Below, piece by piece: positions 1 through 64,000 of a DNA stretch of 64,000 nucleotides. Within the stretch, counting starts at the first letter, position 1; each line of letters opens with the position of its first letter. Under the pieces are notes generated by a model that was given only the letters and a program-made list of their open reading frames with translations, did not search any database and had not been told where the DNA came from. Origin of the DNA: Macrostomum lignano. Taxonomy: Eukaryota. The stretch spans positions 62,001 to 126,000 of the forward strand of contig NIVC01000435.1 of assembly GCA_002269645.1 (NCBI GenBank), in the 5' to 3' direction. A program made the translations under genes and the position numbers.

Positions 1-529
1 TTTATAACGTAAGCACTAAGCTGTTTTGTGCAATACCGCCAACTACATACATAAATTTTACGCAATACTCTTTTTAACTCCTTGCTTTTTCTTTCGCTTC
101 GTTAATCTTCCAAGTTTCGTTAATAACATTTCCGCGTTTTTTCAAATACCATATATTGCAAAACTCACTTAATCGTAATTAAATAACTAATGTTAAAATA
201 TCTTAAATACACAGAAATATATTGGCCAAACAGGCTTCTTGCCTGAGCCAACTTACTACTACTACTACTACTACCATGCCTAGAGTACCTTACAAAAATA
301 CATGTAGCGCCGTGCAATTACTTTATATACATGTATGTTAGCGCATCCAACATAGAATGGGGCGGTTAGCGGATGCATGTACAGCATGATAATATTAGTA
401 TATTATACAGTAGATAATCGATTTGTCCAGTGGAGAGGATCGAAGAGAAAAACGGGTGCACGCCGATGACGTTCGAGCTACCTACGTAAATGTATCGAAT
501 CATGTTGCATTTAAAGCCCATTGTTCAGA

Positions 530-747
530 GACAACCGCCGTGCCCCCAGGCATGTGAGTGGTAGATTACTAGGAACACGGCCGCCGTGTCCCCATACACA
601 GAGCTAGGGACACGGCGGCCGTGCCGCGAGTCCACACAGCTAAAGACACGGCCGCCGTGGCTCTAGGCACATAGTAGCGTGGTAGCTAGGGACACGGCGG
701 CCGTGTCCTTAGACATAGAGTTAGAGGCACGGCCGCCGTGTCCCTAG
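530..747. repeat. Array of CACGGC-N-GCCGTG palindromic motifs in alternating orientation
   Basis: cacggccgccgtgtccc at ~576, ~647 and ~728; its reverse complement gggacacggcggccgtg at ~607 and ~689; partial copy at ~535. Spacing is 35-45 bp with non-identical linkers. Confidence 0.8.
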
Positions 748-3700
748 TCATGGCGAATATGAAAAGGCCCACTGTGTGAACCACAACCACCGGTCAACCA
801 AACGAACAAGTTCGTGGTAAAATCTGCGCCGAATATACGCAAACGTCTACTGGCAAAATTTTAGCAAAGAGTTTATATTCAATTTAAAGTAAATTTTATA
901 ACTCTTTTAAAAAGCTATTCCTAACTACTTTGATTGTTAGTTCAGCCTTTAAGGCTTAGTTTTTATTGTTTAAAATTTTCTTTTGGCAAAATTTGAAATA
1001 GAATAATTTTACCTTGGCTTAAACTATTAAATTATTGAGCTAGGCTTTTTATATTGCACTTGTTCTTATTCTAGAACCAGAAACACTGTAAAGTATAATT
1101 TTTTGTGTCCTTAACTAGAGGGATATACTTGCTATACTTGCGCAAGGATCTTAGCTCATGGCGGCAGCGTGTTCTTGTTTGCAAACAAATTAAAACGATT
1201 TATAACCTTAAGCTTATTCACACCATCAAACGAGCCATCAAAATCATGCAGTCAAATATACATAAAGGAGTCAAATTAAACGAGCCTTTCTAGGCCAGGG
1301 CAGTATAATCTCGATCATGCATGTACATTGTTGACCCTTTACAATGTAGCAGTAGCAGTGTACATTGAGTTCTGTGATCTCACAATGATGTACATGTGTA
1401 TATAAGCCTATTGCATGAATGAGAGTAGAGATATGTACTATGCATATGCTTAAACTGAATTTTGAGCACTCCTGCAACGCTTTTACTGCAGTTTAACTTT
1501 ATAAACAGGGGCAAACTCTACTGGAGAGTGGAGTGTTGATGAATCATGAACTGATGATAAAGGCCGTGCTGCCCGTGCCATGCAAAGCTCCTGCTATATA
1601 TGCTACTCCAGCTGCTACGCTACACAAGGAGGCCAATGTTGCTGCTATGCATGCAGAACTGGTACTACATGGCTCCAAAAGTCACGACCATTGTGCAAAA
1701 TATGCCAAACTGCAGATGCGACTCAGCACTCAGTGAGCTGTGGAGATTGTACACAACTGGCCTGGGTAGCTAAGCATCTGCAGATTCATACGTGCTTGCA
1801 GTCAGCTTCAGCCTGAAAGATTGCAATTAAGGATTGCAAGCTAGCTTTTGCTTTAAATTTTTAATTTGTGACCTTTTTATTTACTAAAACTGAAATCTAA
1901 AATCTGCTTTTAACTTTGAACTAATTTTATTGTATCAATACTATCATCGCAGCGCCTAGCCTTATAAAAATGTCAGCTAGGCCCTATCAAAACGTAGTTT
2001 ATTTTTATCTTTGTGCTTTTCCTTAATTGGCCAATAATTGATACATATATCAACAAATATGAAATATAGGCCTTACCTTAAACTTGCATTCTTTGCTACT
2101 GTTCTCTTTGCATAAATTTGTTTTGATATTTGTCACCTTTTCTACTGTTCTATTATTAAATTATAGTCACAGTAATCAGCAATAAGCATTAATTGACATG
2201 CTTAGTATAAAAATTACAGGTGCATTCAAGGGATTTTTGCCTGAAAGTAGGGAAATCCTAAATTAATACACCCTTGCCTTTGGCCAAAGTAATCATATTT
2301 AAATGTTTAAGTCTTCTAGATTTGTTGAAGTTGTCATCATCATATGACGATTTTGAATATGACAATTTCAACTGCACCCATAGTCATAGGCCTAGGCCCT
2401 AGGCCTATCTTACTTTTAGAAAATTGGTTAACTAATAGAAACTAATAAAACTTTTCATATCTTAATGTTAAATTATCAATGTTTTTTATAATTATATAAT
2501 ATTCAATATTTTGCTTCAGCCTAGGGTTATTTTTATTAGGCAATTTCTTTTTGTCTTAAAAATTGCTTTTTACTATTTTTGTCCCAATTTTTGTTTGTTG
2601 TTATTGTAATAATTAGTCAAACCAATTACCAATTATTTTTATAGGCAACACAAGATAAATACTTTAATATCTAAGCTTAAATAAAGTCATTAGGCCTATG
2701 CCTATATTCATAATGTAAAGTATAGGCCTAAGCCTAATATTAAACCTTAGGAATACTAAGATTGGGGGCCTAGGATTCTTTGATATATAGGGCCCTCTTA
2801 GATAAAGAATTGACCCAATTTTTTATTACTTATTGGTTGATGATATAGTATCAAGACTAGACAAACCTACTTAGTCAATTTGTCATTTATGCAATCTTAT
2901 TTATGACAATGTCACTTTCATACTTATTTACTTCTTTCCTATTTTGTGTGAATAGTGTTGTACATATAAAACATATATCATCTCTTTCTATATATACATC
3001 ACATTTAAATTTAATCTTATTTAATTTATTAGCTTTGATGTTTTTTGTTATACCATATGATAGAAGTTAGCAGTATAGGCCTTATAAAATGTATTTCAAA
3101 TCTATATTTACTCTTGCTGCCTTGCTCATGCCTTCCTCCACACTGTCTCATTATTACAATACTACTAATACTACGGTATGCTCAAGTTGCTATCTATAGT
3201 ATTAGATGTTCTAGATTACTATCAATTATGAATTTATTAAAATAAATTCTCAATATCTAATGCTACATTAACATCGTTCAATACTACATTGTAAATAGTT
3301 GTTCTAAATTTGTCACTTATTGACCACACCTAGTCCTAGACTCTTAGTGACTTATTTGACTTAGGAATAGGGGTCTTGATCTTGATCTTAATCTTGATCT
3401 TGGTTTGTTGTTAAAACGAGGTGCCGTCGAAACCGGCGCGGGTCTGTTCCGAAGAACTCTGCCGCAGTTATATTTTGTATTTGATCGAAAGAATTAAAAA
3501 TATTTACAAGATTTCGATTTGAATACTTGTACGAATATTGAAATAAAATATATATTGAAATAAAAATATATATTGAAATAACAAAAAATAAATGGTTTAA
3601 GATCTTAAAAATCAAGATTTGTGATTATATGATTATTGTTAATGGGTTCTATCTATATTCTAGATCATGTTGTAGTATACATTTGAAAATTTGGTTGTGC

Positions 3701-4424
3701 ATTGGCTTTGCATGCCAAAAGTAGGCCTAGATATATATAGTTGGCATGCATCACTCCTAAGAAAAGTATTTATTAAGCTTGTAATAAAGCATTTAAACAA
3801 ATCTTTGCATATATCAATTTTTCTTTGTGAATAATATTGCCAAAAGAACAAAAAAATTTACAAAGCCTACTAAAAAGGCTTTTGTTATGCAATTCAAAAA
3901 AGGTCATTTATTGTCATAATATAAAAAAGTCATTTATTGTTGCAACACTGGGCCAGTATTGAAAATGGTTATATATTCAATTTTTTGCTATGCATTTATA
4001 ACTATTCAATTTTTGTTCAGGCATATACCGTATGACCAATTGATTTTCATTGGTCTTTGATAGCCAATTGGAGCAACTTGAAGGCTTAAATGCATTGTTA
4101 AAGCTTAAATAACTTTAACTTATACTATAAGTTGAAAGACTTAGGTGCATTAGAACAAAAAGGTTGTGGAACTTTATAGAACTTAATCACTTCTTATAGT
4201 GAAATAGACTATTTTAAACTTTTAACCTTTAAAAACTTTTAAATATTTGATAAATCTGAGGTAAATTCAATTCAGAAAATAGTCTATAAGATTACTCGAA
4301 TTGCATTGTTTCTTGGTCTATAAACCATGTAGCTCATATTAAGTAATGATCAAGAATTTTGTACATCAAAACACCCTATTGCACCTTGTTTTGCAGTAGA
4401 GCACCTAACATTAAAAGTGCAAGC

Positions 4425-7400
4425 ATGGTTTGCGTGTCAGTACTAGCCGATGCACTGAATCGAATTGTGCACGCCGAGAAGAAGGGCAAACGCCAGGTCC
4501 TTCTCAGGCCTTCGTCAAAGGTTATCATTCGCTTTCTGCAGGTAAATAGACTGATCAAATAAAATTGTATTTCCCTCACTGTTTCGCATCATCATCATCA
4601 TTCAAGTGTCACATTATCATCATCCCAGTGTTTCATCATCATATTCCAGTGTCTCATAATCATCATTCCAGTGTCTCACTATCATCATCATTCCAGTGTC
4701 TCATTATCATCATCCCAGTGTCTCATCATCATATTCCAGTGTCTCATAATCATCATTCCAGTGTCTCACTATCATCATCATTCCAGTGTCTCATTATCAT
4801 CATCCCAGTGTCTCATCATCATATTCCAGTGTCTCATCATCATATTCCAGTGTCTCATAATCATCATTCCAGTGTCTCATCATCATCCCAGTGTCTCATC
4901 ATCATATTCCAGTGTCTCATCATCATCATCCCAATGTCTCATCATCATATTCCAGTGTCTCATAATCATCATTCCAGTGTCTCATCATCATGCCAGTGTC
5001 TCATTATCATCATTCCAGTGTCTCATCATCATCATCCCAGTGTCTCATCATCATCATCCCAATGTCTCATCATCATATTCCAGTGTCTCATAATAATCAT
5101 TCCAGTGTCTCATCATCATGCCAGTGTCTCATTATCATCATTCCAGTGTCTCATAATCATCATTCCAGTGTCTCATTATCATCATCCCAGTGTCTCATCA
5201 TCATATTCCAGTGTCTCATCATCATATTCCAGTGTCTCATAAACATCATTCCAGTGTCTCATTATCATCATCCCAGTGTCTCATCATCATATTCCAGTGT
5301 CTCATCATCATATTCCAGTGTCTCATAATCATCATTCCAGTGTCTCATAATCATCATTCCAGTGTCTCATAATCATCCCAGTGTCTCATTATGATATTCC
5401 AGTGTCTCATCATCATATTCCAGTGTCTCATAATCATCATTCCAGTGTCTCATCATCATGCCAGTGTCTCATTATCATCATTCCAGTGTCTCATCATCAT
5501 CATCCCAGTGTCTCATCATCATCATCCCAATGTCTCATCATCATATTCCAGTGTCTCATAATAATCATTCCAGTGTCTCATCATCATGCCAGTGTCTCAT
5601 TATCATCATTCCAGTGTCTCATTATCATCATCCCAGTGTCTCATCATCATCATCCCAATGTCTCATCATCATATTCCAGTGTCTCATCATCATATTCCAG
5701 TGTCTCATAATAATCATTCCAGTGTCTCATAATCATCATTCCAGTGTTTCATCATCATGCCAGTGTCTCATTATCATCATCCCAATGTCTCATTATCATC
5801 ATCCCAGTGTCTCATCTTCATCATCCCAGTGTCTCATCATCATAATCATCCCAGTGTCTCATTATCATCATCCCAGTGTCTCACTATCATCATCATCCCA
5901 GTGTCTCACCATCATAATCATCCCAGTGTCTCATAATCATCATTCCAGTGTCTCATCATCATCATCCCAATGTCTCATTATCATCATCCCAGTGTCTCAC
6001 CATCATAATCATCCCAGTGTCTCATCATCATCACCCCAGTGTCTCACTATCATCATCATCCCAGTGTCTCACCATCATCATCCCAGTGTCTCACCATCAT
6101 CCCAGTGTCTCACCATCATCATCCCAGTGTCTCACCTTCATCATCCCAGTGTCTCACCTTCATCATCCCAGTGTCTCACCATCATCATCCCAGTGTCTCA
6201 CCTTCATCATCCCAGTGTCTCACCATCATCATCCCAGTGTCTCACCTTCATCATCCCAGTGTCTCACCTTCATCATCCCAGTGTCTCACCATCATCATCC
6301 CAGTGTCTCACCATCATCAATCCAGTGTCTCACCATCATCATCCCAGTGTCTCATCATCATCATCCCAGTGTCTCACCATCATCATCATGCCAGTGTCTC
6401 ATTACCATCATCCCAATGTCTCATCTTCATCATTCCAGTGTCTCACTATCATCATCATCCTAATGTCTCATCTTCATCATCCCAGTGTCTCACTATCATC
6501 ATCATCCCAGTGTCTCATCTTCATCATTCCAGTGTCTCATCATTATCATCCCAGTGTCTCACTATCATCATCATCCCAGTGTCTCACCATCATAATCATC
6601 CCAGTGTCTCATAATCATCATTCCAGTGTCTCATCATCATCATCCCAGTGCCTCATTATCATCATCCCAGTGTCTCATTATCATCATCCCAGTGTCTCAC
6701 CATCATCCCAGTGTCTCACCTTCATCATCCCAGTGTCTCACCATCATCATCATCCCAGTGTCTCACCATCATAATCATCCCAGTGTCTCACTATCATCAT
6801 CATCCCAGTGTCTCACCATCATAATCATCCCAGTGTCTCATAATCATCATTCCAGTGTCTCATCATCATCATCCCAGTGTCTCATAATCATCATTCCAGT
6901 GTCTCATCATCATCATCCCAATGTCTCATTATCATCACCCCAGTGTCTCACCATCATCATCCCAGTGTCTCACCATCATCATCCCAGTGTCTCACCATCA
7001 TCATCCCAGTGTCTCACCATCATCATCCCAGTGTCTCACCATCATCATCCCAGTGTCTCACCTTCATCACCCCAGTGTCTCACCTTCATCATCCCAGTGT
7101 CTCACCTTCATCATCCCAGTGTCTCACCATCATCATCACAGTGTCTCACCATCATCATCACAGTGTCTCCATCATTATCATCCCAGTGTCTCACCATCAT
7201 CATCCCAGTGTCTCACCATCATCAATCCAGTGTCTCACCATCATCATCCCAGTGTCTCACCATCATCATCCCAGTGTCTCACCATCATCAATCCAGTGTC
7301 TCACCATCATCCCAGTGTCTCACCATCATCATCCCAGTGTCTCACCATCATCAATCCAGTGTCTCACCATCATCCCAGTGTCTCACCATCATCATCCCAG

Positions 7401-9241
7401 TGTCTCACCATCATCAATCCAGTGTCTCACCATCATCCCAGTGTCTCACCATCATCATCCCAGTGTCTCACCATCATCCCAGTGTCTCACCTTCATCATC
7501 CCAGTGTCTCACCATCATCATCATTCCAGTGTCTCATCATCATCATCCCAATGTCTCATTATCATCACCCCAGTGTCTCACCATCATCATCCCAGTGTCT
7601 CACCATCATCATCCCAGTGTCTCACCATCATCATCCCAGTGTCTCACCATCATCATCCCAGTGTCTCACCATCATCATCCCAGTGTCTCACCTTCATCAC
7701 CCCAGTGTCTCACCTTCATCATCCCAGTGTCTCACCTTCATCATCCCAGTGTCTCACCATCATCATCCCAGTGTCTCACCATCATCAATCCAGTGTCTCA
7801 CCATCATCATCCCAGTGTCTCACCATCATCATCACAGTGTCTCACCATCATTATCATCCCAGTGTCTCACCATCATCATCCCAGTGTCTCACCATCATCA
7901 ATCCAGTGTCTCACCATCATCATCCCAGTGTCTCACCATCATCATCCCAGTGTCTCACCATCATCAATCCAGTGTCTCACCATCATCCCAGTGTCTCACC
8001 ATCATCATCCCAGTGTCTCACCATCATCAATCCAGTGTCTCACCATCATCCCAGTGTCTCACCATCATCATCCTAGTGTCTCACCATCATCCCAGTGTCT
8101 CACCATCATCATCCCAGTGTCTCACCATCATCATCCCAGTGTCTCACCATCATCAATCCAGTGTCTCACCATCATCATCCCAGTGTCTCACCATCATCAT
8201 CCCAGTGTCTCACCATCATCAATCCAGTGCCTCACCATCATCCCAGTGTCTCACCATCATCATCCCAGTGTCTCACCATCATCAATCCAGTGTCTCACCA
8301 TCATCCCAGTGTCTCACCATCATCATCCTAGTGTCTCACCATTATCCCAGTGTCTCACCATCATCATCCCAGTGTCTCACCATCATCAATCCAGTGTCTC
8401 ACCATCATCCCAGTGTCTCACCATCATCATCCCAGTGTCTCACCATCATCAATCCAGTGTCTCACCATCATCCCAGTGTCTCACCATCATCATCCCAGTG
8501 TCTCACCATCATCAATCCAGTGTCTCACCATCATCCCAGTGTCTCACCACCATCATCCCAGTGTCTCACCATCATCATCCCAGTGTCTCACCACCATCAT
8601 CCCAGTGTCTCACCATCATCATCCCAGTGTCTCACCATCATCAATCCAGTGTCTCACCATCATCCCAGTGTCTCACCACCATCATCCCAGTGTCTCACCA
8701 TCATCATCCCAGTGTCTCACCATCATCAATCCAGTGTCTCACCATCATCCCAGTGTCTCACCATCATCATCCCAGTGTCTCACCATCATCATCCTAGTGT
8801 CTCACCATTGTGCTACCTGTCTATTTATCTGAATACCCGTGTAATTTAATCCTAGCTTACACCTGCCTGACTACATTGCATAATTCCCCTTCCTGTTGTG
8901 CATCCAGACTTTCAGTGTATCCGCCTCATTACCACAGTTTCCCATCGCCCCTTCTTCATCTGCAGGTGATGCAGCGCAAGAACTACATCGGCGACTTTGA
9001 GGTCATTGACGATCACCGGTCCGGCAAAATCGTAGTAGAACTGAATGGCCGATTGAACAAGTGCAGCGTAGTCTCGCCTAGATACGATATCCACTTGAAA
9101 GATCTGGAAAAGTGGACCTCGGCTATTCTGCCATCGCGCCAGTTCGGCTTCATTGTGCTCACCACCTCCGGCGGCATCATGGACCACGAGGAGGCCAGGC
9201 GGAAGCATCTGGGCGGCAAAATCTTGGGCTACTTTTTCTAG
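4425..9241 (+). CDS. RPS15A: 40S ribosomal protein S15a (uS8), 130 aa; join(4425..4541,8966..9241)
   Basis: Exon 1 [39 protein letters not shown]|gtaaat. Exon 2 ctgcag|[33 protein letters not shown]...[18 protein letters not shown]. Phase-0 intron gives the canonical 130 aa. Confidence 0.97.
4590..8810 (+). repeat. ~4.2-kb minisatellite, ~20-24-bp unit (CCCAGTGTCTCA[C/T]CATCATCAT), filling the RPS15A intron
   Basis: About 200 units visible by eye. 5' variants (TCAT/TTCCAG) grade into 3' variants (TCAC/CCCAG). A block at ~6900 recurs at ~7530 (offset 630). Confidence 0.97.
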
Positions 9242-9351
9242 CCTATTAATAACTCATTTAAATCTGTTTTAGGTCTGCGAAATGTTCGATTCCCGTGTAC
9301 CGTCTACTAATTGTAATGGAAAGCGTGTTGCTGTCGTTGATTGAATAATTA

Positions 9352-9357
9352 AATAAA
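9352..9357 (+). promoter_or_regulatory. Probable polyadenylation signal of RPS15A
   Basis: AATAAA ~110 nt after the stop codon. Confidence 0.5.
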
Positions 9358-9589
9358 GTGGACTGCGCGTCTGTTTAATGCGCCTTTCTGGCGACCTGGT
9401 TGGCTTGGAGACAAAAAATTTAAAGATGAAAAATGCTTTCCTCAGCTTAATAAGGCTTCTTTTATCGATAGGGGCACATTTTAGTAGATTTAGCAGGTAC
9501 TCAACAATTAGTGCTTGACAAAATAGATTTCGCTATACGTATGACTGTATATCTATATATCTATATCTATATATATACGTATATCTGGC

Positions 9590-10240
9590 ACCGTGACTCT
9601 CGCTTGTCAGATAGACTAGACTGACTCTGCCATGTCAGACAAGAGACTAGACTGACTCTCGCATGTCAGACAAGAGACTAGACTGACTCTCGCATGTCAG
9701 ACAAGAGACTAGACTGACTCTCCCATGTCAGACACTAGACTGACTCTCCCATGTCAGATAGACTAGACCGACTCTCGCATGTCAGACTAGACCAGACTGA
9801 CTCTCGCATGTCAGACAAGAGACTAGACTGACTCTCGCATGTCAGACAAGAGACTAGACTGACTCTCGCATGTCAGACAAGAGACTAGACTGACTCTCCC
9901 ATGTCAGATAGACTAGACCGACTCTCGCATGTCAGACTAGACCAGACTGACTCTCGCATGTCAGACAAGAGACTAGACTGACTCTCGCATGTCAGACTAG
10001 ACCAGACTGACTCTCGCATGTCAGACAAGAGACTAGACTGACTCTCGCATGTCAGACTAGACCAGACTGACTCTCGCATGTCAGACTAGACCAGACTGAC
10101 TCTCGCATGTCAGACAAGAGACTAGACTGACTCTCTCATGTCAGACAGACTATAGACTGACTCTCTCATGTCAGACAGACTATAGACTGACTCTCGCATG
10201 TCAGACAGACTATAGACTGACTCTCGCGTCTAAGACAGAC
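9590..10240. repeat. 31-bp minisatellite (GACTAGACTGACTCTCGCATGTCAGACAAGA)
   Basis: Period 31 (e.g. 9841/9872). Each unit has a CTGAC...GTCAG mini-stem. Confidence 0.95.
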
Positions 10241-10719
10241 TGTTACACACAGCCTGGCAATTGAAACTAGTACTTGCAGAAATAAAAAAATAAAACAGCT
10301 GTAACGCAGCACTTTATAAAGTACTGATAGCTCTTTAGGTTGACTTAAAAAACTATCTACGAGCGTACATTAGACATTGTCATTTTTGTCACAGCAATTT
10401 ATTTGACTACATAATTCCAGATTGAGCTAACATATTAATTGTATTTATGAAACAAAATGCGCTAGAAACCTCACAATAAATAAGGGCACAGATTGTTTAT
10501 ATCAATAACTGTATGCAGTATCGTGCGTCAATACATTACAAGCAAGCAGGAAAGATCAGCTAGATAAAAGGACACTAATTTCTACCCAATCGGAAAGCAA
10601 ATTCAAGCTTATCAAAGACTAATCTAAGATTTACTCAAAAGCCTCTACACAGATCTCGAAAGAACCCGAAATTCGTAAAAAATCTTTAACTCGGTGATAA
10701 ATCGCTCTTAAATCCATGA

Positions 10720-11400
10720 GAAATCACCCTCAAACTAAAGAAATCGCTCTTAAACTCCATGAGAAATCACCGCCAAAATTCACGATAAATCGCTCGCAAT
10801 CTCGATGAGAAATCGGCCTCAAACTCTGAGAAATCGGCCTCAAACTCTATGAGAAATCGGCCTCAAACTCTATGAGAAATCGGCCTCAAACTCTGTGAGA
10901 AATCGGCCTCAAACTCTATGAGAAATCGGCCTCAAACTCTATGAGAAATCGGCCTCAAACTCGATGAGAAATCGGCCTCAAACTCTATGAGAAATCGGCC
11001 TCAAACTCGATGAGAAATCGACCTCAAACTCGATGAGAAATCGACCTCAAACTCGATGAGAAATCGGCCTCAAACTCTATGAGAAATCGGCCTCAAACTC
11101 GATGAGAAATCGACCTCAAACTCGATGAGAAATCGACCTCAAACTCGATGAGAAATCGGCCTCAAACTCGATGAGAAATCGGCCTCAAACTCTGTGAGAA
11201 ATCGGCCTTAAACTCTATGAGAAATCGGCCTCAAACTCTATGAGAAATCGGCCTCAAACTCTGTGAGAAATCGGCCTTAAACTCTATGAGAAATCGGCCT
11301 CAAACTCTATGAGAAATCGGCCTCAAACTCGATGAGAAATCAACCCCAAACTCCATGAGAAATCGCCCCGGAACTTCCTGAAATATCGCCCTCACAATGC
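10720..11400. repeat. 23-bp minisatellite (ATGAGAAATCGGCCTCAAACTCT)
   Basis: Period 23 (10861/10884), with degenerate edges. Confidence 0.95.
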
Positions 11401-11454
11401 TTTAAGAAGCAGAGATTAAACTCCTTTAAAGCCTTATTAAAACAAGCCCTCTAA

Positions 11455-14400
11455 TCAAAACATGAAAAAGGCCAGCGCTAGACAAGCCAGCAAAGCCACC
11501 GAGCAAATCAGCAGAATCCACTGCCAGTCCGGTGGCAGCTGGCTCAGCCGGAATCTCAGCAGCATCCGCCTGCAGGACAGCGCAATCTCCTGACTACTAC
11601 TATCAGTAGCAGAGTCTAGCACTACAGGCGGCGCTGCCGGTTCGCATGGCAACGTGTGCGACGCTAAAATACGACCATCTTTTGCGTCGACAACAGTGAC
11701 GCGACTGTAGCCAATGGCAACAACAACAGTTAACTGGTTTCGATTGGACTTGACTTGCCAGCCAATCAAATACGGGCCGCTGTCGCCGTTGCCGTCCCAG
11801 CGCGACTCGGTGGCCACGCGCCAGCGAAGCTGATCGCCGATGCTCTTGAAAGTGAACCCACCGCCGATGCCGACGTGAGCCGATAAGATGCCGTCGCCGG
11901 ACAGGATGACAACAATGCGACTGGACTTGGGAAAACCTGGATTATTGGGAATTAGAAAAGAATTGAAATATAAAAAAATATTTTGAGTCCCACAGTTTAC
12001 TGAAGCCACCTGTTCATAAACTGAAGCGTCTTCTTGTGAAACTAAGTAAAGCTGTTTTTTGAAAAGTTATTTGAAAAATAGAAACTGTTTCTTGGAAACA
12101 AACTAGAAGCTGTTTCTTGGAAAAAAAACTAGAACTGTTTCTTGGAAACAAACTAGAAGCTGCTTCTTGGAAACAAACTAGAAGCTGCTTCTTGGAAACA
12201 AACTAGAAGCTGCTTCTTGGAAACAAACTAGAAGCTGCTTCTTGGAAACAAACTAGAAGCTGCTTCTTGGAAACAAACTAGAAGCTGCTTCTTGGAAACA
12301 AACTAGAAGCTGCTTCTTGGAAACAAACTAGAAGCTGCTTCTTGGAAACAAACTAGAAGCTGCTTCTTGGTAACAAACTAGAAGCTGCTTCTTGGAAACA
12401 AACTAGAAGCTGCTTCTTGGAAACAAACTAGAAGCTGCTTCTTGGAAACAAACTAGAAGCTGCTTCTTGGAAACAAACTAGAAGCTGCTTCTTGGAAACA
12501 AACTAGAAGCTGCTTCTTGGAAACAAACTAGAAGCTGCTTCTTGGAAACAAACTAGAAGCTGCTTCTTGGAAACAAACTAGAAGCTGCTTCTTGGAAACA
12601 AACTAGAAGCTGCTTCTTGGAAACAAACTAGAAGCTGCTTCTTGGAAACAAACTAGAAGCTGCTTCTTGGAAACAAACTAGAAGCTGCTTCTTGGAAACA
12701 AACTAGAAGCTAGTTCGTGGAAACTCGAAGCACTTTCGTGGAAACAACACTAAATCTGTTTCTTGGAAAAAAACAAGAAGCTGTTTCTTGGAAAAAAAAC
12801 TAGAAGCTGCTTCTTGGAAACAAACTAGAAGCTGCTTCTTGGAAACAAACTAGAAGCTAGTTCGTGGAAACTCGAGGCACTTTCGTGGAAACAACACTAA
12901 ATCTGTTTCTTGGGAAAAAACTAGAAGCTGTTTCTTGGAAATAAACTAGCTGTTTCTTGGAAACAAACTAGCTGTTTCTTGGAAACAAACTAGAAGCTAG
13001 TTCGTGGAAACTCGAAGCACTTTCGTGGAAAAAACACTAAATCTGTTTCTTGGAAACGATCTCGATGCTATTCTTAGAAACAACACCAGAACTGTTTCTT
13101 GGTAACTCGAAGCCGTTATGTAAAAACAGCACCAAAGCCGTTTCTTGGAATCTATTCCGAACTCGTGCGAAAATCTTGCGATAGTCTTTCTTGGATAATG
13201 TCCTGACTAACCTCTTCAAAAATCATCTCAAATCTTTGCCGTAAAACAATATTCTCTCACCAAGCAGGTGTCCCAGCAAGTCTCTCCAACCGCCCTGCTG
13301 TCCCGGCGGTGTCGGCAGCAGCAGAGGCACCGCCGGCGTCAAAAAAGAGGTCGTCGACTCCTCAACCGATTCGCACAGATTCTCAAACCGACGCACCCTA
13401 TCGGGCCGATCTTCAACGCTGGCCGCCTCGGCTGTGCAATTCGGTCCCAAGCCGACTCGAATAGCTCGGTCGTCTCGACTGTCAACAATGTCGTAGGCTC
13501 CCGGCCGGCCGTCGAGTAGAAGCCGGTGAAGCCTGACTCCGCTGCTCGGATCGTAGAGATCGATGGAGTCGCCAAGGCGAAGTGCCAACACGTTGCCATC
13601 GCGACGGTGACTGGCAGAGCTGGGAGCGCCCTGACTGTCAGAGCTGCTGGGACAGTGCAAGCAGGCTGAGAGCAGCTTGGCGTCCGAGTCGGAACGCCAG
13701 CTGAATGGCTGCAGTTTTGTTCAATTTGCTCAAATAACTTTAGCAGTTTAATTTGCTCGCATTTCTACTGTTAGTAGAGAAAATAGATTTTTTATTTTGG
13801 AGGACTATGCGACTGGCGTTTTATGATGTAAATTTCCGGGGATTAAGGGATGTGGCTATTGGGGGATTTAGGAATGTGACTGTCAGGGGATTATAGGATG
13901 TGACTGTCAGGGGATTGAGGGATGTGACTGTCAGGACATTGAGGGATGTGACTGTCAGAGGATTGAGGGATGCGACTATCAGGGGACTAAGGGATGTGAC
14001 TGTCAGAGGATTAAGGCATTAAGCTGTCAGGGGATTAAGGGATATGACTATTAGGGAATTTGGGATTAAGCTGTCAGGGGATCAAGGGATGTGACTATTA
14101 GGGGATTAAGGGATTTAGCTATCAGGGGATTAAGGGATTTAGCTATCAGGGGATTAAGGGATTTAGCTATCAGGGGATTTTGGAATTTGGATATTGATAG
14201 CTAATTATGGAATTTACTATTTAGCGGTAACTAGTGTAATGTTTTCAGGACTTGTTAATTAACTAGATTTTCTTTAGATATTGCCTTACACACTCAAATA
14301 CTGCATGTAATGCATGTAATAAGTAGGCTGTTTAGCAAACTTACCGTTATGGCCTGATAGACTGGCAGCACGGACTCAAATGAACGAGCATTGGCCAGCC

Positions 14401-16556
14401 GGCGAGTGAGCAGATGTCGGGCCCACTCCAGCTTCCAGTGGTGGCTCACGCCGCTCTTGTCGTGACCCTGCGATTTTTCATTGCGGTGAACAGACGGTGA
14501 GAATCGATGTTTTTTAAAAGACGCGATCCAGTCATCCTTGATGTGACCGCTGGGTGACTCTCGACTATGACATTATGAGTGCCCCTACACTGTGACTACT
14601 GGAGTGACCCTACACAGTGACAACTGGAGTGACCCTACACTGACTACAGGAGTGACCCTACACTGTGACTACTGGAGTGACCCTACACTGTGACTACGGA
14701 GTGACCCTAAACTGTGACTACTGGAGTGACCCTACACTGTGACTACTGGAGTGACCCTACACTGTGACTAACTGGAGTGACCCTACACTGTGACTAGAGT
14801 GACCCTACACTGTGACTACAGAGTTACCCTACACTGTGACTACTGGAGTGACCCTACACTGTTACTACTGGAGTGACCCTACACTATGACTACAGAGTGA
14901 CCCTACACAGAGTGACCCCGGAGAAGCGCACACTAAACCAATGAAAAAACTCACTAAATCGTGTTGCTCAGCCGTAGAGGAACTGTGCGGATAATTCTGC
15001 CACACCAGCGAGCCATTGTTTAAATTGAATGCCAGTAAAACTGGCGGTAGCAAATCGGCTGCCGTTTGGTTTAAACTGCGTTGATTTTGAAAAGAATTGA
15101 ACAAATGCAGTATGCAGAAAAAATAGATTAACGCTCTAGTTTTTCTACTGTTAGTAGAAAAGCAAAAATATGTTGAATCAAGTAGAAAAAAAAATTAAAC
15201 GCTAATTTTTCTACTGTTAGTAGAAAAGCAAAAATATGTTGAATCAACTACAAACTCTTCAGAATAAAAAAACTTACTCAAATCCGATTGGTCCAGACTT
15301 ATCAACCAATCGATACGCGGCAACCATCAGCAAACAGGTGAACACCCTGGAGCCCTGCCGGCAGTGAGTCCTAATTATAGTCATAGATAGCGGCTTGGCT
15401 ACGTACGATGACAGTAGCATGGAATGCAAACTGGACAATGGATTCAGGCTATAAAGGTGCTTTAATTGGCCGCTGCGCTGTCCCAGCTCTTGGTTGTCAG
15501 ATAAAGAATACACATGCAGATGGCCACTGGATGACTGGGCAACAACGAACTGAAAGCAGGGCAAAAATTATTGAGTTGATTACTGGGTAAACAGAATACA
15601 CTCACAATAGCACAGGGAATTGTACATCTGAGGAGAATTAATACCCCTTGAGCATTATAGAACAAGGAACATAACGCAACCCACCAACTGTTTTCCAACA
15701 GTTGCAGTCTCAAGCGCCAATGGCATTCTTCCCATTCCAGCATCCGCTCCTATGTCAGGCAGCTGGGCCAGCACTCGATGCGGCCAGCTAGCCAGGGTTC
15801 TAAGCGACGTCTTCAGCGGCTGCTGATCAAGGCCAACTAGCCAGCCGTCTCCAGCGTGGCTGATCCAAGCCATCTCATTCAGCTCCGGCTGCTTGCCATG
15901 CTCACCTGTAAATGGGAAACGATTTTTCTACAGAATGTTAGATTTTTCTAGGTTAATGCGGGCGACATTTTTCGGGCGATGTGAGAGTTTTATCTAGTCA
16001 AATTTTTATTCGTCTACTTTTCTCAGTAGTCTAAATTGAATCTTTTACATAGAGATTGAAAGAGAGGTGGCCCTTACAAGGGCCGTTTTTCGCCGTTAAA
16101 TAAGCTGCGATCGGCAATTCAAGGATTAAAAAAGTAATTAAGCTCTTTTAGAGGACTGATTATTCTAAATGCCAAGATTCGTTTGCTTTTTTCCTTAGGT
16201 TTTGCCAAAAATAATTAATTAGAACTTACAAATTATTTACCTTTAAGCTTATTCGCACTATTAAATTGAGCAGGCACCGGAGTCAATAGAAACTGCTTAG
16301 CAACAAAATCTGCATTGGCTTCACCATCAAGATCGAAATAGGCTGTGGGCACCAGCTCCCAGTCAGACTGATGCTCACTAGCTAAACGATATGCAAATGC
16401 AGCAAATAATATGCAGGCAATTTGTAATTTTGACAAATAGCTGCGTTTTGCTGGCTGACTCTGCTGGCGCTGGGTGGCCTGTGTTGGCATTGATGACAGT
16501 CGCTGCTGATGCCTTGACCTTCTATTAGATCCCTGCTGCTGGTGCACAGTTTCCAT
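11455..16556 (-). CDS. FG-GAP/beta-propeller membrane protein of the plant NERD1 (At3g51050)-like family, ~660 aa; complement(join(11455..11936,13261..13708,14345..14467,14955..15075,15278..15549,15685..15905,16241..16556))
   Basis: All six introns are GT-AG with consistent phases (1,0,2,0,0,1); total 1983 nt. N-terminal hydrophobic stretch and C-terminal TM helix. Motifs collinear with recalled At3g51050: RVLAQLPD...GRMPLAL, PFSWRSDSD, NVLALRLGDSIDLYDPSSG, WRVATESRW, GRILASHTLPCEP. Exon structure is well supported; the family call is from memory. Confidence 0.8.
12080..13150. repeat. 25-bp minisatellite (TTCTTGGAAACAAACTAGAAGCTGC) in intron 6 of the NERD1-like gene
   Basis: Period 25 (12181/12206). 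Near-perfect core ~12150-12710, degenerate flanks. Confidence 0.97.
13838..14190. repeat. ~24-bp degenerate minisatellite (GGGATTAAGGGATGTGACTGTCAG) in intron 5
   Basis: Period ~24 visible. Confidence 0.9.
14575..14920. repeat. 25-bp minisatellite (GGAGTGACCCTACACTGTGACTACT) in intron 4
   Basis: Period 25 (14701/14726/14751). Confidence 0.95.
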
Positions 16557-18239
16557 AAGAACACATGAAAAAGTTAACAGCATAGAGAATACATGAAATA
16601 GCTGTCAATAAAGACAGAAGACTGCAAGCAAATTTATTGATAGATCTAATACTTAAGGATTGTTAGGTAAACAAAAATGTTTGTTCCTGTTATCCTGTGC
16701 AACTATGCACTTGAAATAAAAGTTTACCTAAGTTATAAAAAATTTATGCATATGCTTTTTAGATTTACTCTAATAGGGGATCTACTTCTCTATCTTCTAT
16801 ACATATAAAAATGAAAACTGGTCAGGTTGGTAAAGACAGAAGTAGGCAGAAGTTGGGGTGGTTGGTTGTCTTGCTAAAAATGAAAAGTAGCTTTAAAAAG
16901 GCATAGTATTATTTAAGAATAACTTCAAGAAAGACTCAATTGCACTTTTATCACTTATTTCACTTTAGATAAAAAGAATTTAATTTAGGAAAATTAAAGA
17001 TAACCTATGATATTCTTTGTAGTCAGTTTAGAGCAGGCAGAAAATTGGATATCATTTAGTTAGGTTGTTTGGGAGTTCAAAGTAATGTAAGTTTATATAG
17101 ACATATATAGTCAGTGTATTTATATATGTATCTATAGATCTATAGATTATACAAAGATTATATATAATATTCATAGAATAGGCCTATAATCCACTTCAGT
17201 AATAGCCATTTTGGTAACAAAGCAGATTTATAACTACTGATGCTATACTTTATGGTAATTAACTTAGGCAACTATTCCAGTTTAATAATTAACATTTTAA
17301 CTATTTTACTGCCAATTATAGTTTAAGTTTCTAGTTAAACTAAATTATAATTTGTTTTAATTTGTATATTAACTTTGTAAAAAAATTAAGGTGGCAAATG
17401 TAGCCACATATTCCAGAGTTTAAATTTCTACCAACTATAGAAGACTTTATTAGTTAAGAAACTTGATTTATTAGCTTGAATTTATAGACTTGACTGCGCG
17501 AGGGGAGGCAGGGTAAAGATGCAGCTTAGACAATCCTACCCAATTGGTTTTTGCTAGCAGAATAGGCATTAAGCATTCATTGGTTAGGGCTCATTATTTA
17601 TGTGTTTATAGCCAATCAGAAATGAGAAATTTTGCAAAATTCTATATGCAGGGGCAGGGTGACACAGAAAGAAATATGGAAAAAAACAACTAAAAATATT
17701 AGAAGTGCATGCACATGCAAATTGAACACTATTACACAAAGAACATTATGCAACTAAGCAAGTTGAAAATTGAAATTTTGAAGTAAGTAATTGTAAATGA
17801 AGACAAAAGTAAATTCTATAAAAGAAGTCACTAACTTAGATTTCTAAATCTAGGTACACAATATTTGGTCAATAGGATGTCTCAGCTTATACATACATCT
17901 GGCACACCTGGAAATTAAAATTAAAATATATGTAGATTAAAATATGCATAGCTTTCTGCATCAATCCAAATCTTAAAGTTTGCAAGAATGTAACTCAATT
18001 GTTTTTTGTTGTTCTTTCTATAAAGTTTGTTTGCAACATCTTTTTGAGCATATAAATTAATATATACTATTATTTCCACTTGTTACCAAAGTGGCTATTA
18101 CTGAAATGGCCAATTTGGTCAAAAGCAATTTTAAAATGCAAATAGTTAGTGTGTGACGTTGTTAGTTTAAGTAGCCCCGCCAAGGGCCATTTTAGCATAT
18201 GGTACCAATCTATAATATTGTTGGTTTCGTACTCTCAGA

Positions 18240-18441
18240 CAGTGGTGGATCCTGGGGGGGGGGGGGGGGGGCAAGGGGGCCATGGCCCCCCTCAGTTGCC
18301 TCGAAAAAAAATTCTGCTCTTGGTCCTTGGCCCCCTTCTACTCGTAAGTAAAGAAAGGGCTTAGGTCTTGGGGTGGGTTCCTACTTGGGGCAGTATGAAA
18401 AAATTTGGCCCCCCCTCAAGAAATTCCTGGATCCGCGCCTG
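18240..18441. mobile_element. hAT-type MITE, ~200 bp
   Basis: Ends CAGTGGTGGATCCTGG / (rc) CAGGCGCGGATCCAGG. 8-bp TSD ctctcaga/ctctcata (7/8). G-run and C-run subtermini. Confidence 0.75.
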
Positions 18442-19166
18442 CTCTCATATCTGCTTAAAGTAGTGTCCAAAGAATTTTAATCAGCTTACATACATTTGTA
18501 AAGCCTGCATACAGTGTGCGATCAATAATTTTTATGTTGTTTCTTTTCAACCAGCCAATAGAAAAGCTGCACATTAATTATGTTAAGTTCTCCTCCTTGC
18601 ATGCCCACCCCAGCCCACTCCTTACTAGTCTTGTCTGGCTAGGTACTTGGGGTTACTCCTACATCAAACCCTACCCTGCCCTTGCGCTGCTCTGCCTGCC
18701 TTTGGGCTCTCACTCCTTGTTTACTTGCCTTCTCTCTCCACCTCACTCCACCATGGCTCTAGCCACGCCTTAGCCATGCCACTTTTACTGTCTGTTTGAG
18801 CTCTCATTACAAGCACCACTACTGCACAATCATTGCCGTTGCTTTGTCACAATTGCCTCAAACTCATCAATCCACTCTGCCTTCTACCATCTAACTTATT
18901 GTTGTGTAGCTGCCAGCCAGTGCATCGTTTATGAATTCAACTAGTACCAAACCTAACTTTTCTCTCACTCATATGTCACAATAAACAAAATCTGCGGCCA
19001 TTGCTTGCATTAGTTGCCATTATTGCCAAGTGCTATGGCTAGGCCTACAAAATTGCCTCTACCATATTTGTCTTGTCAATTATTTTTCAAGGCCGCCACA
19101 TTATTGTCACAATGGGAGTGGTGTTGGGTGCTGCGCTGCTCACAGGACAATGGACAAGCAGAGTGG

Positions 19167-19334
19167 CACCCAACAGCAATAGGCTAGATGGGAATAAAGC
19201 TTAAAAAATCTCCCATCTAGCTGGTAAAAAGTTTGTCTGTTAAGCTTTTTCTTAACAGATTCTCAACTGATTTTTCCAGGCTAGACGGGAGATTTTTTAA
19301 GCTTTTTCCCCATCCAGCCTACTGCCATTGGGTG
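19167..19334. repeat. Foldback inverted repeat, ~60-bp arms (MITE-like)
   Basis: ccaacagcaataggctagatgggaataaagcttaaaaaatctcccatctag pairs with ctagacgggagattttttaagctttttccccatccagcctactgccattgg. No clear TSD. Confidence 0.8.
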
Positions 19335-20325
19335 GATGCATGCAAATTTGGCAACAAAAAAATTTGGTGACAGAGATTCACAATGGACTAATTCAGCGAA
19401 AGTGAATTCGGCGACAATCTAGGCAAATTCGGCGACACGTCTTTTTATAGCTAGCCTAAAGACAAGTTAAAGCAAATGAGGTGGGGGTGAAGAAAGAAAA
19501 TTAAACTTGGGGTTTGACTTGAAATTGGTCGGTTGCTGACACCATGAATGAGGTGGGGGTGGATAGCTGATGGTCACCTAGGGGTGATGGTGAGTCATCA
19601 TGCAGAATCATGCCATTTGCTACATTTGTTATATACATTAGCTATGTGCATTTTAACATTGGTTTACGTCGGTAAGATAAGAACCTATTTGCCAAAGTTA
19701 TTTACATGTTACAATTTATAAAAAAAATTAGAAAAAATAAAAATAATACATAACTAAGGCTAAGTACTAAATAGTATTTTAATTTCTCGATATAAATTGG
19801 CTTTGCCTATCACTAGAGTAGTTCTGTGCCTGTGCCACTACCACAGGGGCCGGCCTAGCGCTAGCGGGCAATTTCCTGTGGTGTGTGGTTGCAATGGTGC
19901 CTTCTTTCCTGTAAACCTTGACGCTCAAGTTTTAGACAAAAAATCACCCGACAAAACAAAAAGAGTTTACAAACAAAATCAACTATAAGCTAACTATAAA
20001 CTTTGAACAACGACGTAATTTTTTATTTAAATTGAATACATATAAGCATAAGCTGATAATTAAAACTTTTTAAATTAGTTCGTCGTCATCTCAACGTGTC
20101 ATTTATTATTTCATCAGTCCATCCATATTATCGTTCGACGATAAATAAACTTTCATATGAGTTTTCTGACACACTAATAACACCTTACCCATTACTACGA
20201 GTGCCGTCTCCTTTTATAGTCATTACTTATCATCTCAATTGCTAACTTTTTTATCCTTGTAACCAGACAAAACCTTTCGTACTTTCTTATTTGGCTTATT
20301 TATAAATAAATCAGACAAGAGATCC

Positions 20326-23300
20326 ATGAAGTATCCTATTGCAATACTTATCATATTTTGTGTTTGTCCAGAGTTTGGACATGCAAACAGAAGAGTGCTT
20401 TTATCAACTGTTCAGACTTTGACGCTTCACCGTGACAAATTTACTACTGGTCGACGAAGCAGTCCAATTCCACAGCTAAAATGCATTGATGGCAAAAGCA
20501 GCTGTTCAAATCTTCCATCTTCTGTTCAATGTTACAACCAAGGATCAGATGGAATTGATGTTCAGTGGAAGTGTGAAGCTCAGCTGCCTAAGAGCACCCA
20601 ATTTGATAAACTTCAGGTAGGCCTCTATCACCTGCATTCTGTAACAAATAAAAAAATTACATTTTACAATTGTAGAATATAGGCCTATTTCACAATTTTG
20701 TTTGAGCTTAATAAGGTGTAAGCCATGGTTCAAAATAAGTTTGAGTTAGTTGATTTAACATGACATACATTAAAAATAAAGCTAAATCTATACAAGATAC
20801 AAAAAGATAAAAAAGATGGCAATCCTTTAGTTTACAACCACTGTCTATTTTGTTAGTTTTGGTTTATGATCACCTTCTATTTTTCAAGTTTTGGTTTACG
20901 ATCACCTTATATTTTGCTTACTGCAGTGCAAAAATGGTGTGTTCAAAACTAAGATATAAAAACCAATGATAGTTTCAAATGAAAAGAAAACAAAAGTTGG
21001 CTGATCAACTAACTTTGTTTATTTGAAATTGAAAAGATTTGTACATCAGTTCACTAGTAGGGCCTAGCTTATATATATATATCACCTTTGGTTTACAATC
21101 ATCTAAAGCTGGCTATAGGAAAGCATGTCAACCCTAGCTTAGTATAATTAATCTTCAGCACCGCACCCCTTCACTTTTGGTTTACAATCACTTCCACACA
21201 TGCATTCCATTGAAATAATCATGAACCAAAGCTGGCTATAAGAAAGCATGTCAACCCTTAGTATACTTTCTTAAGGCCAGCTTTGGTTCACAATCATTTT
21301 AATGGGCAACATACATTTGGGTGATCATAAACCAAAGGTGAAATATATAGGCTACTGTAGTTCAAACTTGCAACTTGACAGTTGAAATTAGTTTGATAGG
21401 TTTTCCTACTGCCAGCTTCGGTTTGCAATCAATGGGTAACATACTTTTGGGTGATCGTAAACCAAAGGTTAAATATAAGGTGCTACAACTATCTTACCAT
21501 CTTTTGAAATAAACAAAGTCAGTTCGCCAATATTTGATTTTGTTTCATTGGAAACTATGGATTTTATGTCTTACAACTGTTTTTTGTGATAAACGTCACT
21601 GTTTGGGATGATTTTAAACCAAAGGAATGCCAAAAAGACAATGAATAGGTCTAGGCCTAGGTCTAAATGCTAAAGGATCAAAACAATAAGGCCTAGGCCT
21701 AGTGAAAAAGGGCAAAATCAAAAAAATTGGGGGCAAGTTTTTTGTAAACTTGTTTTTTAGCAATTTGAAAGCAATGAAGCTATAAAATAAATTTATTTGA
21801 GTTTTTAAAGGTTAGAAACATTTATAAAAGTTTAAATGTATTGACAAACATGTTTGCCAAACATGACAGGCTGATGCATTTGAATGTACTTAGAATTTGC
21901 CAAAACTCTGCTTCCTAATAAACAAATATCATTATTTCTTATTATTTCCAATTTACTACTTTGAGTATGCTTAATAGATTCTACTGTTTCTAGTTTAGTT
22001 TGCCTTAAATATAGAATATTTATGCTATAATAAATTTCTCGACATGTCAATAATATAAAGTGTATTGCCTTTTTATACAAGAATTGGTTCCAGAACTAAT
22101 CAGAAAGTGAAAAGTGCTCATTAGATCTTTTTAGACTTCAGTCTAAGAAATAGACTATAGAAGAAATAAACTACAAGCTTGTCTCTCCTCTCCCTTCTCT
22201 CCCTCCCTCTGGCCTTTGAGCTAAAAAAGTTTGCCAACCCCTGCTTTAACTCAATATAGGCAAGTGCATTCTGGAGTTGGTAAAGCAGGGTGCAGATGCT
22301 AATTAAGTGGGTCTGTTTGTACACATAGAAAACCAAAGCCGATTTTTGCAGCTTCAAAAAAACAAAAATCTTGTAATTTTTCATTTTTAAGGCAAAAACG
22401 CTGGTTATTCTACTGATAGAAAGTAGATAAAGACATTTATCTAGTTATTCTGGTATCTGTTTTTACTAAGCTGTTTAACCTTGTAATTTGAGTGTCATAC
22501 AATTGATTGATTCATATTTTAAAGGATACAATTTTTGGAATTGCAAAATTTCTATTAACTGTCAATTTTTTACTTCATGCTCAATTTTACCTTAAAAATT
22601 CAGGTTCAGTGCGAGGGCTATGACTATCCTGATGACCCCTACATCCTAGCCGGCTCGTGCGGCCTCACCTACTCGCTGAAGCCAGCCGGCGGCAGCCGCA
22701 GTCATAAAAGCCGGTCTGGTCATAAGAGTCGCAGTCATCGCCAAGCTGCTAGCGATTCGGACAAATCTGTCTCGCCAGTCATTGTGATTGCTGTTCTGGC
22801 CATTGCTGGCTATTGCATCTATGCATTCTTCTTAGCACCGTCCGCTAACCGCGTGTCCAACGACCCCAGCGCTCCGCCGCCGCCAGCTTATGACGATTAT
22901 AATGATGGCGACCAGCCTCCGCCTTATACTCCGGGCGGTCCAGGTGCGCCGCAATACGGATTCCGGCCTGAGTTCACTGCCGGCGCTGGTAGCAGTCCGG
23001 GAGGCTATGGAAAAGTGAGTCATTAGAATAGGAAAATTAGCTCTCAGTATCGATTTTTTATGATTACTGTTTTTTAGTTTCGATTTTTAGGTTTATCGAT
23101 TTTCCGTATCGATTTTTTAGGATTATTGATTTTCCGTATCGATTTTTTAGGATTATTGATTTTCAGTATCCATTAATTTCGGAATATTGATTTTCAGTAT
23201 CGATTAATTGAGGATTATTGATTTTCAGTATCCATTAATTTCGGAATATTGATTTTCAGTATCGATTAATTGAGGATTATTGATTTTTAGTATCGATTTA

Positions 23301-23728
23301 TTTGGGATTTTTGATTTCAGTTTTGATTTTTAGGGATTGTTGATTTTTCAGTATCGATAAATTGGGATTATTAATGGTGATCACTGATCCTGAGAGTTAT
23401 ACTCGATGATGACGCTATACTTAAAACTTCAAACGCACTCACTCAGGCTTACCAGCGTCGCGCCTATCAGCAGAATCAAGCTCAACCTGATGATAACAGC
23501 AGCAGCGGCCCGGGATTCTGGTCCGGAGCAGCCATTGGCGGCCTTGCCGGCTACCTGTTCGGCAACAGCAACAGTCAGAGAGCCGAGCCGTGCGGCTATT
23601 ACGGCAGCAGCGAGCCCTGCGGCGGTGGCGCGTCCTACTCTCGGCATTCGTCTACTTCTTCGTCTGCCTCATCTGTGGACACTGCGCCAACAACGGCTAC
23701 TGGCTACTCGTCTACCGGGAGACGATAG
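20326..23728 (+). CDS. SARAF: Store-operated calcium entry-associated regulatory factor (TMEM66), 327 aa; join(20326..20616,22604..23014,23447..23728)
   Basis: Signal peptide; VLLSTVQTLTLHRDKFTTGRRSSPIPQLKC; VQCYNQGSDGIDVQWKC; CEGYDYPDDPYILAGSCGL; a TM helix; PGFWSGAAIGGLAGYLFG; C-terminal TATGYSSTGRR. Both introns are phase 0, GT-AG. Confidence 0.95.
20818..21631. mobile_element. Degenerate ~800-bp foldback element in SARAF intron 1
   Basis: ~20970-21040 is the reverse complement of ~21490-21560. Repeated tggtttac/atgatcacc motifs on the left mirror ggtgatc(a/g)taaacca motifs on the right. Outer ends ggcaatccttt / aaaggaatgcc. Confidence 0.6.
23060..23370. repeat. ~30-bp degenerate minisatellite in SARAF intron 2
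   Basis: TTTCCGTATCGATTTTTTAGGATTATTGAT, period 30 (23101/23131). Confidence 0.85.
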
Positions 23729-23869
23729 ATAAAAATCTGGCTGGACAGACCCATCTGACACTTGGGATTTATAGTGACCGGTTCTTGGGATTTTGTTCCT
23801 TCTTTTAAACCGATTTGAAGCTCATTTCTTCCTGCGTGGTATTTCAACATCTTAAGTTAAGAAATTTTT

Positions 23870-24200
23870 CCTGGAAATCTCATAATGTGACTCCTATTTG
23901 GGGAAGATTCATAGAAATCCCATGTATGGAGGATTCCTGGAAATCTCATATAGAGAAGGTTCATAGAAATCCCATATAGAGAAGATTCCTGGAAATCCCA
24001 TATAGGGAAGATTCCTGGAAATCCCATATAGGGAAGATTCCTGGAAATCCCATATAGGGAAGATTCCTGGAAATCCCATATAGGGAAGAATCCTGGAAAT
24101 CCCATATAGGGAAGATTCCTGGAAATCCCATTTAGGGAAGATTCCTGGAAATCCCATATAGGGAAGATTCCTGGAAATCCCATATAGGGAAGATTCCTGG
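23870..24200. repeat. 26-bp minisatellite (TCCTGGAAATCCCATATAGGGAAGAT)
   Basis: Period 26 (24001/24027), downstream of the SARAF stop. Confidence 0.95.
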
Positions 24201-25239
24201 AAATTGTATCCGAGAAAGAAAAGTAGATTGAAATTCTGAAAAAAATTTAGCGTGATCCCAGCTGAGTAAGACTACATTCTACTGATAAGATTTTTCCCAA
24301 TCTTAAATGAATAGGAAATTGAAATTGCATCAGACGGTTAACATCAAATGCTAGTCCGTTAAACAGGGAGGTTTTTTGTAACTGAGTTTCTCCAGAGTCG
24401 GAAGTGGTTTTTGGTTTGCACCTGTACATCACATGTTTAATCTAGTTTGCCTAGGATTACCAGTTGTGAAAGACAGAAAAATTAAAGATTGTTTTTAAAA
24501 ATTAAACGTATTGTTTCTCATGCTGCTCATTTTCTCTGTATTCGGTGAAAGTCAAAATTAAATAACACTTTTTATAGTTATTATTGGCTTCAATCACTTT
24601 TCTATTTTTTTCCGCACATCGATTCGATATCTTGTTTTATTTATCATTATGCGTGTTTTTTATTAATCAAAAACTGGGTGTTGGGGTTGAAGTTGAACAC
24701 AGGTGCTGTGTTAGGCCCATATAAGGCCTATTTGTGTGTATCTAATCAAATGTTTTTCTAAACACTTTTCCTTATATTATTGTTGCGCTTGTAAATTCTC
24801 CTTTAATATTTTGTTGTGCTGGCTTTCATAAACATAAACAATAATGAGCAGATATCTTTATCCAGAACGCGCCACCTTTGTGTCAGTGGCTCTGTGTGTT
24901 GTTTTTTAGAGAATAAATAACACTTTTTTTCTATCAAATAAAACAACAAGCGTAAGATTGAAGACATCCTAGCTCATTATAATGACTTTATTCAGGTGTT
25001 TGCAGTTTGCACTAAACACAATTGTTAGCTAAAAACCCTTTTTTCTTCATAGTTGCTTGATAAAAAAACCTGAGGTTGCAATTTATTCTTGGATTTTCTA
25101 GCAGTTCCATTCAGATCTCTTTATAGAATTTATGAAATTTCTACAAAATGGCACTTACGGGTAGGGTACCATACTAAAAAATTCTCAGTTTCGATAATTG
25201 GGATCATAGATTACAGATTTAAAAGGATAGGAGTGGGGA

Positions 25240-25500
25240 TTACAGGTTTAGGATATTTGGGAGTGGGGATCACATATTTGGGATATTTGAGAGTGGGGAT
25301 CACAGATTTAGGATAATTGAGAGTGGATAAACAGGTTTGGAATATTTGAGAGTGGGAATCATAGATTTGGAATATTTGAGAGTGGGGATAAAAGATTTGG
25401 GATATTTGAGAGTGGGGATCACAGATTTGGGATATATGGGAGTTGGGATCACAAATTTGGAGAACTGGGAGTGTGGATCACAGATTTGGGAGAATGGGAG
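25240..25500. repeat. 30-bp degenerate minisatellite (GAGTGGGGATCACAGATTTGGGATATTTGA)
   Basis: Period 30 (25261/25291). Confidence 0.85.
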
Positions 25501-25746
25501 TGCAGTGGGAAGTGCTAGGGAGAATCAAATGATATTAAGGGTTAGAATAATATATCAAGTGGAGATTGAGCGATTGAATGGGAGCAGAGATGGAGGTCGA
25601 GTGTTTGAGCAATCGATTCCTTGGATCAAGCGATGTCTTTTTAAGTTCAGTTACTTACTCAAAGTAAGTTCAGCTTCAACAGTAAAAATCTATTAGCTAC
25701 AGAAGTCTAATTTAGATGCTACATGTACACATATTACTCGCAGTAG

Positions 25747-28700
25747 TCACAGCTGTGCCACGGTCAGCATGCCGGTGAAGCAGACGGTTGCAGCGGTGAA
25801 GCCGCCCAGAGCCAGGTAGAGCACTCCAGCCGGGCCGACGCTTGGCGATATCAGCAGGTGGCCGGCCAGTGCTGGCAGCACCGAGACACCCAACTGGCTG
25901 CCGATGGTCCAGCTGCAGGCCAGAGGCCCGGTGACATCAAGCCGCTCCTCCAGCCAGGAGATGCCGCCGGCGTAGATGCTGGCGACGGCCAGGCCGAACG
26001 CCGCTGTGCTGGCGGACGTCAGCCAGGCTGGGGCGCCGGCGTCCAGCGAGAAGTCGCCAGCCAGGAGGCAGAGCGTTGCTAGGGAGATCTGCAGGTGAGT
26101 TCGAGAGCGAGGATTATGTTAGTAAATATTTTTACATTTTTACAGGTAATCAAGATACAGTTAAAAATGTGACTCTGACGGCGATGACATTGGAAAGTGA
26201 ACGACAATATCCAAACGCTACAATGAGAGTGAATGACAGTGTCCCTAAGCTTCGGGGAGTGAATGACAGTGTCCATTAAGCTTCAGGGAGTGAATGACAG
26301 TGTCCATTAAGCTTCAGGGAGTGAATGACAGTGTCCACTAAGCTTCAGGGAGTGAATGACAGTGTCCACTAAGCTTCAGGGAGTGAATGACAGTGTCCAC
26401 TAAGCTTCAGGGAGTGAATGACAGTGTCCACTAAGCTTCAGGCAGTGAGTGACAGTGTCCACTAAGCTTCAGGGAGTGAATGATAGTGTCCACTAAGCTT
26501 CAGGCAGTGGATGACAGTGTCCCTAGGCATCATAAAGTGAATGACAGTGTCCCTAAGTTTCAAGGAGTGAATGAGTGTCTCTAAGCTTCAGGGAGTGAAT
26601 GACAGTGTCCATTAAGCTTCAGGGAGTGTATGATAGTGTCCACTAAGCTTCAGGGAGTGAATGGCGATGGCAAACATGAGTTCATTAAGCGAGACTAGAA
26701 TCATAAAGCAATGCCGGTGCCCCAAGCGCCAGACAGCGGACATAAAAACCAATACTCCGACCTGGCAGGCGGCCAAATCCGCAAGCAGCAGAGTCGTAGG
26801 CCGCACGCACCGGGCCAGCGCCACGCCAAGGCAGCGGCCGGCCAGAAAGCCGCCAAAGAAGGCCGCATTCAGCGAAGTCAGGCGCAGCCGGCTGCACACT
26901 CCGTAGGCATTGATAAACGACCAAAACACGTTTTCAACTCCGACAAAGCAGAAATAGAAGGCGACAGTCAGGGCTACCAGGAGGCGGCGTCGCCAGAGCG
27001 GCAGCGACCCGGGCTTGCTAGCGACACTCGCTGGTAGTAGAACTTCCACTTCCACGACAGCTAATTTAGTCTTGATTGTCGCAGGCGGCACAAGTCGGTG
27101 TCGACAGGCTAGCAGTGCGAGAAAGCCCACAGCTGCCAGAGCTTGAGCAGCGTGCACCACAGCGAATGGTGCAAATATTGGTAGATGCAGAGTCGGCTGC
27201 GACCGACTGCTGACGCTGCTGGCAGTGCTGGATTGCGTGTAGTTCATCAGAGAGTCAACTGTTGAGTTAAATACAGCTTCCGGGTCTGATGATGGAGCTT
27301 GACAGAGGCTGAGACGAAGACTGTCCAGGGTTGAGTTAGCTGTGTCTTCGCTGACGGCAATGTTGTCGACGGGAAACGGTGGGCTTTCCGCCGCTGGCGG
27401 TTGCCAGTTGCGAAACTGGTGCAGCAGCGCCGGGGCGGAGAGGGCGCCCAAGGCCACGGCCAGGTGCAGAGACTGAAGCACCGGGCGGGAGTGCTGCGAG
27501 CCGAATAGCACGATGACCAGAATGCCGTCGGCTGCGGGTCGGTCACGTGACATTGGACCTAAGCTGTCAGGAGTTCAGAATTTATGTACTTTTGTCACAA
27601 CTCTCATACAGGGTGTGCATCGATTCTGACCTAGAAAAATTGTAATTGCTCTTGATTGGAGGCAGACCCAATGTTCTTCGTTTGATATGACTTAATTTGA
27701 ATGACGTGTGTGTAGGCAGGGACAACTAAAACTAGTTTAAGTTGTCCCTGGTGTGTAGGCTAAAAATTAATATAGAATCCCTATTTTCTAAACACATATC
27801 ATATATCAGTAATATCAATAGAGTATCATTAGAGCTATATAAGAAAGGCACAACATATCATACCCTTCCTGACCTTAAATATCCTAGCCTCCCTGACCTT
27901 AAATATCCTCACCCTCCCTGACCTTAAATATCATCACCCTCCCTGACCTTAAATATCCTCACCCTCCCTGACCTTAAATATCCTCACCCTAACTGACCTT
28001 AAATATCCTCACCCTAACTGACCTGAAAATCCTCCGATATAACTCTCCATTCAACCTTTAACCGAGTTCCATCTCACCAGTCTCAAGCGCGCTCTGGCCG
28101 GCGCCCAGCACCCCGGACAGCGTCAGCGATGTCCACAGACTCCGCGCCATCGGCAACGCCAGCAGAGCGGCAGCACAGATTAGATTTGCCGCCACTAAGA
28201 AGCCCAGCCTCTGCCTGGACTTTGGCAGCGAAGGAATGGCGAATCCGGTGACTATAGCGAGTAGGCAAGCGGCGGCCGATTTGACGGTGAACCAGAGACC
28301 CATGACGCGGAGACTGGCGCCGACTCGGCTGGCCAGGACCAGCAGGCAGCCGCCAGGCAGAGCGTTGGCCGCTCCGGTGGCGGCATGGGCGAGCCACATG
28401 AACAGCAGCGGCGCCCAGTGCCGGCGCAGCACCAATCGCATCTGGTTTTTTTTAATAAAAATATTTTCGCTAGTCTGTAAGAGTTCGTCTACTGACTAGT
28501 AGAATGTAAAGCGTTTGAAGAAAAAAATCTTGCAGTGATTTGCGCAGTTCTCAGCATATGGCTATATTTAATGCTTTACAATGCGCCAGCACCAAGGGGC
28601 GCCAGCACCAAGGGGCGCCAGCACCAAGGGGCGCCAGCACCAAGGGGCGCCAGCACCAAGGGGCGCCAGCACCAAGGGGCGCCAGCACCAAGGGGCGCCA

Positions 28701-31253
28701 GCACCAAGGGGCGCCAGCACCAAGGGGCGCCAGCACCAAGGGGCGCCAGCACCAAGGGGCGCCAGCACCAAGGGGCGCCAGCACCAAGGGGCGCCAGCAC
28801 CAAGGGGCGCCAGCACCAAGGGGCGCCAGCACCAAGGGGCGCCAGCACCAAGGGGCGCCAGCACCAAGGGGCGCCAGCACCAAGGGGCGCCAGCACCAAG
28901 GGGCGCCAGCACCAAGGGGCGCCAGCACCAAGGGGCGCCAGCACCAAGGGGCGCCAGCACCAAGGGCGCCAGCACCAAGGGGCGCCAGCACCAAGGGGCG
29001 CCAGCACCAAGGGGCGCCAGCACCAAGGGGCGCCAGCACCAAGGGGAGCCAGCACCAAGGGGCTTTAGCCATCAAAAAAATATAATTTTGCCAGACTATG
29101 TGGCGGGCCACAGCCCATCTTCCCCCTGGCCACGCCTCTAAAAGTGCGCATGCATGTACATGTACATTCACTCACGGGAACGGATTTGCCAGGCACTGCA
29201 GCGCAACCAGTGGAAGCTGCAGCCTCAATACGACTTAGATCAGCGGCAGTCTCTGGTGGATCAATAGATTTATCCAATAGGCAGTTCTCCCTGATGCTAA
29301 TCGAATAGTCCTTCTCTTGCTGTTCCGGCTGTTGCACTTCTTCTGTACTGCTTCTGCTGCTGCTGCTGCTGCTGCTACTAGAAGCCAGCAAGCCATACTC
29401 GACTGAATCTGCTGGTTCTGATGAATCTGGCAAAGAAATTGTTTTGGCTTTTTGGTTCGACTGGCTTGTCTGGTAGCTTGCTGTGTTCTAGATATTGTAG
29501 TAACGGAGACAGTTCCGCCTAGTAATTACCGAAACATTCCACCTGAGCAATTGAGACATTTTCCCTTAGCAACTGACATATTTGTCCCTTAGCAATTGAG
29601 ACATCTTCCCTTAGCAATTGATTCATCTTTTCCTTAGCAACTGAGACATTTTTCCCTTAGCAACTGAGACATTTTTCCCTTAGCAATTGAGACATTTTTC
29701 CCTTAGCAATTGAGACATTTGTCCCTTAGCAACTGACACATTTTTCCCTTACGATTGAGACATATTTCCCTTAGCAATTGATTCATCTTTTCCTTAGCAA
29801 CTGAGACATTTTTCCCTTAGCAACTGAGACATATTTCCCTTAGCAATTGATTCATCTTTTCCTTAGCAACTGAGACATTTTTCCCTTAGCAACTGAGACA
29901 TTTTTCCCTTAGCAATTGAGACATATTTCCCTTAGCAATTGATTCATCTTTTCCTTAGCAACTGAGACATTTTTCCCTTAGCAACTGAGACATTTTTCCC
30001 TTAGCAACTGAGACATTTTTCCCTTAGCAATTGAGACATATTTCCCTTAGCAATTGATTCATCTTTTCCTTAGCAACTGAGACATTTTTCCCTTAGCAAT
30101 TGAGACATTTTCCCTTAGCAACTGAGACATTTTTCCCTTACCAATTGATTCATATTTTCCTTAGCAACTGAGACATTTTCCCTTAGCAACTGGGAGACAT
30201 ATTTACCTAGCAATTGAGACATATTTCCCTTAGCAACTGAGACATATTTACCTAGCAACTGAGACACTATTCCCTTAGCAACAGAGACATTTTTCCCTTA
30301 GCAACAGAGACATTTTCCCTTAGCAACTGACACATTTTTCCCTTACGATTGAGACATATTTCCCTTAGCAATTGATTCATCTTTTTCTTACCAACTGAGA
30401 CATTTTTCCCTTAGCAACTGAGACATTTTCCCTTAGCAACAGAGACATTTTTCCCTTAGCAATTGAGACATTTTCCCTTAGCAACTGAGACATTTTTCCC
30501 TTAGCAACTGAGACATTTTTCCCTTAGCAACTGAGACATTTTCCCTTAGCAACTGAGACATTTTTCCCTTAGCAATTTAGACATATTTCCCTTTGCAATT
30601 GAGACATATTTCCCTTAGCAACTGAGACATATTTACCTAGCAACTGAGACACTTTTCCCTTAGCAACTGAGACACTTTTCCTTAGCAACAGAGACATTTT
30701 CCCTTAGCAACTGACACATTTTTCCCTTACGATTGAGACATATTTCCCTTAGCAATTGATTCATCTTTTTCTTACCAACTGAGACATTTTTTCCCTTAGC
30801 AACTGAGACATTTTCCCTTAGCAACTGAGACATTTTTCCCTTAGCAACTGAGACATTTTCCCTTAGCAACAGACATTTTCCCTTAGCAATTGAGACATAT
30901 TTCCCTTAGCAATTGATTCATATTTTCCTTACCAACTGAGACATTTTTCCCTTAGCAACTGAGACATATTTACCTAGCAACTGAGACACTATTCCCTTAG
31001 CAACTGAGACATTTTTCTTAGCAACTGAGACATTTTGCCTTAGCAACTGAGCATTTTCCCTTAGAAACTGAAACATTTCTTAGCAAATGAAGACATTACT
31101 CTACAAACCGAAATATTTTTGCTTTGACAACTTCCGTAAAAGGAGTTGGAACATGCTGATGCTACGCCTTCAAATATTCGAGTACATGTACTTTTATAAG
31201 AAGCAATATTATACCGATCATATTAAATCAATTAGAAATTTAATCTTACCCAT
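25747..31253 (-). CDS. MFSD4: MFS transporter, MFSD4/NaGLT1-like, ~576 aa; complement(join(25747..26088,26762..27531,28078..28441,29176..29426,31250..31253))
   Basis: Multiple TM helices. LETADGILVIVLFG...PVLQSLHLAVALGALSAP matches the MFSD4 pattern LDTGGNVL...GPYMQALHFSFALGAFLAP; YFCFVGVENVF and ASIYAGGISWLE also fit. Phases are consistent (1,0,1,0). The 4-nt first coding exon and the exon-4 acceptor (27531 vs 27558) are inferred. Confidence 0.8.
26228..26660. repeat. 31-bp minisatellite (AAGCTTCAGGGAGTGAATGACAGTGTCCACT) in MFSD4-like intron 4
   Basis: Period 31 (26341/26372). Confidence 0.95.
27870..28025. repeat. 25-bp minisatellite (CCCTCCCTGACCTTAAATATCCTCA) in intron 3
   Basis: Period 25 (27901/27926), ~6 copies. 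Confidence 0.9.
28583..29062. repeat. 17-bp GC-rich minisatellite (GCGCCAGCACCAAGGGG), ~28 copies, in intron 2
   Basis: Near-perfect period 17; stop-free, so it creates spurious ORFs in all six frames. Confidence 0.98.
29545..31080. repeat. ~23-bp minisatellite (TTCCCTTAGCAACTGAGACATTT) with variant sub-units, in intron 1
   Basis: ~1.5 kb. A variant GATTCATCTT unit recurs at intervals, giving higher-order structure. Confidence 0.95.
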
Positions 31254-32109
31254 TTACAGTGTGTGACAGTTCCAACAACAATCCTAACCTTCAGCTTGTT
31301 GAAGCCAGTATTGTATTATCTAAGCTGTAAGGCTCTCCCTACATAAACATAAACATACGCATGGCGAGAGCCTGACCTGAAGCAGTGCACCCACAGTAAG
31401 TTGTTTTTTGCCAGTTAATACTGGTCAAACCCTGCACTGCCACCTCCCCAGTCGCCAATTGATGCAAAAAACTGGCTGATGCAATGTACACTCTTGCTCT
31501 GTGGGGTTGGGGGGTGGGGAGTCAATGTACATTAGCTGCTTTAACAAGACTAATAAAACTCTTTGCAAATGTACTTTTTTCTCTCTCCCCTTCCCTCTCC
31601 TGGCTTCTGCGAGAGCTGAAAGAGACGGACAGACAGTTTTTTTCCTCTTAATCCCTACAATCTACTCAAGTAATCAAGTTTTCGTACTGTACATTTGAGG
31701 ATACACTCGAAGGCGAAGCTGTGTAAACTGGATTGTTGCAAAGCGCAAACCGCCATTTAGAAAAACTTACAGATTATTAACTCAGATTTAGCAACGCAAA
31801 AAGCATCACGTGTGCATTGTATACTGCATATACTGCATACTGCATATACTGTATCTTAATTGCATGAACTATGGACTTCGGACTTTGAATTAATCACGAT
31901 GATGATAATAATCTTAATAAAATAGCAAATAGATTAATAATTCCACTCTTGCTTTTTGTATTAGCTTATGTGAAATGTAGTTTATGCAAGTTAGTATAGC
32001 CAGTTTCAAAAAGATTCGTGTTCCAATTTTAAATATTTTTAACCTTCGTTTCACCCGAAAACAGTTTCATACTCATAAATGCATACCATGCTTTACTTTA
32101 ATAAACATT

Positions 32110-32860
32110 TTGTCTGATGTACAGTTGGGTGAGTGTGTCACACCTGGCTGCTGAGTGTCTGATGTACAGTTGGGTGAGTGTGTCACACCTGGCTGCTGTG
32201 TCTGATGTACAGTTGGGTGAGCGTGTCACACCTGGCTGTTGTGTCTGATGTACAGTTGGGTGAGCGTGTCACACCTGGCTGTTGTGTCTGATGTACAGTT
32301 GGGTGAGTGTGTCACACCTGGCTGCTGAGTGTCTGATGTACAGTTGGGTGAGTGTGTCACACCTGGCTGTTGAGTGTCTGATGTACAGTTGGGTGAGTGT
32401 GTCACACCTGGCTGTTGTGTCTGATGTACAGTTGGGCGAGTGTGTCACACCTGGCTGTTGTGTCTGATGTACAGTTGGGTGAGTGTGTCACACCTGGCTG
32501 TTGTGTCTGATGTACAGTTGGGTGAGCGTGTCACACCTGGCTGTTGTGTCTGATGTACAGTTGGGTGAGTGTGTCACACCTGGCTGCTGTGTCTGATGTA
32601 CAGTTGGGTGAGCGTGTCACACCTGGCTGTTGTGTCTGATGTACAGTTGGGTGAGCGTGTCACACCTGGCTGTTGTGTCTGATGTACAGTTGGGTGAGTG
32701 TGTCACACCTGGCTGTTGAGTGTCTGATGTACAGTTGGGTGAGTGTGTCACACCTGGCTGTTGTGTCTGATGTACAGTTGGGTGAGTGTGTCACACCTGG
32801 CTGTTGTGTCTGATGTACAGTTGGGTGAGTGTGTCACACCTGACTGTTGTGTCTGATGTC
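32110..32860. repeat. 43/45-bp minisatellite (GTCTGATGTACAGTTGGGTGAGTGTGTCACACCTGGCTGTT[GT/GAGT])
   Basis: Periods 45 and 43 (32112/32157/32200), ~17 copies. Confidence 0.97.
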
Positions 32861-34018
32861 GGATATCGAGTAAGGTGTACAAATACTGCAATCATGTCGT
32901 GTGGCTAAAGAATGATTAAATAACCAACAATAGAATGGCACCAAACAGAAATGTTGTTTGTACACAAAAACAAAAAAATTTTAACAGAAGAAGCATAGAG
33001 CATTGCTGCAACAACCGCCATTGATTTATTTCGGAGCTCGTCCGAAAAAAACTAAAAGTACACATAGAAAGTACACCCTGTACTCTCTGCGTTTTTTTTC
33101 AAAGGGCAAAATTATGGCAAATAGATGAATGAAGTTTCATTAAAATCAAAACCCAAGTCAAAAGAGTCACGTTAAAAAGGTTATTATATATCTTTAAGAA
33201 GTGATAATGGCATCCGGACACCTACCAAAGACTCCTCAGTATTGATTTCCCTATAAGTGCTGGTCTCAATAATGCATATTATCAGTGAATAGCGAGTTCC
33301 ATATCCCAGCGACACCAGGATAAAAGCAAAAACAATTTGAATCACACACACAAAACTAGAAAACCAATAATATTGTAATAGATAGACATTTGCTACTAAA
33401 ATACAAAATCAAATTAGCGCGCATGGGAAAGCGATTTAAACAAAAAATCTGGATTTACATAACAGCGGTTTGTGTAGCTTACAGTCTGACTATCCACTGT
33501 CTATCTGCTTGTAAGGGCAGGTTTGGTTTAGCGTAAATATAAAAAATAAAAAGTACATATTTCTCTCCGATCCAATACTCAAGTCAAAATTGCGAAAAGC
33601 ATTCATGAACTTATTGACAGAATTAATCAAACGATTTAACAATAAATCAGCCACTCCTCTATTTAATATTAGTACGACAAAGAAGTACTTTCGTTCAATA
33701 AAATTTAATTTTAATTTAAATTCGCGCTAAAACTACTTGCAGTTCGTGAAAAACGATTTTGGCGCGAGTTTAAAAAATTAAATTAAATTTATCAAATAAA
33801 TGTACAATAATTTTTTTGCGTTTAAACCTTCCAAGTACTACTAAAAGTAGAAAAACTGGACTCTGCTTACATGAAACTTTGTTTTATGCATGACTCCAGT
33901 TTTTCACTTAAGGAGTCGTCCTTGAAAATTTGGCGCAAAAATATATTTTTTTGACGCAGCAACTTCGAAAATGAGTCACGCGGTAATAAAATCACCATTA
34001 TAGAAATCAATAATTCAT

Positions 34019-34969
34019 TTATTGATTAGCCAACGGAGGCGGCCGCTCCGGCACCAGCGAAGTGATGAAGGCCACAAGCGTAGTTAGTAGAGCGTCCAAA
34101 AAGGCCGCCAAAGTTTCTGTTAGAGTGGCGGCGCGCTGCGGTGGCGCCGGGCCCGGCGCCTCTTGCGAAGCGCCAGATTCCGATGGCGCACCGGCAGCGT
34201 CGGGCTCGGTGACCTCAGCTGGAGCGGCTGCTGGAGGCGCTGCCGCTTCAGCAGCGGCTGGATTTCTCACAAACAGCCGGTGCAAAAACCCAGCCTGAAT
34301 AACTTGCATAACAAAGAATATAGCGAAAGCGCTGATTGCTTTGCCAGCCGAACTATAATAGAAAATGATTAACGACATCAAGGCGCAACGGACGGCAATG
34401 TGAAACCATTCGCGTATACCGCCAGCACCACCGTTCACTCGGGCTTCGGCTGCGTCCAGGGCGGCGGCGCCTCCATCCAGTTCGGCTGCAGGATCTGGGG
34501 CTATCGGGAGTTGCTGTTGTTGTTGTTGCTGCTGCTGCTGCTGTTGCGGCTGGAACCTCTGGCGCACGCAGTCGCGATAATGAGTCAGCACATATTGCGA
34601 GTACTCATGCCACAGTGCTGACAGCTCGTCATTGTTGTCATGATTACTACTATGAGCAATCAATGATGCCGAGGCACCCATGGACATGGCTGGAGCGCTG
34701 ATGCTTCTAGCTGGCGATGAGCAAGCGCCGCCTGGCAACACCAGGTGTACAACTCGAGCTGGCGCCTGGCTTTGGCCCAATGCCTGGCCAAGCGGCTCCT
34801 CGTTGTCTAGCAACCGGCCAGCATATACAATTCGTTGAGTGTCGGCCGCTGGCCTGCCCGGATACACCTGGCTAAGGTGCTGCTTCAATTCGGACACTCG
34901 CCAGTTGGCTTGGCAACTAATGCTGACATCTCTCTCGCGACCAGATGGGCAGCGGATTGTGATCTCCAT
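34019..34969 (-). CDS. HERPUD: Herp (HERPUD1/2-like) ERAD ubiquitin-like membrane protein, 316 aa, intronless CDS
   Basis: N-terminal Ubl (WRVSELKQHLSQVYPGRPAADTQRIVYAGRLL), hydrophobic LMSLIIFYYSS...MQVIQAGFL segment, and C-terminal FITSLVPERPP, all typical of Herp. Confidence 0.9.
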   Translation of the reverse strand: MEITIRCPSGRERDVSISCQANWRVSELKQHLSQVYPGRPAADTQRIVYAGRLLDNEEPLGQALGQSQAPARVVHLVLPGGACSSPARSISAPAMSMGASASLIAHSSNHDNNDELSALWHEYSQYVLTHYRDCVRQRFQPQQQQQQQQQQQQLPIAPDPAAELDGGAAALDAAEARVNGGAGGIREWFHIAVRCALMSLIIFYYSSAGKAISAFAIFFVMQVIQAGFLHRLFVRNPAAAEAAAPPAAAPAEVTEPDAAGAPSESGASQEAPGPAPPQRAATLTETLAAFLDALLTTLVAFITSLVPERPPPLANQ

Positions 34970-35389
34970 GGCAACTAGATGTGCAATGCATAAATTTTTA
35001 CAAAATTATCTTATTTTTTATACAAAATAGATAATAAGCTTCATAATTTTTCCATGATACTTTTAAGCTAGGCATATTAGAATAATATAAATATTCCAAA
35101 GTCTCTGCTATCTCATTATTTGGTTCTAATTATTTGGGTGAACCTATTTATCAGCTTAGGTAATTAGGTCAGGTTGGATTACTGTCTGTTTAAATCAAGT
35201 GACTCTTAAACTACAAGTGAAAAAGGTGAGAGGTTGAATAAGTGGCAAGGAAGGTTAGGTTCTGGCTTGGTTTTAATATTGGTTTATTTAGAATTTTTAG
35301 TCTTTTGCATTAGAGAATGATTCAGATAGTACATGACTACTTTTTATTGGCTGAGATTGAGTTGTGTCCTTGGGCTTAGCAACTAATTT

Positions 35390-35560
35390 TTGTTTGTTGG
35401 AGTGCATTGATTGGTTGGAAATATATTCAAATTTGCTTGTTAAAGTGCATTGATTGGTTAGAAATACATTAAAATTTGCTTATTGGAGTGCAATAATTGA
35501 TTAGAAAAGGATTAAAATTTGCTTGTTAAAGTGCATTAATTAGTTAGAAATATATTCTTT
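35390..35560. repeat. 43-bp tandem repeat x4
   Basis: AGTGCA(T/A) anchors at 35401, 35444, 35487 and 35530. Confidence 0.8.
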
Positions 35561-35689
35561 TAGGGCCAAAATGTATGACTTTAATTATACAATATATAAA
35601 ACAGTTTGGGTATAGATAAGCAAAGTAAGATCTAAAATTATATTCTAATAGGTATCAAAAAGTAGAGACAAACAAAAGAAAACAAGTAA

Positions 35690-36250
35690 CAAGATGGCCA
35701 CATACCAAGATAGCCACAGCTCTAAATGTTTAAATAGATAATAATAAGACTAGGTACATATATTTAACTCCTTTCCTTTTTTAGTAATTAGGAAAATAGA
35801 CGTTATAATAGAATTGTATTATAATCATTCCATTTGGACTTTAGCCTAGCTTTTATTGTAGCCTGACCTATAGGGGCCTACCTATTTATCCACTACATGA
35901 AGCAAGTAACCTAACACAAAATAAATACCCTATGACATTCCCATATTTATCCTAATTATTTGCATAGCTAGCATTATCATTAGCAATAGTTTCTTAATAA
36001 ACTGATCGTGATAGATTTGATAGATGTGATGATAGAGAATAAATTGGCAAAAACACTAAAAAATATTAAAGGTTTTTTATTATAAGCAGGCCTAATTAGT
36101 TTCAAATCTATTATTGTATTAGTATTTATGAATATAATTGATTAAACAAAAATAATTTAATATATTATATTGCTAATTTATGATAGATAGAAAGAGAATA
36201 GATATAATAAATACTCAATGTTGTGGCCATCTTGGTGTATGGCCATCTTG
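35690..36250. mobile_element. Possible degenerate MITE bounded by ~30-bp inverted repeats
   Basis: caagatggccacataccaagatagccaca (35690) vs tgtggccatcttggtgtatggccatcttg (~36222-36250). No TSD seen. Confidence 0.45.
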
Positions 36251-38807
36251 GTCTTACACCCTTATCAAATACCTTGATTTACAAACTTAAAAGCCAACTA
36301 TTTTTATATTTTGATTAATATTAATAAATATATTTAGAATTAAGTTTTTTATTTTTTTTATTTACTTTTTTATTTTTATTATTACTTTTTTAGTTTTATA
36401 TTACTATAAATATTGCCAATATTATTGATACAGGAAGTTAAACAGGTTGAACTGAAATAAATTAATGAATACCTTAATAAATAGTTTATAGTTATCTTAT
36501 TATAATCAGAGACTATTTCATATTTAGCCTTGTAACTGTATCTTTTATTTTCATAATGAGTTTAAACTAACTAAAGCTGCTAAATTCAGTTTAGGTGTGA
36601 ATATAGCTTAGCATTTTTATTAGCTTGTACTATATCTATAAATAATGGAAAGTACAAAGGAAGCCAAGGGTGTTTCAAAACTAAAAAAATGATGAATGAT
36701 ATCATACCCCACTTATTTGCCTTCAAAAGGATGGATTTGTGGTTAAATGTAACTGGACCATAGCTACAAGTAATATACATTATATAAACTTAGTATTTAT
36801 TTTAGTTGTGTAAATAATGTGTAAATAGGCCCCTAGGCCTATACTATGTAAATAATGACGGTACCCATTAAATGGGTGCCCATTTTTTAGCCATTTAATT
36901 AGGGAAATTACTTTTTAAACCTTAAGTCTGGGGTTCTAAAAAATCTACTAAAAGTCTAGGTCTAGCTAGTCAAAGACTAAAGCTTTTGAAATAATTATTG
37001 TTTATTTAGAAAAGTGAAAACCTATATTTTTTAAATCTATTCACAAAAGATATTTTCACAAAAATATATCATCGCAGTCAATGTATGTTTTGAAAAGCTA
37101 CTAGCAAAGCAAAGCAAACCGACCGATATTACGCACCGCGTGCGTAAAGATCGGTGATATGATAATAATGTATCTACGAAACTTGAATCAATCGATCATG
37201 ATTAAATGATGACAATTATGAAAATCAAATTTGTTTGTAACACTTAATTCTACGTCACAGTAAAAAAGCTCCAATTTATTTACTTCTTGTGCACTAAAGC
37301 TTTGCTTTTGAAATTCAAAATCAGTTGAAAGTACAAAGCAAAAGCTTAAAAAAGAAATTACTGCACTTTTTGTTGAAACTATAAAATATTTAGGTAAGTA
37401 ATTCCGGCAGAGTATTTTTTGAAAACTCTCTAACATTACTTACTTACTTTTCTAAAATTCCGTTCTGAGTGAATTCTTTTTTACTTTGTGTTAGGAGCAG
37501 CAAAAAATCTAAGTACTGTTAAAGCCAGGTTTATGTGAATAAATATTACAATTATCAGCCAGTCATCCCACCTAATAAACTTTAGTACTTAATATTAATA
37601 TTATTGCTACTAATGTTAAATATTTCTTTAGTAAAAAAAATACAAGTTTTTGTTTTTCCTGGGAAATTGAGCCAATTATAAAATATAAAATTGTTAAAAA
37701 AAGTGCAGTAATTTGAAATTAGTATATTCTAACACGCGCGCAATTTAGCAACTAGATTTTTTAGACTTACGCCGGACTTATACCGCATATTTCTTACACG
37801 GTCATCATTATTTAAGAAGTCTGTGGTGGCATCTTCTTTATCTGATTTTACCTCACCTAAAATGGAAAAAGAAAAGTAAGTCTTCTACAAAAATCCTTTA
37901 TTTAATTTGACATTTACTTTTGGCCTATTAATATTGTCTGCTATACATTAATTAGGCCTATAATTACAACTAGGGGCCTAACTTTTATTAATTTATTAAT
38001 AAAACCTAAAAGCCAATAATGACAATAAGTTTGCTATTTAATAATAAATAAATATAAAAATAAGTCTAAATTATATATTTTGCTAGCCCAAACCCTAAAC
38101 TCTTGTCCAGACTCCAATCCAATCCAATATAAGTTAGACCTAATATGACCTTTATGCCCTATGTTATGGCCCTATGCCTATGGGCTTATAAACAGATATC
38201 AATCGCATCTAGTAGGCTAAGCTAGGCCTAGGCCTATATATTTTATTTTATTTTATACTCTATTGATTATAATTGATCACTATTGTTTTGGTCACAACTG
38301 ACAAGATATTTTGGTCACAGTTTTTTTGGTGACAAGAAAAAGACCTTTCTGGTGATAGCCATTGTGGTTAAAGTAGAAAATTATCTTGCTAATCATAACT
38401 GATACAAAACCCAAATTTTTTGTTTCTGAAATTACAAAGTATTTTTTATTCATTTTTGTTCATTCACTATTATAGAGTAATAATGTTTTGAATTTGTATG
38501 GCAAAATCCAAAAACGTCGGATAAAACGGTAAAACAAATCTGCGGACATTCGATGGAAAGTAATGTATCTAAAAAAGGTTTTTGAAAGATAGATAGGTCT
38601 TTAGAAAATAGTTCTGGATAAAAACTATTGTTTTCATGTTTTATATTGTTGAATAAATAAGAAAAAACCACAAAAAAGCATTTTGAAAGTCCAAGTTGAC
38701 CGATTTGCAGTTTTTTGTTTCACTTTTTTTCATTATTAAACAAATAATTTTAAGACTTGTAGGCCTTAGAGAAGGCTAATTTTTTTACTACTTACAAAAC
38801 AGAAAGT

Positions 38808-40814
38808 AGGGACTCCAGTGAGGTTACCGTAAAGCTGATAATTACACGAAAAATCGTAAAATAATGTTTTTTAAAAATGAAATTGCCATGCATAGAAAAT
38901 GTTTATAGTAAAAACAAAATATACATGTTAAAGAAGAGTTTCTATTCTTTTTAATGAGATAAAGAAACAAAAAATATATACATTGTATGCCGAGTAATGT
39001 CCCACTGAACTTCGTCTTTTTTTTAATACACTCGTTTTGTTGCCAAAAAAAGTGACTTTCGAAAGTTCGTTTTTTTTGTTGGAAAGCAATTATTTTAACA
39101 AAATATAACTATTTATTGATACAAACAACTATATTTACAAACATTTTTTGACATTTTTAGAAGAAATTTTTTTTCTTTTCTCCCTATTTAGACAGTATAA
39201 AAAAATTAAAGTTGAATAAAAATCGTACCCGTATTTCCGAAGCTTAGTAAAACCCGGAAATGAATGCTACTCCGTAATATGATTACATTAAAAAAAACCG
39301 CACATGTCTATCTACATCCGCCAAAAAGTTATTGAAGCCTGTTTTTTTCCTATCTCTTCAGTGTAAAATAGACGGATAAAACAGAAAATTTAAATTTTTT
39401 TCTAGCAGTAATTTCCGAAGACTATTCTTCTACTGCATTTAATAGAGGAACTTATAGGAATTCTTCACAGCACTTTTATATCTTTCCACATACATCCGCC
39501 GAGGAGCAGCAGCAATGTTTGCTTTTTAGTAGCGATACTACTTACATACTACTTCTATAAAAAGTGGCTTATTATGGCTTTTCTTAACCAAAAAGAAGAC
39601 GTTTTACCATTGCAAATTAGTTTTGAAGGCAAAATAATACAAATAAATGTATGCTTTAGCTTATTGAGCTATAGCAATTGCAATCCCAATAAATGACCCC
39701 TTGAATGCACGTAACCTTGGTCTGCAATTCAAACTCCCATAAAAATGAACTGAATTTCATAAGAAATTGTGTTTATTCCATTTGTAAGTTTAATAAGCAA
39801 CTTCACAATATACAATTTTAAGTACAATATATTTTTAAATACTTCTTTACACTTGTTTACAGAAATGTTCATCGGTAACTTTATTCACAATATACAATTT
39901 TACAATAAGGATAGGCTCAATCAAAAAATATACAAGACAATAATAGTATCAACAATTATTTACCTATATGTTTTACAGTTAAAAAGCAAAGCAGACAATA
40001 TACATTATGTGTGTAAAGACAATAAGCATTAAATATATGCTAACTTCAGTCTTCAGTTGCAGCTACTCAACAAGCAATAATATTGGAAAAAAAGAACAAG
40101 AGCTTTTAAATAAACCAAAGTACACAAAAAAAACATTTTCATATGTTTTTCATTAAAAAAACAAATCAAACTTTATATATATTCATTAGTCTAAAAAATA
40201 TAATCATTCAAAGTTGAAAAATGTGCAATTTTAAGATATGCTATCAAGTTCCAGTAGCAAAAAAGTCACAAAATTGGTGAATTTTTTAACCTTTGTCAAT
40301 ATATAGGAAAAAATGGTATAAAAATATATACTTTTATATGTTGTGGAGTAAACAAATAAAAAAGATTTCAGAAAAAGCAATTAACTTTTAAATAATAGTC
40401 ATTTGAAATTTTAATTTTGCTCTATTTTTGATGTGCATTTTTCACTTTTTAAAAATTCAAATGCAAACCCCAAGAAAGATACATTAGAAAGAATAAAAAC
40501 AATTTGTTAATCTTATGTAGAACTGCTTGGTCTTTAAAATGATACCAGACTCAATATTGTATATTGAATAGCAAAAAAGATATGACAACAAAAAGTGAAA
40601 AATTTTGTTTTTGTACATCTAATGGCAACAATCTATAATGTATTTTTCCTATCTAAAAAACGTAATTTTTTGGGCACAAAAAATGCTATAACTTTTTTAT
40701 TACTCAACCAAATTTAATAAGTGAAGCCATTTTGTGATGCTGTTATTGTCCTCTATCAGATATATATCTGAAAATATATAAATTTTAAAGTTTCAAAATC
40801 TCACTGGAGTCCCT
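38808..40814. mobile_element. ~2-kb non-autonomous DNA transposon
   Basis: Perfect 15-bp TIR AGGGACTCCAGTGAG. Flanking direct repeat ACAGAAAGT (38799-38807 and 40815-40823). AT-rich interior with no transposase ORF. Confidence 0.85.
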
Positions 40815-41102
40815 ACAGAAAGTAATCTGTGTTTTACTTTTTATTTAATTCAAAAAGATGAAGTATTTCTAAGGATTTCAAAGTTTTTTTAAAACCATAT
40901 AAACTCGCGAAAATTCATACTAATATAAAGTGCAAAGTTTGCCAGCAAACATCTTTCTCTAAAAGTAAATATATCGCTAATTCCTTGTTGCAAAATAATC
41001 TTTAAGTTGTTTTCTTTCATTTAAATATCAACTTGCATAGTATTAGTATTTGTAATATGCCTATATTTAGACTTAAAAATTTTGGGTAAAAAATGGTACC
41101 AC

Positions 41103-42170
41103 AAAATGTGAACCCGGCATCCAAATCAGATGCTTACTGTATGCTCATTAAGCGACAAAGAACAATGAAATTACACTAAAACATGTATCATTGCGGCGTG
41201 TATGCAGGAAAAAAAGAATTTTCCAAATTGCTTAAGTAGAAGCTGAGTAAAATGCAATTTTCCAATCCTTATGGGAATTCCAATGTGTTACCCGGCTTCC
41301 AAATCAGATGCTTACTGTATGCTCATTAAGCGACGAAGAACAATGAAATTACACTAAAACATGTATTATTGCGGCGTGTATGCAGGAAAAAAAGAATTTT
41401 CCAAATTGCTTTAGTAGAAGCTGAGTAAAATGCAATTTTCCAATCCTTATGGGAATTCCAAGGTGTTACCCGGCTTCCAAATCAGATGCTTACTGTATGC
41501 TCATTAAGCGACAAAGAACAATGAAATTACACTAAAACATGTATTATTGCGGTGTATATGCAGGAAAAAAAGAATTTTCCAAATTGCTTTAGTAGAAGCT
41601 GAGTAAAATGCAATTTTCCAATCCTTATGGGAATTCCAATGTGTTACCCGGCTTCCAAATCAGATGCTTACTGTATGCTCATTAAGCAACGAAGAACAAT
41701 GAAATTACACTAAAACATGTATCATCGCAGCGTGTATGCAGGAAAAAAAGAATTTTCCAAATTGCTTTAGTAGAAGCTGAGTAAAATGCAATTTTCCAAT
41801 CCTTATGGGAATTCCAATGTGTTACCCGGTTTCCAAATCAGATGCTTACTGTATGCTCATTAAGCAACGAAGAACAATGAAATTACACTAAAACATGTAT
41901 CATCGCGGCGTGTATGCAGGAAAAAAAGAATTTTCCAAATTGCTTTAGTAGAAGCTGAGTAAAATGCAATTTTCCAATCCTTATGGGAATTCCAATGTGT
42001 TACCGGGTTTCCAAATCAGATGCTTACTGTATGCTCATTAAGCAACGAAGAACAATGAAATTACACTAAAACATGTATCATCGCGGCGTGTATGCAGGAA
42101 AAAAAGAATTTTCCAAATCGATTTAGTAGAAGCTGAGTAAAATGCAATTTTCCGATCCTTATGGGAATTT
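41103..42170. repeat. 178-bp satellite-like tandem repeat, 6 copies
   Basis: Anchors at 41113, 41291, 41469, 41647, 41825 and 42003 (period exactly 178); few substitutions. Confidence 0.97.
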
Positions 42171-43858
42171 GTATGTTTAAATAATAAACTTACGTTGAAT
42201 ACAATTTATTGCAAACAAACTCTACAAAATACACGTTGTCAAGAGTAACGAAAGTGGTAAACAAATAAACCCTTGAAAATAATGTTAAATATGTTGTAGA
42301 ATTATAGAGTGTAACATTATAAGATAGTTAAAGTTAATAAAATACATTATTATAGCTTTTCTATCATTTTCATTAGACTCATTTTAGGTCATAATTAAAC
42401 TTACCGTTTTAACAAATCATTTTATTAAAAATAAAGCTATACAAAAATAATTTGTGCTTTAATAGACTTTTTTACCTTTTAAAAACTTGAGTAAATTTAT
42501 TTTATAGCTTTATTGCTTTCAAATTGCCAAAAAACGAATTTTCATAAAACTTGCCCCCGATTTTTGGATTTCACCATATATTTTCTAAATCCAAGGTGTG
42601 TATATTTCTGTTAGTTATGTCTCTGCTTTTCTCATAGTCAGCATTTTGTAATGAAGATCCTTGAATATATTTATGGTCTATATGAGGTTAAGGCAGAGAA
42701 AATTTTCTTGGAACACATGGGATTTGCTGACACCAATAAGATGGGCAGATTCTGCATTTGAATTGCCACTAGCATTGAGTTTGCACAAATAAAATCCGGA
42801 AAATTGTGCAGACAAATCACTATGAAATTCTTTTCTCCTGTTTTACTCCAACTGCCGGGGTCCTCAATTCCAGGGGGGGGTAGTCATAATCAATTGTAGC
42901 AAAGCAGTCATTAAAGCGGCATGGTCGTTCAGATGGTAGACACCAGAGATTCTGACACCGTAACTTAATGTGTCATTCTGTTGAGCTGATTACTAACAGC
43001 TGCTACCACCATAATTTATGTATTATGGAACGTTGAAGTCTTGGGCTTTCTTGGAGTTCAGAACTTTGGGTTGTTTTATGCCCTATAGGCAAATAACTCT
43101 ATATAAAGTATAGACTTAATAAACAAACAATTACTTATTAATATTGCTGTTTTTTATTATTGTAATTGTAATTGCAATTAATTTTAATACAAGATAATAG
43201 CTAATGTGAAAGAACTAATGAGACGGTCTATCGACTGATGAGTCTGACGTATCGGGTGCTGAGTAAAATATTAATAAAGTTTAACGCAAAGAGCTAAACA
43301 GCAAATAGAGAGAAAAGTAATAAAGGAAAGGCAAAAAAAGCATGGAAAACAAGCACCAGACAACACGGTATAAATAATAAGATTTTCTCGCCAAAGGGCA
43401 AGGCATCCATGGATTTAGTGGATGGAAAATGTTAGCCACCACCAAAATCCTTCGCTGTAATGCAAAACCTATTGAAAAAGATTATTAAGGAGAATTACAT
43501 TGTTTAGGGTAGTAATTAAGGCATAGTGTGGAGAGGCAAAATACATTTGATAGGACAGAGCCCGCCTGGGTCAACCAGTGGCATAACGTCAGGAGCTTGC
43601 AGTGGCAAATTTACGTAAAATTACTTGAAATTAAAGCATACTAATATTATTAATATCAAGTAGTGATGTTTCAAATTTCGACACCATTCATCAAAAATCA
43701 TTTCAAAATTTTGGTTATATTTTAACAATTTACACATTGATGATCATGCTACACGAGAAAAAAAATCTATAGGAAGTGAAAGGAAGTGCGGTTCAAAGAC
43801 TCAGTGGGGAGGTGAGAATTGCCTTTTCTACAAGAAAGATATAGATATAGATAGCCTA

Positions 43859-44155
43859 CCTGATTGCAGCGCATGGGCATTTTGGCGGACGGTGTCCGGC
43901 GCGGATCAGCCTGCGCGGCGCAGCATTGGTGGTGGACCAGGGGTAAGTCGCAAAAATGCCACCCCATAGAATATGGGCGTAGTACTAATTAGATGCCGAG
44001 GCATTTAGGCTTGATAAGACAGTCATAGTTACTCCTGCCGTTTACCCAAAACTGCATTAATTTTGCTTTAGGTTTCTTTCACAGGTAAGTCATTTCACAG
44101 TGTGGCGCAGGTTGTGTAGGCGTCTGGCGTACTTAAGCCATGCGCTGCAATAGGG
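43859..44155. mobile_element. MITE with 8-bp TSD (hAT-like)
   Basis: TIR CC(TG/CT)ATTGCAGCGCATGG; perfect TSD ATAGCCTA (43851-58, 44156-63). Confidence 0.85.
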
Positions 44156-46156
44156 ATAGCCTAAATATAGACATACTACATATACTAATACTATACAAGT
44201 TGATATTTAAATGAAAGAAAACAACTTAAAGATTATTTTGCAACAAGGAATTAGCAGTATATTTACTTTTAGAGAAAGATGTTTGCTGGAAAACTTTGCA
44301 CTTTAATAAGTATGAGTCTTCTGTAAACTTTCATTATAGATCCAGAATTTCCACCCGGATCTAATTGCATTACTAGAATAGGAAAAAATTCTGAGTGAAC
44401 ACAAAAAATTCTAGGCAAAATTCCAGGTGAAAAGTTCAACTAATCTAAATCTAAAATCTAAAAGTTTCTTTTAAATAAAATTTTTTCTAGTATAGGTTAA
44501 GATATGCAATGATCTTGACCATAGATTATTATTTATAATTGTCTAAGTATACTAATTGATATAACCTAGGATTATTATAGAGCTACACTTTAAATCTATT
44601 TCATGATATGCTAGAAAAAGTAATCTCATATGCTATAAATTTAAGTTTATGCTAAAAAATTAACTTATGATATTTATATATATATACCAGATATCAAAAA
44701 GGCATTGCAACACTAAAGGACCTTTTTGTATTGCAACAATAAAGGACCTTTTTTGCATTGTGGCAATATAGGACCCTTTCTTGCATGATTACATTTTATT
44801 CTTTTGTATGCCAATAGCTACACCATATGTTGGCTTTGTAGCATACTTTTCTGGCAGATTTTTTGTGTGCTAGAAACTTTATACCAACCATTTTTTATAT
44901 CTGTTGTATGTTAGAATTTTTAGCATATATGTAAGCCCTATTGGAATAGAATCACCAAAACCTGCAGATGCTGCACAGGGGTACTTCAAAGGGCCTTATC
45001 ACAGCCCTATTGGAATAAGTGGCTTGGACATTCCTGTGCAAAAGACTAAAAACAGTTAATTTACTTATGTGCATATGCAACTAGGTAAATGGCAAGAGTA
45101 ACTATGACTATCTTATTAAGACTAAATGCCTCATTATTTAATTAGTACTACATCTATATTCTTTTTAAATGGGCATTTTTGTTACTCATCCTTGGTCCAA
45201 CACAATTTACCTGGATCTGCTAGGTTGGCCAGCAGTTGAACATGTATGATTTCTAGAAATCATTGATGCAGTTTAACAATTTTTCTGCAAATAATTATTG
45301 TACTGTATTTATATAAGAGTGGGTTATATAGGATAATAAATCCCTAAATTTTTGGCTTAAGATCTTATCTCTCTTTATTGATCATTAAGCAAGGCATATA
45401 TTAGATTTGAATTGTATCTTTATAAATGGAGCCTTTAGATAACAGTGCTATCTATTCTAAAGTGAATATAGAATAGATGAGTTATTCTATATTCAACTTT
45501 ATTCTACAATAATTGATATAAGTAGATTATATTAAAATGACTATAGAACAAAACTGAAAAAGATATCTGTTTCACTTTATGTTTATCTTTTTAGGAGATT
45601 AGAGATTATAGCACAAAAATAAAAAAAATATTAAATGTAGTTTCCACACTAACTAATTTCAGTCAATCATTCTAGAGACAGAACCCCTAAGCATTAAACC
45701 AAAACATTAGAATTGAACATATAATAGGCTTATGTTCATTTTTTAGCATGCTTTTATACGAATATGCACCTTCTCCCATTTAACTTTTGTCTTACAATTG
45801 TGATTGACTAATTGACATTTAATAGTTTGAAAACTTAGTGATAGATAATTTTTTTGTATTGAAATCAAATAAATGTTTAAGCAAATAAACTTCATGCCTA
45901 TTTATCAATGCTATTACTTTCTGATTTAAGTGCTTATAGTAGTAGCTATTTTAATTTAGTCTAGGCTTTTGGAGCTAGGTAAGTTTTGTTGTGACATGTT
46001 TTCTATCAAAATCCCTAAATTCAGATTTTAGATCGATATTTAAAAGTAAAGACATTAGAGTATTTAACAAATTGTTATTATAGTTGGTTTTATTTTAACA
46101 AAGAGTTGGATGTTTTTTTTAATTTCAGTTTCAATCCTTTGGTTTATGATTCAAGA

Positions 46157-49100
46157 ATGAGTGATGCAACACAGGATTCTACATTTGCCGCACTGCAATC
46201 GCCATTCCCTGCTGGTAAGAAAATATATAGCCAATGTCTTTGCTTTTGCCATTTTAATTAGTTTTAACTGCTAATTACTAACTGCTTAATTTATGTTTTA
46301 GCAGCAATTGGGACAAAAAGTGTAAAGAAGTTTGCCAATATTGCTCATGGTGCCGAGCCTGATGAGGTTTGTGATTTTTTTATCTAATGTTTTTCATATT
46401 CAATTTTAATGTTAGAAACAATTTGTTAAAATTTAGAAGCATTTTGCTTTTTTCTTGCAGAAAATGACCAAACTAGTGCAGGAGAATTTCGATTTACGTT
46501 TGCACTGCTATCATTTAAAAGAGAAACTGGATAAAGTCACCAATGGAGCGGATGTTTCTACTGATTTGGTTAGTTAGTTATTACTTGGTTTACCCAAATA
46601 AGTATGGCTTTATATATTAGAAACTTCATTCCAAAATGTTGTTTTTCAATCATCTTTGGCTCGAAATGTGCATCTTGCAGTTTACAAAACGAGCCTGTGA
46701 ACTGAATCTGTAAACTGTGCATCTACTCTGTCTATTTAGAATTTCACGTAGAGAGCCTCAATTCGATTGTTGTAATCTAATTTTTATTAGAAATTTCGTA
46801 ATGAGCCACACTAAACAGCGATTTCGACTCGCAGTATAGCGTAGGGAGCCTCAGGATTTTAATTTTATCAATTGCGAATTTAAATGTACAGACCCGCTTA
46901 GCCTACTTAGAATACCACGTAGAAAGCCTCTTGATTTTAATTTTATCGAATGTAAAATTAAATTTAGACTCGCGTCGCCTACTTAGAATCACGCTTAGAG
47001 AGCCTCCTAATATTAATTTTATCGATTTTAAATTCAAATTTAGACTCGCGTCGCCTACTTAGAATCACGCGTAGAGAGCCTGACTCGCGAACTAGAAGTT
47101 AAGCGACGCCTATTAACCGAAGGCTCCGAAGCGCTCAGCCAGTTAGACGAACAATTAAAATCTGCTCAAATCGAACGCGACGACGCCGAAGCTCGATGCG
47201 CCAAATTACGCGAGCAACTCGACAACGCCGTTTCTGCCAATGTCGTCGGCGGCACAAGCAGCTTACCTAATAACAACGATTCCAATGCCGCCGCGACAGC
47301 TCCGGGCGCTTCAACGTCGGCTGGCGGCGCGTCTTCGTCTACGAAATCTGGCGATTTGAATGAGCAGCGCATATTGAAGATGGCCGGTCTGTTGCAGGGC
47401 TCCTGGCGGAGGCAGGAGAAGCTCGAGTCTCGCCTAGCCAAGGCTGAGACAGAAGCGGCCAAACTCAAAGAACTGGAAGCCGCTGCGGAAGAGTGCGGTT
47501 TTGCCTTGGCCGAACTGCCCGATCGAGTGGCCGAGCTGAATAGGGAACTGGAGGCTGCGAATGCCTCGCTGGCTGATGCTGGCACCGTTATTGAGGTATA
47601 AGCTAGTGCTACTAAAGTGCTAGTGTGATTTTATTGGATCTGATGCTAAATGATATTGAATTTTTGTGATAACTCAGATGGCTGTTCGTGGGATGCTTAG
47701 CTTGAGATATTTCTAGAAATTCGATTTGTTCTTAAATCATAAATAGCTAAGATCTTTAGTATCTGGGATCTGATGCTCAAATGGGATTATCTACTATTTG
47801 GGATCTGATGCTCAAATGAGATTATCTACTATCTGAGATCTGATGCTCAAATGGGATCTACTATCTGAGATCTGATGCTCAAATGGGATTATCTACTATC
47901 CGAGATCTGATGCTCAAATGGGATTATCTACTATCCGAGATCTGATGCTCAAATGGGATTATCTACTATTTGGGATCTGATGCTCAAATGGGATTTCTCC
48001 TATCTGGGATCTGATGCTCAAATGGGATTTCTACTATCTGAGATCTGATGCTCAAATGGGATTTCTCCTATCTGAGATCTGATGCTCAAATGGGATCTAC
48101 TATCTGAGATCTGATGCTCAAATGGGATTATCAACTATTTGAGATCTGATGCTCAAATGGGATTATCTACTATCTGGGATCTGATGCTCAAATGGGATTT
48201 CTACTATCTGAGATCTGATGCTCAAATGGGATTTCTCCTATCTGAGATCTGATGCTCAAATGGGATCTACTATCTGAGATCTGATGCTCAAATGGGATTA
48301 TCAACTATTTGAGATCTGATGCTCAAATGGGATTATCTACTATCTGGGATCTGATGCTCAAATGGGATTATCTACTATTTGGGATCTGATGCTCAAATGG
48401 GATTATCTACTATCTGAGATCTGATGCTCAAATGAGATTATCTACTATCTGAGATCTGATGCTCAAATGGGATTATCAACTATTTGGGATCTGATGCTCA
48501 AATGGGATTTCTCCTATCTGGGATCTGATGCTCAAATGAGATTATCTACTATCTGAGATCTGATGCTCAAATGGGATTATCAACTATTTGGGATCTGATG
48601 CTCAAATGGGATTTTCTCCTATCTGGGATCTGATGCTCAAATGAGATTATCTACTATCTGAGATCTGATGCTCAAATGGGATTATCAACTATTTGGGATC
48701 TGATGCTCAAAAGGGATTTCTCCTATCTGGGATCTGATGCTCAAATGTGATTATCAACTATTTGGGATCTGATGCTCAAATGGGATTATCAACTATTTGG
48801 GATCTGATGCTCAAATGGGATTTCTCCTATCTGGGATCTGATGCTCAAATGTGATTATCAACTATTTGGGATCTGATGCTCAAATGGGATTATCAACTAT
48901 TTGGGATCTGATGCTCAAATGGGATTTCTCCTATTTGGGATCTGATGCTCAAATGGGATTTTCTCCTATCTGGGATCTGATGCTCAAGTTCAAAAATTTC
49001 TTTGGATAAATCCTCCGATGAGAACTCTTGCATTGTTATTCTGACTTAGTGCTATGCATCATATTAATCACTCTGTTATCCTTCCTCATTGCACAGAATC

Positions 49101-52100
49101 TGCAGGCGCAACTAGACGAAGGCAAAGCTGAAATCGAAGAGCTCAATCAGCTTCTGGATGAATATCGGGTATGTAGTTTTTATTTTTATTATGCCTAACA
49201 TGTAGCTTTAAACACTATTCTTCATTTTCTACCCGATCTTGCTACTTACAGCAGGAAGTTGCGTCTCTAAATGCCGAGAAAGCAGTCAACGGTCAGGCCA
49301 GCGCTCCGGTTCCCCTGGTAACAGCAAAAACAACTACTACTAATTTCCAGCAGCATCTGCAGCATCGCAGTACGGCTACGGATGCTGACACGGCCTCTTC
49401 ATCAACTCAACGCGGCGTCGGCGGCGGCTTAGACGTGGAAGCTGGCGGCTCGTTCTGGGAGAGCATCCGTCTGGGAGCTCAGAATCGACGCAGCCTCACT
49501 ATTGCCGGCTCAGTGCCCGCCTCAGCTTCAGCTGGTCCAACTAGCGGGGGCGGTGGCGGCAGCGTGTCTGCTCTGGTTGAAGGTCTCGGCGCTTTAAGCC
49601 TGCTTGGCTCTGCAGCGGAATTGCAACAACAGCAGCAGCAGCAGCAACAGTTGGTTGAAATGAGTGCCGAGGCGCGTCAGTGCTTGAATGCTAGCGGTAA
49701 ACGGTTCTATCATCTGTGCGTCACATCTCTGGCTAGTAGTGGCGGGGTTGCGGCACCCGAGAATGCTCCGGCTACCATTGAGGACGATGGCTGCGCAGTG
49801 ACAGAAGCGGCCGCTGCTACGACTAATGCTGGACAGATTAATTACGAATTGAGCATGTCCGAGTTGACTGGGCCAGGGCTGATGGAACAGGTGAGTTGAC
49901 TCTGTAAAGTTACTATATTTAACACCCAGTGAGCCCTTGATAATAAGCACTAGCTGCTATAAAAGAGAGAGTCCCTATTCTCTTCATCAACTGAGCGGAG
50001 GTTAGTAGTTTATTTACTGACAAGTAGGTTACTGACAGGTATCTAAGTGACAAGTAGGTTACTGACAAGTATCTAAATGACAAGTAGGTTACTGACAGGT
50101 TACAGGTAGGTTACTGACAAGTATCTAAATGACAAGTAGGTTACTGACAGGTTACAGGTAGGTTACTGACAAGTATCTAAATGACAAGTAGGTTACTGAC
50201 AGGTTACGGGTAGGTTACTGACAAGTATCTAAATGACAAGTAGGTTAATGACACGTAGGTTACTGACAAGTAGGTTACTGACAGGTAGGTTTCTGACAAT
50301 TAGGTTACTGACAGGTAGGTTACTGATAAGTATCTAAATGACAAGTAGGTTAATGATACGTAGGTTACTGACAGGTAGGTTTCTGACAATTAGGTTACTG
50401 ACAGGTAGGTTACTGATAAGTATGTGAAAGGCAAGTAGAAATTAATGTCACTTTATTTTTATAAGAGGAGTAAAATTTAACTGGGCTACTTTAAAGTAGT
50501 AGTAATAACATTTTTGTTAGTTTAAAGGACGGATATACGAGCCAATATTATTCTCACAGCTTTAACTTATCGCTTTGAACCATAAAAAGTGTGATAAAAA
50601 ATGCTATTGCTACTGTTTTTTTGGACCTCGTGGGAATACGTGCGTTTGTCTTCTTGGCTTGTGCTATAGTTATACTTAATTCCCAATTAATGATTTGCAT
50701 AATTCCATACATTTATTACTTCTTCATTGATACATGTAAGTGATAAGCTTTGCTATAAAATACTGAATTGTATTTTATTGCTTGTAGCTTTTATGGCTAA
50801 GTATTTCTGGGCGCCGGTTAATCTTAATAATCAGTTTTTGTCATGACTAGTCACTGCAACAACTGGTTTGTATAATCGTCTAGTACTCTAAAGTTTCTGT
50901 TTGTACTTTGAATTTGAATTTAACTTTCAAATTAGAATTGTTATATATATATATTACTGTGTATTATCTCCATGTAGGCACAGATGAGAGCTGACTGTCA
51001 ACTTAGCTGACTTCAGTTGCTAACCTATTTGACTCCAGTTACAACTTAGCTGACAACTTCGCTGACTCCAGTTGCAACTTACGAGTCAACTCGTAAGTCA
51101 ACTCGTAGCTGACCCCAGTTGCAACCTAGTTGACTCCAGTTGCAACCTAGTTGACTCCAGTTGCAACCTAGTTGACTCCAGTTGCAACCTAGTTGACTCC
51201 AGTTGCAACCTAGTTGACTCCAGTTGCAACCTAATTGACTCCAGTTGCAACCCTAGTTGACTCCAGTTGCAACCTACGAGTCAACTCGTAAGTCAACTCG
51301 TAGCTGACTCCAGTTGCAACCCTAGTTGACTCTAGTTGCAACTTAACTGACTCCTGTTGCAACCCTAGTTGCAACTTAGCTGACTCCAGTTGCAACCCTA
51401 GTTGCAACTTAGCTGACTCCAGTTGCAACCCTAGTTGCAACTTAGCTGACTCCAGTTGCAACCCTAGTTGACTCTAGTTGCAACTTAACTGACTCCTGTT
51501 GCAACCCTAGTTGCAGCTTAGCTGACTCCAGTTGCAACCTAATTGAGTCCAGTTACAACCCTAATTGACACCAGTTGCAGCTTAGCTGACTCCAGTTGCA
51601 ACCTAATTGACTTCAGTTGCAACCTAATTGACTCCAGTTGCAACTTAACTGACTCCTGTTGCAACCCTAGTTAACTCCAGTTGCAACTTAACTGACTCCT
51701 GTTGCAACCCTAGTTAACTCCAGTTGCAACTTAACTGACTCCTGTTGCAACCCTAGTTAACTCCAGTTGCAACTTAACTGACTCCTGTTGCAACCCTAGT
51801 TAACTCCAGTTGCAACTTTACTGACTCCTGTTGCAACCCTAGTTAACTCCAGTTGCAACTTAACTGACTCCTGTTGCAACCCTAGTTAACTCCAGTTGCA
51901 ACTTAACTGACTCCTGTTGCAACCCTAGTTAACCCCAGTTGCAACTTAGCTGGCTCTCTCTCAACAATAAGCCTGGCACTGTATTTGCACCCATCAACCC
52001 TAACGCAGGTGTCGCAGTTGCGCACCCATTCTCTGCCAATGTCGATGGACGCCGCGGCAGCGATGAGCGCCGCCGAGCTCGGCCAGTTGAAAGGCGTCTT

Positions 52101-55100
52101 CGACCGGCTGCTCGGTCAGCTGCGCGGCGCCGAGGCCGGTCTCCAGGCCGCTCTGTCCACTACGCTAGGCAATGTGTCCGCTCTGCTAGGCTCGGCTACC
52201 GCTTTCGCTAACAATACTACTATGAACAATACTAATCATAGGATGTCTTCAATTCGACCCTGCGGCGCTAATCAGGAAGACGATTCGTTTGCTCTGGGTA
52301 ACAACCAGTACAATCGCGACGTGTCTCTGCTATCTGCCCAGCTGATGCAGCCGCCTGGTACGCCCGGCCTACGCTCGATGGAAGAAGAGAACGCGTTGGC
52401 TATGCGCAATCTGCAGGATCACGTGGCCGAGGTTAAACAGGCGCTCACTGGCTTTGGAAGGATTGGCTGCATGCTCGAAGCGCTGCTGGCTGGGGCTGGT
52501 GGGTACAAATTTGAGTAAAATTCTTATTTATTGTCTAATAAATGCCTCAATCTCCTCACAATCTGCTTCACCTGAGCCTTAACTCCTTTAACTAACTAAA
52601 TGTCCTTCTAACATCCCAAATCTCATTTCTTTAATCTTTTAGTCCCTTCTCAGAATCCCTAATCCCAAGTGACTTCAATTATTCCAAAATCTCCTCCCCG
52701 TATTCAAAGATCTCTTTCCTCTAATCCCAAGTCCTTTAATCTAATCCTAAAGTCACCCACTCTAATCCCCAACTTTCCTTCCCCGCTAATAGGGAATGTT
52801 TCTTAGTTTTAATAATTCTGGCCCTTTTCAAAACCAGCCTCCCCGCTGCATCAATCGATTTCCTGATCCTATTTCCTTACACAGTTGCCGAGGCATCCAA
52901 CTGCAGCTTCAATCTAGACGATCAGCAGCAAGCATCGGCTAGCGAGCATCATCTGTCCCAGCCTCATCAACAGCAGCAGCAGCAGCATCAACGCCATAAC
53001 CGCCATCAGCATCATCACCTGCTAGACACCGACGCCGACGAATGGGCCACGCCGCCGTCGCCTCCGCCAACGACAACGGCGCCCAAGCCACCGCAGCCAC
53101 CTGGCGTATCGGTGACTTCCACCTTGACAGACGTGACCACCTGTCCTGGCAGCAGTTTAATGACTGGCGAAGTCGCTGAAGGTACCGCCAACGCCGCCTC
53201 TGCCTCCACCGCTGCTGACGCTGAAACCGAAGCAGAAGCGGCCACTAATTCGCCTCCAAGCCTTCGTCTAGACGATCTGATGCACCTAGCGAAAAAGCCG
53301 CCCGGCCCGTCCGCGTCGTTGTCCATTTCAACATCGCGTTCGTCGGCTGAGTCCTCGACTAGGGCTGTTGCTGTTGAAGCCCAGACCGACTGCCATTACG
53401 ATGAACAAGCGATGGCTGCTAGGTAGGTTTTAATAAGGCAACTGTGCCAACAGCACAGATGCATGTAACTTTGTGGCACAATTGGCAGAGTTTAGTGTGC
53501 TAAATCGAGTGTCCTTTTCCTTTTGCCCCAGATGCCGCACCCTGGAAGCCATTTGGCGCAAACGATCTTCAAGTGTCCTTTCCCATTTGCCTCAGATGCC
53601 GCACCCTGGAAGCCATTTGGCGCAAACGACCTTCAAGTGTCCTTTCCCTTTTGCCCCAGATGCCGCACCCTGGAAGCCATTTGGCGCAAACGACCTTCAG
53701 GTGTCCTTTCCCATTTGCCCCAGATGCCGCACCCTGGAAGCCATTTGGCGCAAACGACCTTCAGGTGTCCTTTCCCATTTGCCCCAGATGCCGCACCCTG
53801 GAAGCCATTTGGCGCAAACGACCTTCAGGTGTCCTTTCCCATTTGCCCCAGATGCCGCACCCTGGAAGCCATTTGGCGCAAACGACCTTCAGGTGTCCTT
53901 TCCCTTTTGCCCCAGATGCTGCACCCTGGAAGCCATTTGGCGTAAACGACCTTCAAGTGTCCTTTCCCTTTTGCCCCAGATGCCGCACCCTGGAAGCCGA
54001 ACTGGCCGCCGCTATAAGCCGAGCCGATCACCTCCAATCGGAGCTGTCAGCCGCTCTAGCCGACACCGAGCAGGCCCAGGATGAAGCCAAGAATCTGGCC
54101 GCCAATTGTGATCAGCTGCGCGATCAGATGGCCGAATTAGCCGAGGAGGGCGCCGAGCTCAAGGCCAAGTTGGCTTTGGCTAGTCAAACTGCCGATTCAA
54201 AATCCGACGACTCGGTTTATAAAGAATTCGAAGCCGCTCTAGTTGAGAAATCTGCTCAGTTAGCCGGACTAGAGGCTGAGCTGGAGTTCACCAAGGCTGC
54301 TCAGTTGGATTCTGAGAAAAGGGAGGCCGAATTGAATGCTCTACTGGAGTCGGTTAGAGCTGAGTTGGAACCTGCTGCAGCACAGTTGAGTGAGAAAGCT
54401 GCTGAGTTGGATGCCGCAAAGGCTGAATTAGAATCTTCAATTTCCAAACTCGAACTTGTCGAAGCTAATCTAGCTGAGAAGTCTACTCGGCTTGAGTCCG
54501 CCGAGTCTGAGCTCGAATTGGCTAAATCCAATATCGAACAGTTGGAAACCGATCTAGTTGAGACTGCGAATCAACTCGAAACCGCCGAGTCTGAGCTGGA
54601 ATCCGCTAAGTCCAATATCGAACAGCTCGAAGTTAACCTTAACGAAAAAGCTACTCAACTTGAGTCCACTGAAACCGAATTGAAATCGGCTAAATCAAAT
54701 CTTGAACAGATGGAAGCTGAAATAGTTGACAAAACTTCTCAACTTGAGCAAGCTGAATCCGAATTAGAATCAGCTAAATCCGGTATGGAACAGTTGAAAT
54801 CCGAACTCGTTGACAAGACTGCTGAACTCGAGTCCGCCGAGTTGCAGTTGAATTCCGCTAAATCCAGCATTGAACAGTTCGAAACTAGCCTAATTGAGAA
54901 GACTGCTCAACTAGAGACAGCAGAATCCGAGCTAGAATCGCTCAAGGCCACCGTCGATAAATTAGAAGCCGAGTTAGTTGATAAACAGACTCAGCTTGAG
55001 TCGGCCGAGTCTGAGCTGCAGTTGGCCAATTCGAATGTCGAACAGTTGGAAGCCAACCTAGTTGAGAAGGCTGCTCAGTTTGAGTCTTCCAGATCTGAGC

Positions 55101-58100
55101 TGCAGTCGGCTAAGTCAAATATCGAACAATTAGAAGCTGAACTGGCTGCTAAGACTGCTCAACTTGAGACTGCCGAATCTGAGTTAGAGTCCGCCAAAGC
55201 TAATTATGAACAGTTGGACTCGAACATGATTGAGAAGACTGCTCAACTTGAGTCGGTCGAGTCCGAGTTGAAGTTGGCTAAATCCAATATTAAACAGCTT
55301 GAAGCAAATCTGCTAAAGAAGACTGTTCAGCTGAAATCCACCGAGGCTGAGCTGAGCGAATTGCGCGAACAGTACGGCGTTGCACAGGTACTGGCAGATA
55401 GATTTTGCACTGCAGTAGCGAGATGTAGCCTCTTCTATAAATAGTGCATAGATATTGTCCTACAGTCAATAAGATATTGTCCTACAGTAGATGTTGTCCT
55501 ACAGTAGATAGATATTGTCCTACAGTAGATAGGTATTGTCCTACAGTAGATAAATATTTTCTACGGTAGATAGATATTATCCTACAGTAGATAGGTATTG
55601 TCCTACAGTAGATATTGTCCTACAGTAGATAGATATTGTCCTACAGTAGATAGATATTGTCCTACAGTAGATAGATATTGTCCTACAGTAGATAGATATT
55701 GTCCTACAGTAGATAGATATTGTCCTACAGTAGATAAATATTGTCCTACAGTAGATATTGTCCTACAGTAGATAGATATTGTCCTACAGTAGATAGATAT
55801 TGTCCTACAGTAGATAGATATTGTCCTACAGTAGATAGATATTGTCCTACAGTAGATAAATATTGTCCTACAGTAGATATTGTCCTACAGTAGATAGATA
55901 TTGTCCTACAGTAGATAGATATTGTCCTACAGTAGATAGATATTGTCCTACAGTAGATAGATATTGTCCTACAGTAGATAAATATTTTCTACGGTTGATA
56001 GATATTGTCCTACGACATATACACATGTCTAACGAGCAGATAGATACTATCCTGCAGTAGAAACGCATACACAGTAGCCAGTACAGCACGTAGACACGTA
56101 CTCTGGTAAGCATTCAGCCAGCGTGTAACGCCCTTACCCTCCGCTCGCACCCGCAGCAGGACCAGGAGCATCAGAAGCGTCAAAGTCACGCCGCCGAGAT
56201 GGCCGAAGTGCTGACCAGCTATCGCGAGCTCACTAGCAAGTGCGAGCGGGCCGTCAGCCTCAGCGTGGAGCTGCAGAACCGGGCAGAGGAGCTGCGGGCC
56301 AAGCTGAACTCGCGGACTAAGTGAGTTAATATGCGTGTCTTGGAATTGGTTGCTCTGGGTCCTTTCACATCTTTAGTTTCTGGGCCATTCTCCCAGATCC
56401 TCAGTTGCTGGGCTGCCAGCCTCCCAGATCCTCAGTCTCTGGGCCAGCCTCCCAAATCCTCAGTTGCTGAGCCAGCCTCCCAAATCCTCAGTTGCTGGGC
56501 CAGCCTCCCAGATCCTCAGTTGCTGAGCCAGCCTCCCAGATCCTCAGTTGCTGAGCCAGCCTCCCACATCCTCGGTTGCTGAGCCAGCCTCCCAGATCCT
56601 CAGTTGCTGAGCCAGCCTCCCAGATCCTCAGTTGCTGAGCCAGCCTCCCAGATCCTCAGTTGCTGATCCATTCTCCCAGATCCTCAGTTGCTGAGCCAGC
56701 CTCCCAGATCCTCAGTTGTTGAGCCAGCCTCCCACATCCTCGGTTGCTGAGCCATTCTCCCAGATCCTCAGTCGCTGGGCCAGCCTCCCAAATCCTCAGT
56801 TGCTTGGCCATTTTCCCTGATCCTCAGTTGCTGGGCCACAGCCACCGTTCCAGACCTTCAGATTTTAGAATGCTGATTTGAATTTGTAATGAAATGGAAC
56901 ACACTAATAAAACTCTTTTACTCAAAAATCTATAATAACCCACCGACAGGCGACTTGAATCCGTTCAGAAGTCCAACAGTCAGTTGAAGGCTATGTTAAA
57001 GAAAAGTGACGACACCTGCAATCAGCTGAGTCTGGAGCTCAAAGCGTAAGTGTATAACATTTGTTAAATATTTAAGTTATTTTTCTTAGAAACAGCTTTT
57101 CTTAGAATCAAGTCTCATAATGCGTCATCCCTATTTTGTTTCCCAGCACCAAGCTTGAAATCGAGGACAAGACGGCCCTGACGGAGAAGCTTCTGCGCTA
57201 CATCTCTCGTCTAGGCGCACCGCATCCCGCCGGCACCGGCGCCGCCGCCAACGCCGCCGCAGGCGCCGATTTCGACCCCGACGAGCTCGAAGGTTCATTG
57301 TCGACCAACGCGTCGTCTTCATCGACTTCAACTGCCACGGGCGCCAGCAGTTCCGGCACTCCCCTAGAAGCGGCCAGAGCTTGCAGTCCGAGTCCTGCCG
57401 TCTGCGGCGATTCCGCCTCCGCCGCTGCCGCTGCCGCCGCTGCCGCTGCTTGGCCCGAGGTGATCCAGGCCGAGATCACGCTGCACGATGCCCTGGCCCG
57501 CGTGTCCAACTGCGGCGCGATTGGCGGCCTGAGCGCCTCGGCCAATGCCAACACCGGATGCGGCGACGGGGGGCCATTAGCTTTGGCGCGCGAATTGCGA
57601 CGCGCACTACGCGATCTGCGCCATCTACGCTCGCGCCTATCGCAATCCTTGGCCGAATCGCGTCGCTTAGCTGGCCAGCTGGCCAACGTTGACGGTCGAG
57701 CGGACGAATTGGCCAGTCTGCGTCGGACGGCCGACGAGCTGCGCAAAGAGAATAACGAGCTCAAAGCTGTTGCTAAGGACAACAACAATTCTAGTGAGCA
57801 GTTTGTCTTATGTTGCTTGTTGTAGGTAGAATTTGTCATTGTCGTAGCGGTAAACCGCCTCATTATTCTTGTTTAACAATCATTCCTCGAAGAGTAGAAA
57901 ATGGCGATACAAACTTTGATAATCACCCCATGAAATTACCTTCAATCCTTCAGAAATCGCCTTACGAATCTTAAAAATCGCCCTGGGAAATCGCTTCACC
58001 AATTTTAAGAATCGCCTTAGGAAATCGCTCTACCAACATGAGAATCGCCCTGGGGAATCGCTCTACTAGCATAAGAATCGCCCTAAGAAATCGCTCTAAG

Positions 58101-58778
58101 AAATCTCTTCTGAGAAGTGAATGGTCACTAAATACCTATCAAATAAATTCCTTCGCTAACTCATGACCTTCAATGTCCTTTAATGTCGCAACTCGACTTC
58201 CTCTTTCACTTGCAGACGTCGCTGCTGCCGCCGCCGCCGCTGAGCAGCTACCGGCCCGTCTCTCCGCTGGGCCTCAACGCGCCGTCTGCCGTCTCGACCG
58301 CCTCGAACTGCTGCGCCTCGAAGTTTCCGAATGTCGCCGCGCCGTCGATCAGGCCGTCGTCTTGACAACAAGCACCGACGCCAATAACGAGGTCAACAAT
58401 AGACGTCAGCTGCGTCGCGAGTTGTCCTCGGCCGCCAGGTGCGCCGCCGCCGCCGTCGCCATTCTGGCTACCGACTTTGTCGACTACGACGACAACGAAA
58501 ACAACAAAATTGGCGACGCTGACGTCGACGGCGCCGAGTCTGTCGAAATTGGACGCCGACTCGAAGCTGCCAAAGCCGAGTCCGATTGTCTTCGACAGCG
58601 CGCCGTCGACGCTCAGAGTCGCCTGCCGCAGTCGGCGCCGCCGCCAGACGAGGACGCCGGCTGGCTGTCGTCGCTTGGCGAATTCTCCGATCGGTTGAGC
58701 ACGACAGAGACTCTGCTGGCCACTGCTAAACAGCGACTTTTGCGGGCCGAACGCCAGCAGCACAATGCATCGCTTTGA
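46157..58778 (+). CDS. Long coiled-coil protein with N-terminal CM1 motif (centrosomin/CDK5RAP2/myomegalin-like), ~1799 aa; join(46157..46214,46302..46366,46461..46568,47044..47595,49097..49168,49252..49890,52009..52498,52885..53422,53980..55387,56157..56320,56950..57045,57147..57793,58216..58778)
   Basis: 13 exons with consistent phases, total 5400 nt. KMTKLVQENFDLRLHCYHLKEKL resembles CM1 (ELKKENFNLKLRIYFLEE). RVESLTRELEVKRRLLTEGSEAL resembles the following VESLKRELQEREQLLIKASKA helix of CDK5RAP2. No CM2 recognised. Confidence 0.75.
46730..47085 (+). repeat. 76-bp tandem copies of the exon-4 acceptor and exon start
   Basis: AG|AC(T/C)CGC...GCCTACTTAGAAT at 46891, 46967 and 47043 (period 76); more decayed copies at ~46735 and ~46826. 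Confidence 0.85.
47760..48990. repeat. ~35-bp minisatellite (GATCTGATGCTCAAATGGGATTATCTACTATCTGA) in intron 4
   Basis: Period 32-36. Confidence 0.97.
50010..50430. repeat. 15-bp-based minisatellite (GTAGGTTACTGACA[A/G]) in intron 6
   Basis: Period 15/30 (50281/50311), with interspersed GTATCTAAAT variants. Confidence 0.9.
50985..51950. repeat. 21-bp minisatellite (TGACTCCAGTTGCAACCTAGT) evolving into a 43-bp dimer, in intron 6
   Basis: Period 21 (51121/51142); dimeric unit after ~51640. Confidence 0.95.
53500..53998 (+). repeat. 64-bp tandem repeat containing the exon-9 splice acceptor, 8 acceptor copies
   Basis: TTTGCC(C/T)CAG|ATGC(C/T)GCACCCTGGAAGCC with exon starts at 53532, 53596, 53660, 53724, 53788, 53852, 53916 and 53980. 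Confidence 0.97.
54440..55350 (+). repeat. Coding 84-bp (28-aa, four-heptad) repeat, ~11 copies
   Basis: Consensus about IEQLEANLVEKTAQLESAESELESAKSN in exon 9. Confidence 0.9.
55454..55995. repeat. 21-bp minisatellite (GATAGATATTGTCCTACAGTA) in intron 9
   Basis: Period 21 (55621/55642), with some 17-bp variants. Confidence 0.97.
56390..56830. repeat. 28-bp minisatellite (AGCCTCCCAGATCCTCAGTTGCTGAGCC) in intron 10
   Basis: Period 28 (56581/56609). Confidence 0.95.
57950..58110. repeat. Degenerate (G/A)AATCGC-based repeat in intron 12
   Basis: AATCGC recurs about 8 times. Confidence 0.6.
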
Positions 58779-58879
58779 ATTGGCGAAACTCGTTATTTAT
58801 GACTATTAATATATACTTGCTAATAGTTTGTAACTTGCAACAGCTTACTGCGTACTTTACTGATCATATATACTCATAT

Positions 58880-59330
58880 ATATTGACTCCCTAGTCCAAA
58901 CAAAGACTCAACTTGACTCCCAAGTCCCAACAAAGACCCAACTTGACTCCCAAGTGCCAACAAAGACCCAAATCGAGTTCCAAGTCTCAACAAAGACCCA
59001 ACTCGATTCCCAAGTACCAACAAAGACCCAACTTGACTCCCAAGTGCCAACAAAGACCCAAATCGACTTCCAAGTCCCAACAAAGACCCAACTCGACTCC
59101 CAAGTCCCAACAAAGACCCAACTCGACCCTCTTAAGTCCCAACAACGACCCAACTCGACTCCCAAATCCCAACAAAGACCCAACTCGACTCCCAAGTCCC
59201 AACAAAGACCCAACTCGACTCCCAAATCCCAACAAAGACCCAACTCGACTCCCAAGTCCCAACAAAGACCCAACTCGACCCTCTTAAGTCCCAACAACGA
59301 CCCAACTTGACTCCCAAGCCTCAACAAAGG
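58880..59330. repeat. 30-bp minisatellite (CCCAAGTCCCAACAAAGACCCAACTCGACT)
   Basis: Period 30 (59161/59191), just 3' of the stop codon. Confidence 0.95.
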
Positions 59331-59973
59331 CTTAATTGACCCCTACCAAAGAGCCTAAATGATCCCTAATTAAGACCTAATTAATTATTGTTGTAATTTA
59401 ATTGCTCAATTGCAAGCCTACAAGGCCAATGCCAAATTCACCAGTAAATAAATCTCTAATTTTAACTTCTACTGCTCTATTTCAGCTGCTAAACTCGCAC
59501 AAGCATTTTTATTTATACCATAATTAATATTATACTTATTTTTGTATCGTGATTGTTGGTAACCCATTGCACTTTTGTCAATTTTATACGAATTATACAA
59601 ACGTCAAAATGGCTCTTTTATACGACTTTATTTGCGCTCGCATTAAACTTCTTACTTTTTAGTTACCAGAAAATGCATCTTACGCTCAACTATTGCAATT
59701 TATTTTTGTTTAACACCTGCTTTTCTATATCCAATTTTTCGGCGTACTTTTTGTTTCTACCTACAATATGTGCCGCAATAATTAAACAATAAAATAATTC
59801 CTTTCGGGCTGAAATAAGTCTTTACGCTTTGTCGGGTTCTAACCATAAACTTTGGTTTTTCTAGTCTTAATTCTTTAATTTTGTTTCAATTAAAGTTTTG
59901 TATAAATAACATTTTAAACTTAGCAATTAGAAATATCAAACAAAAGTGCAACGTTCATAAGAATGTGTCGGAG

Positions 59974-60432
59974 TAGGGATGCCAATTCCCCGGACTTTTA
60001 AAAATCCCTGGGAGACTGGGAATTTCCGGCTTTTCCCTGGGGTCCCCGGGGACAGTTTAAAGGAAGTGCTTAAAAGACTAAAACCGCAAATGTGGTAAAA
60101 AATGTACTTTTGCTACGTTTTTTCGCATTTTTACATATCATACATTAATACCTTTATCTGTATGTACTAAAGAACGTCTGATATACTAAAATACTAGTTC
60201 ATTTTGTTTAAAATATACTTTTTCATTGCGGATTTATGTCTTATGATTTATATGATTTATATCTGTAAAACAGATCTACTAAAATTCTTTCATTCATATA
60301 TTTAGTTTTACTAATACTAAGAAGTTTGAAAAAAAATTCTATCCTGGGATCCCCAGACAAAACCCCGGGGACAAAACCCCGGACCTTCATTCGGGGTCCG
60401 CGGGGGGGGGCTCCCCTGGGTTGGCATCCCTA
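59974..60432. mobile_element. hAT-type MITE
   Basis: Perfect 12-bp TIR TAGGGATGCCAA; TSD tgtcggag/tgccggag (7/8); CCCCGGG subterminal motifs. Confidence 0.85.
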
Positions 60433-60548
60433 TGCCGGAGTAAAAAGTCCCAGAATTCTTGATGTTCTTTCGCTTCCGTGAAGTAGTAAAATCTAAAGTA
60501 CTTTTGAGTTTTTACTCAATGTAAAGTTCATAATTTCGTATTTATGAG

Positions 60549-60839
60549 CACACATGCGCAACAGTCGGCCGAGTCGGCCGATACGGCCGACCGATTTGGC
60601 AGGCAACCAAGGAAGTCGCAAAAATGCCCACCCGAAAAATACCAGTGTAGTACTAAGTAGCTGACGAGGCATTTTGACTTTATAAGACAGTCATAGTTAC
60701 TCCTGCCGTTTACCCAAAGTTGCGTTAATTTTGCGTTAGGGTTTTTTTACATGTAAGTCGCATTTTTGGCCAACTACGTCGCATTTTTGTTAAAACTAAG
60801 TCGCATGGCCGACCGAATTTTGGAGGTTGCGCATGTATG
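60549..60839. mobile_element. hAT-type MITE
   Basis: TIR CA(C/T)ACATGCGCAAC (13/14); perfect TSD TTTATGAG. Confidence 0.9.
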
Positions 60840-60977
60840 TTTATGAGTGTAGTAAGTAGTGTAGTGGTAGAGGTTTAGCTTAGGCAACTGCCTAATTTGG
60901 CCAATTTAATTAATCTTAGTATCAGATTCCATCAAGGAGTAGACTACAGTGTATGCGAGAGCTAGTGAAATCTGTTC

Positions 60978-61481
60978 CAGGGGCGTCGCCATCGGGGGGG
61001 GGGGGCATGTGCCCCCCCCCCCGTTATAAAAATCAATAATTTTGCTTCAGTGCGACAAAATATAGCGCCTGCGGCAGCAAAATGGAAATTAGTACCTGCA
61101 GCGCAAAAAGGGTGCCTGCGGCCATAGGCGTCGGAAAAGGGGGGGTGTGACTTTTTGAGCGACCCTTGACATATATTTTCATCGCAGATCTAGATATATA
61201 TACGTCCGTGACTTACCAACAAAAAGCACTCATACAAGCTTCAATTCGTAAATTTCGTGATTTAAGCAGAGTTGACAATGTTTTCAGTAGACGACTGTTG
61301 TGCTACCCCCCCCCCCGGTCATCAACAGTTGTCTCATACCCCCCACTTTTTATAAGGTTCTGACGCCTATGCCTGTGACGCCACAAATGAGCGCTGACAA
61401 CACCGATTCTGAAAATAATGTACTTTTACGTGTAAAATTCTTGGCTTTGTCCCCCACCATAAATCCATGGTGACGCCCCTG
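60978..61481. mobile_element. hAT-type MITE (outer), hosting a nested MITE
   Basis: TIR CAGGGGCGTC(G/A)CCAT; perfect TSD ATCTGTTC. Confidence 0.9.
61123..61371. mobile_element. hAT-type MITE (inner, nested)
   Basis: TIR CATAGGCGTC(G/A)GAA (13/14); TSD cctgcggc/cctgtgac (6/8). Confidence 0.8.
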
Positions 61482-62867
61482 ATCTGTTCATTACAGCAGA
61501 AAAAATCCCGGGATTTGGGCCCAATCACAGGATCCCGGGATTGCGTTCACTTCACAAACTATTTTTCGTCTGCTTTGGCGATAAAGATTGGCGGCGCCTG
61601 TACTTGTGTTTACTGACTGACTGATGTCTTTAGTCTTGGTAGTAGAAGTTTAAACGAGTTCTTTATTTGATTACTTTTGATTTAACAATTGCACAGCCAA
61701 AAGTTAGTTCAGCAGAAGAGTTGTAAACAACGACATAAAATTCACTCCGGGTTGGATTAACGCCTTTTAAATCGAACCCTTGTTCACCCCTTTTGCATTT
61801 GGCCTCGCTGGTTCAATTAACACTTTCCCGTTCCGTCCAGAGTCCAGACCAGACGGCGCCAGTGAAATATGTAGGTCTGTTGCTTTCCTTCTCGCTCGCC
61901 TGCTAAGTTGGAACCTGAACCCCGTATAATATTATTAGTAGTAGTATAATGTCGATCACGTGAAAAGCTACTATTATTTATTTAATGTCAAGAAAACCCG
62001 GAAACTTCTCTAAGCAGTGTACTAGAAATTCAGAAATTCCTGAACCCCTTTGGTCCCTGGATGAATGAACTTGACTGTTTTAAAGTTGTTTATCGACGTA
62101 AAAACGTGTTTAAGCAGCACTTAACTTTTATTTGTATTTGTACGCTCGCGCGCGCCCAGGTCTTGATAGGAATTGACGCTTATCGTCTAATTAGATTAAA
62201 TATCATTTACTTACCTGATGCCTATAAAATGAGCACCCACTATTGTAATTTATTAAAAGGACAAAAGAATAAATTAGGAACCGGCTAGGGCCATGGGAGA
62301 GGAGGGAAAAGGAGCATAAGGTAGACTCTCAAAATCCTGCCGACACTCTAAAAAGGCCAACGGAGTTGGTCCATTGGGGGGTGGGCTGGGTTGGAAAACG
62401 CCAGTCAAGGATTGGCCTATTGAACGGAGGGGTGGTGGGAGAGGCCTGCGCAAGGGGGTTGGTTGGTTTGTGCCGCCGCCCCGTCCCACCCAAAACTAAA
62501 ATAGGGAGGGGGTTGTAAAGGCTCACGGCGGCGTGTGTAAAAGTAAAAAGAGATACAGCGTGACAAGAGAGCTCGGCCTGCGGACTTGCAGTTGGACCAA
62601 GCCTTGCAAATTTATTTTCATTCATTGATTTAGCTAAATTTCAAGTCTACGCGACCACTATATCGGCCTATATAAACAAAAAAAATTTACTTTAGGGGTT
62701 GCAGCGGTCTATTTTTAACGAACTTTTTCACCACTTCCGCTGGTTCCAATCTATACAGTGTAACAGTGGACAATGACAGCTCGGCGTGTAGTTTCGGCCG
62801 CGTTATTATTTCTGCAGGTGAGACTTGCGGTTTACTCAACTTTATTGGTAGTTGTTTAATTCACGAA

Positions 62868-62878
62868 AAAATGGCGGC
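62868..62878 (+). promoter_or_regulatory. YY1-like AAAATGGCGGC motif near a possible 5' end of a downstream gene
   Basis: Exact motif match in a CpG-richer patch, with CAG|GTGAG at 62817/18. No CDS follows within the window. Confidence 0.25.
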
Positions 62879-63134
62879 CATTGTGCCTGTGGTTGTGATT
62901 GTGACTGTGAGAGGTTAAAAAACTTGGAAAGTGAAAATTGAGGGCTGTAAATTGACTGGATGATCAACTGATTATCTCCTAGTCATTTCTTTCATAGAAG
63001 AGAGATTCTCCTAGTCATACTCATTCTCCTAGTCATACTTTCTTAACCATCAAATTTACAATCAGAAAAAAGTAAACAAGCCACAAGCGCTATTTGTTTT
63101 TGAATTGCACGACAGAGTCAGAGCAGAGGCGGAG

Positions 63135-63372
63135 TAGGGATTGCAATCCTGGGATTCCGGGATCAGTAGCGCAACCAGAAATTTTTCAAGGGGGGGCGGA
63201 TTCTGAGGGTAAAGTCACGGGAGGGGGGGGCGGCGGAGGGGTGGCTCTGTTTTTGGCGAAAATTCGCTTGGTCCCCCCTTTGATTTTTTTTCGGTCCCCC
63301 GCCCCCCCCCCCCTGGTTGCGCCACTGTCCGGGATCGCAAAAAGCCGGGATTTTGCAATCCCTCAATCCCCA
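63135..63372. mobile_element. hAT-type MITE (outer)
   Basis: Ends TAGGGATTG / (rc) TGGGGATTG; TSD aggcggag/aggcagag (7/8). Confidence 0.7.
63164..63327. mobile_element. hAT-type MITE (inner, nested)
   Basis: TIR CAGT(A/G)GCGCAACCAG (14/15); perfect TSD TCCGGGAT. Confidence 0.9.
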
Positions 63373-64000
63373 AGGCAGAGTCGACATTTGTCTTCGTGCA
63401 AGTCTGTCTGAGACAAACTGAGACAGCTCTCTGGGAAGCAAAAGCTTGAATAAACAGCCTTTTGTTCAAAATCCCCAGGGTCAGATGCTGCCAGAATAGC
63501 ACTTATCCACAGGCCACAGAAATCCCAGCAGTCAACCATAAAGTGCATGGTTCGTTTATACCAGAGTTTGTATTATTCCCCAATTATGAATTAAGAATCA
63601 ATCCCTAATTAGGCTAATTATCCCCAATTTGACATTTTGCTATTCTATTCCCATTTAGCAGTTATTATTTCCTGTTAACGATTATAAGAAACTATAAATT
63701 TGGCAGTGTGACCATTTAAACAAAGAAAAATCTGCTGTACATTTCTTACTACGGCTATAATATAGATTCTAGACGTATATGTTCGGGTTATACATACAAC
63801 AAAAACAACAAAACAGTTAGTGTATAAGCGCACACCTGAAAGGTATAAAATAGCGTTTATTTTATCAATAGATCTTAATTAACTAATTACTCCATTTAAC
63901 TCCATCCATGTGGACTATTTAGACAATTTGAAAGGGGTCAAAATTCCCCGGGGGAAGTCCGGTAGAAAGTCCGGGGAATCGGCATCCTCTAAATTGATCT

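Follow-up and report, generated by a model that had tools for sequence, protein, structure and literature searches.

Gene organisation at the locus

The window analysed here, a 64,000-nucleotide stretch of Macrostomum lignano contig NIVC01000435.1, harbours on its minus strand a seven-exon gene running from 16556 to 11455 that encodes a 660-aa protein in a single open frame of 660 codons (start ATG at 16556, stop at 11455-11457; Table 1). All six introns are of the GT..AG type, the frame carries no internal stop or frameshift, and GC content is 46-62 % in the exons (55 % over the coding sequence) versus 27-49 % in the introns. Its neighbours in the window are genes for SARAF, RPS15a and a UBL membrane protein. 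Scanning the whole window for Rfam families and tRNA genes gave no matches.

Two fragmentary public M. lignano models match the 660-aa protein at 99-100 % and reproduce exons 1-4; the public models point to further near-identical copies or alleles, 1-4 residues apart. The model P0032 (309 aa, one residue different) comprises exons 1-4 with identical junctions; the joining of exons 5-7 into one chain is predicted from frame, splice consensus and homology. The sole ambiguous junction is the exon-2 donor (candidates 15700, 15685, 15676 and 15664), for which 15685 was chosen because P0032 and the family motif at the junction (RKQV/GKQL) agree. An alternative exon-1 donor at 16259 (ATA/GTGCGA) was rejected as a weak site contradicted by P0032. 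Exact look-up of four gene-model variants and of a neighbouring 316-aa ORF in the protein collection found none of them. The complete seven-exon frame of about 660 aa proposed in the preliminary description is borne out by the open frame, the six canonical introns and the agreement of exons 1-4 with P0032.

Table 1. Coordinates of the exons and principal features of the 660-aa gene
Feature	Position in window	Strand	Residues and remarks
Exon 1	16241..16556	-	aa 1-105 + 1 base; start codon, basic N-terminus; donor AAG/GTAAAT
N-terminal helix (exon 1)	16380-16427	-	aa 44-59; LQIACILFAAFAYRLA
DLDGEANAD (exon 1)	16308-16334	-	aa 75-83
Probable loop-1 equivalent (exon 1)	16248-16271	-	AQFNSANK, aa 96-103
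Exon 2	15685..15905	-	aa 106-179; starts within the 11-aa insert KLKGEHGKQPE, ends at family motif GKQL
Exon 3	15278..15549	-	aa 180-269
Exon 4	14955..15075	-	aa 270-310; LLAFNLNNGSLVWQ, equivalent of family HFSTYALSGxDGxxRW
Exon 5	14345..14467	-	aa 311-351; HHWKLE motif (family HH[WF]KL)
Exon 6	13261..13708	-	aa 352-500; PFSW (family PHSW)
Loop-2 equivalent (exon 6)	13460-13495	-	YDIVDSRDDRAI, aa 423-434
Conserved Cys pair (exon 6)	13373-13438	-	C442/C463
Exon 7	11455..11936	-	aa 501-660 + stop; best conserved region (GYSRVTVVDAKDGRILASHTLPCEP)
WDGNGDSG (exon 7)		-	aa 547-554
Loop-3 equivalent (exon 7)	11587-11616	-	DSATDSSSQE, aa 608-617
C-terminal TM segment (exon 7)	11458-11520	-	aa 640-660; WILLICSVALLACLALAFFMF; stop follows directly

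Membership of the NERD1 family

Arabidopsis NERD1 (At3g51050) is a Golgi protein linked to root growth and, through genetic interaction, to the exocyst, its function being known only in plants (PMC6022600, PMC6386413). Metazoan homologues were tabulated already by Cole et al. 2018 (PMC6022600, Dataset S1), from Saccoglossus (LOC100378520), Nematostella, Lottia, Crassostrea and Strongylocentrotus, and the M. lignano gene is thus an added member of a family whose animal homologues have been on record since then; the preliminary description made no mention of that tabulation. Those found in the present analysis come from Ptychodera (XP_070575140.1), Capitella (CAPTEDRAFT_224542), Octopus, Owenia, Tubulanus, Ephydatia and Acropora. 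The animal members range from sponge and coral to deuterostomes, and conservation of NERD1-type proteins at large reaches beyond these to amoebae and plants.

The 660-aa protein scores 60.2, 65.9 and 62.2 bits against three NERD1-family profiles in HMMER, compared with at most 5 bits for shuffled controls (1000-2000 shuffles; the best of 2000 reached 5 bits against the mixed six-sequence profile). The 62.2 bits were obtained with the animals-only profile, against 9.1 bits with the plants-plus-algae profile. The profile matches are collinear over aa 283-385 and aa 477-657; the N-terminal 280 aa gave no significant HMMER match to the family profile, and aa 38-198 were matched to the family by hhalign (P 4.7e-5, 68 % probability). 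When exon 7 was used as HMMER query in an exhaustive search of a 1.8-billion-protein library, proteins of 670-701 aa from Ptychodera, Octopus and Capitella were matched at their C-terminal ends, and these in turn match the Theobroma NERD1 orthologue (PMC6022600) with E-values of 9e-63, 6e-45 and 1e-41; across the exon-7 matches the values against Theobroma NERD1 extend from 9e-63 to 3e-6, so the relationship is reciprocal. The top exon-7 match, P0001, together with P0005, P0015 and P0016, was discarded as a repeat artefact aligned through many short stretches, and the two that were scanned (P0005 and P0016) are bacterial SprB-repeat proteins. A word-index search with the full 660 aa returned no matches and a word-index profile search only two M. 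lignano fragments; since this tool missed relatives found by the exhaustive search or with a cleaner query, its negatives are uninformative.

Conservation is low overall, the M. lignano protein being about 20 % identical to every relative, versus 29-36 % among the other animal members. Of the near-invariant family columns, 29/56 are kept, 18/26 in the C-terminal part, including both cysteines. In Ptychodera numbering, C443/C463, W547, W555, G601, G613, P622 and P625 are kept, and C156 and W41 are lost. With plant NERD1 (698 aa in Arabidopsis) the protein shares, besides a similar length and a layout in which an N-terminal hydrophobic segment and a lone C-terminal TM helix flank a predicted luminal beta-propeller, the collinear blocks HF..A..G..RW, HHxKL, PHxW, PN..V....GIE, the C...C pair, WQV...W and GW.....DG..LA.H.LP..P. 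The claim of a NERD1-family homolog therefore stands on the 60-66-bit scores and the reciprocal family matches; the claimed collinearity with Arabidopsis NERD1 holds transitively through the animal members, and not by direct detection, for which the plant and algal profile gives only 9 bits. Plant and green-algal orthologues belong to the same family by this transitive route.

Descent within animals

With the metazoan homologues the M. lignano protein shares the 62-bit profile match, the two-anchor layout and intron positions. The intron after exon 5 (codon 352, phase 0) falls in the same alignment column as introns of Owenia (codon 321) and Ptychodera (codon 317), the intron after exon 2 (codon 180, phase 0) lies one codon from an intron common to both species in the same phase, and the intron at codon 311 lies three codons from another such common intron, again in the same phase. 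A rough estimate of the chance that two of six introns fall within one codon is about 0.2-1 %. Furthermore, a phase-1 intron just past loop 1 occurs in both the M. lignano gene and Ptychodera.

The closest relatives are two fragments, Echinostoma caproni A0A183AQL5 (176 aa, E 7e-6) and the UniParc entry UPI000602F47E (319 aa, E 3e-7), both from the 1.8-billion-protein library; identity to the M. lignano protein is only 24-25 % over the aligned part, and the fragments carry extra insertions in loop 3. A neighbour-joining tree unites the three inside the animals with 97.5 % bootstrap, a grouping of three long branches that long-branch attraction may have inflated, and recovers the green lineage as monophyletic in 100 % of replicates. 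To judge from the tree, the M. lignano protein is part of a long-branch flatworm group with the Echinostoma caproni fragment. Animal profile, introns and tree likewise indicate that the gene is vertically descended within animals, and the phylogeny called for in the preliminary description to separate retention from horizontal transfer comes down on the side of retention. The patchy distribution it proposed, with absence from vertebrates, flies and nematodes, fits the member lists, which are non-exhaustive.

Topology and fold

The two hydrophobic segments described earlier are present at both ends of the protein. In the N-terminal one the core spans just some 16 residues; a 43-aa basic N-terminus (7 K/R, 1 D/E) precedes it, and the AF2 model of the N-terminal half shows a coinciding helix at aa 43-61. 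The C-terminal one (mean Kyte-Doolittle up to 2.9) runs up to the stop codon, the frame ending in ...LAFFMF without a cytosolic tail. Like its relatives, the 660-aa protein thus combines a signal or anchor at the N-terminus with a predicted luminal domain (about 600 aa in the family) and a single TM helix at the C-terminus, and it differs in detail: plant members have a short cleavable signal peptide instead of the basic extension, and the cytosolic tail measures 18-23 aa in plants and is short and acidic in other animals. A GPI-anchor signal at the tail-less C-terminus was considered and not adopted, as in our own reading the sequence RLSQLPPDWQ before the spacer is devoid of the usual small omega/omega+2 pair. 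The basic N-terminus and short helix would act as a signal or signal-anchor, and the propeller would accordingly lie on the luminal side of the secretory pathway (the Golgi in plants), held there by a tail-less C-terminal membrane anchor. Localisation, as well as any binding activity, is extrapolated from a plant protein that is about 20 % identical.

For the Ptychodera member, AF2 predicts (pLDDT 76, pTM 0.76) a beta core flanked by an N-terminal helix and a C-terminal TM helix, and Foldseek relates this model to PQQ-dehydrogenase and BamB propellers. These eight-bladed proteins match the family model best (E about 1e-10, TMt up to 0.58), but at about 10 % identity, in another cellular context and with no PQQ or catalytic features in the NERD1 family, the likeness is confined to the fold. 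The N-terminal half of the M. lignano protein was modelled as a TM helix with beta strands (pLDDT 61). A Pfam scan of the protein found no FG-GAP domain (PF01839, PF13517) at E up to 10, the best match being PQQ_2 (E 0.14); other family members have weak or borderline FG-GAP scores.

The three Asp-rich loops

Across 19 members, spanning sponge to angiosperm, three Asp-rich FG-GAP loops vary very little. As predicted for the family, these hairpin loops (D-x-(D/N)-x-D-G-x-x-D) would provide sites for cations on a single face of the propeller; calcium binding by plant NERD1 is itself a RaptorX prediction (PMC6022600). Whereas loops 1 and 3 hardly change among the metazoan homologues (TD[LI][ED]SDG and GDF[ND]NDG), both are missing from the M. 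lignano protein, in which all three loops are rewritten relative to plant and animal members. Its equivalents read AQFNSANK, DSRDDRAIR and DSATDSSSQE, so that the strings singled out in the preliminary description (AQFNSANK; YDIVDSRD, aa 423-430; LDSATDSS, aa 607-614) do lie beneath the family's loops, with moderate support for the first. D1, D5 and G6 are gone from loop 1, which also carries the added 11-aa insert. In loop 2, Arg occupies positions 3, 6 and 9, and in loop 3 position 3 and G6 are lost. Loops 2 and 3 nevertheless keep two acidic positions (D1 and D5, the equivalents of D419/D423 and D633/D637). The altered loop 3 is shared with Echinostoma and UPI000602F47E.

Since the loops are rewritten and the structural positions (Cys pair, blade Trp, Gly, Pro) kept, a folded luminal propeller with three unused cation sites would be expected. 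The proposed loss of calcium binding can be suggested from the motifs; it is favoured by the degenerate loops and tempered by the two acidic positions kept in loops 2 and 3. Our preferred reading, with a probability of roughly 0.75, is that the 660-aa protein is the M. lignano member of the NERD1 (At3g51050-type) family, intact, spliced, single-pass-anchored and vertically inherited within animals, with a centre of about 580 aa homologous to the family beta-propeller, predicted to be folded and calcium-independent. Such a propeller may serve to bind luminal glycoconjugates or cargo, or as a scaffold for them, and the gene would then not be a dead one. Far more tentatively, flatworms (Macrostomum and at least one trematode) might have undergone a lineage-wide switch of ligand or cation dependence, with all three acidic loops rewritten, the fold kept, loop 2 basic and an insert in loop 1 at the intron boundary; we consider this wider proposal rather unlikely.

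Alternative explanations

The alternative that survives best, though we doubt it somewhat more than the lineage-wide switch, is that calcium or another cation is still bound through relocated or partly kept sites, namely DLDGEANAD (possibly the true loop 1), WDGNGDSG (another Asp/Gly-rich loop) and the D1/D5 pairs of loops 2 and 3. DLDGEANAD has D, D, E, N and D at positions 1, 3, 5, 7 and 9, followed by hydrophobic FVA, and these oxygen ligands make it a candidate for a working cation loop. A single global MAFFT alignment (A4, the 309-aa fragment against full-length proteins), which was unusable, set it under loop 1, and block HMMs, giving no significant match for either placement, leave the two indistinguishable. 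Against this, three alignments and hhalign put AQFNSANK under loop 1; the spacing then requires one 11-aa insert, compared with a deletion of about 22 aa and an insertion of about 35 aa for DLDGEANAD; the phase-1 intron shared with Ptychodera lies just past loop 1; and loop 2 carries its three Arg. Furthermore, aa 62-88 are unstructured in the AF2 model of the N-terminal half, which was built on alignment A5 and is not independent for the placement. The assignment of AQFNSANK to loop 1 is graded only as probable because the N-terminal 280 aa are not HMMER-significant and the hhalign match is modest.

It is improbable that the gene is a relaxed, decaying and functionless copy in the duplicated M. 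lignano genome, as might be read from its low identity to all relatives, its three altered hallmark loops, its missing cytosolic tail and the near-identical copies or alleles among public models. A decaying copy sits poorly with 660 uninterrupted codons in seven exons, entirely canonical splice sites and the retained structural invariants, including the Cys pair. Moreover, with just 1-4 residues separating the other copies, the divergence is old rather than post-duplication, and the loop 3 alteration common to Echinostoma and UPI000602F47E indicates a lineage-wide and persistent state.

Assignment to a different FG-GAP or other propeller membrane protein (FAM234, ITFG1/2 or integrin-alpha-like) that resembles NERD1 in layout only is largely refuted. 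The generic beta-propeller fold and the D-x-D/N-x-D-G hairpin motif are indeed common to the NERD1 family at large and to the integrin alpha N-terminal domain, YesW/YesX (PL11 rhamnogalacturonan lyases), CRTAC1, ITFG1, ITFG2 and FAM234A/B, and both the blank Pfam result and the N-terminal third, devoid of significant similarity to the family, could be cited in its favour. The profile matches are, however, specific and collinear, the exhaustive search yielded NERD1-type proteins wherever a match could be interpreted, and intron positions are shared with animal NERD1 orthologues. Integrin alpha, YesW and CRTAC1-type propellers have no significant sequence relationship to the family: its profile matched no integrin chain in PDB (best E 0.12, to YesW, over loop 1 only) and, within the KICSTOR entries, reached kaptin alone (E about 1.7) and not ITFG2. 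FAM234 and ITFG, the best matches that would have spoken for another family, were absent from the named matches and Pfam models, as judged by match names, Pfam and profile. Horizontal transfer from a plant or alga, which the plant origin of the best-studied member and the patchy animal distribution might evoke, is for practical purposes refuted by the contrast between 9 and 62 bits, the nesting inside animals, spliceosomal introns at animal-shared positions, animal gene neighbours and the occurrence of the family from sponge and coral to deuterostomes.

Significance

The finding is modest and mostly ordinary, as the family was on record in some animals before; it leaves the picture of the NERD1 family unchanged and opens no long-standing question. 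It provides a complete model of a NERD1-type gene in a laboratory flatworm, for which public annotation offers two broken fragments under misleading automatic names, and is useful for annotation and family studies. It also suggests that the most conserved motif of the family may be dispensable while the scaffold is kept. The member lists agree with the absence of NERD1-type proteins from the main animal model organisms. As M. lignano supports RNAi and transgenesis, the gene would, if the loop-switch reading is true, provide the first experimental handle on the function of an animal NERD1-type protein.

Gene model and genomic surroundings

The window gene is an intact, divergent flatworm member of the NERD1 family in which the family's three acidic loops have been rewritten. 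Translation of the three minus-strand frames between 16700 and 11300 gave seven open segments in alternating frames, and enumeration of GT donors and AG acceptors left one exon chain with a single ambiguous donor, corresponding to a coding sequence of 1983 nt and a product of 660 aa. Each of the six introns has GT at its 5' end (GTAAAT, GTGGGT, GTAAGT, GTGAGT, GTAAGT and GTGAGA) and CAG at its 3' end, and GC content is 46-62% in exons and 27-49% in introns. The protein has a basic, Gln-rich N-terminus of 43 residues and, behind it, a brief hydrophobic run (aa 44-59), and closes with a 21-residue hydrophobic segment (aa 640-660) directly before the stop codon; the preliminary description of a complete seven-exon ORF of about 660 aa with hydrophobic segments at both termini was accurate. 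A second in-frame ATG at 16583 (-), nine codons upstream of the annotated start at 16556, would add MLLTFSCVL, and the choice between the two hinges on the site of transcription or trans-splicing.

Existing annotation of this gene is fragmentary. A word-index protein search with the full 660-aa sequence gave no match and a Pfam scan gave nothing (best PQQ_2, E 0.14), while the profile version of the protein search retrieved two UniProt entries of M. lignano (the A0A1I8GT.. / A0A1I8J.. pair) at 99-100% identity, which assigns the window to this free-living worm or to a species very close to it. The first (P0032, 309 aa, 'WD40 repeat domain-containing protein') comprises exons 1-4 with identical junctions and one substitution; in the second (P0033, 299 aa, 'LAM_G_DOMAIN'), exon 2 is spliced into mid-exon 6 and translation continues past the exon-6 donor. 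Neither automatic name fits the gene. With 1-4 residue differences from the window gene, the two models are fragments of further alleles or copies. The full-length protein is absent from a collection of 15 billion proteins. A full-length gene model is provided here where public annotation holds fragments only.

The neighbouring ORFs are ordinary animal genes (RPS15a, SARAF and a membrane protein with a ubiquitin-like domain). The last, a 316-aa ORF, looks HERPUD-like, and its exact sequence is absent from the public collection. The window (1-64000) is dotted with about 20 minisatellite arrays that are unrelated to each other (units of 15-43 bp), and the four in or near the gene are all different (14-42 copies, 81-90% identity).

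Table. Features of the window (positions within the window)
Feature	Position	Strand	Remarks
Exon 1	16556-16241	-	
Exon 2	15905-15685	-	
Exon 3	15549-15278	-	
Exon 4	15075-14955	-	
Exon 5	14467-14345	-	
Exon 6	13708-13261	-	
Exon 7	11936-11455	-	Includes stop
WDGNGDSG motif	11775-11798	-	aa 547-554; Asp/Gly-rich loop motif
Minisatellite, intron 4	14577-14908		25-bp unit
Minisatellite, intron 5	13838-14179		24-bp unit
Minisatellite, intron 6	12075-13106		25-bp unit
Minisatellite, downstream	10688-11365		23-bp unit; starts ~90 bp past the stop codon
Minisatellite	4589-8808		4.2 kb; 22-bp unit, 193 copies; yields long His/Ser/Pro-rich ORFs, all spurious, in each plus-strand frame
Minisatellite	29542-31078		
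Minisatellite	32111-32859		
Minisatellite	47760-48987		
Minisatellite	55448-56013		
Tandem repeat	28583-29063		16-bp unit GCGCCAGCACCAAGGG x30, 99% identity; frames open on both strands
Satellite-like repeat	41105-42169		178-bp unit x6, 97% identity; AT-rich region
Tandem repeat	53508-53998		64-bp unit; precedes coiled-coil ORF; several frames open
RPS15a (ribosomal protein S15a), last exon	8960-9241	+	Pfam Ribosomal_S8, E 1.6e-12; directly after the 4.2-kb minisatellite
SARAF homologue, exon	22577-23026	+	Store-operated calcium entry regulator; Pfam PF06682, E 3e-23
316-aa single ORF, membrane protein	34019-34969	-	N-terminal ubiquitin-like domain PF00240, E 1.5e-6; poly-Gln run; hydrophobic C-terminal segments
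Coiled-coil ORF, long	53573-55444	+	84-bp (28-aa) repeats of type LESAESELESAKSNIEQLE

Family assignment

An exhaustive search of 1.84 billion representatives with the 159-aa last exon returned 18 matches at E < 1e-3. Four of these, the top one included, are long proteins with many repeats and were rejected as spurious repeat matches, since the two that were scanned proved to be bacterial SprB-repeat proteins; these were attracted by the WDGNGDSG stretch, where relatives carry a longer, unrelated insert. The other named matches are collinear and C-terminal in 670-701-aa proteins of Ptychodera, Octopus and Capitella, accompanied by fragments from Acropora and Solemya, a 176-aa fragment of the trematode Echinostoma caproni and a fragment of unrecorded source (UPI000602F47E). 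All named relatives are annotated as 'uncharacterized' or 'FG-GAP repeat-containing'. Full sequences of plant NERD1 orthologues are available in the supplement of Cole et al. (2018; PMC6022600), and the E values against Theobroma NERD1 (Ptychodera 9e-63, Octopus 6e-45, Capitella 1e-41, for a nominal database of one million) place the three animal proteins in the NERD1 family.

The window protein itself scored 60.2 bits against a six-sequence family profile (best of 2000 shuffles, 4.9 bits) and 65.9 bits against a second one. The score resides mainly in aa 400-660 (59.5 bits, shuffle maximum 3.0), followed by aa 270-400 (14.3 bits, shuffle maximum 2.6); aa 1-340 were not significant against the family profile (2.8 bits, shuffle maximum 6.0), while hhalign of the first 302 aa with the family N-terminal halves aligned aa 38-198 collinearly with family positions 13-169 (P 4.7e-5, 68% probability). 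Judged by these sequence comparisons, collinearity with the family extends along the entire window protein, on evidence that weakens from the C- to the N-terminus. The proposed collinearity with Arabidopsis At3g51050/NERD1 stands at the level of the family; directly, the protein reached only 9.1 bits against a plants-plus-green-algae profile versus 62.2 bits against an animals-only profile, making the link to the Arabidopsis protein transitive. A table of metazoan NERD1 homologues dates from 2018, and many unnamed members are present in databases; what is new here is an unusually divergent one, 17-21% identical to every relative, whereas other animal members share 29-36% identity among themselves and 24-28% with plants.

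Inheritance within animals

A search with the Ptychodera protein found members in hemichordates, sea stars, crinoids, an annelid, gastropods, a nemertean, a sponge and green algae, and homologues are also reported from Nematostella, Lottia, Crassostrea, Saccoglossus, Strongylocentrotus and eight amoebozoans (PMC6022600). None of the members in these searches or in the 2018 table, both non-exhaustive, comes from vertebrates, insects or nematodes. In a neighbour-joining tree of 250 well-aligned C-terminal columns, the window protein formed a group with the Echinostoma and UPI000602F47E fragments at 97.5% bootstrap support (200 replicates), a figure that long-branch attraction may inflate; this group was nested inside animals, and plants and algae were monophyletic in 100% of replicates.

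Intron positions provide evidence independent of sequence similarity. The mapped Owenia fusiformis gene (9 exons, 5.7 kb) shares seven of its eight introns, in exact position and phase, with that of Ptychodera flava (17 exons, 21.9 kb), and such identity between an annelid and a hemichordate indicates an ancient gene structure. Of the introns in the window gene, that before codon 352 is an exact match to one of these common introns (phase 0, ...T|PFSW versus ...L|PHSW); those before codons 180 and 311 lie one and three codons from two others with identical phase, the latter in a linker of variable length. Profile scores, tree and intron positions together show vertical inheritance within animals and rule out horizontal transfer from a plant.

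Fold, loops and retained scaffold

A model of the Ptychodera member (24 family sequences; pLDDT 76, pTM 0.76) opens with a helix at the N-terminus, continues in a core rich in beta structure and ends in a TM helix at the C-terminus, and Foldseek against the PDB matched it to PQQ-dependent dehydrogenases, BamB and BBS propellers (E ~1e-10, TMt up to 0.58, ~10% identity). The family sequence profile matched no solved chain significantly, the best being the PL11 rhamnogalacturonan lyases YesW/YesX (E 0.1-0.6, via loop 1 only); integrin chains were not matched, and of the KICSTOR entries kaptin appeared (E ~1.7) and ITFG2 did not. Threading results reported for plant NERD1 agree with this outcome (PMC6022600). 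In its modelled N-terminal half (pLDDT 61), the window protein has strands behind a TM helix, an arrangement that fits propeller blades but is not strong evidence for them.

Across 19 full-length members, from sponge to angiosperm, the three predicted cation-binding loops are nearly invariant: (T/A)D(L/I)(D/E/N)(S/G)DG in loop 1, D(V/I/L)(N/D)xDG in loop 2 and D(F/Y)xxDGxxD in loop 3, each lying in the Ptychodera model between two consecutive strands of one blade. The window protein departs from the family at all three, bearing out the degenerate loops of the preliminary description. Loop 1 reads AQFNSANK, followed by an 11-residue insert (KLKGEHGKQPE) across the exon 1/2 junction; loop 2 (DSRDDRAIR) has Arg at positions 3, 6 and 9; and loop 3 (DSATDSSSQE) has Ala at position 3, Ser for G6 and an additional residue ahead of the last acidic position. 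Loop 3 is also degenerate, with insertions, in the Echinostoma and UPI000602F47E fragments. Nevertheless, the protein keeps 29 of 56 family columns conserved at >= 85% (18 of 26 in the C-terminal part), including both Cys of the invariant pair and Trp, Gly and Pro residues of the blades, a pattern of lost acidic loops on a retained scaffold.

The main rival to a loss of cation use is that binding persists through partly retained loops, as D1 and D5 are kept in loops 2 and 3, or through DLDGEANAD (aa 75-83), which looks like a working loop by virtue of oxygen-bearing residues at positions 1, 3, 5, 7 and 9 and hydrophobic residues thereafter. This segment fell under loop 1 in one poor global alignment, at the cost of a ~22-aa deletion and a ~35-aa insertion, whereas three MAFFT alignments and hhalign placed AQFNSANK there with one 11-aa insertion; neither placement was significant with short block HMMs. 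A phase-1 intron lies just past loop 1 in Ptychodera and within the insert in the window gene, which suggests that the insert arose by splice-site shifts. In the N-terminal-half model, strands occupy 94-96 and 115-121 and 62-88 has no structure, but this model was built from alignment A5 and is hence not independent. On alignments, spacing, intron and model, the odds that AQFNSANK is loop 1 are about two in three. Decay of a redundant copy is unlikely, given the intact reading frame and splice sites, the near-identity of the other copies and an altered loop 3 common to the window protein and a trematode.

Proposed topology and role

The propeller would, by analogy with plants, face the lumen of the secretory pathway, anchored by the C-terminal helix and probably lacking a cytosolic tail. 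The protein may no longer use the three predicted cation sites; if functional, it would then be a calcium-independent luminal binding or scaffold module.

What the first reader, a model, noticed from the sequence alone, without database searches (positions are those of the whole stretch)
53500..54084. Eight tandem copies of a 3' splice site create a frame-switching acceptor ladder
Seen: the 64-bp unit is a pyrimidine tract, CAG and the first 19 nt of exon 9. After the phase-2 donor at 53422, every copy gives R-CRTLEA. Since 64 mod 3 = 1 and the array has no sense-strand stops, acceptors 53596, 53788 and 53980 are in frame (+128, +64 and 0 aa). The other five shift frame; the first (53532) ends at a stop at 54084 and would remove the whole 28-aa-repeat rod. 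Each unit also has a donor-like CA(G/A)|GTGTCC 41 nt after the AG. Known: tandem duplication of AG/GT-containing segments is a proposed route to intron gain. Inference: a young VNTR whose copy number could tune isoform length or NMD, or an intron-gain event in progress.
Basis: partly seen in the sequence, partly recalled or inferred. Interest (0 to 1): 0.8.

Follow-up and report, generated by a model that had tools for sequence, protein, structure and literature searches.

The report
Intronic minisatellite repeating a splice acceptor
A 64-base tandem repeat in a flatworm (Macrostomum lignano) gene has copied the end of an intron and the first 19 bases of the next exon eight times; this is most likely a harmless by-product of an extremely repeat-rich genome, not a regulatory device.

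Summary
TRF finds a 64-bp array at 53508-53998: 7.7 copies, 96% matches, no indels. It consists of eight 43-nt cores (24 nt of pyrimidine tract plus CAG, then 19 nt of exon) separated by seven 21-nt spacers.

The context lowers its significance:
- The window is Macrostomum lignano, and tandem arrays cover 30% of it and 45% of this gene.
- The host is a centrosomin-like (CM1 motif) coiled-coil gene.
- An older 76-bp array (46839-47081) in the same gene has the same layout, so the architecture recurs and is tolerated.
- Being stop-free has about a 10% chance expectation.
- The internal donors (GTGTCC) are weak.
- The array duplicates an existing acceptor rather than an exonic AGGT, so it lengthens an intron (109 to 557 nt) and does not create one.

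The closest known cases are human boundary-spanning minisatellites that reiterate donor sites (F7 IVS7, IFI6, CBS, LMNB2, PDGF). In those, the exon-adjacent site is used exclusively or mainly.

Acceptor usage, copy-number polymorphism and assembly accuracy could not be tested. No transcript, orthologue or second assembly was reachable. My verdict is a passenger minisatellite and the acceptor-side mirror of a known kind, of moderate-to-low interest.

The parts
52740..53422 (+). Upstream exon. The frame is open from 52740 and the true 5' end was not determined. It ends ...GCT GCT AG at 53422 (phase 2).
   Evidence: Open-frame map and translation.
53423..53428 (+). 5' splice site GTAGGT (TAG|GTAGGT).
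   Evidence: Sequence. The in-frame stop TAG at 53424-26 follows immediately, as expected at a real exon end.
53423..53507 (+). Unique 5' part of the intron (85 nt). It holds the only near-consensus branch-site candidate, GCTAAAT at 53499-53505, which lies outside the repeat unit.
   Evidence: Sequence. Branch-site assignment is inference. The region has no similarity to the spacer.
53508..53955 (+). Seven upstream 64-bp units (core plus spacer). Each carries a pseudo-acceptor CAG|, with first exon nucleotides at 53532, 53596, 53660, 53724, 53788, 53852 and 53916. Each is followed 41 nt later by a donor-like CA(A/G)|GTGTCC.
53956..53998 (+). Eighth 43-nt core: pyrimidine tract, CAG (53977-53979) and the first 19 nt of the rod exon. 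This is the only copy contiguous with the rest of the exon, so it is the productive acceptor.
   Evidence: Its core is identical to that of copy 3.
53943..53945 (+). TAA created by a private C>T change in copy 7. It terminates products of acceptors 53660 and 53852.
54082..54084 (+). TGA that terminates products of acceptors 53532, 53724 and 53916. It lies about 1.3 kb upstream of the next exon junction.
53980..55387 (+).
   Evidence: Pfam gives generic coiled-coil hits only.
54470..55354 (+). 84-bp (28-aa) coding repeats within the rod exon: 10.5 copies, 67% matches.
46461..46568 (+). Exon with the centrosomin CM1 motif (MTKLVQENFDLRLHCYHLKEKL...), donor TTG|GTTAGT. It identifies the host gene as centrosomin/CDK5RAP2-like.
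   Evidence: Pfam PF07989 Cnn_1N, E 1.3e-6, 28.9 bits against a cutoff of 28.5. Sequence.
46839..47081 (+). Second, older acceptor-reiterating array in the same gene: 76-bp unit, 3.2 copies, 82% matches. Acceptors have first exon nucleotides at 46892, 46968 and 47044, and only 47044 is in frame.

Best explanation
**What it is.** This is an intronic minisatellite in Macrostomum lignano. It began as a tandem duplication of a 43-bp segment that straddles the 3' splice site of an intron in a centrosomin-like (CM1) coiled-coil gene. That segment is 24 nt of pyrimidine tract plus CAG, followed by the first 19 nt of the exon. The duplication carried 21 nt of filler DNA at its junction. The 64-bp unit was then amplified by slippage or unequal exchange to eight cores, most recently in the middle of the array.

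**Why it can persist.** A tandem duplication across a splice junction always leaves one intact junction next to the exon, so it repairs itself. Here the last copy (exon start 53980) gives the normal mRNA. The seven upstream copies are intronised pseudo-acceptors, and the intron has grown from 109 to 557 nt.

**What the pseudo-acceptors would do.** If used, five of the seven would give prematurely terminated, probably NMD-sensitive, transcripts. The other two would insert 64 or 128 residues of unstructured-looking peptide.

**Commitment.** I take the array to be a passenger of this genome's very high rate of minisatellite birth, not a regulatory device. Shown here: the anatomy, the frames, the recurrence in the same gene and the genomic context. 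Inferred: the order of events, use of the last acceptor and neutrality.
For: - Array anatomy and chance controls.
- Eight cores but only seven spacers, and the spacer has no significant match to either flank or elsewhere in the window. This fits duplication with filler followed by amplification.
- Edge copies 1, 3 and 8 share the same variants, and central copies 4-6 are identical.
- Only the last acceptor leaves the protein unchanged. Two upstream in-frame acceptors (53596, 53788) would insert 128 or 64 residues, and no other in-phase AG has a pyrimidine tract.
- The period is not a multiple of 3, and stop-freeness is expected by chance about 10% of the time, so the array is not coding.
- The organism is M. 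lignano: SARAF in the window is 99% identical to the UniRef M. lignano entry. Simple and tandem repeats make up 15% of that genome (PMC5730564). Arrays cover 30% of this window and 45% of this gene, and one fills almost a whole neighbouring intron.
- A second array in the same gene (76 bp, 82% matches) has the same acceptor-plus-exon-start layout, while the downstream exons remain open. Such ladders are therefore tolerated for a long time.
- In human donor-side analogues, the exon-adjacent site is used exclusively or mainly (PMC1557585).
Against: - There is no transcript evidence of any kind. The gene has no hit in the protein collection, so the exon junction itself is a prediction.
- All eight acceptors are equally strong: 15-16 of 17 pyrimidines, stronger than the two SARAF acceptors placed by protein mapping.
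- The only near-consensus branch site, GCTAAAT, lies upstream of copy 1 and outside the unit. The first acceptor would also define a compact 109-nt intron. On intron-definition or first-come-first-served reasoning, the first acceptor should compete well, which would make the array deleterious rather than neutral.
- Early globin experiments with duplicated splice sites gave contradictory results (PMC1557585).
- Copy number in the assembly could not be checked.
Confidence: 0.62

Rival explanations
1. The array is a splicing lesion. The upstream acceptors, especially the first at 53532 with its 109-nt intron and native branch site, capture much of the splicing. This gene copy would then be a hypomorph or a young pseudogene, producing mostly frame-shifted, NMD-targeted mRNA. 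It would be tolerated because M. lignano carries redundant duplicated gene copies.
For: - The acceptors are identical and strong.
- The branch-site candidate GCTAAAT lies only upstream of copy 1.
- Five of the seven upstream acceptors give premature stops more than 1.3 kb before the next junction.
- The array is young, so downstream decay would not yet be visible.
Against: - The older 76-bp ladder in the same gene has persisted to about 18% divergence while all downstream exons stay open.
- Each unit offers possible branch points (TTCAA, CAAAC) at -24 to -36.
- In human donor-side arrays the exon-adjacent site is used exclusively or mainly.
Confidence: 0.22
2. This is the reader's model: a functional ladder. 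Copy number, or regulated choice among the eight acceptors, would tune protein length (+64 or +128 aa) or expression through NMD. Alternatively, the AG...GT units would be nascent introns.
For: The frame arithmetic is correct, and two upstream acceptors are in frame and stop-free. The sense strand of the consensus unit has no stop.
Against: - Stop-freeness has about 10% chance expectation.
- A period of 64 is not a multiple of 3.
- The inserted peptide has no recognisable feature.
- The donor-like GTGTCC is weak, and a 41-nt mini-exon would shift the frame.
- The duplication spans an existing acceptor, so no new intron position arises.
- The same layout occurs as a decaying array elsewhere in the gene, which is what a neutral by-product looks like.
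- RNA folding shows no special structure (z = -0.38).
Confidence: 0.05
3. This is a two-gene, operon-like reading. The upstream ORF would end at TAG 53424-26, and the rod would be a separate downstream cistron. The reiterated acceptors would then be spliced-leader trans-splice sites. Their multiplicity would only vary the 5' UTR and would not shift any frame.
For: - The stop codon directly follows the putative donor.
- An AATAAG lies at 53432-37, and the first acceptor is 105 nt after the stop.
- 38.8% of M. lignano genes are trans-spliced, and almost 7% of assembled transcripts carry several trans-splice sites (PMC5730564).
Against: - A good donor (AG|GTAGGT) sits exactly at the ORF end, in a phase compatible with the rod frame.
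- CM1 proteins are typically long coiled-coil proteins (background knowledge).
- The rod frame has no ATG near the acceptors; its first in-frame ATG lies about 140 nt into the exon (read).
- AATAAG is not the canonical poly(A) signal.
Confidence: 0.07
4. This is an assembly artefact. The copy number, or the array itself, would have been mis-built in a repeat-rich long-read assembly.
For: The M. lignano genome is difficult to assemble because of simple repeats (PMC5730564). Copies 4-6 are identical.
Against: - The array is only 491 bp and well within read length.
- Its phasing is perfect, with 0% indels.
- The copies carry distinct, structured variants.
- Dozens of similar arrays lie nearby.
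Confidence: 0.04

Closest known systems
Human boundary-spanning intronic minisatellites that reiterate a 5' splice site: F7 IVS7 37-bp VNTR (5-9 copies), IFI6 (6-16) intron 2, CBS IVS13, LMNB2 and PDGF intron 4 (Borensztajn et al. 2006, PMC1557585)
   Same: - A minisatellite whose terminal monomer spans an exon/intron boundary, so the authentic splice site is accompanied by several pseudo-sites of identical sequence inside the intron.
- The unit length is not constrained to multiples of 3.
- The exon-contiguous copy gives the normal mRNA.
   Different: - Those arrays reiterate the donor, with the first monomer spanning the boundary. Here the acceptor is reiterated, with the last monomer spanning it, so each unit must also supply a pyrimidine tract and a branch point.
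- Usage and polymorphism are documented for the human cases and unknown here.
- The unit here contains 21 nt of filler that is not derived from either flank.
Intron gain by tandem duplication of an exonic AGGT proto-splice site (Rogers model; Hellsten et al. 2011, PMC3265369; Lehmann et al. 2010, PMC2891723; potato RdRp case, PMC4974935)
   Same: Tandem duplication supplies duplicate splice signals, exon-derived sequence becomes intronic, and NMD is invoked to buffer mis-spliced forms.
   Different: - In that model the duplication lies within an exon, and a new intron is created between the GT of copy 1 and the AG of copy 2.
- Here an existing intron's 3' end is duplicated, no new intron position arises, and the internal GT sites are weak and derive from intron sequence.
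Ordinary intronic minisatellites/VNTRs of the M. lignano genome (Wudarski et al. 2017, PMC5730564)
   Same: Unit size, high copy identity and intronic location all match. Twenty-six arrays of at least 150 bp lie in this 64-kb window.
   Different: Most arrays stop short of the splice sites. For example, the 21-bp array in the next intron starts 8 nt after the donor. This one, and the 76-bp array at 46839-47081, include the acceptor and the exon start.
NAGNAG / closely spaced tandem acceptors
   Same: Several AGs compete for one donor.
   Different: Those sites are 3 to about 18 nt apart and share one branch point and tract, and the outcome is a change of one or a few codons. Here the spacing is 64 nt and each site has its own full set of signals.

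Membership tests
Minisatellite / VNTR | Head-to-tail tandem copies of a 10-100 bp unit | tested here: met
   TRF gives period 64, 7.7 copies, 96% matches and 0% indels. Register shown.
Minisatellite / VNTR | Copy number varies between individuals or alleles | not testable with these tools
   No second assembly, reads or related locus were reachable.
Boundary-spanning minisatellite that reiterates a splice site (F7 IVS7 type) | The terminal monomer spans an exon/intron boundary | tested here: met
   The last core (53956-53998) holds the CAG and the first 19 nt of the exon. The boundary itself is predicted, not shown by RNA.
Boundary-spanning minisatellite that reiterates a splice site (F7 IVS7 type) | [quoted passage not shown] | tested here: met
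   The cores differ from copy 8 by 0-2 of 43 nt. All eight keep CAG and 15-16 of 17 pyrimidines.
Boundary-spanning minisatellite that reiterates a splice site (F7 IVS7 type) | The reiterated site is the 5' splice site (donor) | tested here: not met
   The reiterated site here is the 3' splice site, which makes this a mirror-image variant.
Boundary-spanning minisatellite that reiterates a splice site (F7 IVS7 type) | Only, or mainly, the exon-adjacent site is used | not testable with these tools
   No transcript data are available.
Intron gain by tandem duplication (Rogers model) | The duplicated segment is exonic and contains an AGGT proto-splice site, and the new intron runs from the GT of copy 1 to the AG of copy 2 | tested here: not met
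   The unit spans a pre-existing acceptor. Its GT (GTGTCC) lies in intron-derived sequence and is a weak donor. AG to GT is 41 nt and GT to the next AG is 23 nt, too short for an intron.
Protein-coding tandem repeat | Period is a multiple of 3 and the frame is conserved across copies | tested here: not met
   64 mod 3 = 1. The stop-free sense strand has about 10% chance expectation. The true coding repeat next door has period 84.
Centrosomin / CDK5RAP2 family (host gene) | N-terminal CM1 motif | tested here: met
   PF07989 Cnn_1N, E 1.3e-6, 28.9 bits against a gathering score of 28.5. This is a narrow pass.
Centrosomin / CDK5RAP2 family (host gene) | Long coiled-coil body, a C-terminal CM2 motif and orthology to known members | tested here: inconclusive
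   Coiled-coil exons are present. No homologue was found in two searches. CM2 was not examined.

The most novel reading that the evidence does not exclude
In Macrostomum lignano, tandem duplication seeded at 3' splice junctions may be a recurrent route by which introns lengthen; two of the roughly ten arrays in this one gene show it. The resulting ladders of identical acceptors may not be silent. Leakage to out-of-frame copies would then make the output of each gene copy depend on array length through NMD. That would act as a fast-mutating dosage dial in a hidden polyploid. It would also offer a natural system for learning how a spliceosome chooses among identical 3' splice sites.
Probability: 0.12. 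Interest if true: 0.6.

Novelty: new member of a known kind. Interest (0 to 1): 0.3.

Why it matters
As it stands this is an annotation caution. Gene predictors and RNA-seq aligners will struggle with eight identical acceptors, and the gene is indeed missing from the protein collections searched.

If followed up, the locus and its older twin at 46839-47081 would be a natural acceptor-side counterpart to the human F7 IVS7 model. Eight identical 3' splice sites, only the first of which has the native upstream context, ask directly whether proximity to the donor, the branch point, or contiguity with the exon decides the choice.

It also illustrates how introns can grow by intronising duplicated exon starts.

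Tried and rejected
**Searches that found nothing**
- Orthologue or transcript comparison. Two protein searches, one with the junction plus rod and one with 1049 aa of non-repetitive exons, gave no relative.
- An exact look-up of a neighbouring single-exon protein found no contig.
- An exact-match scan of metagenome contigs for the core found nothing.
- As a result, the ancestral state, polymorphism and splicing could not be examined.

**Origin of the 21-nt spacer**
- There is no significant alignment to the intron flank or the exon flank (1789/5000 and 4133/5000 shuffles scored as well).
- The only other match in the window is a 12-mer at 33928, with 0.18 expected by chance.
- I therefore rejected the idea that the spacer is a diverged copy of the flanks, and kept 'filler'.

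**Ideas tested and rejected**
- Coding array: rejected on period and on the 10% chance of stop-freeness.
- RNA structure masking the upstream acceptors: no signal (z = -0.38).
- Known RNA family: no Rfam hit anywhere in the window.
- The bacterial promoter/terminator scan is irrelevant for a eukaryote and was empty.

**Other checks**
- Other arrays of the gene do not reach a splice site, although one starts 8 nt after a donor.
- A literature search for an acceptor-side boundary minisatellite returned only the F7 donor-side paper.

**Not run, as they would not bear on the question**
- The exhaustive HMMER search and structure prediction.
Full report
**What is there**

TRF reports a single array at 53508-53998 with period 64, 7.7 copies, 96% matches, no indels and score 891. 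Written in register, it is eight copies of a 43-nt core separated by seven copies of a 21-nt spacer.
- The core is (A/G)GTGTCCTTTCCC(A/T)TTTGCCCCAG|ATGCCGCACCCTGGAAGCC.
- The spacer is ATTTGGCGCAAACGACCTTCA.
- The pyrimidine tract occurs 8 times and the spacer 7 times in the window, nowhere else, against 0 expected in dinucleotide shuffles.

The upstream open frame ends ...GCT GCT AG|GTAGGT at 53422 in phase 2. The last core runs without interruption into a 1408-nt coiled-coil exon (53980-55387, donor CAG|GTACTG). That exon contains the 84-bp (28-aa) repeats at 54470-55354.

Joining 53422 to each acceptor gives R-CRTLEA, with these outcomes:
- 53596, 53788 and 53980 are in frame, adding +128, +64 and 0 aa.
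- 53532, 53724 and 53916 stop at TGA 54082-84.
- 53660 and 53852 stop at TAA 53943-45.

That TAA comes from a private C>T change in copy 7, so the array is not quite stop-free. Copy 7 also reads CCTLEA. The donor-like site is CAA|GTGTCC three times and CAG|GTGTCC four times, 41 nt after the AG.

**Organism and host gene**

A SARAF gene in the window (20326-23725) is 99% identical to the UniRef Macrostomum lignano protein. The DNA is therefore M. lignano or a very close relative.

The host gene carries a centrosomin CM1 motif at 46461-46568: Pfam Cnn_1N, E 1.3e-6, just above the gathering score. A string of coiled-coil and low-complexity exons follows to about 58.8 kb. It has no detectable relative in the protein collection. 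No orthologue, transcript-derived protein or second allele could be brought to bear.

**Genomic context**

The window is saturated with minisatellites.
- There are 42 merged arrays covering 19.4 kb, which is 30% of the window and 45% of the gene's span.
- Published figures for the species are 15% simple and tandem repeats, mean introns of 1.1-1.4 kb and extensive duplicated blocks (PMC5730564).
- The neighbouring intron is almost entirely a 21-bp array. Its decayed copies start 8 nt after the donor.

**A second instance in the same gene**

The 76-bp array at 46839-47081 (3.2 copies, 82% matches) consists of the last ~38 nt of the intron that follows the CM1 exon plus the first ~38 nt of the next exon.
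- Its acceptors have first exon nucleotides at 46892, 46968 and 47044.
- 76 mod 3 is also 1, and only 47044 is in frame. The others terminate after 44-56 codons.
- More decayed copies lie further upstream.

The architecture is therefore recurrent. It has persisted long enough to diverge by about 18% while every downstream exon stayed open.

**Origin**

Eight cores with seven spacers, rather than a whole number of 64-bp units, point to a particular history. The spacer shows no significant similarity to either flank or to anything else in the window. This fits an initial duplication of the 43-bp junction segment with 21 nt of filler, followed by amplification.

The variant pattern agrees with that history. 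Edge copies 1, 3 and 8 share A at unit position 1 and T at position 14; copy 8's core is identical to copy 3's and differs from copy 1's by one base. Central copies 4-6 are identical over all 64 nt. The ancestral intron would have been 109 nt, and it is now 557 nt.

**Is it coding, or an intron being born?**

It is neither.
- The period is not a multiple of three.
- A circular 64-mer with no stop on one strand occurs in 10-11% of shuffles and of random 64-mers from the window.
- The duplicated segment straddles an existing acceptor, not an exonic AGGT, so the Rogers/Hellsten route to a new intron (PMC3265369, PMC2891723) does not apply.
- GTGTCC lacks the +4 to +6 consensus. From that GT to the next AG the interval is only 23 nt, and a 41-nt mini-exon would itself shift the frame.

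**Which acceptor is used?**

This cannot be settled here.

*For the last copy:*
- It is the only one that leaves the protein unchanged.
- Among the in-phase AGs that run stop-free into the rod, only 53596, 53788 and 53980 have a pyrimidine tract.
- The older ladder has been tolerated.
- In the human donor-side arrays the exon-adjacent site is used exclusively or predominantly (PMC1557585).

*Against:*
- All eight sites are equally strong at 15-16 of 17 pyrimidines. The two SARAF acceptors placed by protein mapping have 10-11 of 17.
- The only near-consensus branch site (GCTAAAT, 53499-53505) lies upstream of copy 1 and outside the unit.
- The first acceptor defines a compact 109-nt intron.
- Copies 2-8 would have to use TTCAA or CAAAC in the spacer, at -24 to -36.
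- No RNA structure distinguishes the copies (z = -0.38).

I therefore give about 0.6 to the passenger reading and about 0.2 to a hypomorphic lesion tolerated through gene redundancy. The regulated ladder, an operon-like trans-splicing layout and an assembly artefact each get small weights. The trans-splicing layout rests on the stop TAG at 53424-26, an AATAAG at 53432-37 and a first acceptor 105 nt after the stop.

**Comparison with what is known**

The closest known systems are minisatellites whose first monomer spans an exon-intron boundary and reiterates the donor. The examples are human F7 IVS7 (37 bp, 5-9 copies), IFI6, CBS, LMNB2 and PDGF (PMC1557585). This locus is the acceptor-side mirror of those.

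I found no described acceptor-side minisatellite in the searchable library, but that search is narrow. From background knowledge, small duplications of intron-exon junctions are known as human mutations. I file this as a new member of a known kind.

**Verdict**

The feature is real and the arithmetic is correct. It is most likely an ordinary by-product of a genome that makes minisatellites at a very high rate. Its value is as a caution for annotation and as a possible natural model for 3' splice-site choice. Interest: 0.3.

Noticed in passing
window 46839-47081 (with decayed copies back to about 46719): A 76-bp array reiterates the acceptor and the first ~38 nt of the exon after the CM1 exon. 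Acceptors fall at 46892, 46968 and 47044, and only the last is in frame. This is an older twin of the finding in the same gene.
   Followed up: yes
window 46461-46568: This exon encodes a centrosomin CM1 motif (Pfam Cnn_1N, a narrow pass). The host is therefore a centrosomin/CDK5RAP2-like gene. It has no detectable relative among 5.8 billion proteins, although SARAF from the same window is present at 99% identity.
   Followed up: partly
window 55396-56061: A 21-bp array (TRF 55448-56013), together with decayed flanking copies, fills almost the whole intron after the rod exon. It starts 8 nt after the donor GT at 55388.
   Followed up: partly
window 26227-26663 and ORF 26612-27553 (-): A minus-strand ORF runs about 1.6 units into a 31-bp, 14-copy array and takes its stop codon there. 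Either the C-terminus and 3' end come from the repeat, or an unrecognised donor lies at the array edge.
   Followed up: no
window 4589-8808: A 4.2-kb array of a 22-bp unit (193 copies) lies immediately upstream of the last exon of an RPS15a gene (Ribosomal_S8 domain within ORF 8810-9241). It creates long spurious ORFs in several frames.
   Followed up: no
window 41105-42169: A 178-bp unit is repeated 6 times at 97% identity in an AT-rich intergenic stretch. It is satellite-like and is the longest unit in the window.
   Followed up: no
window 53424-53531: The upstream ORF stops at TAG right after the donor. An AATAAG follows at 53432-37, and the first acceptor lies 105 nt after the stop. The layout also resembles an intercistronic region with a spliced-leader trans-splice site.
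   Followed up: partly
window 20326-23725: The three-exon SARAF gene was mapped from the UniRef M. lignano protein. Exon identities are 100%, 97.9% and 94.7%, which suggests a different allele, line or homeologue. Its second intron is mostly a 31-bp array (23044-23372).
   Followed up: partly
window 28583-29063: A 16-bp unit is repeated 30 times at 99% identity. It is open in several frames on both strands and lies next to exons of a minus-strand gene with hydrophobic, membrane-protein-like ORFs.
   Followed up: no
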